Origin: a virus
Lineage: Duplodnaviria; Caudoviricetes
Reading direction: 5' to 3' (one strand)
Virus record (IMG/VR): IMGVR_UViG_3300036770_006790
Location: 1-61,513 of that record
Length of the DNA: 61,513 nt
How positions within the stretch are numbered: position 1 is the first letter of the stretch; every line of letters begins with the position of its first letter. A model generated the notes under the pieces. The model was not told where the DNA came from. It was given only the letters and a program-made list of their open reading frames with translations, and did no database searches. This document shows positions 1-61,513 of this stretch, piece by piece. The translations under genes were made by a program, and so were the position numbers.

Positions 1-2403
1 ATATCAACCCCAAATGGTTATGACAGAATATATTATGAAATATACGACCAAGCATTAAGGGGAATGAACGAGTTCAAGATAACCGAAATGTTTTGGTATC
101 GAGACCCAAGATATACCAAAGATTTGTACATGGTTAAAACGAATGATATTATACACTTTTTATTGAATAGAGAAGATTATTCTCAGGATTTAATTATTGA
201 TTTATCTCACATAAATTCGTATGATAGAGATAAGAAAATGATAGATGAATACATAGAAAATGGATATCAACCATGTTCTTCTTGGTTTGAAGGCATGGTG
301 AGAAAATTGAAGTATGATAGAAGAAAGGTATCACAGGAAATTGAAGGTAGATTTCTTGGTTCAGGGGATAATGTTTTTGATGCTGAAATATTGAGGAACA
401 TAAGCAGAAATATGCTAAGGGAACCATCGGCAAAACTTATGGGCAATGCACTATGGGTATTTAAGGAACCAGAAAATGGTCATAGATATGTGTTGGGATG
501 TTTAACACCGCATGAAAAAGTCATGACTGATAATGGTTTAAAAAATATTATCGATGTCACACTAAACGATAAACTAATAAATGAAAATGGCGATATTGTT
601 AACATCATTAATAAACAAATTTATAACGTTGAAAATGAAGATACCTTTGAAATAAAAGTAGATAATACATATCGCACTACAACATTCACCAAGGAACATC
701 CAATTCTCATTAGTAAACCAATATTAAAAAGAAATTATCAAAAAAATAATGAAAGATATTGGGATTTTGATTTTAAATACACAAAAGTCAGCGAAATAAC
801 TGTTGGAGATTGGATAAAAGTTCCAAACATATATAAGAAAAAAATTGAAATTGATTTTGACGAAAAATGGATGAATACAGATGTTAGAAAAGATTTTAAA
901 ATTGATTCACCATTATCGAATGTAAATTTTTGGTGGTTTATTGGTGTTTGGTTAGGAGATGGGTGGATACAAAACAATAATTTATCATATTCTATTCATG
1001 TTTGTTTTAACAAAAATGAAAAATATTATTTTGATAAAACATTAAAAATTATAAAAGAATTGTTTAATAGAGACGCTGTAGTAGTTGAAAAAGATAGTAC
1101 ATATGAAATATTTTTCAATTCAAAAGAGTTACATTGTTTCATATTAGATAATTTTGGCCAATATTCACATGGTAAAAAAATACCAGAATGGGTAAAATAT
1201 TTAGGAGAAGAATATAAATTAAATTTGATTAAAGGATACTTTGATAGTGATGGTTGTTGGGTTAAAACAAATAAACGTAACCAAAATAATTCTAAAATAT
1301 CATTTGTAAGTATTAATTTAGAATTATTAGAAAGTTTTCAAGATATTTTATTTTCCTTGGGCATCATTTCATCTTTAAATAAATTAAGAGATGAAAAAAC
1401 ACAAATAATTTGTGGAAAATTATCTAATTGTAAAAAGTGTTATACTTTAAATTTATCGCATTATGATAGTTTATTTCTTATAAAATTATTAAATGATAAA
1501 GAAGATATAAAATTAAATAAATTTGATTTAAATGATTTCGAAGTAAAAAATAAAAGAATAATATCTTCTTGTCATTTAAGTAAAGATGAAAATTGGATTT
1601 ATTTTAAAGTCAAATCGATAAAAAAATCAAGATATACTGGAAAAGTTTACAATTTTGAATGTGATACCAACACATTTATGTGTCATCATATTACAACGCA
1701 TAATTGTGATGTCTCAAGAGGTGATAGTGAAGATTTTTCTTGCATTGAAATTATTGATTTCGACACCCAAGAGCAAGTATTTGAATATGTTGGGAAAGTC
1801 CCACCTGATGTTCTGGCAGAAATTGCATTCAAATGGGGTATGATGTATAAAGCCTTTATTGTTGTAGATTTAACGGGTGGTATGGGTGTTGCAACTTCGA
1901 GAAAACTTCAAGAGATGGGCTACACGAACATATATTATGATAACATTGACCCCACACATAAATGGAAATATGATCCCAAGTCAAGCGACAAAATACCCGG
2001 ATTGAACTTTAATAACAAAAGGGTCCAGATTATATCTTCATTTGAAGTGGCATTGAGACATAATTTCAAAGTATATTCAAGTAGATTATACAATGAAATG
2101 AATACATTTATATACATAAACGGAAGGCCAGACCACCAAAAAGGACATCACGATGATTGCATTATGGCAATTTCCATGGCTTTATTTGTTGCGGAAAAAT
2201 CGTTTCAATCGCTTGAAAAGGTCACAAATCATACAAAAGCTATGGTTAATTCTTGGCAAGCACATTCAAATGAATTTACTGAAAGGGCTGATTATTTTAA
2301 TCCGGTAATTCCAAAATATGATGCCAGACAAACAAAAGTGTTTCAGAATAACCCTACTATGAACGAATACATGAAGTATTCTTGGTTATTCGGTAAGCGT
2401 TAA
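1..2403 (+). CDS. terL: Terminase large subunit (T4 gp17-like), 5'-truncated, intein-containing
   Basis: Frame is open from base 1 (ISTPNG motif upstream of the listed Met at 64). After intein removal the nuclease motif reads YVLG-CDVSRGDSEDFS, with C-terminal GHHDDCIMA. Lies directly upstream of the portal. Confidence 0.93.
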   Translation: MSTPNGYDRIYYEIYDQALRGMNEFKITEMFWYRDPRYTKDLYMVKTNDIIHFLLNREDYSQDLIIDLSHINSYDRDKKMIDEYIENGYQPCSSWFEGMVRKLKYDRRKVSQEIEGRFLGSGDNVFDAEILRNISRNMLREPSAKLMGNALWVFKEPENGHRYVLGCLTPHEKVMTDNGLKNIIDVTLNDKLINENGDIVNIINKQIYNVENEDTFEIKVDNTYRTTTFTKEHPILISKPILKRNYQKNNERYWDFDFKYTKVSEITVGDWIKVPNIYKKKIEIDFDEKWMNTDVRKDFKIDSPLSNVNFWWFIGVWLGDGWIQNNNLSYSIHVCFNKNEKYYFDKTLKIIKELFNRDAVVVEKDSTYEIFFNSKELHCFILDNFGQYSHGKKIPEWVKYLGEEYKLNLIKGYFDSDGCWVKTNKRNQNNSKISFVSINLELLESFQDILFSLGIISSLNKLRDEKTQIICGKLSNCKKCYTLNLSHYDSLFLIKLLNDKEDIKLNKFDLNDFEVKNKRIISSCHLSKDENWIYFKVKSIKKSRYTGKVYNFECDTNTFMCHHITTHNCDVSRGDSEDFSCIEIIDFDTQEQVFEYVGKVPPDVLAEIAFKWGMMYKAFIVVDLTGGMGVATSRKLQEMGYTNIYYDNIDPTHKWKYDPKSSDKIPGLNFNNKRVQIISSFEVALRHNFKVYSSRLYNEMNTFIYINGRPDHQKGHHDDCIMAISMALFVAEKSFQSLEKVTNHTKAMVNSWQAHSNEFTERADYFNPVIPKYDARQTKVFQNNPTMNEYMKYSWLFGKR
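499..1704 (+). mobile_element. Intein with LAGLIDADG homing endonuclease in TerL (402 aa)
   Basis: Starts CLTPHEKV, block B TKEHP, LAGLIDADG motifs IGVWLGDG and IKGYFDSDG, ends VYNFECDTNTFMCHHITTHN followed by Cys+1. Confidence 0.93.
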
Positions 2404-2427
2404 ATATTTATTAAAGAAAACATTTTA

Positions 2428-5400
2428 ATGGAAAAAGAAAATTTGACGATTTGGCAAAGGCTGTCCAGAAATTTTGGGCCACATGGCTTGCTGAATCAAG
2501 AATATCCAACATACGAATTCGATAAAAAAGAACTGCTACGCACTCAAAACAAGCAAGAATACGAACGTGAAAAATTGCAAGCACAGCAGTCTAGATATTT
2601 GTCAAATCAATGGACCAAAATTGAAAATAACATGTACACCCAAGCGGTGTATTATGAACCCACAAGATTGGCAAGCGTTTACGATTTCGAATCAATGGAA
2701 TTCACCCCAGAGATTTCAACTGCCTTGGATATCTATGCAGAAGAATCAACCACAACGGATGAAAATGGCGAAATCCTGCAAATTTATTCCGAATCACCGA
2801 GAATACGTTCCATATTAAAAGAACTCTTTGTTAATGTTCTGGATATAAACACCAATTTGCCGATGTGGACGAGGAACACGGCAAAGTATGGTGATAACTT
2901 TGTTTATTTAAAATTGGACCCTGAAAGGGGAATTGTTGGTTGCCAACAGTTACCAAACATAGAAATACAAAGATTGGAACCCGGTTCGTCAAATGTGAAT
3001 TCACCATATATCGAGCAAAGCGAACCAGCAAAAAGTTTGATTTTTAAATGGACCGTTAAAAATATGGAGTTCCAATCTTGGGAAATTGCACATTTTAGGT
3101 TGATGGGTGATGATAGAAAACTACCTTACGGAACGTCGATGTTGGAAAAAGCCAGAAGAACATGGCGACAACTTTTATTGGCCGAGGATGCAATGCTTAT
3201 TTATAGGATTTCAAGAGCACCAGAAAGAAGGGTTTTCAAAGTATTTGTCGGCAACATGGACGACAATGATGTTGAACCATATGTTAACAGGGTTGCAAAC
3301 AAATTTAAACGGGAACAAATTGCGGATTCCAAAACAGGAAATGTCGATTTGAGGTACAATCAAATGGCCGTTGACCAAGATTATTTTATTCCAGTTAGAG
3401 ATCCCGCATCCCCCAGCCCAATAGAAACGCTTCCGGGAGCTTGCATATCTTTGGATACCAAAATACCTTTATTGGATGGTCGCGTTTTACCTCTCTCCCA
3501 AATAATAGAAGAATGGGATGGTGGAAACAGGAATCTATGGGTATATTCATGTAATCCCGAAAACGGTGATTTGGCTCCGGGTATGATAACTTGGGCAGGT
3601 GTTACAAGGAAAAACGCGGATGTGTTGAAGATTACACTCGATAATGGAAAAGAAGTAATTGCAACACCAGATCATAAATTTGTCCATAGGGAAAAAGGTT
3701 TTGTTGAAGCCCAAGATTTAACTGTTGGAGATTCATTAATGCCATTCTACACACAAGAAAAACCAATAAACATAAAAAAATCTACATATCAACAAGTGTG
3801 GAATACCAAAACACAAAAATGGGAATTTACGCACAGAATGGTTGCAAATTACATGAAGTCTTTAGGTTGTCATAAAGAATTTACCTACAAAGAAGAATAT
3901 ATTTCAGAAGCAAAAAACACAATTCACCATTACGACATTAACAGGTACAACAATACACCTAATAATCTTTACTTTATGAATGCCATTGACCATCACCGAT
4001 ACCATGCAGAAAATTTAAATCCAGAATTTGCATCAATGGGTGGTAAAGCATTAAAAAATAAATTAGACACCGATTCAGAATTTAAAAAAGCTTGGATTGA
4101 GGAAAGAATCTTATTTAGCAAAAGAATGTGGGAACAAAGAACAGATGAAGAAAGAAAATTAATTTCTCAAAAACAATCCGATGGAATTAAAAATTTTATA
4201 GACAATTTAAGTGAAGAAGAGAAAAGGCAAAGATTTTCTAAAAACATTCATTCACTTGATGCTCAGAGAAAAGCTTCGGAAAAAATGAAGGAGTGGAGTT
4301 CAAATCCCGAAAATTTAAAGAAAAGGGGAGAATCTATTAGTAGGGTTAAAAAATTGCCAGATAATAGAAATAAAATTTCACATATTTCTAAGAAAAATTG
4401 GGAGTCTGAAGAATATAGAGATAAAGTATTCTCAAAAAATCAAAAAATAATTTTTAATGAATTTATATTCAACAAATTTTTGAGTGTTTATAGTAAAACA
4501 CAAATGGCTTCCGAAATTTTAATTCAACTTAATAATGATTCAGAATTTATTGCCGAATTTTTTAACATAAATTCTAATATTCGAAGTAGATTAACTAACT
4601 TAAAAACATTTACTCACAATCATTTGGATAAAATGTTAAAATCGAGAGGGTATAAAAATTTTAAACAATGGAAATTGAGTCAATTATATAACCATAAGAT
4701 AGTAAAAATTGAAATACTCGAAAATAAAATTGACACTGGAACAATAACGGTAGATGGGAATGAATTGTATCACAACTATCACACTTTTGCGATTGAATCT
4801 GGAATTTTCATCAAGAATTCAAATTTGGGAGAGATAGCGGATATAGAATATATCCAAAGAAAACTTGTCACCGCATTAAGAATTCCAAAAGCATTTTTGG
4901 GTTTTGAAGAAGCCGTTGCTGATGGTAAAACTCTTGCATTACAAGATATTCGTTTTGCAAGAACCATAAACCGCATCCAAAAAAGCATGCTTCAAGAACT
5001 TAATAAAATTGCAATTATACACTTATTCTTGATGGGTTTTGAAGATGAATTGACTAATTTTACCCTAACATTAAACAACCCATCAACGCAATCTGATTTG
5101 TTGAAGATTGATATATGGAAAGAAAAAATACAATTGTATAAAGAAGCTGTCGCTGACCCCGGTTCTGGTATTCAGCCTGTTTCAGCTACGTGGGCCAAAA
5201 AGCACATTTTCAATTTCAGTGATGAGGAAATTAGGGTTGATTTGCAACAACAAAGAATTGAAAGGGCTGTTGGTGAGGAATTAAAGGCCACACCTCTTGT
5301 AATAAAGAAAACGGGTATTTTCGAGAAATTGGATTCTCTATATGGTGGTTTATCTGGTGAAACACCAACCCAACAAACTGGTGTAGCACCTATGGGAGAA

Positions 5401-5658
5401 ATGCCCCCACCTATGGGCGGGGAGACTTTTACGCCACCGCCAATGGAACCATTGGCTGGTGAAGCACCCGCAGGAGAGGCTCTCGCTGGAGAAGCACCCC
5501 CACCAGAACAGGCAGCACAAATGGAGAATTTGAAGAAAAACTTAAACTTATTGGTTGAAAGCAATATGATTAAGGGAAGCCAATACGTGGATTTAAGTCA
5601 AGGACAGATATTGTTGAAGAATATTGAGAATGAATTAAATAAAATATTGGACAAGTAA
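2428..5658 (+). CDS. Portal protein (T4 gp20-like), intein-containing
   Basis: Motifs LAEDAMLIYRISRAPERRVF, DYFIPVR and IETLPGA|SNLGEIADIEY..KL..ALRIP match gp20-family portals. Confidence 0.95.
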   Translation: MEKENLTIWQRLSRNFGPHGLLNQEYPTYEFDKKELLRTQNKQEYEREKLQAQQSRYLSNQWTKIENNMYTQAVYYEPTRLASVYDFESMEFTPEISTALDIYAEESTTTDENGEILQIYSESPRIRSILKELFVNVLDINTNLPMWTRNTAKYGDNFVYLKLDPERGIVGCQQLPNIEIQRLEPGSSNVNSPYIEQSEPAKSLIFKWTVKNMEFQSWEIAHFRLMGDDRKLPYGTSMLEKARRTWRQLLLAEDAMLIYRISRAPERRVFKVFVGNMDDNDVEPYVNRVANKFKREQIADSKTGNVDLRYNQMAVDQDYFIPVRDPASPSPIETLPGACISLDTKIPLLDGRVLPLSQIIEEWDGGNRNLWVYSCNPENGDLAPGMITWAGVTRKNADVLKITLDNGKEVIATPDHKFVHREKGFVEAQDLTVGDSLMPFYTQEKPINIKKSTYQQVWNTKTQKWEFTHRMVANYMKSLGCHKEFTYKEEYISEAKNTIHHYDINRYNNTPNNLYFMNAIDHHRYHAENLNPEFASMGGKALKNKLDTDSEFKKAWIEERILFSKRMWEQRTDEERKLISQKQSDGIKNFIDNLSEEEKRQRFSKNIHSLDAQRKASEKMKEWSSNPENLKKRGESISRVKKLPDNRNKISHISKKNWESEEYRDKVFSKNQKIIFNEFIFNKFLSVYSKTQMASEILIQLNNDSEFIAEFFNINSNIRSRLTNLKTFTHNHLDKMLKSRGYKNFKQWKLSQLYNHKIVKIEILENKIDTGTITVDGNELYHNYHTFAIESGIFIKNSNLGEIADIEYIQRKLVTALRIPKAFLGFEEAVADGKTLALQDIRFARTINRIQKSMLQELNKIAIIHLFLMGFEDELTNFTLTLNNPSTQSDLLKIDIWKEKIQLYKEAVADPGSGIQPVSATWAKKHIFNFSDEEIRVDLQQQRIERAVGEELKATPLVIKKTGIFEKLDSLYGGLSGETPTQQTGVAPMGEMPPPMGGETFTPPPMEPLAGEAPAGEALAGEAPPPEQAAQMENLKKNLNLLVESNMIKGSQYVDLSQGQILLKNIENELNKILDK
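3442..4818 (+). mobile_element. Intein with HNH endonuclease in portal (459 aa)
   Basis: Starts CISLDTKIPLLDG, block B TPDHKF, HNH-like THRMVA...IHHYDINRYNNTPNNL...H, ends HTFAIESGIFIKN followed by Ser+1. Confidence 0.88.
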
Positions 5659-5679
5659 ATATTTATATAAAAAAAAGCC

Positions 5680-6372
5680 ATGGTATTTGGAGAAATAAAA
5701 ACGATTATCGAATCCAACTTTATCGAAAGATATGGAAACAAATATGAGTTTAAAGAAAGCATTAAATTGTTTAAGGAGAACTTTTTAACAAATAAGGATT
5801 TATCGAGGATGTATCTATTATATTCAGATTTATCCACACCCAAAGGGTTGCCAGAAAGTGAGGCCAAAGAATATCTTGAGGAAGGCATTAAAAGGTTAAA
5901 ATCATTAAGGGGAAAAGTTGATTTACCAAAAAATGGCGCAGGTCAAAATAACTATGTGGATATTGACAACTTGGTATATGATAATAAGATTAGCATAGAA
6001 GAAACTATAAGCAGCAGGAAAAACATTATTAGTGTATTGATGCAAAAACCTCAGATACATGAGTCAAAGTTTAATCTACCATTGTCAAGTACTGTAAAAA
6101 TTGCAAATCAACAAATAAAAGAATATCTTAATGGGTTGGACGAATCTGTCAGAACCGAACTAACTGAAATGCTAAACAAAGATGAAAATCTGTTGAGGGA
6201 AGAATTTGAGGTAATAAAGACTGAAACCATTAACAAGATAAACAAATTAATGGAAGAGCACACCGAAGATGAAGTCATTGAAAAATTGAAAATGACCTCA
6301 AAAAAGATATCGAATGATGAATTTAACAGATTAAATTATTATAAATTAAAAAACTTCAAAGATTCGTTGTGA
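5680..6372 (+). CDS. Hypothetical protein in head module
   Basis: 230 aa helical ORF between portal and protease, preceded by ATATTTATA. Confidence 0.75.
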   Translation: MVFGEIKTIIESNFIERYGNKYEFKESIKLFKENFLTNKDLSRMYLLYSDLSTPKGLPESEAKEYLEEGIKRLKSLRGKVDLPKNGAGQNNYVDIDNLVYDNKISIEETISSRKNIISVLMQKPQIHESKFNLPLSSTVKIANQQIKEYLNGLDESVRTELTEMLNKDENLLREEFEVIKTETINKINKLMEEHTEDEVIEKLKMTSKKISNDEFNRLNYYKLKNFKDSL

Positions 6373-6400
6373 ATATAACAATTCATTTGTAAAAAAATAT

Positions 6401-6408
6401 TATTTTTG
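6401..6408 (+). promoter_or_regulatory. Putative Bacteroidota-type -7 promoter element (TATTTTTG)
   Basis: TAnnTTTG ending 20 nt upstream of the ATG at 6429. Confidence 0.45.
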
Positions 6409-6428
6409 CCACAAATAGTTTTAAATAA

Positions 6429-6860
6429 ATGAAGAGAGGCAAAAATGTTAAATTGAATGTGAGTCCATTTGTAAAATCACTATATGGCACTGTTGACCAT
6501 AGTGATTTCAAATCGTTTTTTATTAATATCAGAACATGGGTATTACCGAAATCTGATTCCGAAAATTGGAAAAGTGTTGTCGGTCATTTATCAAAGAATA
6601 TAAAAAATTCTGTAAGTTCCAAGATAAATAAATCAGTTCTTTATGAAAACTTTATTCTGGATGTTGATTTAAGGGCAAGTGGATTGGATAGAAATAAACG
6701 TTCTTTTATGAGCATCGAGATTACACTTTATCCAAAAGTAAAAGAAAGTTTCAAATCCCCTTTAATAAAATCGTTATCTGAATCCATAGTTCAGGATATT
6801 ATTAAGGATTGTTTTTTAAATGATGCCAACTTCGATTTCTTTGTGAGCAAGAAAAATTGA
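6429..6860 (+). CDS. Hypothetical protein
   Basis: 143 aa ORF filling the gap in gene order. Confidence 0.75.
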   Translation: MKRGKNVKLNVSPFVKSLYGTVDHSDFKSFFINIRTWVLPKSDSENWKSVVGHLSKNIKNSVSSKINKSVLYENFILDVDLRASGLDRNKRSFMSIEITLYPKVKESFKSPLIKSLSESIVQDIIKDCFLNDANFDFFVSKKN

Positions 6861-6899
6861 AAAACAAACAAACAACCATATATTTATGAATAAAAAAAG

Positions 6900-7628
6900 A
6901 TGTTCAAAAATAATGGTTTAAGAATATTGGAGGCACACGAGGTTGGCACTGGCATTTTGGTTGAAATGGATGCCGGATGGATAAACCCAAAAGATGCCTT
7001 AAACGAATCCATATTAAAGGAAAATAAACAAATAGATTATAGAAATCCATTTGAATTTTATGCCGTTCTCCAGAAATATGATACCGAAAATAAAAATGGA
7101 AGATGGTATCCAGAAAAAATCTTAAAAAGAGAGTCGGAAAAATACAAAAAATTAATTGAAAGGGGCTTATCTACTTCAGAATTAAACCACCCAGAATCTT
7201 CATTAATAGATTTAGATAGGGTTTCCCACAAAATAAATGAGGTATGGTGGGATGGTAATGTTTTGATGGGAAAAGTTCTTTTCCTCACATCACCCGGATT
7301 TCATGAAAGGGGCATTGTTAGCACAAAGGGAGACCAAGCAGCAAATTTGGTTAGACAGGGTGTTACATTGGGTATTTCATCACGGGGTGTCGGAACTCTC
7401 AAAAAAGTAGGTGAGAAAAATGAGGTTCAAGATGATTTTGAATTAATATGTTTTGATTTGGTACATTCACCATCCACTCCGGGTGCATATCTCTTTAACA
7501 GAAAAGAAGACAGGCACTTGTATGATGAAAACATAGAAACGCAGAAAGAAGAAAAATATGTGAATAGCCGTCAGCACAACAAGTCGATAGATTTGATGAA
7601 AAATTTATCAAAATATTTGGGTAAATAA
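6900..7628 (+). CDS. Prohead core protease (T4 gp21-like)
   Basis: Motifs NKNGRWYP, ELNHP, LDRVSH, LGISSRGVG (catalytic Ser) and FDLVHSPSTPGA. Confidence 0.93.
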   Translation: MFKNNGLRILEAHEVGTGILVEMDAGWINPKDALNESILKENKQIDYRNPFEFYAVLQKYDTENKNGRWYPEKILKRESEKYKKLIERGLSTSELNHPESSLIDLDRVSHKINEVWWDGNVLMGKVLFLTSPGFHERGIVSTKGDQAANLVRQGVTLGISSRGVGTLKKVGEKNEVQDDFELICFDLVHSPSTPGAYLFNRKEDRHLYDENIETQKEEKYVNSRQHNKSIDLMKNLSKYLGK

Positions 7629-7629
7629 T

Positions 7630-7659
7630 TTTGCCTTTCAATTTCTAATATTACCTTTG
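7630..7659 (+). promoter_or_regulatory. Putative Bacteroidota sigma-A promoter (TTTG-N18-TACCTTTG)
   Basis: -33 TTTG at 7630-7633 and -7 TAnnTTTG at 7652-7659, upstream of the ATG at 7683. Confidence 0.6.
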
Positions 7660-7682
7660 TTGCGAACAAAAAAACTTTAACA

Positions 7683-7895
7683 ATGGATACAGAAAGATTT
7701 TTCTTAGTTAAAACGGTAATGTATGTCCCCAATGAGGAAACTGGAAAACTCAAAAAAATTACAGAGAATTTTTTGGTTTGGGGGTGGTCATGTACAGATG
7801 TTGAAGCCAAGATGGTACAAAGAAACAAAAATTTGACACTTGATTGGAAAATCATTTCTACAGTGGAATCAAAAATTTTGGAAGTGATTAATTAA
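7683..7895 (+). CDS. DUF4494-like small protein
   Basis: GKLKKITENFLV...S.TDVEAK...I..SKILEV resembles the Bacteroidetes DUF4494 pattern as recalled. Confidence 0.6.
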   Translation: MDTERFFLVKTVMYVPNEETGKLKKITENFLVWGWSCTDVEAKMVQRNKNLTLDWKIISTVESKILEVIN

Positions 7896-7914
7896 AATTG
7901 CCAAACAAAGTTTC

Positions 7915-7949
7915 AAAAATGCCCAATCGTTTTTCGGTTGGGCATTTTT
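7915..7949. terminator. Bidirectional intrinsic terminator
   Basis: AAAAATGCCCAATCG-TTTTT-CGGTTGGGCATTTTT hairpin between convergent genes. Confidence 0.8.
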
Positions 7950-8805
7950 ATTTTGTTAAACTTTTCCTATATTGGGGATAATTTTTGGCAACCCAATTAA
8001 CGACATTTTCCAAATTGTCATTCTCATATAACAACCTACCATTTTTGCCGTAAATTCCCCAACGCGCATTTTTACCATTTAAAATGGGTATGATATTTTT
8101 TGCCGTTGAACCTTTAAAAATAACTTGATATTGCTCATCACCAAGATGCCAAACTCTTATCCCTGAAGCATTGAATATCACAGCATCAGCACCATATGGA
8201 TAGGATTCTTCTGAATATCTATATTTTCTAAAATCTGACAACAAAAAAGCAAAGTTATAACCTCCATATTGTTTGTCATAATCAGTAAAATGTGTTGTGA
8301 GACCCAGTTTGGTTAAATCGTAAGTTCCATATTTAAATCCCTCTCTCGTTATTGATTCTGCATTATCTGTAAAGTGAATTAGCCATTGATTTTTGATTAT
8401 TTTAGCCGCAACAAAAAAAAACCAAGATGGATATTCTTCATCTGGAATTGGCAATTTCCAATTACTCATTTTTTCATAAAGATATTCTGCAAATGCTTTA
8501 TAAATTTGAGGTTGATTATCTTCAAGCCAAGTAATCAATTCAAGACTATCATCGAACATATCGATTTCTTTATGTGGCTCACCAAAATAAATGCTGGGTT
8601 TCATTTCTTTTGGTCTTTTAAAATCAACATTTTCTTCATCTAAAAAATCATCAAAAAGATAGTGATATTCATGTGGCAAAGACTCCTTTTTACTTTCTAT
8701 TGAAGCTGAAAGATAGTGATAAAGGTCTATTTCATCTCTTATCAAATATTCATTCAATATTTTATGTTCATTTAAATATTTTTTGATGATTTTTTTAAGA
8801 TTCAT
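7948..8805 (-). CDS. Leader-bearing hypothetical protein, possible ADP-ribosyltransferase-like C-terminal domain
   Basis: Start re-set to ATG 8805 (MNLKKIIKKYLNE). WLIHFTDNAESITREGF and a late DEQYQVIF resemble an ART-fold core. Confidence 0.55.
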   Translation of the reverse strand: MNLKKIIKKYLNEHKILNEYLIRDEIDLYHYLSASIESKKESLPHEYHYLFDDFLDEENVDFKRPKEMKPSIYFGEPHKEIDMFDDSLELITWLEDNQPQIYKAFAEYLYEKMSNWKLPIPDEEYPSWFFFVAAKIIKNQWLIHFTDNAESITREGFKYGTYDLTKLGLTTHFTDYDKQYGGYNFAFLLSDFRKYRYSEESYPYGADAVIFNASGIRVWHLGDEQYQVIFKGSTAKNIIPILNGKNARWGIYGKNGRLLYENDNLENVVNWVAKNYPQYRKSLTK

Positions 8806-8924
8806 AACAAATATTTTTAAAAATAAATAGCGAAAATATCTTTTTAAACCCTTTTTATTCAGTTTTTTGTGCGAAAAATGTTTTTTTTCACAAATCACTA
8901 TATTTATCTGTAAAATTAAAACTA

Positions 8925-10601
8925 ATGAGTAAAGAGAATCTTGTGGAAAAGGCAATGCTTGAGATGCAAAAAATCGAAGAGCTTATTGCTGAAAATGCAA
9001 AAGGAATACTTTCTTCTACAATGAAGGATGAAATCAACGCATTGGTAAAAGAGTCTCTCATGTCCGAGCAAGTTGACGATGAAGATATAGAAACACCAGA
9101 AATGGATGAACCAGAAATGGAGGATTCTGAATTGGAAACAGATATGGATATGGAGCCTGATCTTGATATGGAGGATGAAATGGACATCGAAGATGAGATG
9201 GAAGATGAAACAGAAGATGTTTTGGATTTGACCGACATGGATGATGAATCATTGTTGACAGTATTCAAGGCAATGAGTGAAGATGATGGAATCATTGTAT
9301 CAAAAGATGCAAGTGACATCCATCTAAAAGATGAAAATTCAGATGTGGAATATTTGATTAAATTGAAAGAATCTATAATTAAAGAAACCACAAAAAATAA
9401 AAGGCGTTTGGTTGAAAAAGAAATGGATGAACAAGATGATGATTATTATGATATAGATTCTGCTTATGAAGATAGGACATATCTTCCAGATGACGAAAAT
9501 CCAGAATATATGGGAAATTTTGAGGATGAAGAAGATTTTGAAGATGAGAATGAAACAATGTATGAAATTGAAATGGATGAGGAAGATATGGACCCCAGAT
9601 CAGAAGATGAGCAAAGCGGATATAACGCTATGTTTGGTGATGAAGGGGACGAAGATGAAGAAGGTGAAGAAGATTTTGAGATTGAAGATGATGATGATGA
9701 AACAATATATGAAATAGAAATGGACGAAGAAGAGGACGAAATGGATGAGTCCTATGATATGGATGAAGAAGAAGACGAAGATGACGAAGAAGAGGAGGAC
9801 GAAATGGATGAGTCCTATGATATGGAAGAAGCCATGGATGAAATGGACATGGATGAAATGGATATGGATGAAGCAATAAACGAAATCTTGAAAAAAGGTT
9901 TAAGCGAATCCAAAATGAAACCAAAAGGTGTTGGCATGGGCAGACCTTCCAAGTTCAAATTCAAACCAAAACCAAATCAAGATAAAGGTTTTGATGAGAA
10001 AATGAAAGAAGGACCAAAAACCAAAGGCACCGGAAAGCCAAAATTTGAATACAAAGATGGCAAGAACACGGACGGAAAAATGAAAAAAGTTCACCCAAAA
10101 GGTGAAAAGAAAGAAACAAAAGAGGCCGCAAAGACCTACGGTTTTGGTTCAAAAGAAGGAAGGGGTTTGCGCAAAGGCATTACACCAAACAGAAACAAGG
10201 TTTACGAAGCCGAAATTCTTGACCTCAGAGAGAAAAACGAAGAATACCGCAAGGCATTGAACCTTTTCAGAGAAAAGATTAATGAGGTAGCCGTATTCAA
10301 CTCAAACTTGGCTTATGCAACCAGACTGTTCACAGAACATTCAACAACCAAAAAAGAAAAAATAAACATTTTACGCAGGTTCGATGATGTTCAATCTTTA
10401 AAGGAAAGTAAAACGCTTTACAACTCCATAAAGAAAGAACTCAACGAAAGCGAAGGAAAGCAAATTACAGAATCAATAGCACCAAAAATTAATAACACGG
10501 CATCTACTGGTTCTGCGGTTAATCTTATCGAATCCACAACTTACGAGAACCCACAGTTCTTGAGGATGAAGGATTTGATGAACAAATTGACCAAAAAGTA
10601 A
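8925..10601 (+). CDS. Prohead scaffolding/core protein (T4 gp22-like position)
   Basis: Very acidic disordered middle and coiled-coil C-terminus, immediately upstream of the capsid gene, with many (I/L)xE sites. Confidence 0.75.
   Translation: MSKENLVEKAMLEMQKIEELIAENAKGILSSTMKDEINALVKESLMSEQVDDEDIETPEMDEPEMEDSELETDMDMEPDLDMEDEMDIEDEMEDETEDVLDLTDMDDESLLTVFKAMSEDDGIIVSKDASDIHLKDENSDVEYLIKLKESIIKETTKNKRRLVEKEMDEQDDDYYDIDSAYEDRTYLPDDENPEYMGNFEDEEDFEDENETMYEIEMDEEDMDPRSEDEQSGYNAMFGDEGDEDEEGEEDFEIEDDDDETIYEIEMDEEEDEMDESYDMDEEEDEDDEEEEDEMDESYDMEEAMDEMDMDEMDMDEAINEILKKGLSESKMKPKGVGMGRPSKFKFKPKPNQDKGFDEKMKEGPKTKGTGKPKFEYKDGKNTDGKMKKVHPKGEKKETKEAAKTYGFGSKEGRGLRKGITPNRNKVYEAEILDLREKNEEYRKALNLFREKINEVAVFNSNLAYATRLFTEHSTTKKEKINILRRFDDVQSLKESKTLYNSIKKELNESEGKQITESIAPKINNTASTGSAVNLIESTTYENPQFLRMKDLMNKLTKK
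9731..9825 (+). repeat. Direct repeat within scaffold acidic tract
   Basis: GAGGACGAAATGGATGAGTCCTATGATATGGA occurs twice (EDEMDESYDM); boundaries approximate. Confidence 0.7.
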
Positions 10602-10624
10602 ACAAAATTTTTAAAATAGAAAAA

Positions 10625-12409
10625 ATGGGAGCATTACTCGAATCTGGACTCGTTGGTAACATCGGCCTAAAACATTTGAAGGTTATCAGGGAGGACACTA
10701 TTAACAAATGGGATAAACTTGGTTTTCTTGAAGGCTTGGATGGCCACAAAAAAGAAAACATGGCGCAGCTCTATGAGAACCAAGCGTCTTTCTTAATCAA
10801 TGAAGCAACTACCACGTCGGATACTGGTGCATTTGAAACTGTTGTATTCCCCATCGTGCGTAGAGTATTCTCGAAACTTTTGGCAAACGATATCGTATCC
10901 GTTCAGGCAATGAACTTGCCTATTGGTAAACTTTTCTTCTTTGTGCCTAACATTCAGGGATACGACGCAAATGGTCAACACTATAAGCCGTTTGGCGCAC
11001 CCGATGGTCCAGCAACTCCTAACGCGGGTTATGATTATGATACCACTAAGAGCTTGTATGACCGTTTTTATGAAGGTAACGAACCCGGATTGGATCCTGC
11101 TGGTTTGTTCGATTATTCAAAAGGTCAATTCTCAGCAATCACTGCTACGGTAAGTACGGCTGTATGGTCAACTACCGATGCCGATTTGGTTGTATCTGGT
11201 TACGGTGCTGGCAACTATCGCAAGGTGTTGGTTATTATGTCTGGTTTCTCTAATAGCGGTGCTGGTAAACTTATTGGCCCTGATGGTCACCCAATCGATA
11301 ATGAATCTTTCCTTTCAGATTTGACAATCACGCCAAAAACTACTGCTGGTGGCGCATTCTCTGGTCTTACTAACGCACCAGTCCTCTTCAGGGTTGTTAC
11401 ACAAAAGTATGGCAAAGGTATTGTCCAGTACGGCACAAGCACCACGCAAACATTCCCTAACGATAAAACTGGTGGCGGCACATTCGATAACATTTGCGAC
11501 GCAAATGGCAAAATTTATCTTGAACTTGACTTGCAAGTGCCAGCAACCGTTTCCGATGGTTCAATCGATGGTTATACTGGATTTACGACCACGATTGATG
11601 GTACTGCCGCCACAGACTTCACTGCCACTTATCGCATCTACAAAGAACTCGAATTCGAAGATAGGCTCGGTGAAGTTTCTTTCGACCTTCAGTCCGTTAC
11701 GGTATCTGTTACCGAAAGGAAACTCCGCGCACAATGGTCGCCCGAAATGGCACAAGACGTTGCGGCTTTCCAAAACATCGACGCCGAAGCAGAATTGACC
11801 GCATTGCTCTCCGAGCAAATCGCAGCCGAAATTGACCGCGAAATCTTGCGTGACTTGCGCAAAGGCGCAGCTTGGACTTTGCGTTGGGATTACAACGGCT
11901 GGAAGCGTTTGGGATCAAATGCAGTTCCCTATACTCAAAAGGACTGGAACCAAACCCTTATCACCGCTATCAACCAATTGTCCGCACAAATCCACAAATC
12001 CACACTTCGCGGTGGGGCAAACTGGATTGTCGTTTCTTCGGAAATTAGCGCAATCTTTGATGACCTCGAATACTTCCACGTATCAAACGCATCTCCAGAA
12101 CAAGACCAGTATAACATGGGTATCGAAAGAGTAGGTACTCTCGCTGGTCGTTACCAAGTATATCGCGACCCATACTTCCCACCTAACACCTTGTTGCTGG
12201 GCCATAAGGGCACGAGCTTGCTTGACACGGGTTACATCTACGCACCGTATGTGCCATTGCAACTTACGCCTACAATGTATAACCCATTCAATTTCACACC
12301 TATTAAGGGGATAATGACAAGGTATGCTAAGAAGCTTGTGAACTCCCGCTTCTATGGCCGTGTTACTGTAGATGGTGTACGTACATTCGATTTGAGAGAA
12401 CTTCGATAG
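10625..12409 (+). CDS. Major capsid protein (T4 gp23-like)
   Basis: Motifs FPIVRRVF..LLANDIVSVQAMNLP, RKLRAQWSPEMAQDV.A...IDAEAEL..LSEQIAAEIDREI, GYIYAPYVPL and GIMTRYA. Confidence 0.97.
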   Translation: MGALLESGLVGNIGLKHLKVIREDTINKWDKLGFLEGLDGHKKENMAQLYENQASFLINEATTTSDTGAFETVVFPIVRRVFSKLLANDIVSVQAMNLPIGKLFFFVPNIQGYDANGQHYKPFGAPDGPATPNAGYDYDTTKSLYDRFYEGNEPGLDPAGLFDYSKGQFSAITATVSTAVWSTTDADLVVSGYGAGNYRKVLVIMSGFSNSGAGKLIGPDGHPIDNESFLSDLTITPKTTAGGAFSGLTNAPVLFRVVTQKYGKGIVQYGTSTTQTFPNDKTGGGTFDNICDANGKIYLELDLQVPATVSDGSIDGYTGFTTTIDGTAATDFTATYRIYKELEFEDRLGEVSFDLQSVTVSVTERKLRAQWSPEMAQDVAAFQNIDAEAELTALLSEQIAAEIDREILRDLRKGAAWTLRWDYNGWKRLGSNAVPYTQKDWNQTLITAINQLSAQIHKSTLRGGANWIVVSSEISAIFDDLEYFHVSNASPEQDQYNMGIERVGTLAGRYQVYRDPYFPPNTLLLGHKGTSLLDTGYIYAPYVPLQLTPTMYNPFNFTPIKGIMTRYAKKLVNSRFYGRVTVDGVRTFDLRELR

Positions 12410-12441
12410 TAAAATTATTGTTAATCGATTATTTATTTTTG

Positions 12442-12473
12442 GAGGGGAACATTTTGTTCCCCTCTTTTGTTTT
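12442..12473 (+). terminator. Intrinsic terminator after capsid gene
   Basis: GAGGGGAACA-TTT-TGTTCCCCTC followed by TTTTGTTTT. Confidence 0.88.
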
Positions 12474-12483
12474 AGAATAGTTG

Positions 12484-12491
12484 TATATTTG
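12484..12491 (+). promoter_or_regulatory. Putative Bacteroidota-type -7 element (TATATTTG)
   Basis: TAnnTTTG directly after the terminator and 15 nt before the ATG at 12507. Confidence 0.5.
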
Positions 12492-12506
12492 TAAAATTTT
12501 TTAGAG

Positions 12507-13889
12507 ATGAAAAAAATAGAGTTTACGCCAGAGCAGGTAGCTGAAATCATAAGAATTTATAATGAGGGTATTGAAGGCACGAGGCCAATAGCGAAAAGGT
12601 TTAATGTAAGTTTCACCACTTTAAGAAAACTACTTAAAGAAAATAATGTAAAAATATATAATCACGGTCAAAGATTTAAAGGTGGTAAAGCCGAGGTTGA
12701 CAAAAGATACCGTCAAAAAAATAAAGAAAAACTTAAACAAAATTATAAAAAATGGTCTGGAGAAAATCGAGAACGTTTAAAGGAATATCAAAAAAAATGG
12801 AGAGAGGAAAATAAAGAACATGTTAGAGAATATAGCAGAATCCAAAGCAAAAAACTTTTAGCAGAAAATCCAAAATACAGAATCTCACAAAGATATAGAA
12901 ACTCCATTATTGCCTCCCTCAACGGAAAAAGGGTTTCATCTGTTTTTCAATGGATTGGTTATTCATTGGATGAATTAATGAATCATCTGGAAACATTATT
13001 TTCTGATGGCATGTGCTGGAATAATTATGGTGAGTGGCATATTGACCATATTATTCCAATATCAAAATTTAATTTTGTGAGCACTGATTGCGAGGGATTC
13101 AGGGAATGCTGGAATTTAACCAATTTGCAGCCCATGTGGGCAAAGGATAATTATTCCAAAAACAACAGAATAGTTGCGCATCAATATAAAGTTCGGAAAG
13201 AAAAAGAGAAAACGGAAAATAATAGTTTACCTTTTAATCGTTACCTATATTTATTTCCATTAAAAAAGACAAAAGTAGAAATCATAGATAGGGAAACTTG
13301 TGAAAAAATTGTGAATGAATACGAATGGCTTGGATATATGCCGAAAGAAACCAATTTGCATTTTGGTATATATTTTAAAGTTGATAATGATTATCATTTG
13401 GGTGGGGTAGTCGCATATGAACCCGAATTCGAGGATAATTTTAACTACTCGGATAAAATAATAAAACTAAGTAGAGGTGCATGTTTGTGGTGGACACCCA
13501 AAAATACTGCATCATATTTCATTACGAGAACTTTAGAATGGTTGGAAAAGAATACCAACTATAAGGTGGTAAATGCAACTGTTAATCCATCTGCTGGTGA
13601 AGTTGGAATAATATATCAAGCCTTAAATTGGCATTACATTGGTTCATTTGATGGAAATGGAATAATAAGGTACGCTTACAAAATAGGCAATAAGATATAT
13701 GAGCAAAGGCATATCAATGATATGATTGGATGTACAGATAAGGAAAACGTTATGAAGCACTTTCCTGATGCACAAATGATTAATTTGGGTGGTGGGAATA
13801 GATATTTCAAATTTATCGGCGATAAGCGTGAAAATAGGGAAATGATGAAATCTATTAAGCATTTAATAAAACCCTATCCCCAAAAGTAA
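12507..13889 (+). CDS. HTH + HNH endonuclease fused to Mom-like (GNAT-fold) domain
   Basis: HNH: WNNYGEWHIDHIIP...NLQPMWAKDNYSK. C-terminal LSRG...PKNTASYFI...PSAGEVGIIYQALNWHYIG resembles the Mu Mom family. Confidence 0.75.
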   Translation: MKKIEFTPEQVAEIIRIYNEGIEGTRPIAKRFNVSFTTLRKLLKENNVKIYNHGQRFKGGKAEVDKRYRQKNKEKLKQNYKKWSGENRERLKEYQKKWREENKEHVREYSRIQSKKLLAENPKYRISQRYRNSIIASLNGKRVSSVFQWIGYSLDELMNHLETLFSDGMCWNNYGEWHIDHIIPISKFNFVSTDCEGFRECWNLTNLQPMWAKDNYSKNNRIVAHQYKVRKEKEKTENNSLPFNRYLYLFPLKKTKVEIIDRETCEKIVNEYEWLGYMPKETNLHFGIYFKVDNDYHLGGVVAYEPEFEDNFNYSDKIIKLSRGACLWWTPKNTASYFITRTLEWLEKNTNYKVVNATVNPSAGEVGIIYQALNWHYIGSFDGNGIIRYAYKIGNKIYEQRHINDMIGCTDKENVMKHFPDAQMINLGGGNRYFKFIGDKRENREMMKSIKHLIKPYPQK

Positions 13890-13892
13890 AAT

Positions 13893-13909
13893 GGGGGCAT
13901 TAAGCCCCC
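13893..13909. terminator. Hairpin/terminator between convergent genes
   Basis: GGGGGC-ATTAA-GCCCCC, flanked by an A run upstream and TTAT downstream. Confidence 0.6.
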
Positions 13910-14030
13910 TTATCGTTTATTACCATTTCTATTTTATTTACATCAAAAGCATAACCTAAATAGTAAATTTATATATGAAAAATATCTATATTTCACATAA
14001 TTTTACATGGAAATCTTTTCATATTTTGAG

Positions 14031-14318
14031 CTACCCAAGTGAAAGATTATTATATTCTGAACTACTCAAGTCACCAAAACGTTCAAGAAATTCGAGCGAT
14101 TCGTAAAGAGCCTGTGCATAGTTTTCGATGTTTCCAGTTTTATCTGCTTTTGCTAATTCTATCGCACGATAAATGGCAACAATTCTATTCACAGGTCCAT
14201 CGCCAGTACTTAAAATTTTATTCATAATACGATCAATTTCTCTCTCCTCAGATTCTTGTTCTTTAATTACTTCTTTAACAATTTTTTTCAACTGCGATAA
14301 ATTAATTTTCTTATACAT
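14031..14318 (-). CDS. Small leader-bearing hypothetical protein
   Basis: Start re-set to ATG 14318 (MYKKINLSQLKKIVKEVIKEQ), preceded by ATATTTAT motifs. Confidence 0.65.
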   Translation of the reverse strand: MYKKINLSQLKKIVKEVIKEQESEEREIDRIMNKILSTGDGPVNRIVAIYRAIELAKADKTGNIENYAQALYESLEFLERFGDLSSSEYNNLSLG

Positions 14319-14355
14319 AATAAATATTTTGTCTATAAATATCACAAAAAAAATT

Positions 14356-15960
14356 TTATAATACCATCTCAAATTTTAAATTTCCACAATCCCAGATTAT
14401 ATCATACCCATTCTCCAGCATTATTTCTCTTTCCGTTTTATTTACATCAAAACCATTCTTAACGAGAATGCTTTTTCGGTAATTGAATCTGTTTTCCCTT
14501 TTTTTATATTTTAGCATATAATGATAGTTTGGTTTTGTATGTGCAACAAAATTAAAACCAACTTTTCCATAAAATGAATCTTCAGGACTTGGAGTCCAGT
14601 TTTTATCGCTATAAGTGATTATTTTATTTGGGTTGTTGGTTTTGATGAAGTATTTCAATAATTTTGAAAATCCCCCGACCACGTTTTTGCCGCAAAATCT
14701 ATATAGTTCCCAGATGGATGGGTCTGAATTTTTGTTGCCCATATTGAGTCTTAGTTGACCAAATGTTGCAATGCTAACCAATTTTTTTTCATAAATTAAT
14801 CCATAAGCAATTTTTGATTTGTCATTTCCTTGTAGGTGATGGGAATTCAAAAATTCCGATTTTTCTTTTTTAGAAACCTCTCTCACCTCACATTTTCTGG
14901 CGAATATTCTTGTTTCAGATAATCCAAATATGTGTCTAATTCTATTTTTGATAATTTCCTTTTTGGATTCCCACTCATCTGAAAATATGTGGATTAAGCG
15001 AATACCCTTTCTTGCGCACATTTTGCTTTTATCGAGATGAAAATATTTGCCCTTTCCTTGCTTTTCTGAGTGCCAGAATAAGCCATTATATTCAAAAGCA
15101 ATATTATATTTCATTGAAAGGATATCAAGTTCAACACCATTTAAAAGTTTTTTATCACAAGGGATTACTTCGCTATCAAATGTTTGAATGAATTCAAAAA
15201 GTTCAATTTCACCTTTGCTCCTATATTGTGGGATTGTTTCTATAAAATTATCAGATGTAACTGGACTATTTGGATATAATGATTTGTATATTTCAAAATT
15301 AATGCTATGTTTTTTTAAGTGATTTTCCGTGATATATATCATTTTTTTATTGCAGATTTGGCAGGTAACATATGATTTTTCATCATTTTCGAACATCATT
15401 TCCTTTTCCTCAACAACAATATGTTTATCAAAAAGATATTTAAGATTTTCATTCTGATTAACAAATTCATATATGGTTCTATGTTTTTTTTCAACATGCT
15501 TTGTGATTGCTCCAGTTTTGTTGGTGATATCCGTTGTTGTCCATTCGCATTGTGGGCAATTGAACAATTCTTTTTCTTGCTTATCCTCAACGGAGAAATA
15601 TTGCATATGCCAATAGTTTCCTGTTGTTTTCAAAAACATGGAACGTTTGAACTTGGTCGGAATTTCGATATGCGGTTGGCAGGAGGATAGATGAATCATT
15701 AATGCACCACTCTTGTTATGTGGATCATTGAATGATTTTTGGCAACAATTGCATGTCACATTTTTGTTATCCAAAAAGGTTAAATCGAAATCAATTATTT
15801 TGTGTTTCTGCTGACCACCTTTTTTTCTGATTTCCATGTTGTTGTTTGTTAATGTGGTTTTAATTTTCTTTTTGCCAACCTTATATTCGGAGCATAGTTG
15901 CAATATGGAATATCCATTTTCATATTTGGTTATTATATCATTTATGATGTTACCATCCAT
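14356..15960 (-). CDS. Hef-like homing endonuclease: zinc fingers + PD-(D/E)xK nuclease + GNAT-like C-terminus
   Basis: Three CxxC..H fingers, ELDI...AFEYNGLFWHS, then ARKCEV...HHLQG...WELYRFC...GGFSKLLK...TYSD...IWDCG. Confidence 0.78.
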   Translation of the reverse strand: MDGNIINDIITKYENGYSILQLCSEYKVGKKKIKTTLTNNNMEIRKKGGQQKHKIIDFDLTFLDNKNVTCNCCQKSFNDPHNKSGALMIHLSSCQPHIEIPTKFKRSMFLKTTGNYWHMQYFSVEDKQEKELFNCPQCEWTTTDITNKTGAITKHVEKKHRTIYEFVNQNENLKYLFDKHIVVEEKEMMFENDEKSYVTCQICNKKMIYITENHLKKHSINFEIYKSLYPNSPVTSDNFIETIPQYRSKGEIELFEFIQTFDSEVIPCDKKLLNGVELDILSMKYNIAFEYNGLFWHSEKQGKGKYFHLDKSKMCARKGIRLIHIFSDEWESKKEIIKNRIRHIFGLSETRIFARKCEVREVSKKEKSEFLNSHHLQGNDKSKIAYGLIYEKKLVSIATFGQLRLNMGNKNSDPSIWELYRFCGKNVVGGFSKLLKYFIKTNNPNKIITYSDKNWTPSPEDSFYGKVGFNFVAHTKPNYHYMLKYKKRENRFNYRKSILVKNGFDVNKTEREIMLENGYDIIWDCGNLKFEMVL

Positions 15961-16027
15961 TATGTTTTAAAGTTTTGTGCAAACATAATCAAATAATGTG
16001 GATATTTATAAAAAAAAAATTGTTATA

Positions 16028-16819
16028 GTGAACTTAAAAAAAATCATTAAAGAAAAGCTTCGTGAAAGTGTGGGTAATAAAGTTTTTGAAGGTTTGATAA
16101 CCGAAAAATTGGCAAATGTGGATGATGATGTTGATTTGCTTTATGATTTATATTTTAAAAAAGTAATTGATGAATTATCAAAAACCAAAATAATTAACCT
16201 AGAAATATATAATTTTTTAAAAAAAACAGAAACTTCAGACACATCAATCCTTAAATCAGAAGAATCTAAATTGGCCCATGAAATAAATCCCTGCAAAATA
16301 TTAACAAATGTTGGATTGAATGGATATAACCCAATTGACAAAAAAATATATATTTCCATTAACGATAATGCCATCAATTATGCTATGGGATATAGAGGAG
16401 ATTTGGAGTTGGCCAAAAATGAATTACCATATAAAAACCAACAAAATAGTTTTTCAAAAGAATTTACCGAAGAAAAAATAAAGGGCAGCATTCATCATGA
16501 ACTTGCACATTGGCTTGATGACACCTTCAATAAAGAACATATTAAATATAAAATCACAAAAACACCAGAAATACTTAAGGATGTCTCTATTAATGCAACC
16601 AAACATGAAATTCATGGACAAATGCACAATATTAAGCAACTCCACAACAAATATAAAGAAATTTGGAATGATTTAACATTTAAAGATTTAATTGCTATGA
16701 GCCCATCTTTAAATAATATTTATCGCACATTGCCAAAAGATATAAAAACCCAGTGGCTAAAAGATTTGAAAAAAAGAATGCACAGGGAAAATTTGTTGGG
16801 GAAAAGAATGATTAATTAA
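16028..16819 (+). CDS. HExxH (zincin-like) protein, tandem paralog 1
   Basis: GTG start at 16028 by alignment with its paralog; SIHHELAHWLD plus downstream HEIHG. Confidence 0.65.
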   Translation: MNLKKIIKEKLRESVGNKVFEGLITEKLANVDDDVDLLYDLYFKKVIDELSKTKIINLEIYNFLKKTETSDTSILKSEESKLAHEINPCKILTNVGLNGYNPIDKKIYISINDNAINYAMGYRGDLELAKNELPYKNQQNSFSKEFTEEKIKGSIHHELAHWLDDTFNKEHIKYKITKTPEILKDVSINATKHEIHGQMHNIKQLHNKYKEIWNDLTFKDLIAMSPSLNNIYRTLPKDIKTQWLKDLKKRMHRENLLGKRMIN

Positions 16820-16830
16820 AAAATATTATC

Positions 16831-17625
16831 GTGAACTTAAAAAAAATAATTAAGGAAAAGCTGCGTGAAAGTACGAGCAATAAAGTTTTTGAAGGTTTGA
16901 TAACCGAAAAATTGGCAAATGTGGATGATGATGTTGATTTGCTTTATGATTTATATTTTAAAAAAGGAATTGATAAGATATCAAAATCCAAAATAATCGA
17001 CCCACAAACGTATAAATTTTTTAAAAAAACAAGTATTTCCGATACATCAATCCTTAAAACAGAGGATTGTAAATTGGCACATGAGTTAAATCCTTGCAAA
17101 ATATTAACAAATGTTGATTCGAATTCATATAATCCAATCGACAAAGAAATCCGAATTTCCATTCATGATCAAGCACTCGATTATGCTATGGAATATGATG
17201 GAAATTTGGAGTTGGCTCGAAACACGTTATTACCATATAGGAATCAAAGAAGTGCTTTTTTACAAGAATTTACCGAAGAAAAAATAAAAGGTAGCATTCA
17301 TCACGAACTAGCTCATTGGCTTGATGACACATTCAACAAAGAACATCTTAAATATAAAATCACAAAAAAACCAGAAATATTCAAGAATTTTGATATTAAT
17401 GCAACCAAACATGAAATTCATGGACAAATGCACAATATCAAGCAAATTTACAACAAATATAAAGAAATCTGGGATGGTTTAACATTTTATGATTTACTTA
17501 CTATGAACCCATCTTTAAACACTACTTATCACCGATTGCCAAATGATATAAAAACCCAGTGGCTAAAAGATTTGAAAAAAAGAATGCACAGGGAAAATTT
17601 GTTGGGAAAAAGAATGATTAATTAA
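16831..17625 (+). CDS. HExxH (zincin-like) protein, tandem paralog 2
   Basis: Colinear with the preceding gene and has the same motifs. Confidence 0.65.
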   Translation: MNLKKIIKEKLRESTSNKVFEGLITEKLANVDDDVDLLYDLYFKKGIDKISKSKIIDPQTYKFFKKTSISDTSILKTEDCKLAHELNPCKILTNVDSNSYNPIDKEIRISIHDQALDYAMEYDGNLELARNTLLPYRNQRSAFLQEFTEEKIKGSIHHELAHWLDDTFNKEHLKYKITKKPEIFKNFDINATKHEIHGQMHNIKQIYNKYKEIWDGLTFYDLLTMNPSLNTTYHRLPNDIKTQWLKDLKKRMHRENLLGKRMIN

Positions 17626-17648
17626 AAAATATTTATAAAAAAAATCAA

Positions 17649-18248
17649 ATGATAACCAAGAGAGAACTCATTAATGAAGTAACATCCACGTATAGCGATG
17701 GTAGATTTTATTCTAAATTGACATTTGCGCCAATGAAGTGGGAAAAGAAAAATTTATCACCATTCGAAATTCCCGTTCAAGAATATTCAAATGCTGAACT
17801 TGCGCATGATGAAATGGATGGGGAGTTATCAGTTTCAAAAGAAAGGGCACAATCCATAGAAAAGAAAACGGAACAATTGTCAAATAAAATGAAAGAACTT
17901 AGGGAACAAGAATCTTTAACGAAAAAGGATATTGAAAATCTTGTTCGAGAAATTATAAATGAGGATTTAAGGGTGTGGTTTGGAACAAAGAAAAAACCAA
18001 AAGGTAGCACCCAACCAAAAGGTCCATGGGTTAATATATGTCGCAAAGATGAAAACGGTAAACACCCACCTTGCGGAAGAAAAAAAGCCGAGGATAAGGC
18101 TTATCCAAAATGCCGTGCGGCTGGTGTTGCATCAAAAATGAGCGATGCTCAGAAAAAGGCTGCTTGCCAACAAAAAAGGAGAGCGGAAAAAACGCATGAC
18201 AAATCCGGAAAGGGAAATAAACCAAAAATGGTCAGCCACAAAAAGTGA
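17649..18248 (+). CDS. Hypothetical protein with basic Cys-containing C-terminal domain
   Basis: EDLRVWF...WVNIC...PPCGR...YPKCR motif recalled from large-phage hypothetical proteins. Confidence 0.65.
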   Translation: MITKRELINEVTSTYSDGRFYSKLTFAPMKWEKKNLSPFEIPVQEYSNAELAHDEMDGELSVSKERAQSIEKKTEQLSNKMKELREQESLTKKDIENLVREIINEDLRVWFGTKKKPKGSTQPKGPWVNICRKDENGKHPPCGRKKAEDKAYPKCRAAGVASKMSDAQKKAACQQKRRAEKTHDKSGKGNKPKMVSHKK

Positions 18249-18254
18249 TTTTTT

Positions 18255-18911
18255 ATGAAGCTTTTACATATTTTAGAATCTATGTCAAAAGAAATGAGAA
18301 GTGAAGTGAACAAAATTTTAATTTTTGAGAAATTTTTAAATGAAAATATTAATTTATCAAAATTAAAAAATTATCTATATGACTATTTTGATTTAAATAA
18401 TTTAATAGAGCCAGCGACAATTCCGATTAAAAAAAATTATGTTAGATTATATCATCAAACAGATTTAGAACATTTTGAAAAAATTAAAAATGAAGGAAAG
18501 ATTTCAATTGAGAAATCAAAAGGTAGCCTTTTTAATGAACCTGTTATTATTTGGGGGCAGATAGTAAAAAATACCAATGATAGTGGTTTTTATGGATCAC
18601 CTAAAAAAAGGTTCACTATTGAATATCAAGTCCCAGAAAAAGAAGTTGATAAAGGAAATGGTGGGATTCGTAGAGATGTTACTTCTGATGAAATAATTGC
18701 TTATCACGACCCAAGATTATTTAATATTAAATCGATTCTTGATGATTATGATTATCTAAGCAACATAGTTGAAAATTTAAATTTTTTTATGAAATTTAAA
18801 AATGATGATGAAACTTCAGATGAACACGCTTATTATCTAATCGCCGATGCAGTAAAAAACATGAGAATTAATGAAATTTCAAGAACAATTAATCAACAAA
18901 AAGTAAATTAA
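18255..18911 (+). CDS. Putative ADP-ribosyltransferase-fold protein
   Basis: VRLYHQT...EKIKNEG strand-1/helix pattern; leader MKLLHILE. Confidence 0.5.
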   Translation: MKLLHILESMSKEMRSEVNKILIFEKFLNENINLSKLKNYLYDYFDLNNLIEPATIPIKKNYVRLYHQTDLEHFEKIKNEGKISIEKSKGSLFNEPVIIWGQIVKNTNDSGFYGSPKKRFTIEYQVPEKEVDKGNGGIRRDVTSDEIIAYHDPRLFNIKSILDDYDYLSNIVENLNFFMKFKNDDETSDEHAYYLIADAVKNMRINEISRTINQQKVN

Positions 18912-18916
18912 ACCGC

Positions 18917-19420
18917 TCATTCATAGGGTTCAACAAAATCATCATAATATCTTTGCAACTGCCTTTCAGTTTCAAAATATTTTATATTTTCTGGGGTATA
19001 GTTTACCATTTCCCTACCTTTAACTATCAAACCATCATAACCAAGTTTAAGCATTTCCTTGTCCATGCTGGTATTTTTCTCAAAAAAAGCTGGAGAATAT
19101 TCATGACCATGTTCCTTACAAAATTTATCAATTAATTTTTGCGTGAACATTTCAGCATCATTTCTATATTGGAAAACTTTTGGGTTTTTGGGTTTTGCGT
19201 TGATAACAAAGTAAACTTTGCCATATTGTCTTGCCAATTCTTTATTCCCCAAAAAAGCGGTGTATAGACCTTTACCAAAACTACCATAGTTTTCATTCGC
19301 CCTTCCATATTCCTTCATTCCACGCAAAGTTACGTTATTCCTTTTCCATCTGGAATATCCATCTATGGCTTCATGGATATATTGCTTTAGTTCTTTGATT
19401 GAAATTACGTTTGTTTGCAT
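18917..19420 (-). CDS. Putative ADP-ribosyltransferase-fold protein
   Basis: TLRG...FGKGLYTA...LARQYG...LGYDGLIVKGREMVNY pattern with a candidate catalytic Glu. Confidence 0.62.
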   Translation of the reverse strand: MQTNVISIKELKQYIHEAIDGYSRWKRNNVTLRGMKEYGRANENYGSFGKGLYTAFLGNKELARQYGKVYFVINAKPKNPKVFQYRNDAEMFTQKLIDKFCKEHGHEYSPAFFEKNTSMDKEMLKLGYDGLIVKGREMVNYTPENIKYFETERQLQRYYDDFVEPYE

Positions 19421-19425
19421 AGCTA

Positions 19426-19830
19426 TTAAAATAAAATATTTTCAAAAAAATTATCATCAGCATGTTTTATTGCTTCGTGAATAGCGATAAAATCTTCTTC
19501 CAGTTTTGAATCGAAGTAATTACAAATATTGTTATATAATTTTAGACTATCGATAAAACACCTTTTTGACGTTGAACCTTTACATATTGTAATCAACCTA
19601 TGCTCAATCAAAATGTAAGCCCCGTAGGTTGACCAAACAATTGCCCTTTCACCATTATTGGGTGAATATATTAACTTCGATTGTGGGTCATTTATGGCCG
19701 AAATAACCACATTGTGGCATGTGTTGTCCCTGTTAGATGGTTCCCTTATATCTAAAACTTGTTCTTTCACAAAAGAAGGTACTTTGTTAAATAGAAAATC
19801 TTTAAAATAGTCGGTTAATTTTTCTTTCAT
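19426..19830 (-). CDS. Hypothetical protein
   Basis: Start re-set to ATG 19830 (MKEKLTDYF), abutting the upstream stop. Confidence 0.65.
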   Translation of the reverse strand: MKEKLTDYFKDFLFNKVPSFVKEQVLDIREPSNRDNTCHNVVISAINDPQSKLIYSPNNGERAIVWSTYGAYILIEHRLITICKGSTSKRCFIDSLKLYNNICNYFDSKLEEDFIAIHEAIKHADDNFFENILF

Positions 19831-19831
19831 A

Positions 19832-20731
19832 TTAAGATTTTGTTTTCCATTTTCCACCCATAGATTTGTATCTTTTTGCTGCTGCTCCGTTACAGTATGC
19901 GCTTGGACAGACTTTATATCGTCTCTTTGCCCATGCCAGCGCGTTTTGCCATAATGCCGGATTAGTTGGAACGTTCTTCTTTTTTCCCTCATTGAGATTT
20001 GAATTTTCTTCTGTTTCATTCATTATAAAATCAAATACCTGATCCATATTTTCTTTGGCAACGGCGATATGGTCTTGAGCCCAATCATGCCCATCATCCA
20101 ATATCATCTCAAGTTGTTCTCTTGGAAATTCCAATAACAATTCACATTGCCTTTTTAATTGCTCCAAATTGGAAAAGAACATATATCTGTCCTCCTTTTG
20201 CTCCATAAAAAGTTTAATCTTCTCCTTTATGGATTCTTTTATTGGTGGTTCAAAGAAACCACCTTTATCTAGTTCCGAGAATTTTTTTATTTTATCAAAA
20301 TTTTTTTTCCCATAAAATTCTGTTTGTTTAGTTTTTTTCATATCATCTAATTTTTTCACTAACATGTGATTTTGCACTATATCAAAAACAATATCTGGTC
20401 GCCCACCCAAATCAAAAATCCAATCAGAAAATTTATCAACATATTCGGCAGAAAAATTTTCATGCCCCAATGCGTTGACTTCTCCAGTTTTTGGATTTGT
20501 TCCGACGGTGTCTCGTTTTCCTAAATCATGAAATAATGCAGCCAATATGATATCAATATCATTTGGATATTTATCTATCGCCCTCATGGTAACAACCATA
20601 GTATGTTTTAAAACGTTTCCTTCTGGATGTTTATCTTTTCTTTGTGGTACGTTTTTATTATCAAAAATTATATTTTTTAGCTCTTGGGGTGACAAACTAA
20701 TCAAATATTTTAATTTATTGTATGGCGTCAT
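19832..20731 (-). CDS. HD-domain protein fused to two small phage domains
   Basis: HPEGNVLKHT...AALFHDLGK...GHE...NHM (CCA-enzyme-type HD), then YMFFSNLEQ...GHDWAQDH, then basic PSAYCNG...YKSMGGKW (DUF5872-like). Confidence 0.72.
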   Translation of the reverse strand: MTPYNKLKYLISLSPQELKNIIFDNKNVPQRKDKHPEGNVLKHTMVVTMRAIDKYPNDIDIILAALFHDLGKRDTVGTNPKTGEVNALGHENFSAEYVDKFSDWIFDLGGRPDIVFDIVQNHMLVKKLDDMKKTKQTEFYGKKNFDKIKKFSELDKGGFFEPPIKESIKEKIKLFMEQKEDRYMFFSNLEQLKRQCELLLEFPREQLEMILDDGHDWAQDHIAVAKENMDQVFDFIMNETEENSNLNEGKKKNVPTNPALWQNALAWAKRRYKVCPSAYCNGAAAKRYKSMGGKWKTKS

Positions 20732-20735
20732 TTTA

Positions 20736-22163
20736 TTAGTTTTTTTGGTTTACAATTTGAAATGTTATTACTTTTTTATAAGTATCTTTTTGTCCGTTGA
20801 TATTAACTTTAACATCAATATAGTATTGGTTTGGTATTTTATCTCTGGTATCGAACATAAAATAAAACCCATCAGGAGTTCTGTTTATTTGTGTATAATC
20901 TTGAACAATAACTTCGGTGTTTCCTTCTTTAACATACACTCTATAAAAAGGATTAATATTTTTAAGCACTTCATTTGTAGTATATGCTTTTTTAATAATA
21001 ACCCCAATTTTTCTAATATCAGTGTTTATTATTTTTTCATTCTGTAAAATTCCGTAAATATCGAATCCGAAGTTAAAAGCATCTGATGTGTTTATACCTA
21101 TTGTATATCTATTATTATATGACTCTAATATAAATTGATTTTCAGTATTTGGCAAAGATACATCATTTATTTTTATATTACTCCATATATCGGTAAATAC
21201 ACAAGGAATTGTATATGTATAAAATGTATTTGGTGTTGTTACCTTATAAACACCCTTAGTTACCGTACAGGCAGTTAAAGATGTGCATCCAGATACTATT
21301 GCGTCGTTGTTGTCATATATTGTTACAACTGGGTTCTCATCCAAATTTATAAAGTCACCATCACCATAAACATACAAATATAAATTATTTTCTCTATATG
21401 TTGTAAAGTTATGCCTATCGTCCAATATTAGGTCATTGTATGTTGTTTCAAGATATGGCTCATAAAAGGTTTGAGTGTGCCTAGTAAAAAATCCTACGCT
21501 ATATGTTTCACCTAAGTTTGTTAAGTTTTCGACTTGAGGATAAAATGCAATTCCCCAGCCTGTTGTTCCAGTTGTTCCTCCGGTTAATATTGCGTTTATT
21601 TCGTTTGTCATATCAAAGTTAATATCCTCATCACCAAATTCAAAATGTTGAGTATCAACTATTGTTAACGCCGAAAAATTAACATTTGTTTCAGAAGATT
21701 GATTTTTATTATCGTATAAACCATTTGTTGTCCACCCACTTATCGTTGTGGCATTAAACCAATTTGATGGTCTATCCGAAAATGCTTTGTCCGTATTTAG
21801 GTTTGTCTCAAAATAATCATACCCAACACCCTCATCCCATTGTTGATTATTTGGTATCCTGAATAATATCAAATCAAAAGAGGATGCTCTTCTTCTTCCA
21901 GAGCTTGTTTTAGTGTTTAATAATTCCTTGTCAAAGGATGATGTGTTTTTTATTTTAAGGTAGTGTTTTATATCTGCGGTACATCCCGTCGATATTGTTT
22001 TATCTTCAAATTTTGATTTTAAATCATCAATGTTGATATCAAAAATAAATCTACTAAAACCATTACCAAAATATAATTCGGTTACAGGATTTCTACCAGT
22101 ATTAGCCTCTGAATTATATAAAATGGTATTATTCCTACTAAAATATGAAAAGTGGGTGGACAT
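20736..22163 (-). CDS. Putative virion structural protein
   Basis: T/N/G-rich beta-type composition, WDEGVGYDY motif, ATATTTAT upstream. Confidence 0.55.
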   Translation of the reverse strand: MSTHFSYFSRNNTILYNSEANTGRNPVTELYFGNGFSRFIFDINIDDLKSKFEDKTISTGCTADIKHYLKIKNTSSFDKELLNTKTSSGRRRASSFDLILFRIPNNQQWDEGVGYDYFETNLNTDKAFSDRPSNWFNATTISGWTTNGLYDNKNQSSETNVNFSALTIVDTQHFEFGDEDINFDMTNEINAILTGGTTGTTGWGIAFYPQVENLTNLGETYSVGFFTRHTQTFYEPYLETTYNDLILDDRHNFTTYRENNLYLYVYGDGDFINLDENPVVTIYDNNDAIVSGCTSLTACTVTKGVYKVTTPNTFYTYTIPCVFTDIWSNIKINDVSLPNTENQFILESYNNRYTIGINTSDAFNFGFDIYGILQNEKIINTDIRKIGVIIKKAYTTNEVLKNINPFYRVYVKEGNTEVIVQDYTQINRTPDGFYFMFDTRDKIPNQYYIDVKVNINGQKDTYKKVITFQIVNQKN

Positions 22164-22182
22164 TCGTTTTTGTAATAAATAT

Positions 22183-23694
22183 TTAATTTATTCGAATATT
22201 CTTGTTTAGTATTTTATTGACAGCATTTGAAAACTCTTGAATTAACTTTTCAGTTGTCATACCATCTTCGGTAACAGGAACAGGTGGAAGTCCCGGATAT
22301 GCGTGAGTGTGGCTTATTAAAAACCTTATTATCAAATTAATAAGCTCCAATAATTCCTCACCTCTGACCATAGAAGATGTTTTATTTTTTATTTCACCCT
22401 CAAACTTATCAGAATCAATGCCATAAATAGTATTTTCCAAATTTATACTCCCTTTTTGTGGTATGCTGGATTTATGTGATAACAAATAAATATCATCCGA
22501 TCCTATCGCAGCATATGTTTTAGGCTGACTATTGAAAGTTTTTCTTCTTACTTCGCTTTTTTTAATTGAAATAGGTGATCCAATTTTATTAATCTCATAT
22601 ATTAAACCATAGCCACCATTGTTGGATGGAAATAATTTAATGCTGTTATATACCTTAATTAAATTAGCCCTCGCATTTATGTTTATATTTTCAGTAGAAG
22701 TCATTATATCATAAATCATGGGCGATGGCCTGAAGAAAATTGGAAATTTATCGTCACTGTCAAATAAAACCTCGCCTGTTGATAATTTATTTTTATTGTT
22801 GCAATCAAGTATGAAATTGTTTATAAATAAAATTGCGTTATTAAGTGTTAAATTATTGAAATCCAATTTCAACCTTATTTTTTTTATGTCCTCTAAATCA
22901 CTCGAAACATTTATTACATTGCTCGCAACTTTTGAGTTTTGCTTTAATTCATATAAGTAAACCGAACCATGAAAAATATCTTGTGTGTTCTCAGGATTCG
23001 TTATATTCCACTCTATTAGATATTTTGTGTTTAATATATTTTCTTTTATGTCAAGTATAGTTTCTTTAGGTAAATCTTCAGTACTTCCGTTAAATAAAGA
23101 AAGTTGGACAAATGCCCTGTTTTTATTTGCAACCGGAAGTTTGTTTTTAGAAAAATTACCTTTTATTTTTCCAGACCTAATAATTACATCATTTTCTTTT
23201 ATAACAACATCAGATGAACCCCTACCCATTAAAGCGTTATCTCCGGGTTCAGGAAAAACACCAAAAGTCTTAGATGGCTCTCTATGTGTACCATCAATAT
23301 TTTTTATCGGGACGCCAGACTGATATCTTTTTCCTGTTCCAGTGTATTTTTGAGCTTGCACATAATAATCGAAAGGAGCAAGCATGGGAGATGTTAAATT
23401 CGGCTGTATATAATATTGATTATCAAATTTATATTCTTTATTAAAAAATATTACTTGAACAAGTTCATCTCTTTTGGGTATTGCTGTTATATAATATGGC
23501 AAAAGACATTGAAAAACAAAAGGGTCTCTGTCTCCCCACTTATCTTTTTCTTCGTTAAATGGTGGGTCGCTTATACTTCTTATTATTGAATCGTAATCAT
23601 ATGTGAGTATTCTTGCCCTTATTCGATTCAACATCATTGGGTCTTCGCTATCTAAAACTACCGCAGGTTCAAATATTTTATTATCTCGCTCCAT
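22183..23694 (-). CDS. Putative baseplate hub/spike protein (gp5/VgrG OB-fold-like N-terminus)
   Basis: VLDSEDPMMLNRIRARI...LLP...IPKRDELVQVIF; C-terminal HTH (His-Thr-His) as seen in spike tips. Confidence 0.55.
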   Translation of the reverse strand: MERDNKIFEPAVVLDSEDPMMLNRIRARILTYDYDSIIRSISDPPFNEEKDKWGDRDPFVFQCLLPYYITAIPKRDELVQVIFFNKEYKFDNQYYIQPNLTSPMLAPFDYYVQAQKYTGTGKRYQSGVPIKNIDGTHREPSKTFGVFPEPGDNALMGRGSSDVVIKENDVIIRSGKIKGNFSKNKLPVANKNRAFVQLSLFNGSTEDLPKETILDIKENILNTKYLIEWNITNPENTQDIFHGSVYLYELKQNSKVASNVINVSSDLEDIKKIRLKLDFNNLTLNNAILFINNFILDCNNKNKLSTGEVLFDSDDKFPIFFRPSPMIYDIMTSTENININARANLIKVYNSIKLFPSNNGGYGLIYEINKIGSPISIKKSEVRRKTFNSQPKTYAAIGSDDIYLLSHKSSIPQKGSINLENTIYGIDSDKFEGEIKNKTSSMVRGEELLELINLIIRFLISHTHAYPGLPPVPVTEDGMTTEKLIQEFSNAVNKILNKNIRIN

Positions 23695-23896
23695 TTGTTC
23701 TATTATCGTACTCTTTTAAAGTTGTATTATATATATTTTCTATATCATCTAGATATTGAGATAAACTCAAAATAGTGTTTTTAACAATTTCAAATTCTGT
23801 TGATGTTACGTCTAATATAAGCACCAAATCTTTGTTTGGTAATTCTTTTAGAATTTTCACATCTCCTTTTATTTTATCAAAATCTTGCCTTGTCAT
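23681..23896 (-). CDS. Hypothetical small protein
   Basis: 71 aa ORF overlapping both neighbours in an operon-like way. Confidence 0.6.
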   Translation of the reverse strand: MTRQDFDKIKGDVKILKELPNKDLVLILDVTSTEFEIVKNTILSLSQYLDDIENIYNTTLKEYDNRTNGAR

Positions 23897-25929
23897 ATTT
23901 TTTTAGCCCTTATTACGAACGGAACCGATGGGTCCAAAATCCCAACAACTTTTCCATTTTCAGATTCTTCTTTATCAGCACCGATTTGGGATGCTAAAGT
24001 AAATTGCAACATCAAATTAGGAGACCCATCTGGCAATGGTCCAGTTGGGATTCCCAATTTTTGCATTTCTTCAATTATGTTTATAGCGGATCTCTCAGGC
24101 GAAAATCCCGGCAGATATTGCGTGAGTGGCAATAAAACAGATGGTATAGGGTCTGTTGCGCCACTATTAAGTGATATTGTGTTTACTAAATTTAAGATAT
24201 GTTGTAAATCATCAATCAAAGACTTACACTTTCGATAATCAAAAATTAAATTAGCAATAGCTATCAATATATTAGATAGCTTCAATATTATTTGATATTT
24301 TTTATTCGTTTTGTTTTTAAAAACTTCACTAACTATCGGCCTTATAAGATTTATAATGTCTTTTTTGAGTATATCGTATAAAGTCCTAAGATATAACGCA
24401 CCTATTTTTGATACTATTTCTATAGAAAACTTTTTGAACTTAAAAACAAAATCCATAGAATCATTAACAAAATTATTTACTTGTCCGTTAATATCGTTGA
24501 AATTTTTAACAACTTGATTTGAGTCATTTAAAATTGATTCGGCATTTTCGCTCGCCGTGATTTCCACATTTTTTAAAATGGCAAATACGGGCAGCAGCAC
24601 TTTAGGAGACAATACCATAGATGATACCGTTAATGGTATTTTTTTTATTGTTTTGGTATCAAAACTTAATTTCAAGGCTAAAGTATCGGGGAAAATTCCC
24701 TCCCAATTTTGATTATATGATATGCTATTAATTATGTCATCTATTTTATTTATTTGTTCTTCAACTGTGGCATTATCAATATTGTCTTTATATGATAATA
24801 TAGTATTGACTATATTAGCTGCGTCAATAGGTAATTTAACGTTTTCACAATCTTCAAGTTCTATTATACTGTTTTGTATGTTTGATATAGCATCATCTAT
24901 TGTGCGTAAATCGATTTCTGTTAACTCAAACAAACTATCATCAAAATCATCTAATTCCGATATTTTAGAAGTTCCGCTCACATCAACTTCTTCTCTATTA
25001 TCAAAACAAAGCCCAAGTATTCTTTGGAGAATTATTGAAAATTTATTTTTCGTTCTCAATTCACCGTAACCAAGTTTTGCGGTAACATCAATTGATCCCA
25101 ATAAAGTATTAAGTAATTGAGCCAAAAAATCTGATGAATCGTATATTTTAATAGTATCAAAATAGTCAAAAACAAAATCGGATATTTTATTGTCTCCCTC
25201 CCTATTAATTAAGGTTATTGAAATATAATCCTCATTATTTTTCTTAACGAAAGAAAAGTCAAACAATGGTTGTCCGGATTTTCCTCGATACACATCACCG
25301 TATTCCGTAAAATAAGATTTATTTTCATTTTCAATCCTATTTCTCAATTCTTTATTAAAAGGAAATGGCTTTGTGCCACCATAAGCAGAATATTCATTAC
25401 TTAATGAAGGCTCTTGTTTTTCGTAAAATAACTGACCTAAAATAGCTTTTTTATTATTTTTTAAAGAACCAAATATATCTATACTTTTTATAGGTATCAA
25501 TATCCCGTTTGATTGGCTGGAAAGGGTCGATATTTGTTCTTTATTTATGCCCTCATATGTTTGCGCTTGCCCTTCACCTAATGTTTTTAAAATTTCAGTT
25601 CTAAGGATTTCTTTAATCTCTGGCTCAATTTTAACCGATGCCTCTACTAACTTTTTCTTTAAGTAGCTGACTATCTCATTGCCGCTACCTTTAGTTATCC
25701 CTATAAGGCTTAATATTTGGTCAAATGAGGTTGGTGTGTTTCTAAAAGTTTTATCTTGAAATTTTTTTAAGTTATCAAGGGAAGAAGTTATATTTTTAGT
25801 TTCCTGAAATAAAAAATCCGATTGCTTATTTTTCGCTTCTTTTATGGAATTTGATACTTCCCTATAAGTCTTATAAGCATTTATTTTATCTTTTACATCT
25901 TTAAACCCCGATGATAAATCAATAGGCAT
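23893..25929 (-). CDS. Hypothetical protein, possibly structural
   Basis: 678 aa ORF in the operon with the baseplate-like gene. Confidence 0.7.
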   Translation of the reverse strand: MPIDLSSGFKDVKDKINAYKTYREVSNSIKEAKNKQSDFLFQETKNITSSLDNLKKFQDKTFRNTPTSFDQILSLIGITKGSGNEIVSYLKKKLVEASVKIEPEIKEILRTEILKTLGEGQAQTYEGINKEQISTLSSQSNGILIPIKSIDIFGSLKNNKKAILGQLFYEKQEPSLSNEYSAYGGTKPFPFNKELRNRIENENKSYFTEYGDVYRGKSGQPLFDFSFVKKNNEDYISITLINREGDNKISDFVFDYFDTIKIYDSSDFLAQLLNTLLGSIDVTAKLGYGELRTKNKFSIILQRILGLCFDNREEVDVSGTSKISELDDFDDSLFELTEIDLRTIDDAISNIQNSIIELEDCENVKLPIDAANIVNTILSYKDNIDNATVEEQINKIDDIINSISYNQNWEGIFPDTLALKLSFDTKTIKKIPLTVSSMVLSPKVLLPVFAILKNVEITASENAESILNDSNQVVKNFNDINGQVNNFVNDSMDFVFKFKKFSIEIVSKIGALYLRTLYDILKKDIINLIRPIVSEVFKNKTNKKYQIILKLSNILIAIANLIFDYRKCKSLIDDLQHILNLVNTISLNSGATDPIPSVLLPLTQYLPGFSPERSAINIIEEMQKLGIPTGPLPDGSPNLMLQFTLASQIGADKEESENGKVVGILDPSVPFVIRAKKI

Positions 25930-26297
25930 TATTTTTTCGTTTTATATTTACCATCTCCCATTTCCTCATCTCTTTTCAATAACATTTCAAGTGCATTTTC
26001 ATCCAAATCTGAAAAAGAAAAAGTTTCTTCGCCAGATGACATCTTTTGCCATATTGTGGATTGGAGTTTTGACAATCCTAACTTCTTCTCCACGCAATCG
26101 TTAACAATCTTCTGTTGCTTTTCTATAACTGGACCTATGGTAATCATATCTTCAGGCTCTTTCAAGAGTTGTAACATTTTATTTTGTATTTTGATTGCCG
26201 TGTTTCTTTGCTCCACCAACTCATTATAAATCTCTTGCATCAATACAAGAATCGAATCTTTGGTAAAATCTATTTCTTTTTTAAAAGGCTTTTTCAT
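25929..26297 (-). CDS. Hypothetical protein
   Basis: 122 aa helical ORF with ATATTTATA upstream. Confidence 0.7.
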   Translation of the reverse strand: MKKPFKKEIDFTKDSILVLMQEIYNELVEQRNTAIKIQNKMLQLLKEPEDMITIGPVIEKQQKIVNDCVEKKLGLSKLQSTIWQKMSSGEETFSFSDLDENALEMLLKRDEEMGDGKYKTKK

Positions 26298-26334
26298 AAA
26301 TAATTTTTTTATAAATATATGGTGGAAAAAATTA

Positions 26335-27084
26335 TCAATCAGAAGAATGCTTGTTTTCTATGAATTTATAAAGAATTTTGAATTTTCTCATGGATGTTCT
26401 GATTTCTTTTGTCGTTAGATTTGTCATCTCCCTCAAAGACAAAAGAATCATGTTTTTATTAAATTTATTATTTTTTGATGCTGTAAATATGGTTTTGTAA
26501 TTATCGAACAAATCAATTAAAGCATAACCGAGCTTTAATTCGTTTTCATTTAATTTATCGGAATAAACAAAATCTTTAAGGGATTCCGTGTATTTTGATA
26601 TGAGTTTTTCCACATCATAAACCTCATCATCAATATAGTACGTCATATCGGGCCTTTCCTCTAATGAGGAAGAAATATCCTCGTAAGAAACTTTTCTGTT
26701 AATTTCCTTTTGGTCTTTCATTATTTGACCCATAAGGTAATTTTTGCATATAGTCCCAAAATAAGAATAAGCCTTCTTGTTTCTTGAAGGCTTAAACTTA
26801 TCAATTTTAGTCATCAAAAAAGAATGTGTGTCATTGTGCAGTTCCTCAAAATCAATTTCTTTACGAAAAAGTTTATATCGTCTTATAATTGACGAAATCA
26901 TTTTATCCAGAGGCTTTCTGAGGTATGTGTTATATATTTTATTTTTTTCTTCTTTTGTGGTTGCCTCTAAATAATTTATTACCGCTTTTTCTTCTTCTAC
27001 ATCAAAATAATTTTGTTTGTTTTTTTTTGTTGCTTTCTTTTTTAATGTTTGTGTCTCTGTTGTCGCAGAAATTATTTCAAACAT
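26335..27084 (-). CDS. Phage sigma factor (T4 gp55-like late sigma)
   Basis: NYF...A...Y, then KMISSIIRRY...D...FLMTKIDKFKPSRNKKAYSYFGTICKN, a sigma region 2-like pattern similar to gp55. Confidence 0.7.
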   Translation of the reverse strand: MFEIISATTETQTLKKKATKKNKQNYFDVEEEKAVINYLEATTKEEKNKIYNTYLRKPLDKMISSIIRRYKLFRKEIDFEELHNDTHSFLMTKIDKFKPSRNKKAYSYFGTICKNYLMGQIMKDQKEINRKVSYEDISSSLEERPDMTYYIDDEVYDVEKLISKYTESLKDFVYSDKLNENELKLGYALIDLFDNYKTIFTASKNNKFNKNMILLSLREMTNLTTKEIRTSMRKFKILYKFIENKHSSD

Positions 27085-27890
27085 TAATTTTCTTTATTTT
27101 TATATTTTACCTCTCTATCATTTGTGAAAAAATATTCTTTCTTCGCCGTATCCAACCAAAATTTAACTTCTTCTGTAGATAATTTTTTAGAGCTATATTT
27201 GTAGTTCCAAAAAATAGAGCCTTCACGCAAATTCATATGTTTGTAACCAATGCGAGGTATGACCATCGTTTTGACAGAATTATATGTCATTCTAAGTAAA
27301 AATTCATAGACAAAAGTCAGTTTTATGCTTGGTTTAAAACCGCAAAAATCATTAAGAGCTTCTCTTTTTATTACCATTCCAGAACTTTGGAAGTTTTGAT
27401 AATTTAACAGAGTTTCAGTTGTTAAATAACCAACTTCTTGAGAAAATTGAGCGGCAAAAACTGCTTCATTGGTAAATCCAGCATATACGGATTTGCTGTC
27501 AGTATCAACAACAATCGGCATAAAGGCATTAACATCTGGATAAACATCTATGTACTTTTTAACATTTTTAAACCAAATAGATGCGTATTCATCATCAAAC
27601 TCAAAGAATGAAACCCAATCAGATTCCGAATTTTCAACGCCAAAATTTATTTGAGAAGCAAAATTAGGCTCTTCATCCCACAATACTTTTTTAACTGTTA
27701 AAGATTCAAAATCATATTCATTTAAAAAATTAACAAGTGTATCTTCTTTGCTATGTACTATAATAAGGTCGTTGAAACCAATTTTTTGGTTTTGTAGAGA
27801 TTTAATTGCCTTATCAAAATATATTTTAAAATCTTTAGTTTTTGAAGATTTTATTGGTAATATTACGGATAACGATAATTTATCTTCCAT
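27084..27890 (-). CDS. Glycosyltransferase family 2
   Basis: LSVILP...NFGVE...WVSFFEFDDEY. Confidence 0.78.
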   Translation of the reverse strand: MEDKLSLSVILPIKSSKTKDFKIYFDKAIKSLQNQKIGFNDLIIVHSKEDTLVNFLNEYDFESLTVKKVLWDEEPNFASQINFGVENSESDWVSFFEFDDEYASIWFKNVKKYIDVYPDVNAFMPIVVDTDSKSVYAGFTNEAVFAAQFSQEVGYLTTETLLNYQNFQSSGMVIKREALNDFCGFKPSIKLTFVYEFLLRMTYNSVKTMVIPRIGYKHMNLREGSIFWNYKYSSKKLSTEEVKFWLDTAKKEYFFTNDREVKYKNKEN

Positions 27891-27891
27891 G

Positions 27892-28941
27892 TTATTCTAC
27901 TTTATTTATTTGATTTTCAAAACTTTCCATTCTAACTTTAAAGTAATCATCAAACAACTTACATATTGTATTTGTAAACAATTCTTTGTTTTTATAATTT
28001 TGGCTTGTTTCATCTATTTTGTGATATAGTTCATCACTGATCCCATCTTCAAGCCAATTCTGTATAAATTCTGCAATTTTATCTACAATAGATATTTTAT
28101 CATTAGTCCACACACCATTTTCTTCTGTCATCCATTCTGGTATCAAATCTGGTATTTTACCTATAACAGGGACACCACACGACATGGATTCCAAAGGAAA
28201 TGTTCCAAAACCGCTAATATCATCTACCCAAACAGATAAACAACAATTATTTAAAACGTTTGGTAGTTCTGCTTGCGCGATACCATGAATATCTCTAAAA
28301 GCTATCCACCTAAATTGCGGAAATTTTAAATAGAAAGATTTAACAATATTCATTGTATCTATGTGCTCTCTTGTATGAATCGCAATGATTGGTTTGGGTG
28401 GGAATTTATTTTTCTGGAAAAAATTTGGAATATAAGGGGTTAAGATATCGAAATTAACATTCCTCATGATTCCCGAAATATATTCCTTTTGTTTTTCAGA
28501 TGTGGTAATGCACTTAAAAAAACCAAATTGTGGCCAAACTTGCCCCGGCTGCAAAGTTTCCAACGCATAAGAATATGATTGAGCCAATACAATTTTCGCG
28601 CACGGCAAATTTGCTATTTGCTCCATTATAAATCCATAAACTTCTGGGACAACTAAAAAATCATCTGGGCTTATTTCCAAGCTTTGCCCATCAATTGATT
28701 GATGTGGAATATTTTCCATATACCAATCGCCAAGCCACCCCGACACGCCCGTATAATCTGGTTTCTCATGCAAAATTATGGGATTGAAACCGTTATTTTT
28801 TAATGCTTCGGCCATTTGATAAATATACATCACCGATGCCTTTGGGTTTCCTTTTGTGTCATTAACGATAAAATATATTTTAGATTTTTTATCCTTTAGA
28901 TTATCAATAGATAAAAGGACTTTTTCTTTTTTGTTATCCAT
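27892..28941 (-). CDS. Glycosyltransferase, GT-B (GT4-like)
   Basis: VVPE motif and SGFGTFPLESMSCGVPVI. Confidence 0.75.
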   Translation of the reverse strand: MDNKKEKVLLSIDNLKDKKSKIYFIVNDTKGNPKASVMYIYQMAEALKNNGFNPIILHEKPDYTGVSGWLGDWYMENIPHQSIDGQSLEISPDDFLVVPEVYGFIMEQIANLPCAKIVLAQSYSYALETLQPGQVWPQFGFFKCITTSEKQKEYISGIMRNVNFDILTPYIPNFFQKNKFPPKPIIAIHTREHIDTMNIVKSFYLKFPQFRWIAFRDIHGIAQAELPNVLNNCCLSVWVDDISGFGTFPLESMSCGVPVIGKIPDLIPEWMTEENGVWTNDKISIVDKIAEFIQNWLEDGISDELYHKIDETSQNYKNKELFTNTICKLFDDYFKVRMESFENQINKVE

Positions 28942-28942
28942 T

Positions 28943-29221
28943 TCAATATTTATTTAAAATTTTGTAATTCAATAACGTATTAAAAGCCAATTTAAAAGAT
29001 ACGCTTAAATCGTTTGAACGAAATCCCATTTTTTCATCACCATCATCAACTTCGTTCAATAGAACCTCTAACAACATTTTAACCGTATCAAATTTTATTA
29101 AATTAACCTGAGTATCGATTTGTTCTTCGTCATCTATATTGCTTTTTAATTCGACAAATTCTTCTATTTTTTTCAAATCGATGTAATAACTTTCACCAAA
29201 AATATCAAGCATATTCTTCAA
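28943..29221 (-). CDS. Hypothetical protein
   Basis: 92 aa ORF within the operon. Confidence 0.65.
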   Translation of the reverse strand: MKNMLDIFGESYYIDLKKIEEFVELKSNIDDEEQIDTQVNLIKFDTVKMLLEVLLNEVDDGDEKMGFRSNDLSVSFKLAFNTLLNYKILNKY

Positions 29222-29795
29222 TTATTTTATTTAAATCTTTTAATTTTGTTATAGTTAATTTGCAAGTGATGCCTTTATTATACGCATTCTCGTATTTAAT
29301 TATCGTTTTATTTTTGCGACGGTCAATAATTCTTGCTGGATTAGCTGTCACTAAAATATCAATGCTTTCCCACATTGATTCAATAGTTTGTTCACTATAA
29401 AACTTCACAGTTTCACATAAGCAACTAAACTTAGATAAAAAGAACAAAGTGGCTGGCTTGGATTTGCCTATCTCGTCAGACACGATGATAATATCGTGCA
29501 AATCCCTAAAAGATAAATAGAAATCATTTAAATCGTTAAATGTGCTATATTCCGTTGATGGTGCATGGCCAAAGATTTCCATAGGAAAATCCTCATATAA
29601 AAACTCATATACATCATCTGCACCATTAGGAAATGAGAAGTAATCCAATAGATTTAGACCATCAATAGGCTCTTTGATTTCGTATTTGAAATTAGTTTCC
29701 TCAGTAGAATTCACATACCACTTTTCGTAAACCTGCCTTATTTTTTCTACTGTTTCTCTTAGAACACCATTAACTTCAATTCCTATTCTCTTCAT
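29205..29795 (-). CDS. HAD-fold 5'(3')-deoxyribonucleotidase-like protein, degenerate motif I
   Basis: RIGIEVNGVLR in place of DxDGVL; C-terminal YN motif. Confidence 0.55.
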   Translation of the reverse strand: MKRIGIEVNGVLRETVEKIRQVYEKWYVNSTEETNFKYEIKEPIDGLNLLDYFSFPNGADDVYEFLYEDFPMEIFGHAPSTEYSTFNDLNDFYLSFRDLHDIIIVSDEIGKSKPATLFFLSKFSCLCETVKFYSEQTIESMWESIDILVTANPARIIDRRKNKTIIKYENAYNKGITCKLTITKLKDLNKIIEEYA

Positions 29796-30499
29796 TGATA
29801 TCTTTTCAGTATTTTTGATATAATCTTATTTCTAACTATATCATCTTCACCGAAAATGTAAATACAAATTTCTTCCATATCTGACAATCTTTGAGTAACA
29901 TCATAAAGCCCAGATTTTTGTGAGTTTTTATATATGTCTGATTGCTCCAAATCTCCTGATATGATAAACTTGCTGTTCTCGCCAATCCTCGTTAAAAACA
30001 TCTTAACTTCGTTCGGAGAACAGTTTTGCGCTTCTTCCAGCAAAACAACGGCATTATCGATTGTCATACCCCTCATAAAAGAAATGGGCAATATCTCAAT
30101 AATGCCCATTTCTTTGAGTTTTAACCTTGTTTCTTTACCCACGATTTTGTCTATCAAATAATAAGAAGGGATAATATAGGGCATCATTTTTTCTTCGAAA
30201 TTTCCGGGAAGTAATCCCAGTTTTGCTTCCGCCGATTCCACTGCTGCCCTTGCAATTATAATTTTTTCATATGGTGTGGAAGGATCGGAAATTAAATCTA
30301 AAGCACATTTCAAACCCAAGTAACTTTTCCCAGAACCTGCTGGACCCGTGCATACTGTTATTTCGTGTTTCTTTAGTAGGCTGTAATATTCTTTCTGTCT
30401 GTCGTTTAAAAAACCATTTTTGTTGAATGATTTGATGATGTCTGATATTACTTCTTTTCTCGTCTTCGGCGCAATCGGTACTCTTTTCGTTCTACTCAT
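29792..30499 (-). CDS. phoH: PhoH-family ATPase
   Basis: GPAGSGKS, FMRGMT, LEEAQN, LTRIGENSK, GDLEQSD, DIVRN. Confidence 0.95.
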   Translation of the reverse strand: MSRTKRVPIAPKTRKEVISDIIKSFNKNGFLNDRQKEYYSLLKKHEITVCTGPAGSGKSYLGLKCALDLISDPSTPYEKIIIARAAVESAEAKLGLLPGNFEEKMMPYIIPSYYLIDKIVGKETRLKLKEMGIIEILPISFMRGMTIDNAVVLLEEAQNCSPNEVKMFLTRIGENSKFIISGDLEQSDIYKNSQKSGLYDVTQRLSDMEEICIYIFGEDDIVRNKIISKILKRYQ

Positions 30500-30529
30500 A
30501 AATTACAATAGTATTTTCCCATAAATATG

Positions 30530-31573
30530 CTATTCTTTTTGTTTTAAAACTATATTCTCAATCCAATTATATGTTTCTTTGATACCCTCAATAAGTGGCC
30601 TATCAAATTCAGTACCCATTTTTTTGATAAACAGTTTGTTATCTGAATTTCTCCCTCTAACACCTATTGGGCATTTATATCCATATTTTTCTATAAATTC
30701 TTCTCCGTATATATTTTTAACCGTTATATTTTTATTAGAACATTTTATTGCTATTTGGGCAAGCTCATTTATTGTGACCATTTGTTCTGAACCTATGTTT
30801 ACGGGACCAACAAACCCCTCTTGTTTCATAAAAGCAAAAACAGCATTCAAGCAATCGTCAATATACAAGAATGAACGTGTTTGATTTCCGTCTCCCCACA
30901 CCTCAAAAAATCCACCATCTTCTGTTTCGGCAGCTTTTCTACACATTGCAGCAGGAGCTTTTTCTTTACCACCCTTCCATGTTCCGTAAGGACCAAAAAT
31001 ATTATGAAATCTTGCTATCCTAACATCCAAACCATAGTTTCTATAAAAAGACAAATAAAGCCTCTCGCTGAATAATTTTTCCCAACCATATTCAGAGTCA
31101 GGGTTTGCTGGATATGCGCTTGATTCCTCGCAGTTTGGGTTATTCGGGTCTAATTGGTTGTGTTCAGGGTACATACAAGCTGAAGAAGAATAGAATATTT
31201 TTTTTACCTTTTTTAGTGCGCATTCTTTGGCGACGTTTAAATTTATCAATGCGGAATTATGCATTACGTCTGCATCATTTTCGCCCGTGAAAATATATCC
31301 AGCACCACCCATATCAGCAGCTAATTGATAGACCTCATCGAATGAATTATCAAAATCATCAATTGATTTTTGTTTTGGGCAATACATGATTTTTGATACA
31401 AATAAAGGGTCTCTTAAATCACCTAACAAAAACTCATCACAAACTTCATTATGGTCAAAGTATTCGTGATTTTTTATATCCACAACTCTAACCCAATTGC
31501 CTTCTTGTTTAAGTCTTTTTGCAAGGTGACCGCCTATAAAACCACCACCACCAAGCACTAATATATTTTTCAT
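30530..31573 (-). CDS. NAD-dependent epimerase, GDP-mannose 3,5-epimerase-like
   Basis: GGGGFIG, QLAADMGGAGYI, YSSSACMYP, YGWEK, GGKEKAPAAMCRK, GVRGRNSDN. Confidence 0.88.
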   Translation of the reverse strand: MKNILVLGGGGFIGGHLAKRLKQEGNWVRVVDIKNHEYFDHNEVCDEFLLGDLRDPLFVSKIMYCPKQKSIDDFDNSFDEVYQLAADMGGAGYIFTGENDADVMHNSALINLNVAKECALKKVKKIFYSSSACMYPEHNQLDPNNPNCEESSAYPANPDSEYGWEKLFSERLYLSFYRNYGLDVRIARFHNIFGPYGTWKGGKEKAPAAMCRKAAETEDGGFFEVWGDGNQTRSFLYIDDCLNAVFAFMKQEGFVGPVNIGSEQMVTINELAQIAIKCSNKNITVKNIYGEEFIEKYGYKCPIGVRGRNSDNKLFIKKMGTEFDRPLIEGIKETYNWIENIVLKQKE

Positions 31574-31586
31574 TCAACATAAATTT

Positions 31587-32789
31587 TTAATTCCAAGGAT
31601 TTATGACAATTTTGTTAGTTAAGTCGTATTTTGATAAATCTATGTTATTGTGTGTTATAACTAAAATATCAGAATCTTTTATGAATTTGTCAATACAATC
31701 AGTATATTCAGAATGTATGAATTTATCATAAAAGCTAACATTATAATTTTCTTTCAACAATTTCTGATAAAGAATATTACCGGGAGATTCTGTTGTTACA
31801 TATGTATTTGGTTTAAAAGATATGCCATAAATACCAATTTTTTTGGTTTTATAGTCTCTAACTTTTTCATAAAGAATTAGATTCTGATTTTCATTTATTT
31901 TTTGCGTTGCTTTTATGTGGCAAGCATCTAAACCTATGTTTTCACACAATTTTATAAAAGCCCATGTATCTCTTGGAAAACACGTTCCACCAAATGATAA
32001 TCCACTTTTTAGATAATACGGCGAAATTCTTTTATCATATCCTAATGCTTCTGTTATTTTATTTGAATTGGCATTCAATTTTTCAGCAATATTACCCAAA
32101 AAATTAGCAAAACTAATCTTCATAGTTATATACGCATTCAAACTTACTTTTGTTATTTCGCCATCAATTAAGGACATCCTAACTACTGGTGCATTATTTT
32201 TAATAATTTTCCTGTAAATACTTTCCGCTATGTCTCCATATTTTGAATCACTTTCGCCCAAAATTAAAACATCCGGAAATTCAAAATCCTTAATAACAGA
32301 ACCTAATGCGACTAAATCTGGTATATAAACTAACCCAAAATTTTTATTTAATATTAAACCTGTATTTTTTTCAATTAGATTTTTTATTTTTTCGCAAGTG
32401 CCCGGCATAACTGTAGAGCTAATGATAAAAAGAAAATCTTCTTTTCTTTCATTTTTTAATTCTTTACAAATATTGTTTACCGCATCGTACACATATTGAT
32501 TTGAAAATTCGCCATTATCATCAGATGGTGTGTTTACTAATATTATTACAACATCAGTTTGATTTATCACGCTTCTAAAACTATTAGTGTAAGTTATATT
32601 ATTTCTTGATGAAATCAAATATTCTTTTAAATTGGTCTCATAAAACGGTAATTCATTTTTAACTAATGTTGTAATTTTATTAACATCCACATCAACACCA
32701 ATAATTTTTTGCCCATTCTTTGCAAAAGTAGCTAATAATGGAAGACCTAATTTACCTAAGCCAATCAAAGCAATAGTATCTTTCTTCAT
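31587..32789 (-). CDS. UDP-glucose/GDP-mannose 6-dehydrogenase family
   Basis: GLGKLG, VNTP, STVMPGT, FGGTCFPRD, GISFKPN. Confidence 0.9.
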   Translation of the reverse strand: MKKDTIALIGLGKLGLPLLATFAKNGQKIIGVDVDVNKITTLVKNELPFYETNLKEYLISSRNNITYTNSFRSVINQTDVVIILVNTPSDDNGEFSNQYVYDAVNNICKELKNERKEDFLFIISSTVMPGTCEKIKNLIEKNTGLILNKNFGLVYIPDLVALGSVIKDFEFPDVLILGESDSKYGDIAESIYRKIIKNNAPVVRMSLIDGEITKVSLNAYITMKISFANFLGNIAEKLNANSNKITEALGYDKRISPYYLKSGLSFGGTCFPRDTWAFIKLCENIGLDACHIKATQKINENQNLILYEKVRDYKTKKIGIYGISFKPNTYVTTESPGNILYQKLLKENYNVSFYDKFIHSEYTDCIDKFIKDSDILVITHNNIDLSKYDLTNKIVINPWN

Positions 32790-32790
32790 A

Positions 32791-33831
32791 TTATCTTATT
32801 ATTTCAATTATTTTTTTCATTACATCTAGTTCGCCAATTGTTATTCTCACACAATTCTCTAAACCATCAAACATACTTCTATCCCTAACCAATATTTTTT
32901 CTTGTCGTAATTCATTAATTTTATTATTAAAATCATTTAAATAAATAAGTACAAAATTTGCTTCTGAATTTACAAATTTTATGTTATATTTTTTTAACTC
33001 TTCTTGAAATAAATTTCTATTATTTAAAATTAAATCGATTCTTTCTTGTATAAGATGATAATTGTCTAGAATAATACATCCCAATTTTTGAGCAAAACTA
33101 TTAACATCTTTGATGTTTCTAATTTTATTTATGTACCCAATCAAATTTTCATTGGCACATATGTATCCCAATCTAATAGAGGCGAGAGATAATGCTTTAG
33201 AAAAAGTTCTAGTTACAATTATGTTATCATATTTTTGAACGAGACTTACACAGCTTTTAGAAGAAAATTCATAATACGCCTCATCAATTATAAATAATTT
33301 ATTGGGATATAATTTCAATAATTCTTCTATTAAAATAGAATCAAGACAAAACCCAGTTGGATTATTAGGATTACTTAAATAAATAACATCTGCGTATTCT
33401 ATATCTTTAAAATTATAAATATGATTATTAAACGGATCCAATATTTTTGAATAAATTATATTATCACAATATAAGTTAATTTGTGTTTCTATTTGAGTAT
33501 AATTTGGATAAAAAATTAAAACTGAAGAATCTAAATTCAAAAAAGTAGAGAATATATATTGTAATGCAGAATCTGAACCATTAAATATTTGTATGTTTTT
33601 ATATTCTACTCCACAATATGTGCTAAGTTTATAAATCAATTCTACATTGTTAATATTAGGATATTCATTAAAGTTTATTTCTTTTAATGAATCAAATACT
33701 ATTTTTTTTAATTCGTTACCATATTGAATGGTACATTCATTCCAATCAAGTTTTGTAAATGCTTCATCAAAATCTCGTTCAGATGGTTTATAAGGTTTTA
33801 TTAAATTTAATCTTTTATTAACTTTTATCAT
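32791..33831 (-). CDS. PLP-dependent class I/II aminotransferase (HisC/CobD-like)
   Basis: LDWNE, NGSD, NPNNPTG, DEAYYEF, RTFSK..LASIRLG. Confidence 0.88.
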   Translation of the reverse strand: MIKVNKRLNLIKPYKPSERDFDEAFTKLDWNECTIQYGNELKKIVFDSLKEINFNEYPNINNVELIYKLSTYCGVEYKNIQIFNGSDSALQYIFSTFLNLDSSVLIFYPNYTQIETQINLYCDNIIYSKILDPFNNHIYNFKDIEYADVIYLSNPNNPTGFCLDSILIEELLKLYPNKLFIIDEAYYEFSSKSCVSLVQKYDNIIVTRTFSKALSLASIRLGYICANENLIGYINKIRNIKDVNSFAQKLGCIILDNYHLIQERIDLILNNRNLFQEELKKYNIKFVNSEANFVLIYLNDFNNKINELRQEKILVRDRSMFDGLENCVRITIGELDVMKKIIEIIR

Positions 33832-35162
33832 TTTATCTCAGTGATTACACATCTTAATTTTCCTGTTTTTGCGTCTCTTTTAATTTCATCAACCAAATTT
33901 ATTTTTATAGGTAAATTACCTACTCTTTTTTGAATTTGTTCAATTAATTCAGATTCAATTACACTATTATACATATTGTTTACTATCAAATCAAGCTCTA
34001 ATGTTTTATCACTTTTCTGGTATAATTTAAACATCATAACAGCATCTATTCTGTACATCATAGTATAAAAATTAACAGATGGTATTTTTGCATTATTTTG
34101 CGATACTATCATATCATCTGTTCTACCGTCAATGTCTTTTACCGTTAGTGGTCTACTTATATCGTAAGTAACGTTTTGATTTAATGTGACGATATCATTT
34201 GTTTGATAACGAATAAATGGCATAACATAATTTAAAAATGATGTTCCTATAATTGTATTTGTCTCACTGAATTCAGTATATGAATACGTTAAGTCTTCAT
34301 GATATAAATCTGTTTCAGAAGATTGATACATAAAGCAAACTTTTTCAGTCAATCCATAGTGCATTTTAATCCCAAAACCAAAAACTTTTTTTATTTTTTC
34401 GTTCCACTCATCTAAACATTTTTCAGATGCGCCGTGAATAGCTTTTACATATTTTAATTTTAAATTATGTTTTTCCAATAAACACGAGAGCCAGAATGCT
34501 GTTGATGGGTATGTTGATATTGTTTTTGATTTAGTTTGATTAATTAAATCAACATAAAAATTTATATTTTCGTCATTTATGTGGAACGCACTTAAGTATA
34601 GTCTTTTTAATTCGTAATCTTTCACGAATAATTTATTTGAATTTTCTGGCGAATATCTTCTTATCCATACTGACCATTCATCATATAAGTTGCCATTATG
34701 TGATCGATAACTATGTAAAACGTAAGCCGCCTCTTTTTTGTATATACTATCATCGCCATAAAACTCAAGTTTTATACCAGTAGAACCTGATGTTTTAAAT
34801 TTAATTTTTTTACCTCGATAATTCTTACTAATTAAATCATCAAAATTTTCTCTAATAATATTTTTTGTTAAAATTGGTAGTTTTTTAATATCATTTGGCG
34901 AATTTATATTTATATCGAATTCATATTCAGCAAATAATTTTGCGTAGTAAGGGACATTTTCTTTAGAATATTTCAGTAATTTTTTTAATTGATTAAATTG
35001 AAAATTTTTAGCTTCTTCATAAGTCCATTTATCAGTTTCTTCCAAAAATTTTTTTGTCATCATAAAAACATTACCATACCTATAACCAAAAGGTATCAAA
35101 TTATAATATAATTTTTTAATTATAGATGGTTGTTTTTTAATAATTTTATTTATTATACCCAT
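33828..35162 (-). CDS. CapK/phenylacetate-CoA ligase-like adenylate-forming enzyme
   Basis: LPILTK, TSGSTG, YPS, YGLTE, MPFIRYQTND, GRTDD, TGKLR. Confidence 0.85.
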   Translation of the reverse strand: MGIINKIIKKQPSIIKKLYYNLIPFGYRYGNVFMMTKKFLEETDKWTYEEAKNFQFNQLKKLLKYSKENVPYYAKLFAEYEFDININSPNDIKKLPILTKNIIRENFDDLISKNYRGKKIKFKTSGSTGIKLEFYGDDSIYKKEAAYVLHSYRSHNGNLYDEWSVWIRRYSPENSNKLFVKDYELKRLYLSAFHINDENINFYVDLINQTKSKTISTYPSTAFWLSCLLEKHNLKLKYVKAIHGASEKCLDEWNEKIKKVFGFGIKMHYGLTEKVCFMYQSSETDLYHEDLTYSYTEFSETNTIIGTSFLNYVMPFIRYQTNDIVTLNQNVTYDISRPLTVKDIDGRTDDMIVSQNNAKIPSVNFYTMMYRIDAVMMFKLYQKSDKTLELDLIVNNMYNSVIESELIEQIQKRVGNLPIKINLVDEIKRDAKTGKLRCVITEIK

Positions 35163-35469
35163 TGAAAAAATCGTTAGCGTTTATTCCTTTATCATCAATA
35201 AAAAAATCAGCATTAAATTTAACTCCAGTCCTTAATTCATTAAATTTTAAATTATACGAAATGAGTTGTTTATATGTTTCTTCATACCAATTTTTTTTTG
35301 AAACAGAACCTCTTGCAGTTTCAATAATGATATAATGCCCATTTTCATATAATTCATTTACAATATTTATCCTATCTTCAAAAGGATGTGAATTTTTATA
35401 ATCCCAGTTTCCATCTGGTTTTTTCTTTGTGTCACACAAAGTGTTATCTAAATCGAATACATACCTCAT
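35146..35469 (-). CDS. Small HAD phosphatase (capsule-biosynthesis type)
   Basis: FDLDNTLC, TARG, K..ADFFIDDK. Confidence 0.82.
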   Translation of the reverse strand: MRYVFDLDNTLCDTKKKPDGNWDYKNSHPFEDRINIVNELYENGHYIIIETARGSVSKKNWYEETYKQLISYNLKFNELRTGVKFNADFFIDDKGINANDFFNGYNK

Positions 35470-36113
35470 TGTTTTACAAAAATATAATTATGATTAGTTA
35501 TTTTTATTAAATTATAATTTTTATATTCCAAAAAATTTATCATTTTTTTGTTGTATTCTTGGTCATATATAGATTTTTCTACGCAAATTATTTCAATGTC
35601 GTAAAAATCGAAATTTATACTCTCCAAAATATCTAATTCCTTACCTTCCACATCCAATGATAAAAAATCTATATTTTTTTGTTTTATTAAATTGTTAAAT
35701 ATTTTTGTGTTTATTTTTTGCTTATCATTCCAATTATTAATTAGTGATGTCAACCCAACACCTTCCTCATTGTTTCGATAAAAAATAAATGTTTCTTTTT
35801 CATCATTATCCGCCGCATAATTTAAAATTTCAACATTTTTAATATTCTCATATAATTTGTTTAGATAATTATAAAAAGGTAAAAATGGTTCAATCAATAT
35901 TGCATCCCAATTATTTTCAACTATTAATCTTCTGGAATTAGAACCAGTCAAACCATCGGCAGCACCTATATCAATAACTAATCTATTTCTTCTGGTGTTT
36001 TTATCCTTGAAATAATTTATAACAAAGTCATCTTCTTTATCGTTAGAACGACCTATTTCAAAATTGAAACCCCATTTAGGGAATGGCCTTTTATTTATTA
36101 TTTCACTATCCAT
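35466..36113 (-). CDS. FkbM-family methyltransferase
   Basis: IDIGAADG..SNS...W..ILIEP and IDFLSLDVEGKE. Confidence 0.85.
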   Translation of the reverse strand: MDSEIINKRPFPKWGFNFEIGRSNDKEDDFVINYFKDKNTRRNRLVIDIGAADGLTGSNSRRLIVENNWDAILIEPFLPFYNYLNKLYENIKNVEILNYAADNDEKETFIFYRNNEEGVGLTSLINNWNDKQKINTKIFNNLIKQKNIDFLSLDVEGKELDILESINFDFYDIEIICVEKSIYDQEYNKKMINFLEYKNYNLIKITNHNYIFVKQ

Positions 36114-36114
36114 A

Positions 36115-36885
36115 TTACGTTAATTTTCTGTCTTCATTCTTTATTTTTCCATGTAAAAGATTGTAATATCTATTAATTATTATATTCATATTTTTTCTAT
36201 GAGCCTCTGCATGTAATAATTGGTTTTTATGTCTACCAGTTCCCCAGTGTGGTTCACTTTGATAATCAACCCAATAAATTCCGCTTACTTTACCTAAATT
36301 TTCATATGCTCTATAAGATATATCATGGTCATCATATGAATTTGGACACAATTCCTCATCAAAAAAATTCAATTTAACAACATCTGAATAATCATACATT
36401 AATGGACCTCTGTTTGCAATTTCCCTAACACCATAAAAATGTCTAGGATATCCGTTACGTCTATCAGCTTCATTATATGGGTATAAACAACCATCTTTTT
36501 CTCTATTGTTATGAGCAGTTTGTGCCGTAACAGCAAAAACATCTTTAAAACTATTAAAAGGTTTTAGCATCCTTCTATCAAAATCTTTTTCTTTAATAAT
36601 CATATCGTCTTGTATCAAAATAACATAATCATTCTCAACTTTTCTTAAACCAGCATTATTTGCTTTTAGTTCAAATACATCATCGGTATAAACAAAATCT
36701 ATTTTTTTATTATAATATTTTAATGTTTTTTTAGCCAATTCTTCGGTTTTATCTTCACATCCATCAAAAACCAAAATAATTTGTTCAGTCAATTCAGATA
36801 TATTATTTAAAATACCATTACATACATCAACAATCATATTTTGTTTGTTGTGCGTTGTTAATAAACATGTAATTTTTTTACTCAT
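36115..36885 (-). CDS. Glycosyltransferase family 2
   Basis: VFDGCED, NAGL, ILIQDD, FFDE...DDHD. Confidence 0.8.
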   Translation of the reverse strand: MSKKITCLLTTHNKQNMIVDVCNGILNNISELTEQIILVFDGCEDKTEELAKKTLKYYNKKIDFVYTDDVFELKANNAGLRKVENDYVILIQDDMIIKEKDFDRRMLKPFNSFKDVFAVTAQTAHNNREKDGCLYPYNEADRRNGYPRHFYGVREIANRGPLMYDYSDVVKLNFFDEELCPNSYDDHDISYRAYENLGKVSGIYWVDYQSEPHWGTGRHKNQLLHAEAHRKNMNIIINRYYNLLHGKIKNEDRKLT

Positions 36886-37598
36886 TTTAATCTTTTAAAA
36901 ACTCTATTGTGTCCAACGCAAATAAGCTCTTGGTAATCTTCATCTATTTCCATTTGATTTTTTACCGCATCACAAACATCTGCATGACCCTTAAATGCAT
37001 TTAATCTGTTGATTTCTTTATAACACGCCGCATCATCAAAAACAATTAAAGAATTTATTTTTGTTATTTCTTTTGCCAGTTTAATATCGGATACAACACA
37101 ATCATAATCATGACAACCATCAATATAAATAATATCAAATTTACCTTTTTCTTTGATTTTATTTTTAATACTTGCATCTGTTGAACTACCGCATAAAAAA
37201 TTTTCGTCGAAATTTATTTTAAGGTTGAAATGGCTAAATAGATTATAGATTATATTTTTATAATTTAAATCATCATAATTAGAATACTTATCTCCCACAT
37301 TTATTAACGGACTTACACCCAAAAAATAAACATTCTTTTTAAAATGTTGTGATAATAAATTAATCAAGCTTAAAATTTGACCTTTATAAACACCAATTTC
37401 TATAAATTTAAAATTATTTGGCATGTCTTTAACAATTTCACGCCACATAACATGACATGGATCTTCACCAAACCCTAAAGAGTTATTAACTATATAACTT
37501 CTATGTGTTTTTAGTAATTTATCATTTTCAAATTCTTTTAAGAATTCTAAATAAATTATGTCAACATCAATATCTTTATATTCTATAAAAGTTTCCAT
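36882..37598 (-). CDS. Class I SAM methyltransferase (Methyltransf_24-like)
   Basis: FIEIGVYKG, FDIIYIDGCHDY..V..D, IVFDD. Confidence 0.82.
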   Translation of the reverse strand: METFIEYKDIDVDIIYLEFLKEFENDKLLKTHRSYIVNNSLGFGEDPCHVMWREIVKDMPNNFKFIEIGVYKGQILSLINLLSQHFKKNVYFLGVSPLINVGDKYSNYDDLNYKNIIYNLFSHFNLKINFDENFLCGSSTDASIKNKIKEKGKFDIIYIDGCHDYDCVVSDIKLAKEITKINSLIVFDDAACYKEINRLNAFKGHADVCDAVKNQMEIDEDYQELICVGHNRVFKRLK

Positions 37599-38431
37599 TC
37601 TGTTGGTATATCAGTGGTCCAATGATGATTTGTCCATATTTTAGGCACATATATGTTTTTATGTTTATTAAAATAAGATGACCAAGCAGATAAAGTTGAT
37701 GGAGCAATTACTAAAACTTTACACTTGCTTAAAATCATCATATCAATAAACATAGGTTCATTTTCAATTATCTTAATTTTTTTATTTTTAGCATCAAAAT
37801 TTTGAATGAAAAATTTTGCTTTTTTATGATTATCCGAAATAACATAGATTTCATCAAAATTATGAAATTCTTTTTCAATTATTGAATTATAAAATTCTAT
37901 TGCTACATTTATCGCTGGATTATTGTCACTATTTATTCCCAATCTCAAATGTATACCGAGAATATTTTTTGTGTTTAAGTCTGAATAATTTTTACTGATA
38001 TAATCATGAATTGAGCTATTCAAAAAATTGTATAATTTATTAATTTGGGTCGATATAAATCTATAACCAAAATAATATCCCATTACTACACAATCTTTAT
38101 CTTGGTTTATTGTGCCACTATTTTCAAAATAAATGTTTTTATTTTCAGTTATCTTTTTAATTAAAGTGGGAGTATTCACAAAATTTAATTTTGGAAATAT
38201 TTCATATATTGAACTTGGCAATCCATTTTTTATTAGAAGTTTATGCCCACCAAAATCATCAAAATCGGATTCTCTTAAAACTAAATTTCTATATTTTTCA
38301 ACATCTCCAGAAATTGGTAAAATCCTATGGAATATAATGTTTGCATTTAATTCTTCTTGTAGCCTTAAAGCATTAGCAATCTGATATAATCGATTTCCAA
38401 AACCACCAACTAATATAGGATATATCGTCAT
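37583..38431 (-). CDS. GT11 alpha-1,2-fucosyltransferase-like
   Basis: GGFGNRLYQ, GIHLRLG, SD, D...LSKC...STLSAW. Confidence 0.82.
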   Translation of the reverse strand: MTIYPILVGGFGNRLYQIANALRLQEELNANIIFHRILPISGDVEKYRNLVLRESDFDDFGGHKLLIKNGLPSSIYEIFPKLNFVNTPTLIKKITENKNIYFENSGTINQDKDCVVMGYYFGYRFISTQINKLYNFLNSSIHDYISKNYSDLNTKNILGIHLRLGINSDNNPAINVAIEFYNSIIEKEFHNFDEIYVISDNHKKAKFFIQNFDAKNKKIKIIENEPMFIDMMILSKCKVLVIAPSTLSAWSSYFNKHKNIYVPKIWTNHHWTTDIPTEWKLL

Positions 38432-39162
38432 TATAATTCAAAATTTTTATTTCTGTGATGTAAAAAAATTTGATTAAAACCTCTACACCCACATTTATTT
38501 CCCCATTCAGACGGATCCACTAAAGGTTTAATATCATATTTTATTGCTAATAAAGATAAAACACTTTGGTCATGCCTATGATCATAATATCCAGAATAAT
38601 TGCTACCAAATAAATTATCAGAATCTTTTAAAATATTTTCATTTTGACAAAAAATTAAGTATTCGTAAACAAAATCTAAAGAATTTTTTGATTTTTTATA
38701 AATCTGATATGAAGCGTTTAAATGCAATCCATTTATATATTTATCAGAATCACAACCCATTAAAACGAAACAGTCTTTCTTACAAGAAATGTAATTTCTC
38801 GCAGAATCGCCATTTGTCATACCATCTCTATTATCAAATAGAATTATATCATTTTCATTTTGTATATAATTAAATATCTCATTTGGATTGTTTACAAAAA
38901 TATTACCAGCATCCACATAAAAAACAGAATCACCATATTCACAATCTAATAATGTTTTATAGATAAAATATGGTTTCCATAGCCAATATCCTGCACCTTT
39001 TTTTTCTTTTAATATGTTTTTATTCTTAATTGCAAAATCAGAATCAATATATTCTGGAGTATATTCTAATATTTCATCAAAATAATTATGTGCGCTTTTG
39101 ATAAGAGACTTTTTAGCTATGGAATAATCTTCAGTATAAAACGTTATTAATATTTTTTTCAT
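38431..39162 (-). CDS. Putative glycosyltransferase (GT-A like)
   Basis: GYWLWKP, YVDAG, DHRHDQSVLSLL. Confidence 0.6.
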   Translation of the reverse strand: MKKILITFYTEDYSIAKKSLIKSAHNYFDEILEYTPEYIDSDFAIKNKNILKEKKGAGYWLWKPYFIYKTLLDCEYGDSVFYVDAGNIFVNNPNEIFNYIQNENDIILFDNRDGMTNGDSARNYISCKKDCFVLMGCDSDKYINGLHLNASYQIYKKSKNSLDFVYEYLIFCQNENILKDSDNLFGSNYSGYYDHRHDQSVLSLLAIKYDIKPLVDPSEWGNKCGCRGFNQIFLHHRNKNFEL

Positions 39163-39164
39163 CC

Positions 39165-39716
39165 TTATTTGAAATAATAAAAAATTTCATCTGTAATTAT
39201 AAAATTATTAGTTGCTGAAATTAATTTTTCAATAAAATCAAAGTCTTCTCCATCTCTGTTATTATCAAATCTTATATTGTATTTGTTTTTGTAGCAAAAA
39301 GAAATACCTACATTACCATAAGATATAGTATTATTTCTTGGTATAATTAAACCTTTATCATTAACCATTCTCCAAATAACTAAATCATAAGAATTATATT
39401 TTTCGAATAAAGTTTCAACGTAATTTTCGTGAATTGTGTCATCATCATCTACAAAACCAACCCATTCTGTATCACAAATTTCCAATCCATAATTTCTTAC
39501 TAAACCAGACATGCCGTGATGAAGTTCATTTTTTTCTACACCAGTTTTTTTTATCTGTATTGTTTTTATTCTATCATCTTTAAACTTTTGACCTTTGACT
39601 CCATCGTAAATTATAATACAATTCCAATTAGGATTGCTCTGATTTATAATAGAATTAACAGTATCTTTTAATGTTTTTCTATTTAAAGATGGTATTATAA
39701 ATGTTATTTTATTCAT
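39165..39716 (-). CDS. Glycosyltransferase family 2
   Basis: Start at MNKITFIIPS; RNYGL, FVDDDD, GEDF. Confidence 0.8.
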   Translation of the reverse strand: MNKITFIIPSLNRKTLKDTVNSIINQSNPNWNCIIIYDGVKGQKFKDDRIKTIQIKKTGVEKNELHHGMSGLVRNYGLEICDTEWVGFVDDDDTIHENYVETLFEKYNSYDLVIWRMVNDKGLIIPRNNTISYGNVGISFCYKNKYNIRFDNNRDGEDFDFIEKLISATNNFIITDEIFYYFK

Positions 39717-41223
39717 AAAATCTAAAAACATTTTTTATTTTATCGAAATTAGAACGAACAAAAGACAATAATGTATTATAATCTTTTGTCATTTTATTTT
39801 GTTTTTCCTGATCCTCATTTCTTGTTTGACTTTCGTAGTGATACGCAACTAAACGACCATCATTGTAATTATTTAATCCCTTTACTATGCAGACATAATT
39901 TAATTCTAAGTCTTCAAAACAAGAAATATAATTTTCGTTAAATCCTCCACATTTATTAAAAGTTTTTAATCTAATCATCATTAAAGCCGCAGTGTTACCT
40001 GAAACATTTTTTATGTAAGGTAAATAATAATAATAAGTTGATAATCCATGATGTGTGACATAGAATTGGTTTTTTATTACTGAACTGGCGACACCATCAT
40101 GTTGAACCAAATTATTCTCATAATGTAATCTACACCCAACAGTTCCAACTTTGTTTTTCTTACAAAAAATATCTAGCATTCCACCAAGAACATCATTTAG
40201 TAATCTTATATCATTATTACAAAATAAAATAAATTTAAATCTATCTCCGATTATGTTATTTACAACATCATTATTTATTTTAGCAAAGTTGTAATAATCG
40301 TATTCTATAAAATGAATTTTTACTGTTTCTTTTTTTAACTCAATAAAATTTTTTATTTCATTTTTCTCTTTTTCATTTGATCCTGTATCCGCAATAAAAA
40401 TTTCATATATAGAGGCATCACAATTTTGTATAAAAGAATTTATACAATTAAACAACAAATTATTTTTACTTTTTGTCAAAATAATTACTGCTGTTAATCC
40501 AATTTTTTTTGATATTTTTGTTTTTATGTTTTCAAAATATATTGAATTCGGTTTTAAATCTAATGGTAAAATATCTTTGTATTTTTCAACAAAAAATTCT
40601 TTAGTTTTAAAAAATTCATCATTGGGTACCCCTATTGATTTATGAGTTATCTCAAAAGAACTAGTAACACCAATTTTAACACCACTAATATAGTTAGGTA
40701 GGCAAAAACCATGATCATAAAAATGAAATTTACCAAAAGATTCATCAAATCGATGTTTTATTTTATCCAAATTAAAAGATATAAATAAACCATCAATACT
40801 CACAACAGGAATAATAAAAGGTAATTTAGGTGAATATTTACTCAGCCATTTTTTATTTGATTCAGGGTTATGGTAAACTTGACCAACCATAGTAAAGTCT
40901 TTTTTTTCCCAAAAAACGCCAGAAGAAGGAAAATAAGTCGTACCCGCTTTACCTATGATACCAAAATCAGGATTTTTATTAAAATCATTTAAAAGCGATT
41001 TACCCCAATTTTTACTTAACTCAATATCATTATGGCAACAAACAATTATACTATTTTTAGCTAACTCTATCCCTTTATTATATAACTCAGATAAACCAAA
41101 ATCTCCATGGTTAATAAACTCTAAAATCTCAAAATCTTTAACACCTATAGTGTTTGATAAATGATTTTTAAATAATTTATTGTACTCGGAATCTTTGTGC
41201 GTTGAATAAATAATTGTTATCAT
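39709..41223 (-). CDS. Two-domain GT2-type glycosyltransferase
   Basis: N-domain YNKG..CCHND...DGLF...FHFYD; C-domain DTGS, NFAKINN, FCNND, GGFNE...EDLE. Confidence 0.82.
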   Translation of the reverse strand: MITIIYSTHKDSEYNKLFKNHLSNTIGVKDFEILEFINHGDFGLSELYNKGIELAKNSIIVCCHNDIELSKNWGKSLLNDFNKNPDFGIIGKAGTTYFPSSGVFWEKKDFTMVGQVYHNPESNKKWLSKYSPKLPFIIPVVSIDGLFISFNLDKIKHRFDESFGKFHFYDHGFCLPNYISGVKIGVTSSFEITHKSIGVPNDEFFKTKEFFVEKYKDILPLDLKPNSIYFENIKTKISKKIGLTAVIILTKSKNNLLFNCINSFIQNCDASIYEIFIADTGSNEKEKNEIKNFIELKKETVKIHFIEYDYYNFAKINNDVVNNIIGDRFKFILFCNNDIRLLNDVLGGMLDIFCKKNKVGTVGCRLHYENNLVQHDGVASSVIKNQFYVTHHGLSTYYYYLPYIKNVSGNTAALMMIRLKTFNKCGGFNENYISCFEDLELNYVCIVKGLNNYNDGRLVAYHYESQTRNEDQEKQNKMTKDYNTLLSFVRSNFDKIKNVFRFYE

Positions 41224-41759
41224 TTTAATCCAGTTGACCCAAACCCATTTTTACCCCTATCTTTCGAGGGAATTTTATCCAATTCAATAAGCCTAACCAT
41301 ATCCCCCCGTTGAACGGGGCACAAGACCGCTTGCGCAATCTTGTCCCCGCTCTTGAAGTGGTAATCTTCTTTCGAAGTATTAAAAATAATAACCATAATC
41401 TCATCGGTATATCCCCAATCAACAGTTCCGGGAGTATTCAATACAGTCAACCCAAATTTATCTGCCAACCCAGATTTTGGTCTCACTTGTATTTCAAAAC
41501 CATAAGGGATATCAAAAGCAACCCCTGTTCTGATTTTTGCCCTATCTAAAGATGGAACGATACAATCGTCAACACAGTATAAATCAAAACCAGAATCTGT
41601 GGGATAGGCATACTCAGGAACTTTAGCCCTATTGTCCAATAACGTGAATCCCAATTTTTTTTTGTTGAAATTGTCCATAAAGGCTTTGTCTAAATCTTCG
41701 AGTTGTTGATCTAAACTTTTTTCCATTTCGGCGATTAAATCTTTAAATTCTTCACTCAT
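41220..41759 (-). CDS. dut: Trimeric dUTPase
   Basis: SGFDL, RPKSGLA, NTPGTVD..Y, GDKIAQ, RG.NGFGSTG. Confidence 0.95.
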   Translation of the reverse strand: MSEEFKDLIAEMEKSLDQQLEDLDKAFMDNFNKKKLGFTLLDNRAKVPEYAYPTDSGFDLYCVDDCIVPSLDRAKIRTGVAFDIPYGFEIQVRPKSGLADKFGLTVLNTPGTVDWGYTDEIMVIIFNTSKEDYHFKSGDKIAQAVLCPVQRGDMVRLIELDKIPSKDRGKNGFGSTGLK

Positions 41760-42454
41760 TGCAGTTCAAATAATTTTTTAACAATATTAAATGTACTTTC
41801 AACATCTTTTGAGCAATAATCTGAAATTGCTGTCAGATTACCACTATTCCAAAATTCATTATGTACTTTATTCCCCACCACATCCCCGACTTTTGGTGAT
41901 TGTACATCCATAGAAGCACAAACCAAATCCAAAGAAGAAAGGGTATAATTGTTGTTGAATTGCCAAAGTTCTTTTGTATCAATAACTTTAACATCCCAAG
42001 GCTTTGTTGCGTAAGTTGGTAAAATTTGCGGAGGACGAATACCATTGATAATCATTCTCTTTGATAGCATAGGCATATCAAAAGTTTTGATGTTATGGCC
42101 GCAAAGCATAAAATTTAGCCCATGAATTTTATCCAGAAATTCACGAACCTCTAAAAGAAGTTCATTTTCATTCTCGTTAAATATGTTTTTCTTCTTAAAT
42201 TCCCCCTTGTTAAGATAACCCGCACTGAAACAAACTATCTTCGCAAATTCTGGAATTAATGCAGACCTATTCGGAAAAATTTCTTCAGCCCATAAGTTTT
42301 CATCTTCTGGGAATCTTTTTTTGAACCAGTCAATGTACCGCATAAAAACACCATGCAAGTGTGGACGGTTTTTTTCAAGAGATCCCAAATCCTTTTCAAT
42401 TCCAACGGTTTCGATGTCGAAAAATAAAATTTTCTCCAAAGGTTGACTAATCAT
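41756..42454 (-). CDS. 3'-5' exonuclease (PolB-exo/DEDD-like)
   Basis: FFDIET, GHNIKTFD, YCSKDV. Confidence 0.85.
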   Translation of the reverse strand: MISQPLEKILFFDIETVGIEKDLGSLEKNRPHLHGVFMRYIDWFKKRFPEDENLWAEEIFPNRSALIPEFAKIVCFSAGYLNKGEFKKKNIFNENENELLLEVREFLDKIHGLNFMLCGHNIKTFDMPMLSKRMIINGIRPPQILPTYATKPWDVKVIDTKELWQFNNNYTLSSLDLVCASMDVQSPKVGDVVGNKVHNEFWNSGNLTAISDYCSKDVESTFNIVKKLFELQ

Positions 42455-42457
42455 TGT

Positions 42458-43672
42458 TTAATGTTTTAAAGTTTTATAAAATTCAGCTCTATCCTTAGTT
42501 ACATTTCTTAAATCGTATTTATCTTTAACTGTTTCATATAAACTTTCTCCCAAGTCTTTCACAAGATTAGGATTTTTATAAAGTTTTTCAATATACTTTG
42601 CCCAATCCAAATTTGAATTTTCATCATCAACCAATAGTGCATTTCCATTTCCATATCCATTTTTGCTCCATGCGTTTTTCAAATCTATCGTATAAGGTCC
42701 AACCTTAGAGGCAATAAGTGCTTTTTTATAGAAACCAGATTCAATAACTTTTAGTTGTGATTTAGCCCTATTAAACGTATTATCCCGTATTGGTGCCAAA
42801 GATACGTCAAATTTTGCATAATTTTTTGCGTATGATGTGACAGGCTGTGTCCATACCCGAACATATGGTTGTTTATCCTCTTCTGGATATTTTTCCTGCA
42901 CAAAGGTAAATAAATATTTTTTATAATCTTCAGAAACTGTAGAATAATTTTGTGTAAATATTTTTTCATATTTAACCCATACTGTTTCTTGTGGCAATAT
43001 GTCTCGTTTTCTTTGCTCGCCAGTTTCTTTGTTTATTTCTGTTACGGAACCTCTTGTATCAAAACCACATAGAAACAATTGTATTCTATCCAAAACACTT
43101 CCTAATCTTGAAAAAGATTTATCCAAAAGCAATAAATCGTGTTCATGAGAACTTCCCCCCAACCAACCAATTCTAAGTTTATCTGATTCAATCGTGGGCT
43201 CCTTGAATTGTCTTTCATTAGGATTTATAGCATTTGGAAAAACATAGACATTTTTATTGTACGCTTTAATTAATCCAGCAAAAATTGAAGTTGTGGTAGT
43301 TACGTACATTGAAACTTTTATATTATCAATAATTTTTCTGTTTATATTATGGTGAGTAATTATTTCATGTATAGGGTGTTCTTTGGGCGGCATCCAGTAA
43401 TCATCAATATCACATACTGTGATAATGCCCATGTTATTTAGTTTTATGATTCTCTCCCTACCTTTTTCAAAATCTTGACCTATATTCCGATGAAAAACAA
43501 CAATATCATATTTTTTCCAATAATCATCATTATCAATTTCTGGTTTATAATCTATTTCGACAAAAAAGTCATCTGGATATTCATTTTGAAGAAAAACATG
43601 GGGATCAACAGAACGGAATTTGCCCACACCAAACATGTCACTGGGAAGCACCAAAACATTTATTTTTGACAT
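42458..43672 (-). CDS. Glycosyltransferase, GT-B (GT4-like)
   Basis: DIDDYW, PNAI, IGWLGGSSH..DL, FNRAKSQLKVIE. Confidence 0.8.
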   Translation of the reverse strand: MSKINVLVLPSDMFGVGKFRSVDPHVFLQNEYPDDFFVEIDYKPEIDNDDYWKKYDIVVFHRNIGQDFEKGRERIIKLNNMGIITVCDIDDYWMPPKEHPIHEIITHHNINRKIIDNIKVSMYVTTTTSIFAGLIKAYNKNVYVFPNAINPNERQFKEPTIESDKLRIGWLGGSSHEHDLLLLDKSFSRLGSVLDRIQLFLCGFDTRGSVTEINKETGEQRKRDILPQETVWVKYEKIFTQNYSTVSEDYKKYLFTFVQEKYPEEDKQPYVRVWTQPVTSYAKNYAKFDVSLAPIRDNTFNRAKSQLKVIESGFYKKALIASKVGPYTIDLKNAWSKNGYGNGNALLVDDENSNLDWAKYIEKLYKNPNLVKDLGESLYETVKDKYDLRNVTKDRAEFYKTLKH

Positions 43673-43727
43673 CTAATTCATTTTATGTCAAAAATCTATG
43701 AATACAAAATAAAAAATAAATAGATAA

Positions 43728-44261
43728 TTACTTCAACTTCTTAACCTTTGTGACCTTTCCTTCAAAGATATGTTTTCCAACCTTAAAGCTAAAAACATCG
43801 TTGGTCGCTTGCACATTTTCAATCAATAGGCTATTCTCTTTCAAGGCTTCCTCAACAGTCTCCTTTATAATTTTCTTTATTAGTTCATAATCTATTGAAA
43901 CGTTAGATTCTTTAACATCAGATTTTTTTTGTTTGGCATTCATCAAGCGAGACGCCTTTTCAACAAACTCATCCGATAGTGTATTTTGATTTGGCTTTTG
44001 TTGTTCGATTGGATGTTCAATCATTAATTGCTTTATTGAATCAGGCAACTTGGATTGTTTAATCTTATCCAAACTATTACTACGAGGTGGTTCTTGAATG
44101 GTTTTTTGTTCAGGAATATTATACCTTACATTCTGTGGCATTTCCTCATCTGGAATGTTAATATTCATAGGAAGTGCGGCACCAGAGTTTCTTGGTATAT
44201 TATTGTGCTTATCCATAATGGCCTTCGAAACCATCAATTTTTGCATCAAATCATCTGTCAT
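43728..44261 (-). CDS. Hypothetical protein
   Basis: 177 aa ORF with internal IKKIIKETVEE motif. Confidence 0.7.
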   Translation of the reverse strand: MTDDLMQKLMVSKAIMDKHNNIPRNSGAALPMNINIPDEEMPQNVRYNIPEQKTIQEPPRSNSLDKIKQSKLPDSIKQLMIEHPIEQQKPNQNTLSDEFVEKASRLMNAKQKKSDVKESNVSIDYELIKKIIKETVEEALKENSLLIENVQATNDVFSFKVGKHIFEGKVTKVKKLK

Positions 44262-44311
44262 AATGTTTTATTTTTAAAATAGATATATTTCACAAAAAAG
44301 AAAAGGAAAAA

Positions 44312-44827
44312 TCATTTTTTAAACTTGGAAAAGAAATTTGTGAATTTATCTTTAATTTTGTTAATCCAGCTTGTCGTTGGTTGTTTTGGTGCCTCTGGCT
44401 GCGCTTGTGGTTGAGCACCGACTTCTCCTTCTGGTGGTTTAACCCCATCAAATTTGGCATTGATATATATTTTTGTCATACTCTTATCCCCAGAAAAATT
44501 ATATCCCGGTCTTGGCTCGTTAAAAACATATCCAGCCAAGGTCAAGGAAATTATCTTATCCAAACGAAATAGCCTCCATCCCGGCAATGGTTGTTTTCCA
44601 ATATATGCGGTATGTGAAGCTCCTTCATAATCCCACGCTCTCAATGCCATGTTTCCGGCTTTTGTCTCACCCAAACAAACAGGTTCAATTACCCGCATAC
44701 CTTTGCCACCCGGTTCATCACCATCATAATAAATAACAAGAACTTGCCTTCCCTTTATCGCATCGGATACCGTTTGATAAGAAGCAGACTCGGTTATAAG
44801 ATATTTTAGGGCTTCGGTTAGTTTCAT
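44312..44827 (-). CDS. Stand-alone WYL-domain protein
   Basis: AIKGRQVLVIYY...RVIEPVCL...LRAW...WRLFRLDKI. Confidence 0.8.
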   Translation of the reverse strand: MKLTEALKYLITESASYQTVSDAIKGRQVLVIYYDGDEPGGKGMRVIEPVCLGETKAGNMALRAWDYEGASHTAYIGKQPLPGWRLFRLDKIISLTLAGYVFNEPRPGYNFSGDKSMTKIYINAKFDGVKPPEGEVGAQPQAQPEAPKQPTTSWINKIKDKFTNFFSKFKK

Positions 44828-45121
44828 TTAGAAATTGGGATATACATTAGATTTGTTGTATTTGTTGATTTTGATATTGTTTTTTCTCTCAACATTGTCC
44901 TCCAATGTCCCAGCACTATCATTCATGACATCCAAGAAAACACCAGTACCGCGGCCCTGAGAATCACCATCCGCAATAGCGTTTGGGTTGATTGTAGAGT
45001 ACTCAAAAGATTGTTGTTTGTACTCATTTCTGGGCAAGAGTTTAGCCCTTTCGATATTTGCATATTCGGTCAGCTTATTGTCAATATCTTGACTCAAATC
45101 TATTGCATATTCATTTGGCAT
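44828..45121 (-). CDS. Hypothetical protein
   Basis: 97 aa ORF in a tight operon. Confidence 0.65.
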   Translation of the reverse strand: MPNEYAIDLSQDIDNKLTEYANIERAKLLPRNEYKQQSFEYSTINPNAIADGDSQGRGTGVFLDVMNDSAGTLEDNVERKNNIKINKYNKSNVYPNF

Positions 45122-45599
45122 AGTTTATAATGTTTTTAATTTTTTCTATTGCTTCCATAACTGGATTTGGTAAGTTTCCGATTGATGTCGCGTGTCGTTG
45201 TGATGCTTTTAAATGTTCTTTTGACGGTCTTATGCTTATTCCCGGTTTTTCGTGTTCCTTCCGGAATTGATTGTTAAATCCAGCCTCCATTTTATTTCTT
45301 TTTGTGGCTTCAACATTGTTTCTCATATTGTCCAATGTCATATTGACCCACCATTTCATTTCCTTCCCACCATTCAATATATATTGAATATCTGTTGTTT
45401 TTCCTTTAAAAGTGTCAAAAAAGTTCTTAATCCTTTTTAATCTGGTATAAGATATTTTTTCTGAATTTTGCAATTCAAGATTCCTTTTATACCCTTCGGT
45501 ATCTTTAGCAGCATTTCCGTATTTATCCATAGTTTTTTTCAAGTGAAGTCTCATTTCATCAGGGAAAAATACTTCCTTGCCGTATAAATCTTTATTCAT
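45111..45599 (-). CDS. Hypothetical protein
   Basis: 162 aa ORF in a tight operon. Confidence 0.7.
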   Translation of the reverse strand: MNKDLYGKEVFFPDEMRLHLKKTMDKYGNAAKDTEGYKRNLELQNSEKISYTRLKRIKNFFDTFKGKTTDIQYILNGGKEMKWWVNMTLDNMRNNVEATKRNKMEAGFNNQFRKEHEKPGISIRPSKEHLKASQRHATSIGNLPNPVMEAIEKIKNIINYAK

Positions 45600-46239
45600 T
45601 TTTAATCATGTTAATTAGGTCTTCTTTTGTGACACCTTCATTTTCGGCCATGGCAACCAAAGCAGAAATATTTCTTTTTAAAAGTTTTGATACTTCTTGA
45701 TTTTTTACAATATCCCTATCTGCTTTTCGTTTCGCTATCACATCTTCTACCATTTTCAATATTCTCTCCCTTTCGTTCAATCTTGCTTTAGTTATAAATC
45801 CTTTTTTATTTTTCATTGAAGATTTCTTATCCTTTTCTCCTGTTGGGTCTTTACCGAATTCCAAAGTTCTATCGTTTGCTTCTTCTTTGCTTAGACCGAG
45901 TTTTTTGATTAGGTAATCATACGTTTCTTTTCCATCCATTTCCTTAGTCTCCTCATAACCAAATGCTTTGGACATATCCGTTTCCTCTATTCCTTCACCA
46001 TAATATGTTCTATAACCTCTGGTAATTGGGTCATTTGTTATCCTGCCCATCGCCACGCTTTGGTCAGTAGTTTTTACTGGGGATATTGATGGGTCCAATA
46101 TAGGTTTATTTGAAACCATAAAGTTGCCATCACCATCCACAAATTCTTCCAAGTCCTTTTTTACTTGTGGCTTCTTTCTCTTTCGTTTTTTCAAAGCTGC
46201 TAAATATGCTTTTAAATCAGATTTCTTTGGTTTCATCAT
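45592..46239 (-). CDS. Hypothetical protein
   Basis: 215 aa basic ORF, first gene after the divergent promoter region. Confidence 0.7.
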   Translation of the reverse strand: MMKPKKSDLKAYLAALKKRKRKKPQVKKDLEEFVDGDGNFMVSNKPILDPSISPVKTTDQSVAMGRITNDPITRGYRTYYGEGIEETDMSKAFGYEETKEMDGKETYDYLIKKLGLSKEEANDRTLEFGKDPTGEKDKKSSMKNKKGFITKARLNERERILKMVEDVIAKRKADRDIVKNQEVSKLLKRNISALVAMAENEGVTKEDLINMIKNE

Positions 46240-46260
46240 AAAATTATTTGAGTCTGAGCA

Positions 46261-46279
46261 CTATTTATTCATAAATATC
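46261..46279. promoter_or_regulatory. Overlapping divergent putative late promoters (TATTTAT on both strands)
   Basis: CTATTTAT (+, 46261-46268) and ATAAATAT (46271-46278, i.e. ATATTTAT on -) lie between the divergent starts 46239 and 46292. Confidence 0.55.
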
Positions 46280-46291
46280 TGATAATTTAAA

Positions 46292-49200
46292 ATGCCTTAT
46301 CAAAATATAAATGAATATAATTTTAGTAAGATATTCCTTATTCCCGTCAATGAAATAACGGATATATCTTTGGCATCAGATGAAAAAGATTTTGATTCGG
46401 AAATTGTGTTTTCGCAAAATATTATTGGTTATAATGATGGAAATGTATTACCCATAAATATTGAAATATTTGATAGCGGAACTACAACTGAAAATATTTT
46501 AATATCTAAAAATTATCTAAGACAAGCACTTCCATTTTCCTCCACAACTTTTTCTTTGTGTGACATTGGTTTAACAGGTATTGACAATGGTCTAACAGAT
46601 GGTATGAGTGGTTATACCATAGAAATAAATAATGGCATATATTCTAACGAAAACGACAAATTTGACCGTTACAAATATGACCAAAGAATGAAATTCCACA
46701 AGATAAACGGTAATACAACTCCTCAAAACAGAATATTTGATGATGACAGTTACACTTACAACGCAGTAATTGATACTGATGATGATCTTGTTGGTAATTA
46801 TTTGCGCCTTGATGGTGGATTTTATCAAGGGTTTTATAAGTTATTCGGATACGACTACGAAGTTTTCCCGGAAAGAGTTAATTTAGGTTGGACGGCAGAA
46901 TTTCTAATTAGACACAGGTTTAATAGTCCATCTAACATAGGTTTGAATGCAAGATATAGCGGAAATAGCGGCATATTTTTTTACATCGGGGCAAGGGCAG
47001 AAAACAAATTTTATCACAGCGCAACTGGTTATCCGCTATCTTATTCATCTTACACAAGAGTGACAAGCGGGCTTACTTCAATTGAAACTTGTGAATGTAG
47101 TGGGGCGACAAATAGTGAAACTTGTGATTACATATATCCAAACAAAGAAAGCACAAACCCTTATTATAACGAAAAAAACCCGTTATATGATTCCGCATCA
47201 AATGGTTTTGCCGTCAGATTAAGCGGAAATACTGGAAACCCAAAATTATGTGTAAGAACTTATAGTTTATCAGGAAATTGCGATTCAGAAAAAACCTTTC
47301 AAACTGGCGTAACATTTAATGAATGGTGTTCAACAAATGGGATATTCGAAGAATTCAAAAACACAAGTTATATAGATATCGAAAAATGGGCACAAATAGA
47401 TATTGTCTTTAAAAGATATAGATATTTCGATGATTGTGACTTGGGTTATTATGGTGGGTTAGATAAAATAAAAGAAACAAAATTTTTAGATAGTTTAGAT
47501 GGAAATAGTACTGCTTTAATTGAACCGCCTATAACACAAAATCAAGAAGAAGCAGAAAAAATAGAAATTTATAATTTAAATAATAAATGGTTAACTGATG
47601 TTGAAAATAGGCTTGGGGAATTAAAAATATTCATTAATGGGAAACCGTTAATGATTATTGAAAATTTTGAAGAAGTAATACCCAGACCTTTAAATGCAAA
47701 TAAAAACATTCAGCTATCGGTACCATACAATATATCAATAGGCGGTGGAACACAAGGTTTACATGATAACCTTGTTTTTTTAAATTCCGAATCAGGTTCA
47801 ACATATCAACAAGACCCTGAGTTGCTACCAACAAAAATATTAGAAAAAACACCTTTTTCTGGATTAAGTACAAATATATTTCTTGAAGAATATTTTGGTG
47901 GTTCTTTTATTGGCGATTTGTCTGCTTTTAGAATGTACACCAAACCCCTTAATTCAGCCCAAATAAGGCACAATTTCAAAATATTAAAAGATAAATATGC
48001 TTTAGCAAATTTATTTGTTCCAGAATGTATTCCACCAGAAGTTCTTAGTTGTAGGTTTAATGTTGATATTGATATACTTAGTTGTGATTTTGGTATGGAT
48101 GTCGTCGAAATACCACCAACCCCAACGCCTACTCCCACGCAAACAGTCACACCTACATTTACACCCACAAACACAGCAACCCAAACACCAACGCCTACTC
48201 TTACACCTACTAACACGGAAACATCAACGCCTACTCCCACACCTACGAATACCTTAACACCTACGAACACAGTTACACCTACGAACACAATTACGCCTAC
48301 AAATACGGTAACCCCTACAAATACAGTAACGCCAACCAATACGGTAACACCCACGAATACAGTAACACCTACGAATACACTCACACCCACGAATACACTC
48401 ACACCCACGAATACGGTAACTCCGACTAACACAGTAACGCCAACCAATACGGTAACACCCACGAATACAGTAACACCTACGAACACTGTCACTCCCACGA
48501 ATACGGCTACACCCACGAATACGGTAACACCTACAAATACAATAACACCCACGAATACAGTTACACCTACGGTTACCCAAACATTGACACCCACTAACAC
48601 GGAAACTTCAACGCCTACGCCCACGCCTACGAATACCGTAACGCCTACTAACACTGTCACCCCTACGAACACTGTTACTCCTACAAATACAGTAACGCCT
48701 ACAAATACGGTAACACCTACGGCTACCCAAACATTAACACCTACTGTTACTGAAACACCAGCACAAACACCAACAAATACGGTGACACCAACAAATACGG
48801 TTACACCATCTGGTAGTTTACCATTAACGCCCACGCCTACAAATACTAATACCTCAACTATCACAACAACGCCAACACAAACACCTACAAATAGTGTAAC
48901 GCCAACAAATACAATAACACCAACCAATACAGTTACGCCTACAAACACATCAACACCAACAAGCACACTTACACCAACTAATACTATATCACCATCCGTA
49001 ACTATTACTCCAACCATAACAACAACACCTACGAATACAGTAACACCAACTAATACAATCACACCTACAAACACAACAACACCTACAAACACAATAACAT
49101 CAAGCCAAACACCTACGGTTACGATTAGCCCAACTAATACCATAACACCTACTCAAACACCAACGAATACGGTTACACCTACCATTACAGTTACGCCAAC

Positions 49201-49315
49201 AAATACGACAACACCCACAAATACAGTTACCCCAACTCAGATAACCTTCCATGTGTTGCTCGAAAATGGAGATGTTTTAAATACTGAGGATGATTTCATA
49301 ATTGATTACAGTTAA
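46292..49315 (+). CDS. Putative virion protein: LamG/ConA-like domain + mucin-like Thr/Pro repeat region
   Basis: LKIFING...[20 protein letters not shown] resembles a LamG end, followed by ~370 aa of TPTNTV repeats. Confidence 0.7.
48115..49238 (+). repeat. Degenerate 18-bp tandem repeat encoding TPTNT(V/I/L)
   Basis: Dozens of ACNCCNACNAAYACNGTN units with variable third positions. Confidence 0.92.
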
Positions 49316-49369
49316 AATAATATACCAACATATTTATTTAAAAAAATAATCGTCAGATAATTAATTAAT

Positions 49370-49726
49370 ATGGCCAATAAAAAAATATCGGAATTACCTT
49401 TAAGTTTTTCAGGTTCTCCGAACTCATTAATGGTGATTGTGAATTATGACCAAGAAATTACTGGCATAACAAATTCAATATATTTTTCGGCGTTAACTGC
49501 TCAATTTTCTATTGGTGATATTGAAATTTCTGGCACTACTGATGGAAGCAACAGAAACTTTACATTATCTAAGAACATACAAAACCCTAACAAAACATTA
49601 TTTTATTTTAATGGTCAGTTGCAAAAATATGGCGATAATTATTCAATAACAGGAACTACACTTGAAATATTGCCGAATACCTTTGCGCCAGAAAGTACGG
49701 ATTTTTTGAGGCTTTTAAGTTTTTAA
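49370..49726 (+). CDS. Putative small virion/tail-associated protein
   Basis: MANKKISELP start and DGSNRNFTL...FNGQLQ....YSI repeat type seen in phage structural proteins. Confidence 0.55.
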   Translation: MANKKISELPLSFSGSPNSLMVIVNYDQEITGITNSIYFSALTAQFSIGDIEISGTTDGSNRNFTLSKNIQNPNKTLFYFNGQLQKYGDNYSITGTTLEILPNTFAPESTDFLRLLSF

Positions 49727-49732
49727 TTTAAG

Positions 49733-50926
49733 ATGATTTTAAGTTTTACGCTAAAAAACATATACAGTGGTTCAAAATATATAGCTGGACCATTTAACAT
49801 ATCTGGAACAACAGATACTGGTGAAGTTTATGAATTAGCACAATCAATATCAAAAAGTCAATTACTTTCTGGATACATTTTAGAAACACAATATAATATA
49901 ACAGGCGGGACAATTGAAAGCACTGGTTTTTGCAAAAATTCAATTAGCTGGGCACCTATTTTGCCCACCCCAACTGTGACACCTACTCAAACTTCTACAC
50001 CAACAAATACACCTACTCAAACCCCTACGACTACCGCCACGCCAACAAACACACCTAGTCAAACACCCACAAATACTGTAACTCCAACGAATACAGTAAC
50101 TCCTACGAATACAATAACATCCACAAATACGGTAACTCCTACGAATACATTAACACCCACAAATACCGTAACCCCAACGAATACGGTAACACCTACAAAT
50201 ACGGTAACACCTACAAATACGGTAACACCTACAAATACGGTAACACCTACAAATACGATAACACCTACAAACACTGTGTCCCCAACTCAAACATTAACAA
50301 ATACGGCAACACCAACAAATACAATAACACCAACGCAAACACAAACCAATACGGTAACACCTACAAATACGGTAACACCTACGAATACGGTAACACCGAC
50401 CAACACTATAACACCCACGAACACCTTAACACCGACAAATACGGTAACGCCTACGAATACATTAACACCCACAAATACAGTGACCCCAACTCAAACACTC
50501 ACAAATACGATAACCCCAACAAATACTGTGACATCAACCCAAACACCCACAAATACGATAACGCCGACGAATACGATAACGCCGACAAATACGGTAACAC
50601 CTACAAACACAATAACTTCAACTCAAACTCCTACGAATACAATAACACCAACACAAACACCGACTAATACTTTAACACCCACAAATACAGTAACACCCAC
50701 GAATACAGTAACACCGACAAACACTATAACTTCAACTCAAACTCCTACGAATACAATAACACCAACACAAACGCCGACTAATACTTTAACACCCACAAAT
50801 ACAGTAACACCCACAAATACAGTAACACCCACGAATACCTTAACGCCCACGAATACGATAACACCGACAAATACTCCAACGCAGACACCACCACCTGCTT
50901 GTGATTTAGAAGCAACTGATATTTAA
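49733..50926 (+). CDS. Mucin-like Thr/Pro repeat protein
   Basis: ~75 aa N-terminal domain followed by ~310 aa of [10 protein letters not shown] repeats. Confidence 0.75.
49965..50895 (+). repeat. Degenerate 18-bp tandem repeat with a 114-bp higher-order duplication
   Basis: Perfect ACGGTAACACCTACAAAT runs near 50182-50255; the block at 50613 recurs at 50727. Confidence 0.92.
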
Positions 50927-50936
50927 TTGAAATAGT

Positions 50937-51776
50937 ATGTCAACACAAATTACGTCCACTAATTATAATAATCAAAATTGCACGGTTACATTATATTCTG
51001 CGACGGGAAATACCATTCCATATACAAATGCGACACAAATTTCATTGGGAACACAAACAATACCATTTACATATTCATCAACAACGGTTAGCGACGAATA
51101 TGGAGTTTTTTCTTGTTTTTTTAGTGATTTTAACACTACATGCACTGTAAGTCAATTAACACCTCCAGATGGTGATGGGAATAGATATAAGACAATAAAA
51201 ATTGGGAATCAAATTTGGATGTCAGAGAATTTGAGAACACGTTTTTTTGCTGATGGTACGCCATTAGATAATCCGGGAAATACGGTGATAAGCGATGCGG
51301 TTTGGAGTGCTGCAAACGGTTCGACAACAAGATATTGGACCTTAGTTAACGGCAGCAGTCAAAACACTGGAATTTATGGTTTACTATATAATCAATACGC
51401 AGTTTTGGGAAGTACAAGCGGGGCATCATTAAACGTTACCTTATGCCCTTCGGGATGGAGGGTTCCGAGCGACGGGGAATTTTCAACATTAAATACATTT
51501 TTGGGTGGGTTTTCTTTATCTGCTGGCACCCAGATAAAATCAACCACTTTATGGTCTTCAAATGGAAATGGAAACAATACTTCAGGTTTTAATGGAGTGC
51601 CAGCCGGAAACCGCGAACCTTCAGGTGGAGAAGCCAATTTCGGTGCACGTTGTTGGTGGTGGTCTATTTCTAATGGAATCACTTGGGGTTTGGTCAATTC
51701 TACATTTTCGTTTAATCGTAATACGGGAGTTGATCAAAAAAACGGGTTTTCTGTACGTTGTCTAAAAAATTCTTAA
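50937..51776 (+). CDS. Fib_succ_major (FISUMP) domain protein
   Basis: DGDGNRYKTIKIGNQIWMSENL, YGLLYN, LCPSGWRVPS, SGFNGVPAG, WWWS, GFSVRCLK. Confidence 0.88.
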   Translation: MSTQITSTNYNNQNCTVTLYSATGNTIPYTNATQISLGTQTIPFTYSSTTVSDEYGVFSCFFSDFNTTCTVSQLTPPDGDGNRYKTIKIGNQIWMSENLRTRFFADGTPLDNPGNTVISDAVWSAANGSTTRYWTLVNGSSQNTGIYGLLYNQYAVLGSTSGASLNVTLCPSGWRVPSDGEFSTLNTFLGGFSLSAGTQIKSTTLWSSNGNGNNTSGFNGVPAGNREPSGGEANFGARCWWWSISNGITWGLVNSTFSFNRNTGVDQKNGFSVRCLKNS

Positions 51777-51948
51777 CTTGGATTTTAAAAAAATAAATTT
51801 ACACACTTAATAATTTTTTTTAAAATTGTATTAATTTTTAATTTATATATTGACATTTTTAAATAATTTCAAAACTAATATTTTAATAATTAAATTTCTT
51901 TACTTTTTCAAAAAATTTAATTAAGAAAATAAAAATAAATAAAACAAC

Positions 51949-52521
51949 ATGAATGAAATAGCAATAGGAAATCAAATATGGGCTTCAGAAAATCTATTAG
52001 CAACCCATTTCAGAAATGGCGACCCAATCCCATTTGTTGATAATGAAAATGATTGGGCAAATTTAAATACTCCAGCGTATTGTCATGGAATCAATTCAAA
52101 TTATTTTTTATATAATTTTTGGGTAATAGTTGACCCAAGAAACGTAGCCCCAGTTGGCTGGAGGGTTCCGACGGAATCGGACTGGAATGAGTTAATATCT
52201 TTTATTGGTGATAAAAATATTGCCGGACACAAGCTAAAGTCGGTTTCTGGCTGGGAGTTGACCATAACAAATCCAACAACAGGCGAACAAACAACAGAAT
52301 ATTTCAACGGCACAAACGAATTTGGTTTTAATGGGATAACCACAGGCTTTAAGCACATGAATGGTATTTTTATTCCAGATTTGTTATCCGCATATTTCAT
52401 TCCACAATCAATTGATGATGATTTGGCAAAATATATATTTCTATTTCATGGTAGTGAATTAGCAAAAGGTGGTATGTGGAAAAAAGATGGTTTCCCGATA
52501 AGATTGATTAAAGAAGGATAA
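51949..52521 (+). CDS. Fib_succ_major (FISUMP) domain protein
   Basis: IGNQIWASENL...FRNGDPI, LYN, APVGWRVPT..DW, GTNEFGF, GFPIRLIK. Confidence 0.85.
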   Translation: MNEIAIGNQIWASENLLATHFRNGDPIPFVDNENDWANLNTPAYCHGINSNYFLYNFWVIVDPRNVAPVGWRVPTESDWNELISFIGDKNIAGHKLKSVSGWELTITNPTTGEQTTEYFNGTNEFGFNGITTGFKHMNGIFIPDLLSAYFIPQSIDDDLAKYIFLFHGSELAKGGMWKKDGFPIRLIKEG

Positions 52522-52566
52522 TTACTATTTATTTTTATAAAAATCTTTGTAATATAAAAATAAAAA

Positions 52567-53826
52567 ATGGCAACAATATTTGTGCAAATTGCTTCTTATC
52601 GAGACCCGCAATTGGAATTTACCATCGAAAGTATGTTAACTAATGCAAAATACCCAAAAAACATACATCTTGCTATAGCGAGGCAATACCATGAAGATGA
52701 CAATTTCGATAACTTGACCAAATATCGAAAAGATAAAAGATTTAAAATATTAGATATCCCATATAACGAATCGGAGGGTGTTTGTTGGGCAAGAAACTTA
52801 ACTCAACAGCTTTATAATAATGAAGATTACACCCTGCAAATTGATTCACACATGCGTTTTGTAAAAGATTGGGATTTCATGTTAATCAACATGATAAAAG
52901 ATTTGCAATCTCAAGGTTATAAAAAACCTTTGCTAACTGCATATGTGAGTTCTTTTGACCCAGATAACGATCCAGCAGGAAGGGCAACAGAACCTTGGCA
53001 AATGGCTTTTGATAGGTTTATTCCAGAAGGAGCAATATTCACTTTGCCAGAAACAATTCCAAATTGGCAAAACGTAACATCTCCGGTGCCATCAAGATTT
53101 TATTCTGCACATTTTTGTTTTACACTTGGCATTTTCTCTAAAGAGGTTCAACACGACCCAAGATATTATTTTCATGGTGAGGAAATTTCCATTGCAGCAA
53201 GGGCATATACACATGGATATGATTTATTTCATCCTCATAAAATTGTTGTTTATCATGAATACACGAGGAAAGGAAGAACCAAACAATGGGATGATGATAA
53301 AATGTGGGTAGATAGAAATAATGCGTCCCATTTGTTGAATCGAAAATTGTTTGGGATGGATGGGGCATCTTATGACCCAGAAGAATTCGGAGATTATGGC
53401 TTCGGAAATCAAAGAACTTTGCGAGATTATGAAAAATATGCTGGTTTATTGTTTTCAAAAAGGGCTGTGCAGCAATATACATTGGATAAAAAATATCCAC
53501 CAAACCCATATAATTATGAATCAGAAGAGGAATGGGAGGCCGATTTTGCGAGAATCTTCAAACATTGCATTGATATAAATTATAGCTCCGTACCAGAAAA
53601 TGATTATGAGTTCTGGGTTGTCGCATTTCATGGAGAAAATGATGAAACAATATATAGAAAAGATGCGGATGTACATGAAATTGAAAGGATAATGAAAGAC
53701 CCAGATGGTTACGGAAAAGTTTGGAGAGAATTTCAAACATCTGTACAACCAAAATATTGGGTTGTGTGGCCTTATAGCACATCAAAAGGATGGTGCGAAA
53801 GATTAACAGGAGATTTACCATTATGA
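52567..53826 (+). CDS. GT60-like polypeptide N-acetylglucosaminyltransferase (Pfam GlcNAc / Gnt1-Gnt2-like)
   Basis: TIFVQIASYRDP, GVCWAR..Q.LY..EDY.LQIDSHMRF..WD, FYSAHF.F, FHGEE...AR.YTHGYD. Confidence 0.85.
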   Translation: MATIFVQIASYRDPQLEFTIESMLTNAKYPKNIHLAIARQYHEDDNFDNLTKYRKDKRFKILDIPYNESEGVCWARNLTQQLYNNEDYTLQIDSHMRFVKDWDFMLINMIKDLQSQGYKKPLLTAYVSSFDPDNDPAGRATEPWQMAFDRFIPEGAIFTLPETIPNWQNVTSPVPSRFYSAHFCFTLGIFSKEVQHDPRYYFHGEEISIAARAYTHGYDLFHPHKIVVYHEYTRKGRTKQWDDDKMWVDRNNASHLLNRKLFGMDGASYDPEEFGDYGFGNQRTLRDYEKYAGLLFSKRAVQQYTLDKKYPPNPYNYESEEEWEADFARIFKHCIDINYSSVPENDYEFWVVAFHGENDETIYRKDADVHEIERIMKDPDGYGKVWREFQTSVQPKYWVVWPYSTSKGWCERLTGDLPL

Positions 53827-54578
53827 GATTATGTTTTTTAAGTGAAGCGAATTATCCTAATTACGCTAAAAGAATTAAAGAGTTTAACATAAAAAAGTTT
53901 TTAGAACTTGAGTTAGACATGCCTTTTTATATTTCAACAAATGTTATTGATGAATTTAAAGAGTATGAGGGTCATCCATTAATTAAGGTTTTTGACATTA
54001 ATGAATTAAGAAAAAATAATTCTAATTCAATTAAAAATGAACCATTACCCGAAGACCCGACTGGACTTTACCCATCAAAATATCCTTGGAATTTAAGAAG
54101 ATTCATTTTAAGAAAGGCCGCAGAAGATGGATATGATGGATTATTTTTTTTAGAGTGTGATACAAGAATAAAAAATCACTTATCTAGTGAAGATATAAAA
54201 CGTATTTTACCAACAATGTATGAACCAAATACAGTTAAAACATCTTCTGCAAGATTTGTATATAAAAATAGACATCCGGGACAAGAATTATTTTACTATC
54301 ATCAAGACTATATCAATGATTTAAAATTAAAATTTGACGATAGTGAGTATGATACTTTAGATGGTACGAATCAATTATTTTTTGGAGAAACTACAGAGTC
54401 ATTAATAAAGTTTTTTGATAATTGGGATTACATCTGTGATTATGGTTACGAAAAATCCGAAGGTTATAAAACTGGGTATTTATCAAATTTATCTTTTGTG
54501 ATACCTATGTCAAATTTTAAATTACTACATGTTGATACCCCATTTGAGACTCATCATGTGTTTGAAGATAGATATTAA
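53823..54578 (+). CDS. Hypothetical protein, possible GT-A fold
   Basis: ATG at 53823 overlaps the upstream stop (ATGA); YPWNLRRF...FFLECD resembles a DxD-like site. Confidence 0.55.
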   Translation: MRLCFLSEANYPNYAKRIKEFNIKKFLELELDMPFYISTNVIDEFKEYEGHPLIKVFDINELRKNNSNSIKNEPLPEDPTGLYPSKYPWNLRRFILRKAAEDGYDGLFFLECDTRIKNHLSSEDIKRILPTMYEPNTVKTSSARFVYKNRHPGQELFYYHQDYINDLKLKFDDSEYDTLDGTNQLFFGETTESLIKFFDNWDYICDYGYEKSEGYKTGYLSNLSFVIPMSNFKLLHVDTPFETHHVFEDRY

Positions 54579-54579
54579 A

Positions 54580-55230
54580 ATGATAAAATTAAAAAAAATA
54601 CTAAAAGAAATAACTAACGATGAGAATTTTGTGTTTGTATCAATAGGTGCAAATGATGGGATTTTTGTTGATGAGATATTTTTATCGAGACTTTTAAATC
54701 CTAATTGGGATTGTTTGTTTGTTGAACCCGTTAAAGAAAGATTTGATTTATTGATTAAAAATTACAACGAACATTATCCAAATAATTCATTTAAGTATGA
54801 AAACTCTGCAATTCATGTAGAAAGAGGGGACGATTTTTTGATTACATCAAAAGACGATGATTCGAGGGGGTTATGTTCATTTTTTAGAATAGAAAGTGAA
54901 ATTTCCGATAAAATACCCGTAGTTAAAATAACTTTTGATGACTTAATTAAAAAACATAATATTAAAAAAATAAACTTTTTAAAGGTTGATTGTGAAGGGA
55001 TGGATTATGAAATAGTGATTCAATCTATTGAGAGTGGTTTGATACCTGATTTAATACTATTCGAAGATATAAGCCTACCAATTAACAATGAAAAAATAAG
55101 AGGATTGGATGAATTAATTGAATGTATAGAATCTAATAACGATTTAATTTTAATTTCTGATATCGCAGAAGCTCAATACGAGGAGGGTAATAAATTAATT
55201 ATAAAAAAAGATTTATTAAAATATGTTTAG
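54580..55230 (+). CDS. FkbM-family methyltransferase
   Basis: Start re-set to 54580; SIGANDG, W..LFVEP, INFLKVDCEGMD. Confidence 0.85.
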   Translation: MIKLKKILKEITNDENFVFVSIGANDGIFVDEIFLSRLLNPNWDCLFVEPVKERFDLLIKNYNEHYPNNSFKYENSAIHVERGDDFLITSKDDDSRGLCSFFRIESEISDKIPVVKITFDDLIKKHNIKKINFLKVDCEGMDYEIVIQSIESGLIPDLILFEDISLPINNEKIRGLDELIECIESNNDLILISDIAEAQYEEGNKLIIKKDLLKYV

Positions 55231-56739
55231 TATTTCAAATATCATACTTGCTGACAAGGGATTTTATATAAACCTAAACAGTTCAATTGAAAGAAAGGAA
55301 CAAGTTGAAGATTTGATTACAAAATACAATATAGAAGGTTTACATAGATTTGAAGCCCTTACTGACGAGTTTGTACAATTCTCATGTACTAAAAGTCATT
55401 TATCAATTTTTCAAACTGCGTTGAATGAGGATTTAGATTGTATTTTTGTTGCTGAGGATGATTTTATTATTCGTGATGATTTAGAATTTCCATATGGCGA
55501 AAACCATTTCACTTTTCATGAAATTATAGAAAAAATTTCAAAAGAATTGAAACACGTTGAATGGGATATTTTACAATTTGGTTGTAACCCAAAATCACAT
55601 TTAATACCTATAACAGAAAATTTAGCTAAAAATTATTCAAGTACCGGAGCTTGGGCATACCTCATTAAAAAAGATGCATACAAATACATTTTAGAAAATT
55701 CAAATTATGTAAGAGACTATATTGCCATAGATGATTATCTACCATTAATGAGTAAATTAGGATTTACTACTTTAACAACAATTCCAATGTCTATGGGACA
55801 TTCTGTTGGTTTTGTATCTACATTACAACCAAGAGGACCTGTTAATTATGATGCGTGGATTAGCGGTAATTATGATAAATTTCTTTATAGTCATTACAAA
55901 AACAAAAACTTTATGGATAGATTACTTGAAAGATATACAACAGTTGTTATAACAGGTCATTATTGTGAAGATTTTTTTTTTATTTAAAATATCTTTTACA
56001 TAGTTTACCCGATGAATTAAGACGATGTAGATTCATTATTCATTATGATGAAACATCTGATGATAATTTATTACAGAAACAAAGATTAACCGCATTTTTT
56101 AGAGACCATCATTCCGATTTGAATGTGACGTTATCATATAGTTTTGGGGGACTTATATCAAGTGTTCAAAACATTTTAGAAAAAGTAACGACTCCATATT
56201 ATATTTTTTTAGAACATGATTGGGTATTTTTGAAAAAAGATAATATCAATTTTGAAGGTTTAGTTGACTCATTTAATAAACATGATTTTATAAATGCTGT
56301 GTGGTTTTCTAAAGATGACAACAGAATGAGAGGATTTGATATTGCCGTGGATTCTGAAGGTGTTACAACCCCATTTGAAAAGGAGGAAAGAGTTAGTGAG
56401 ATTGATTTAGTAACGACATGTAGATGGTCAAATAATCCGGTTATGTTTAGAACGAGTAAAATGATAGAATGGTTTGATAAAGTTGTAAAAAATGACTTTA
56501 TTGGTGTTATTCATCAAGCTCAACAGAATATAGAGGAAAATATGATAGCATATTATAGAAAAGTGATAAGCGAAAATAAATGGAACGATATTAAAGATGA
56601 GTGGGGTACATTTTTGTATGGTAACATTGACGAGGGTCCATATGTTGGACATACTGACGCATCAAAAAGATATCAAGGGGGTTCTAAATCTGCCCCTGAA
56701 TATAATGGAGAAGAATATATTAAAAATAACCCAATTTAA
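55223..56739 (+). pseudogene. GT25 + GT-A bifunctional glycosyltransferase interrupted by a frameshift at a T10 tract
   Basis: GT25 motifs (YINL...ERK, SC..SHL, EDD) in 55223-55987. The -1 frame is open from 55981 through 56739 (LEHDW). One extra T at 55972-55981 gives a single 505 aa ORF. Confidence 0.72.
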
Positions 56740-56748
56740 AAAAAAGTA

Positions 56749-57501
56749 ATGGAAGTAAATTTTATAATAACATGTTATGATAAAGAAGCATATTGGCCAC
56801 ATTTAAAATCGGTCATTGAATCTTATAAAACAATAAAGCCACATATCGCACTTTGTTATAATGGTTTAGATGATACTTTTGAGTCTGATTTTAGATGTGA
56901 ATATAAACCAAATGGTGGTAGAGGAAATGATAGACACCCTCATGGTGTTGATTTCGCGGATGCCGATTATGAATTAACAATGGGAGGTTATCATTTTTTA
57001 AAATCAAATGGAGTTAATTTATGGGTTAAATTATCAATTGATAGTTGGTTATTAAATGAAAATAAATTAATACAAATATTAGAAAAATTAGAGCATGAGA
57101 ATTGTGCTTATGGAGGTAATATTTGGTATAAAAGAGTTAATATGTCAACAGACATATTCTTTGCAAATACAAAGAATAATAACATCTTCGAAGATATGAG
57201 TAAATATGGTGTTGAATTTTTTGACTATCTTTATTCAATACCTAACCCGGAGGGTTTTGAACATTTAATGTATTTTATCTCAAGACAATATAACCGATTA
57301 ATAATTACAGATAGAGAACCATTAAAGGCCGACTCAACAAGATGGGAGTGTCCTAAATTAGGTTGGGTGATGTCACATAATTTAGAATGGAACATAAAAT
57401 TCAAAGAAGATTATGTTAGTGATAATGATAATGTGACTTTTGATAAAATAATAGGTACTGGAGTACCGTATGATTTAAATTCGTCTAAAAGAGAAATATG
57501 A
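56749..57501 (+). CDS. Hypothetical protein in glycosylation cluster
   Basis: 250 aa ORF; KLSIDSW may be a degenerate GT-A motif. Confidence 0.6.
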   Translation: MEVNFIITCYDKEAYWPHLKSVIESYKTIKPHIALCYNGLDDTFESDFRCEYKPNGGRGNDRHPHGVDFADADYELTMGGYHFLKSNGVNLWVKLSIDSWLLNENKLIQILEKLEHENCAYGGNIWYKRVNMSTDIFFANTKNNNIFEDMSKYGVEFFDYLYSIPNPEGFEHLMYFISRQYNRLIITDREPLKADSTRWECPKLGWVMSHNLEWNIKFKEDYVSDNDNVTFDKIIGTGVPYDLNSSKREI

Positions 57502-59813
57502 TTGAAATGTTAAATAAAATACTAAATTTCCCAAATAAAAAAATAGACCCGTCAATTATAAATGACGAACAGATAAAAAATTTGGTTACATTTTTAATCA
57601 AATCAATTGAGGAAAATGTTGACGGAGATGTTGTGGAATTTGGTTGTTATGTTGGAGAGTCTTCAAAATATTTGATTAAGACTTTAATTGAAATGGGTTC
57701 GGAAAAAATATTATATGTTTACGATTCCTTTGAAGGATTACCCCCATTATCAAAATGGGAAGAAAACACGGGATGGAAAGCCGGTACATTAAAAAGCACT
57801 GAAGAAATTTTATCAAGTAATTTCATTCAAAACGATTTACCGATACCTATCATCCATAAAGATTGGTTTAAAGATGTGCCTGAAGAAAAGTTACCAGAAA
57901 AAATATCGTTTGCTTTTTTAGATGGTGATTTTTATGATTCTATTTACGACAGTTTAAATAAAATTTTTCATAGAGTTACGGATGGTGGTTATATTTGTTT
58001 CCATGATTATCAAAGAAACGATTTACCCGGAGTTAAAGCCGCAATAGAAGATTTTTTTAGAGATAATGATATAGAATTTAATGTTGTAGAGGTATGTAAT
58101 CAACTTGGTGTTTATAAAAAAAATGGTACTATTACAAAGCAAGAAAATTATATGAATAATATAACATTAGTAACTGGTCTTTGGAATTTAGGAAGAAATG
58201 GCTTATCAGAAGGATGGAGCAGAAGTTATGAACATTATCTAAATAAGTTTTCCGAGTTATTAAAAACCAAAAGCAACCTCATAATTTTCGGGGATGAAAA
58301 ACTAAAAGATTTTGTTTTCGAAAGGCGTTCAAAAGAAAATACCACATTTATTGTTAGAGATTTAGATTGGTTCAAAAACAATGATTATTACGATAAAATA
58401 CAATCTATACGAAATAAACCAGAGTGGTATAATCAAGTAGGGTGGCTTTCAGAATCCACACAAGCAAGATTGGAATTATATAACCCTTTGGTGATGAGCA
58501 AAATGTTTTTGCTCCATGATGCCAAGATATTAGATCCCTTTGATTCTGATTATATGTTCTGGATTGATGCGGGACTAACAAATACAGTTCACCCCGGTTA
58601 TTTCACACACGATAAAGTGTTAGATAAGTTGCCAGATTACACAAATAAATTTTCTTTTGTTTGTTTTCCTTATAAAACTGAAAGTGAAATACATGGATTT
58701 GAGATTAAAAAGTTAAATCAAATAGCTGGAAGTAGTGTTGAAAAAGTTGCAAGGGGTGGGTTTTTTGGAGGTCCAAAAAGCAAAATAGCCGAAGTCAATT
58801 CAATATATTATGGGTTGCTTTTATCCACCTTATCCGAAGGATATATGGGAACAGAAGAGTCCATATTTAGTATTATGTGTTACAAACATGCTAATATCAT
58901 AAATCATTTTGATATTGAAGCAAATGGCCTATTGAGTACATTTTTCGAGAACTTAAAGAACGATGCTTTACCAAAAAATGAAATTAAATTGTTACCTTCT
59001 GATATTTCAAAAGTTGGATTATACGTACTAACTTTTAATTCCCCAGAACAATTCAGGCAATTAATAAAGTCAATGCTGGATTATGATAGGGATTTTATTG
59101 ATAAACCACAAAAATTTTTATTGGATAATTCAACTGATTCATCCACAACACCCATATATGTCGAAATTTGCGAAGAATATGGATTTGAACACATCAAAGT
59201 AGATAATGTTGGAATATGTGGTGGAAGGCAATGGATTGCGGAACATTTTGAAACTTCAGATAATGATTATATGTTTTTTTTCGAGGATGATATGTTCTTT
59301 TACACAGGAAAAGAAACAGCTTGTAGAAATGGTTTTAACCGATATGCGAATAATTTATACCGAAAATCACTTGAAATAATACAAAAAAACAACTTTGACT
59401 TTTTAAAATTAAACTTCAGCGAATTTTACGGCGACAATAGCACACAATGGGCTTGGTATAATGTACCTCAAAATATTAGAGAAATATATTGGCCGGATAA
59501 TAATAAACTACCTGAACAAGGGCTTTCGCAAAATGCTCCGAAAGCAGAATACAAAAACATACACAATCATGATGGGTTACCTTATGTTACCGGAGAAATT
59601 TATTATTGCAATTGGCCGCAGGTGGTTAGCAAGAAGGGAAGTGAAAAAATGTTTTTGGATACAAAATGGGCTTATCCTTATGAACAGACTTGGATGAGCC
59701 ACATGTTTCAATTAACAAAGGATGGAAAATTAAACCCTGCTTTGTTGTTGCTTACACCAACAGAGCATAATCGATTTGATTTTTATGACGGTTCTTTGAG
59801 AAAAGAAAATTAA
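57498..59813 (+). CDS. Fusion: TylF/MycF-type O-methyltransferase + HtrL/YibB-like domain + GT-A domain
   Basis: GDVVEFGCYVG, YDSFEGLP, AFLDGDFYDS, HDY; then ITLVTGLWNLGR...FWIDAG...GGFFGG...GTEE; then LDNS...FFEDD. Confidence 0.8.
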   Translation: MIEMLNKILNFPNKKIDPSIINDEQIKNLVTFLIKSIEENVDGDVVEFGCYVGESSKYLIKTLIEMGSEKILYVYDSFEGLPPLSKWEENTGWKAGTLKSTEEILSSNFIQNDLPIPIIHKDWFKDVPEEKLPEKISFAFLDGDFYDSIYDSLNKIFHRVTDGGYICFHDYQRNDLPGVKAAIEDFFRDNDIEFNVVEVCNQLGVYKKNGTITKQENYMNNITLVTGLWNLGRNGLSEGWSRSYEHYLNKFSELLKTKSNLIIFGDEKLKDFVFERRSKENTTFIVRDLDWFKNNDYYDKIQSIRNKPEWYNQVGWLSESTQARLELYNPLVMSKMFLLHDAKILDPFDSDYMFWIDAGLTNTVHPGYFTHDKVLDKLPDYTNKFSFVCFPYKTESEIHGFEIKKLNQIAGSSVEKVARGGFFGGPKSKIAEVNSIYYGLLLSTLSEGYMGTEESIFSIMCYKHANIINHFDIEANGLLSTFFENLKNDALPKNEIKLLPSDISKVGLYVLTFNSPEQFRQLIKSMLDYDRDFIDKPQKFLLDNSTDSSTTPIYVEICEEYGFEHIKVDNVGICGGRQWIAEHFETSDNDYMFFFEDDMFFYTGKETACRNGFNRYANNLYRKSLEIIQKNNFDFLKLNFSEFYGDNSTQWAWYNVPQNIREIYWPDNNKLPEQGLSQNAPKAEYKNIHNHDGLPYVTGEIYYCNWPQVVSKKGSEKMFLDTKWAYPYEQTWMSHMFQLTKDGKLNPALLLLTPTEHNRFDFYDGSLRKEN

Positions 59814-59834
59814 ACATATTTATTTTTAAAATTC

Positions 59835-60308
59835 ATGTTTACCAAAAAAACATTGATTGGGATTTTAAAAGAGCAGATGGAGTTTGATAGTTGGAAACTT
59901 CCATCATTGGAACAATTAATGTTGGAATATAAGGTTGAACATACCTTAAAAGGTAATGACTTTTGGGATAGTGAATCTGATTTTTTGGAAGCCGTTGAAA
60001 ACGGAGAAATTATATCCATAAGCAAAGAAGAGGACCGAAACATATCATATCGTTCAAGAACCCGTTCAAAAGAGGATCTTCTTTCGTTGATTAGGAGTTA
60101 CCGTTCTTATCCCCAATATAGGAATGAAAAAACAATAGACAAAATCTACGAAGGTTTCATGGAAAATAAACCAATGGATTTGCCCATTGTGATAGAATTT
60201 GCGAATGGAAGGAGAAGAATATTTTCGGGTAACACCCGATTGGATATTGCTTTTCAACTTGGAATTACCCCAAAAGTTTTGTTGGTTCAAAGCGAAACAG
60301 AATATTGA
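59835..60308 (+). CDS. ParB/Srx-like domain protein with leader
   Basis: MDLPIVI...IFSGNTRL; N-terminal MFTKKTLIGILKEQ. Confidence 0.6.
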   Translation: MFTKKTLIGILKEQMEFDSWKLPSLEQLMLEYKVEHTLKGNDFWDSESDFLEAVENGEIISISKEEDRNISYRSRTRSKEDLLSLIRSYRSYPQYRNEKTIDKIYEGFMENKPMDLPIVIEFANGRRRIFSGNTRLDIAFQLGITPKVLLVQSETEY

Positions 60309-60309
60309 A

Positions 60310-60675
60310 ATGGAATTTTATATAAAGAAAAACGCCACATTGCCCTTATTGAAAATGTCCGTTGTGAAAGATGGAAGAAGCGATTTTAGGTCTTTTATGG
60401 AAGACCTTGAAAATTATGCTATGTATTTCACGATGTATGATGTCAAAAGTGGTATCGCAAAAATAATAAATGCCCCAGCGGATATTGTTTCTACCGAATC
60501 TGAAAATGAATATTACATATATTATCAATTCAAAGAACGAGACACCAAAACAACAGGTAGATACAAGGGTGAATTTCTTCTTAAAAATACACAGGGTGAT
60601 TTAATACTCCCATTGAGGGAGGAATTATATATAAATGTTTTGGATTCAAACCTAAAACAAACAAAATGTTGCTAA
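60310..60675 (+). CDS. Putative BppU-like baseplate/Ig-fold structural protein
   Basis: Start re-set to 60310 (MEFYIKKNATLP.L); YQF...DT..TGRYKGEF...LP....L.I.V. Confidence 0.55.
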   Translation: MEFYIKKNATLPLLKMSVVKDGRSDFRSFMEDLENYAMYFTMYDVKSGIAKIINAPADIVSTESENEYYIYYQFKERDTKTTGRYKGEFLLKNTQGDLILPLREELYINVLDSNLKQTKCC

Positions 60676-61217
60676 AAAAGGTATTCATCAAAATATTCTT
60701 TAACTGAATTTTTTAGTTCCACTAAATCAGAGAAATTAAATATAACATCCATTTCATAATCATCCAAAGCTAAATCTGAAACATGGGTTCCGTTATTACC
60801 AATGATATTGTTATTTCTTATTACTCTAATAATTTTTCCGCCCAAACCCTCCAATCTCTTTAGTTCATTTAAATATCTAACATCATGAACAATATAATTC
60901 TCTCCGATGTTAAAACTTGTAACCAAAGCATTGACCCATATATCTTGGTCAATAATGTTTCTTAGACCATCACCCACACCTTGCAATACTTGTCTTCTGG
61001 AAATGTTTAAATATGGAGCTTTGTCAAGTTTCCACTCTTGTGAATAGTCTTTTCCCGAAGGAATTTTTTCGTTAGTTATAATTTCATAAACATCTCTAAG
61101 TTTGTCTGCGAAGGCAACTATTTTAAAATCAAATTGTGGATACAATTCTTTTATTATTTTTGCGACTTCGCTCTTACCTGATCCTATTTTACCTGAAATA
61201 CCTATTATCTTTGACAT
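60672..61217 (-). CDS. Deoxynucleoside monophosphate kinase (T4 gp1-like)
   Basis: IIGISGKIGSGKS, AFADKL, RQVLQGVG, DIWV, DVRYLNE, HVSD. Confidence 0.88.
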   Translation of the reverse strand: MSKIIGISGKIGSGKSEVAKIIKELYPQFDFKIVAFADKLRDVYEIITNEKIPSGKDYSQEWKLDKAPYLNISRRQVLQGVGDGLRNIIDQDIWVNALVTSFNIGENYIVHDVRYLNELKRLEGLGGKIIRVIRNNNIIGNNGTHVSDLALDDYEMDVIFNFSDLVELKNSVKEYFDEYLF

Positions 61218-61233
61218 ATTTAATATTTTGAAG

Positions 61234-61293
61234 CAAATATAGAAAAAATTTTCTTAACCAACTTTCGCAAGAACAATTTTATGCTTATTTTTG
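61234..61293. promoter_or_regulatory. Divergent Bacteroidota-type -7 elements
   Basis: TATATTTG on - (61234-61241) before the kinase and TATTTTTG on + (61286-61293) before the 61332 ORF. Confidence 0.5.
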
Positions 61294-61331
61294 CGAAAAT
61301 TATTATCTAATGAACCTATAATTATCTTATA

Positions 61332-61513
61332 ATGGAAATCACACCAAGTCAAATCGAAGAATTTCTACACGGAACAAATCCAGACAAACATATTGTATCC
61401 ATAGAGTATGATTATAGAACCAATAAGGTTTTAATACTAAAAGAAATTCCCGGAAGAGGAAAGTGTTATAAAGAAGATAAATTAGTTGCATTTTGTTGGA
61501 TGTCCGACATGGG
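61332..61513 (+). CDS. 3'-truncated ORF, possibly the N-terminus of a family B DNA polymerase
   Basis: MEITPSQIEEFLHGTNPDKHIVSIEYDY... is open to the window end. The polymerase call rests only on recollection of related phage proteins. Confidence 0.4.
   Translation, partial: MEITPSQIEEFLHGTNPDKHIVSIEYDYRTNKVLILKEIPGRGKCYKEDKLVAFCWMSDM

Follow-up and report, generated by a model that had tools for sequence, protein, structure and literature searches.

Gene content of the locus

The 61,513-nt stretch of DNA analysed here (the window) comes from the genome of a jumbo T4-type phage that belongs to an abundant uncultured lineage, and the host of this phage is probably a member of the Saprospiraceae or a related Bacteroidota group. 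An island at 46-60 kb carries, in order on the + strand, two repeat-protein genes (rep1 and rep2), two FISUMP genes, a GT60-type gene (GT60), an FkbM gene, a GT25 gene and a TylF-HtrL-GT2-like fusion; a second sugar cluster lies on the opposite strand.

46261..46269, + strand: upstream motif CTATTTATT, before rep1
46292..49315, + strand: rep1, 1007 aa (~609-aa core, 373-aa TPTNTV tract, 25-aa tail)
48119-49237, + strand: rep1 tract, residues 610-982, TPTNTV-type
49370..49726, + strand: 118-aa ORF between rep1 and rep2, no family assignment
49733..50926, + strand: rep2, 397 aa (78-aa N-terminal domain, 305-aa TPTNTV/I tract, 14-aa tail)
49967-50881, + strand: rep2 tract, residues 79-383
50937..51776, + strand: FISUMP-domain protein 1, 279 aa (PF09603, E 1.2e-31)
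51949..52521, + strand: FISUMP-domain protein 2, 190 aa (PF09603, E 9e-24)
52567..53826, + strand: PF11397/GT60-type GT-A glycosyltransferase, 419 aa, soluble, candidate initiating enzyme
53790..54578, + strand: 262-aa ORF, no family match
54529..55230, + strand: FkbM-family methyltransferase (PF05050, E 1.3e-13)
55223..55987, + strand: GT25-family glycosyltransferase (PF01755, E 1.4e-9)
56119..57501, + strand: two ORFs of 206 and 250 aa, no significant family match
57498..59813, + strand: TylF-HtrL-GT2-like fusion, 771 aa (Pfam TylF and HtrL_YibB)
59835..60675, + strand: orf157 and a 125-aa ORF (60298-60675), the latter being the end of the island
49330-49338 (ATATTTATT), 52525-52533, 59816-59824 and 2404-2412 (ahead of the portal gene): further motif copies
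27084..41223, - strand: second sugar cluster

Threonine makes up 49% of the rep1 tract and 50% of the rep2 tract, and proline 18% and 16%, with 50 and 42 TPTxTx units, respectively. The TPTxTxTPT coding pattern occurs 70 times in the window, always on the + strand and always within rep1 or rep2, compared with 0.00 occurrences expected from 100 shuffles. The repeat units are just 68-74% alike at the DNA level. The 41 TPTNTV units are written in 31 different DNA versions, and their identity at third positions is 0.45 versus the ~0.33 expected from codon usage. Conservation in the repeats lies in the peptide and not in the DNA. We looked for a hydrophobic N-terminus or a transmembrane (TM) segment in rep1 and rep2 and found none, and neither tract contains a D-(S/T)-(A/I/L/V/M/T) motif. 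The original prediction, which described two proteins with repeats of about half threonine, no evident signal peptide and no D-(S/T)-x motif, is therefore borne out at these ORFs. The tracts stop 25 (rep1) and 14 (rep2) residues before the protein end and so do not serve as linkers towards a distal domain.

The rep1 core belongs to a family of at least 2457 clusters, and a T/P/S tract immediately follows the core in 91 of 120 homologues among the matches listed. The core yielded neither a homologue in deposited phages nor a PHROG match, and its fold model is poor (pLDDT 50.8). A lead from the Atlas to Laminin_G_3 clusters suggests that the core may be ConA/LamG-like.

The GT60 protein matches PF11397 in Pfam (E 1.7e-69, 235.4 bits; cut-off 21) and is assigned to phrog_24687; a sequence search of the PDB gave no match. 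It carries a D93-S-H95 motif, in which D93 and H95 are invariant in all 18 sequences compared, and an additional beta-rich C-terminal domain of ~120 aa. Foldseek searches with its AF2 model (pLDDT 90.6) return ppGalNAc-T2/T4/T1 as best matches (E 5e-10 to 1e-8), with TarS, RmlT and SpsA ranking behind the polypeptide GalNAc-transferases.

Pfam also upholds the other family calls made from the sequence (FISUMP, GT25, HtrL-like and O-methyltransferase) along with that of GT60. The 771-aa fusion comprises a TylF O-methyltransferase domain (~19-206), an HtrL/YibB-like domain (221-469) and a C-terminal domain (~485-771) that may be GT2-like, according to a second Atlas lead. The GT25 enzyme has a homologue 53% identical in the L010 group, and some relatives of the 125-aa ORF bear a T/P tract (L013, L014). 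PDB sequence searches gave no match for the putatively lectin-like FISUMP proteins, a homologue of FISUMP protein 1 is absent from all 25 related loci, and the 118-aa ORF has no match in Pfam or PHROG. Copies of the motif C/A-TATTTATT precede rep1, the 118-aa gene, GT60 and orf157 by 11-34 nt, and the portal gene also has one upstream. The putative late motif is present before rep1 and GT60 as had been proposed, and 7 of 14 copies lie, in sense orientation, at most 45 nt ahead of where an ORF starts, but the total of 14 is no excess over the 9.7 +/- 3.0 expected by chance.

The second cluster encodes five GT-domain proteins above the Pfam cut-off (four GT2-type, one GT1/4-type), a sub-threshold GT11-like ORF, a UDP-glucose/GDP-mannose dehydrogenase, an epimerase/dehydratase, an aminotransferase, an adenylate-forming enzyme, a HAD phosphatase and two methyltransferases, with a PhoH gene interspersed. 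GC content is 24-26% at 32-40 kb.

Recurrence of the gene set in viruses and bacteria

Of 25 related viral loci, 21 contain both GT60 and HtrL-CTD, and in all four deposited phages with GT60 (XacN1, Xoo-sp13, CM1 and RAS14) the two genes share a strand and are separated by 4-5 kb. Judged by these sequences, the HtrL-CTD part of the 771-aa fusion is the conserved partner of GT60. A rep1-core gene is located upstream of GT60 in 16 of the 25 loci, in 12 of them as the immediate neighbour, and in related loci Thr/Pro tracts are carried by members of three or more distinct protein families encoded around the island. PF11397-type GTs are also present in Megaviridae and Pandoravirus.

Among 15 contigs of the lineage, 14 have the TP pattern and 6 have GT60; the four contigs >100 kb all belong to these six. 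Co-occurrence of GT60 with TPT-repeat genes had been put forward as a check on the glycosylation proposal; because both traits are near-universal in the lineage, their joint presence there proves nothing, and one complete phage genome (G038) has tracts but no GT60. The overall count of 14/47 for the TP pattern is an upper bound, since the DNA pattern is strand-blind and in G051 matched (VG)n linkers. Arrays also occur distant from GT60 (~85 kb away in G004, and at several sites in G064 and G008), and 12 of the 25 viral loci have GT60 without a nearby tract.

Bacterial GT60 loci have the HtrL-CTD partner in 38 of 80 cases, and three of these loci encode both enzymes in a single open frame. Across the 80 loci, T/P/S tracts amount to 12.2 residues/kb at distances of up to 1 kb from GT60 versus 0.4-4.5 farther out; a longest-ORF filter, which rejected 18 of 44 bacterial tracts, leaves 6.5 versus a mean of 1.3 residues/kb, with 8 loci contributing to the first kb and 0-4 to each later bin. 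Tract density beside GT60 is about five times that farther away, in several bacterial phyla and with an internal control, and most of the 80 loci have no tract nearby. A Saprospiraceae genome contains a minimal cellular unit of tract protein, GT60 and HtrL-CTD, the enzymes of which are 61-68% identical to those of the phage; the cellular tract proteins bear export signals (T9SS locus), whereas the phage ones do not.

Proposed function of the island and its alternatives

We consider phage-encoded, cytoplasmic mucin-type O-glycosylation of the Thr/Pro tracts to be the best explanation of these observations, with a probability of roughly 0.55. The soluble GT60-type enzyme (52567-53826) would attach a first sugar, of inferred identity, to the tracts of rep1 and rep2, with protein as the presumed acceptor and Thr (or hydroxyproline) as the presumed site. 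The HtrL-like plus GT2-like protein, its conserved partner, would extend this sugar, and the GT25 enzyme, the FkbM and TylF methyltransferases and the unassigned ORFs would build strain-specific outer sugars, presumably with methyl caps. The 27-41 kb cluster, whose link to the island is by inference only, might contribute to these outer sugars. The outcome would be extended brush proteins covered in glycans, and their most likely place of display is the virion.

Since the pairing of tracts with GT60 recurs in unrelated bacteria, the repeat proteins of the phage are probably glycosylated by the phage itself. This reading is favoured by the fold of GT60, nearest to ppGalNAc-Ts, and its invariant D93-x-H95; by the role of GT60 enzymes in starting mucin-type O-glycosylation on Ser/Thr-rich domains, the Skp1 enzyme being a soluble cytosolic member (PMC8724618, with which the original prediction's statements on the family agree); by the GT60/HtrL-CTD pair conserved in viruses and bacteria; and by the tract enrichment beside bacterial GT60 and the Saprospiraceae three-gene unit. 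Also in its favour are the tracts that follow the rep1 core in homologues and occur on several protein families, the glycoproteins (at least two) reported for XacN1 virions (PMC5852040), the homology of the TylF domain to the Corndog-type O-methyltransferase (30% identity over ~130 aa), the lack of TM segments in both clusters and the fact that the tracts are not linkers. Of the phage-encoded O-glycosylation originally predicted, it is the link between GT60 and Thr/Pro tracts that the bacterial and viral comparisons and the XacN1 glycoproteins back. The reading is weakened by a rep1 core that lacks a deposited-phage homologue, a PHROG match or a good fold model; by arrays far from GT60, tracts without GT60 and GT60 without a nearby tract; by uninformative co-occurrence in the lineage, the filtered bacterial tracts and the strand-blind pattern; by export signals on cellular but not phage tract proteins; by the ability of GT-A enzymes to act also on DNA or teichoic acid; and by the dNMP kinase gene adjoining the island.

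The enzymes might instead remodel host surface polysaccharide, LPS or glycoproteins, for example in a superinfection block, and the phage tracts would then not be the target. Jumbo-phage GT clusters have been interpreted as systems that modify capsular polysaccharide (PMC7824862), the GT25 and HtrL/YibB families are named from LPS loci in their Pfam descriptions, and island content differs among close relatives, as in surface-antigen loci. Because the host group has its own similar GT60, HtrL-CTD and T9SS tract-protein locus, the phage enzymes could also act on host tract proteins. We nevertheless regard this alternative as unlikely, as neither sugar cluster encodes a polyprenyl-phosphate initiating transferase, flippase, polymerase or ligase, a convincing TM segment is found in 0 of 40 ORFs across both, the phage's own abundant tract proteins are conserved in family and position, and XacN1 has glycoproteins in the virion itself.

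Glycosylation of phage DNA (base hypermodification) against restriction, with the Thr/Pro proteins as unrelated neighbours, seems less probable again. Phage GT-A enzymes do act on 5hmC and are often encoded near replication genes such as DNA polymerase (bioRxiv 10.1101/2023.12.21.572611); a DNA polymerase gene follows the island in two relatives (L004/L006) and lies ~5 kb from GT60 in XacN1, the window encodes a dNMP kinase (60672-61217), a dUTPase and a Mom-like protein, and in G045 two PF13640 oxygenases, with sub-threshold Tet_JBP similarity, are near a GT60-like gene. The DNA-directed GT-A enzymes described in the same source are, however, JGT/TarP-like with R...DDD...EDY/F motifs, and their genes lie beside 5mYOX or ThyS. 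The window enzyme instead has DSH and best matches ppGalNAc-Ts, and a Tet_JBP search, run without a positive control, found none. Each of three near-complete lineage genomes has a single ThyA homologue; it keeps the Cys and Asn that we take to be the mark of a dUMP enzyme and is distant from GT60, at about 164-177 kb in G064 and G008 and ~88 kb in G041. At least seven GT proteins and four methyltransferase domains also go beyond every DNA glycan that this bioRxiv source and one further paper describe, and DNA glycosylation leaves both the bacterial tract enrichment and the XacN1 glycoproteins unexplained.

Finally, the tracts could be unglycosylated extended spacers or adhesive tracts that adjoin GT genes through late co-expression or chance. 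PT linkers are common in bacteria, tracts link globular domains in many relatives (for example L004), and they are found far from GT60 at several sites and in the GT60-less G038. The roughly fivefold tract density beside GT60 in several bacterial phyla, the cellular three-gene unit and the mere 25 and 14 residues that follow the window tracts make this the least probable of the three alternatives.

Comparison with known systems

Gram-positive serine-rich repeat glycoproteins have very long Ser/Thr-rich repeats that are O-glycosylated in the cytoplasm before export and extended stepwise by further soluble GTs; unlike in the window, their initiators are the GT-B enzymes GtfA/GtfB, and export proceeds via accessory Sec. 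In giant viruses (PBCV-1 capsid glycans, Mimivirus fibrils), the virus's own GTs, sugar-nucleotide enzymes and methyltransferases act on its surface proteins in the cytoplasm. These viruses share with the window many virus-encoded sugar enzymes and differ in their eukaryotic hosts and in the GT families characterised; we know of no Thr/Pro tract acceptors in their glycan machineries. PBCV-1 is named as a case in the XacN1 paper (PMC5852040).

The ORF334 to ORF330 region of XacN1, like that of Xoo-sp13, CM1 and RAS14, encodes a GT60 homologue (44-46% identity), and these Xanthomonas/Stenotrophomonas jumbo phages have a full-length HtrL-CTD homologue (41-44% identity). The annotation of XacN1 includes only two GTs, the GT60 homologue among them, and the giant neighbour ORF325 contains short PT linkers. 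Unlike the window, XacN1 has a carbamoyltransferase gene between GT60 and HtrL-CTD and no long TPTNTV tracts in the 25 kb examined.

Freeman et al. 2023 reportedly described a mycobacteriophage virion glycosylation cassette of the Corndog/Che8 type. This cassette, also treated in PMC12619734, is described in PMC11600133 as acting on capsid and tail-tube proteins and resembles the island in combining phage-encoded soluble GTs with an O-methyltransferase, the phage's own structural proteins being the target. Its GT families differ, none being GT60-type by record annotation, and it sits between portal and capsid genes. The acceptors reported for it are the C-terminal ends of capsid and tail-tube proteins and not long tracts, whereas those of the window would be dedicated mucin-like proteins.

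The phage enzyme differs from eukaryotic GT60 alpha-GlcNAc-transferases (Dictyostelium, T. cruzi, Skp1 Gnt1) in its viral/bacterial origin and its extra C-terminal domain of ~120 aa, and no prolyl hydroxylase was found in the window. It shares with them the PF11397 match and the DxH motif, its model resembles the related GT27 ppGalNAc-Ts, and Ser/Thr/Pro-rich candidate acceptors adjoin it. Like Skp1 Gnt1 it is soluble, and, as in the Skp1 pathway outlined in PMC8724618, GT60 is followed by a GT2-like second enzyme.

Repeat proteins and gene content of the island

The window, a viral contig from IMG/VR, represents an estimated 21% of the phage genome and encodes a portal protein, a prohead protease and a T4-type major head protein whose nearest named relatives belong to Flavobacterium phages (40% identity). 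The lineage is abundant, with at least 598 viral contigs carrying a close relative of this head protein, and a protein identical to the GT60-type glycosyltransferase (GT) of the window is also encoded on a 271.6-kb contig. This GT lies in an uninterrupted row of genes on one strand.

Genes of the island (46292-60675, plus strand), in order
46292-49315, plus strand: rep1, Thr/Pro-tract protein (1007 aa)
plus strand: 118-aa ORF
49733-50926, plus strand: rep2, Thr/Pro-tract protein (397 aa)
plus strand: two FISUMP-domain proteins
52567-53826, plus strand: PF11397/GT60-type GT (419 aa)
plus strand: 262-aa ORF
plus strand: FkbM methyltransferase
plus strand: GT25 enzyme
plus strand: two unassigned ORFs
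57498-59813, plus strand: TylF-HtrL fusion (771 aa)
plus strand: two small ORFs

Pfam searches bore out every family assignment made for the island in the original prediction. PHROGs and NCBIfam returned no match for rep1, the 118-aa ORF, the FISUMP proteins, orf262, orf206, orf250 or orf157/125, and a PDB sequence search with the first FISUMP protein was likewise negative. The putative late motif that had been proposed is present at the rep1 and GT60 genes, but it lacks statistical enrichment: its overall count in the window does not exceed chance, although its common occurrence before the rep1, GT60 and portal genes is suggestive.

The tract of rep1 spans residues 610-982 (49% Thr, 18% Pro, 50 TPTxTx units) and that of rep2 residues 79-383 (50% Thr, 16% Pro, 42 units). 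The TPTxTxTPT coding pattern occurs 70 times in the window, always on the plus strand and within these two genes, against an expectation of 0.00. The 18-nt DNA units share a mutual likeness of just 68-74%, and 41 TPTNTV units are encoded by 31 distinct DNA versions with a third-position identity of 0.45, relative to ~0.33 expected from codon usage, which argues that the peptide has been maintained and that the array is not young. The repeats are genuine and under selection. Because just 25 (rep1) and 14 (rep2) residues follow the tract, it appears to be the business end of each protein rather than a linker. The two Thr/Pro-repeat proteins are therefore as first described, being present at the predicted place with about half of their repeat residues Thr; neither has a hydrophobic N-terminus, in keeping with the reported lack of an evident signal peptide, and the D-(S/T)-(A/I/L/V/M/T) sequon of Bacteroidota general O-glycosylation, said to be missing from the repeats, occurs in neither tract and twice in the rep1 core.

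The rep1 core (residues 1 to ~609) defines a large family, with at least 2457 clusters and members 576-1071 aa long. Of the 120 homologues listed, 91 have a T/P/S-rich tract of 27-320 residues immediately behind the core, beginning at about residue 590-650; elsewhere in the family, there is either no extension or a globular C-terminal part. By analogy, this combination of conserved core and variable tip would be typical of phage fibre or decoration proteins, and we regard rep1 as a putative structural protein that is presumably displayed on the virion. No homologue of the core was matched in deposited phages. The AF2 model of the core is poor (pLDDT 50.8), and its Foldseek matches to lectin-like jelly-roll receptor-binding domains (TM ~0.2) were too weak to use; viral clusters of ConA/LamG-like type came up in an Atlas feature search. 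Together, these matches and the Atlas lead suggest at most a beta-sandwich, possibly ConA-like. In a complete 321-kb relative (G008), a stretch of ~22 kb (30000-52600) holds dozens of TPTxTxTPT-pattern matches, with 121 genome-wide, so that Thr/Pro-tract proteins take up a sizeable part of what this phage encodes.

A second set of sugar genes lies at 27-41 kb. Five of its proteins have a GT domain that passes the Pfam cut-off, and one GT11-like ORF is sub-threshold. The cluster further encodes a UDP-glucose/GDP-mannose dehydrogenase, an epimerase/dehydratase, an aminotransferase, an adenylate-forming enzyme, a HAD phosphatase and two methyltransferases. Plausibly, these enzymes would provide donors or side chains of the glycan proposed for the island. 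The adenylate-forming enzyme (33828-35162) is PaaK/F390-synthetase-like, hinting at acylated sugars. The GC content at 32-40 kb is 24-26%, compared with 30-43% elsewhere in the window, and the sugar genes at 32000-40000 may be of foreign origin.

Several other features of the window were recorded. The portal ORF (2428-5658, 1076 aa) has portal-profile matches at residues 39-338 and 806-872 and an HNH endonuclease match at residues 448-531, a pattern that looks like an in-frame insertion, either intein-like or a homing element. A single ORF at 12507-13889 has both endonuclease VII-like and Mom-like DNA-modification matches, and adjoining it on the opposite strand is a gene for a 534-aa homing or HNH endonuclease (14356-15960). 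A weak sigma-70-family match at 26335-27084 (E 3.5e-4, under the cut-off) could mark a late sigma factor.

The GT60-type enzyme and its partner

The putative initiating enzyme matches PF11397, which we take to be CAZy family GT60, at 235.4 bits (cut-off 21; E 1.7e-69) over profile positions 94-349 plus 1-44. In a Foldseek search with its AF2 model (pLDDT 90.6), ranks 1-28 are all ppGalNAc-Ts, with E values from 5e-10 up (1xhb_A, 240 columns, rmsd 4.0), whereas teichoic-acid GTs and SpsA fall ~40-fold or more behind, TarS being at rank 29. The model thus points to a GT-A fold related to the catalytic domain of GT27 ppGalNAc-Ts. A DxH metal-binding motif is defining for the GT60 family, and D93-S-H95 is invariant in 18 of 18 aligned relatives. 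Residues ~296-419 are modeled as a beta-rich domain outside the Pfam match. No transmembrane segment was found in the protein, and PDB sequence searches with it and with its profile gave no match.

The background given in the original prediction agrees with excerpts of PMC8724618, which describe GT60 enzymes as pp-alpha-GlcNAc-transferases that are related to GT27, are devoid of its C-terminal ricin-like domain and start mucin-type glycans in Dictyostelium and T. cruzi; the Skp1 enzyme is presented there as a soluble cytosolic relative, after which a GT2-type enzyme acts. The nearest viral predicted structures carry the label 'Glycosyltransferase, GlcNAc' and come from uncultured tailed phages, Megaviridae and Pandoravirus, and the family has therefore already been annotated automatically in viruses; our literature searches found no study of it in phages. 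The protein is a predicted member of the alpha-GlcNAc transferase family and a candidate initiating enzyme.

Across 25 related viral loci, the consensus gene order is four minus-strand genes, the rep1 core, GT60, variable GTs and methyltransferases, HtrL-CTD and a 126-aa ORF. HtrL-CTD denotes the conserved portion of the 771-aa fusion (residues 220-771), consisting of an HtrL-like domain and a C-terminal domain with an Atlas link to GT2. Full-length homologues of this portion (41-44% identity) occur in exactly the four deposited phages that carry GT60, namely XacN1, Xoo-sp13, CM1 and RAS14, in each case 4-5 kb from GT60 and on the same strand. Among bacterial and archaeal species genomes, 274 stretches contain a GT60 relative; in the 80 kept for analysis, an HtrL/CTD partner adjoins GT60 in 38. 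GT60 and HtrL(-CTD) even share one stop-free frame in a Vicingus locus (L288) and two Vicinamibacterales MAGs (L313 and L315), an apparent fusion of the conserved pair. Since the pair is conserved, and sometimes fused, over such distances, the two proteins would be expected to perform successive steps of one pathway.

Additional enzymes occur near GT60-like genes in particular genomes. An adjoining carbamoyltransferase gene is found in XacN1 (ORF333 in L001, from the annotation), in G045 (L240:6568-8001, Pfam) and in Jiulongibacter (L265:9238-10809, by eye), so some versions of the system may produce carbamoylated sugars. G045 also encodes two PF13640 2OG-Fe(II) oxygenases (L240:9773-11054) no more than 4 kb from its GT60-like gene, and one phage sub-lineage carries, near tract proteins, an unclassified 209-aa ORF with an HxD...H...R pattern (L006:5596-6225, copies in L004-L008 and L028). 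From these resemblances, such proteins could be prolyl hydroxylases, as in a Skp1-like route, or DNA-base oxygenases. We set aside a Skp1-like hydroxyproline route via the 209-aa ORF, which has no homologue in the window and no significant family.

Association of tracts with GT60 genes

The original prediction proposed examining whether GT60 and TPT-repeat genes co-occur across phages. Fifteen contigs of at least 37 kb were picked from 80 loci solely by head-protein similarity; 14 contain the TP pattern (a control pattern gave 0 matches) and six contain GT60, including all four contigs larger than 100 kb. Both elements are thus present in the lineage, but such counts within one lineage cannot discriminate. 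Arrays adjoin GT60 in G058 and G062, lie ~5 kb away in G064 and ~85 kb away in G004, and are also present at other genome sites. In the reverse direction, PF11397 was found in 14 of the 47 TP-pattern records searched (of at least 120 stretches), a value that is an upper bound, the DNA pattern being strand-blind and its G051 matches really encoding (VG)n, and that is also confounded by shared ancestry.

G051, a phage of another lineage with a complete genome of 108 kb, shows no detectable relative of the window head protein. At L239:9304-12540, its PF11397 GT (E 9e-23) directly follows the gene for a 735-aa, PASTA-domain, fibre-like protein, ~1.1 kb from the portal gene. The 735-aa protein has (VG)n linkers and, by eye, a Hint-like C-terminus. 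Judged by its gene content, this phage is an independent case of a PF11397 GT inside a structural module.

Unlike the phage lineage, the bacterial loci give an informative test of the association. In the 80 loci, a T/P/S tract was scored when it was 40 residues or longer and lay in an ORF of 100 aa or more without overlap with the GT gene. Tract density is 12.2 residues/kb within 1 kb of GT60 and 0.4-4.5 in every later 1-kb bin. After a longest-ORF filter (26 tracts kept, 18 dropped), it is 6.5 residues/kb in the first kb versus a mean of 1.3, with eight loci in the first bin versus 0-4 (mean 2.0) in later bins (P ~0.001 by our own Poisson estimate). These eight derive from Saprospiraceae, Lewinellaceae, Jiulongibacter, Arcticibacterium, Gemmatimonadaceae, Vicinamibacterales and a Planctomycetaceae MAG.

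The bacterial tract neighbours begin with a charged and hydrophobic N-terminal signal, followed by a PT/TP/PS tract of 50-250 residues. By eye and regular expression, an RR-x-phi-phi-K-type motif precedes the tract in seven of nine; it would be compatible with export by Tat after modification in the cytoplasm, although Pfam made no Tat signal call in these neighbours. In Saprospiraceae, a T9SS sorting domain follows the tract; its score passes the Pfam cut-off in L246 but not in L252 or L253. A Chthoniobacter MAG encodes a LamG protein with PT tracts upstream of two GT60 paralogues, an architecture that seems to echo that of rep1. A compact cellular Bacteroidota unit (L246:6507-11095, L265:2946-13148, L290, L252, L253) consists of a signal-bearing T/P/S-tract surface protein divergent from GT60, then (FkbM-)HtrL-CTD. 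L246, from a genome of 7.3 Mb, is cellular, with ordinary housekeeping neighbours by eye and no head-protein match, and its GT60, HtrL and CTD are 68, 65 and 61% identical to the phage counterparts, which suggests a likely host group and recent gene exchange.

Alternative readings and known glycosylating phages

We consider phage-encoded O-glycosylation of the rep1 and rep2 tracts the best available explanation of these gene arrangements, with a probability of roughly 0.55. The interpretation offered in the original prediction is supported in part, having gained from the confirmed family calls, the GT60-tract link, for which the bacterial loci provide comparative support, and the virion glycoproteins described for XacN1. 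The island GTs might instead glycosylate phage DNA, and a dNMP kinase gene does adjoin the island. According to excerpts of PMC13326640 and bioRxiv 10.1101/2023.12.21.572611, however, DNA-modifying phage GTs are GT-B enzymes or JGT/TarP-like GT-A enzymes with DDD motifs, encoded beside ThyA-type or TET/JBP enzymes. The GT60 protein is of the ppGalNAc-T type with DSH and matches neither a JGT/TarP-like GT-A enzyme with R...DDD...EDY/F motifs nor a T4 beta-GT-like GT-B enzyme, and no ThyA-type hydroxymethylase/hydroxylase or 5mYOX (TET/JBP) Pfam match occurs in the 48 window ORFs scanned. In three near-complete lineage genomes, a ThyA homologue, which looks like the canonical dUMP enzyme, lies 88-177 kb from GT60; Tet_JBP was not found in a search run without a positive control. 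A 5hmU-based modification, or genes in the 79% of the genome beyond the window, could still accommodate DNA glycosylation.

Excerpts of a jumbo-phage review (PMC7824862) favour remodeling of the host surface for such enzymes, and the phage enzymes could modify the host's own tract proteins. Against this reading, a membrane initiating transferase, flippase, polymerase and transporter are absent, and none of the 40 ORFs of both clusters has a convincing transmembrane segment, two having single marginal hydrophobic stretches. It is also possible that the tracts are unglycosylated spacers, as tracts exist without GT60, for example in the complete genome G038, in which Thr/Pro arrays are present and PF11397 is absent.

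Beside the ThyA gene of one of these lineage genomes (G041, L244:2524-3513) is a 329-aa ORF that is glutamine synthetase-like by eye; the 'moraphages', freshwater phages of 200-307 kb with predicted Bacteroidota hosts, encode glutamine synthetases and four core GT families (PMC12619734).

Beyond O-glycosylation of the rep1 and rep2 tracts, a tentative and rather doubtful extension is that GT60, HtrL-CTD and a Thr/Pro-tract protein form an undescribed, widespread mucin-type module of jumbo phages and at least four bacterial phyla, sharing ancestry with eukaryotic GT60/GT27. Such a module would act in the cytoplasm, with cells exporting the tract proteins (possibly by Tat and T9SS) and phages mounting them on virions; with its copy, which shares 61-68% identity with the Saprospiraceae one, the phage would give the virion a host-like glycan brush. 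This broader bacterial module is the most interesting lead, and its three-gene unit is directly testable in culturable strains, Jiulongibacter, Sphingobacterium and Chitinophaga among them. If true, abundant environmental jumbo phages and many bacteria make mucin-like glycoproteins via an enzyme family shared with protists, which would place the origin of GT60/GT27 in a prokaryotic setting, account for a large part of the GT genes that count as 'auxiliary' in big phages, and imply a glycan coat with possible effects on adsorption, stability, grazing or defence evasion.

Mucin-type O-glycosylation is considered a eukaryotic process, and to our knowledge giant viruses and a few mycobacteriophages are the only viruses established to encode the glycosylation of their virion proteins. 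Excerpts of PMC5852040 credit XacN1 with just two GTs, one being the GT60 homologue ORF334, and with virions containing 'at least two glycoproteins', which by analogy hint at the proposed activity as an independent experimental pointer. The TylF domain of the window is homologous to the O-methyltransferase of Corndog-type mycobacteriophages, whose gene is followed by three GT genes in the interval from portal to capsid; this cassette modifies capsid and tail-tube proteins, according to excerpts of PMC11600133 (citing Freeman et al. 2023). Whereas the mycobacteriophage cassette places its O-methyltransferase and tandem GTs within the head/tail structural module, the island, with its TylF homologue and GTs, is separated from the portal and head genes by ~40 kb, and the only putative structural protein next to it is rep1. 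The proposed system combines known kinds, namely virus-encoded glycosylation of a virus's own proteins and mucin-type O-glycosylation.
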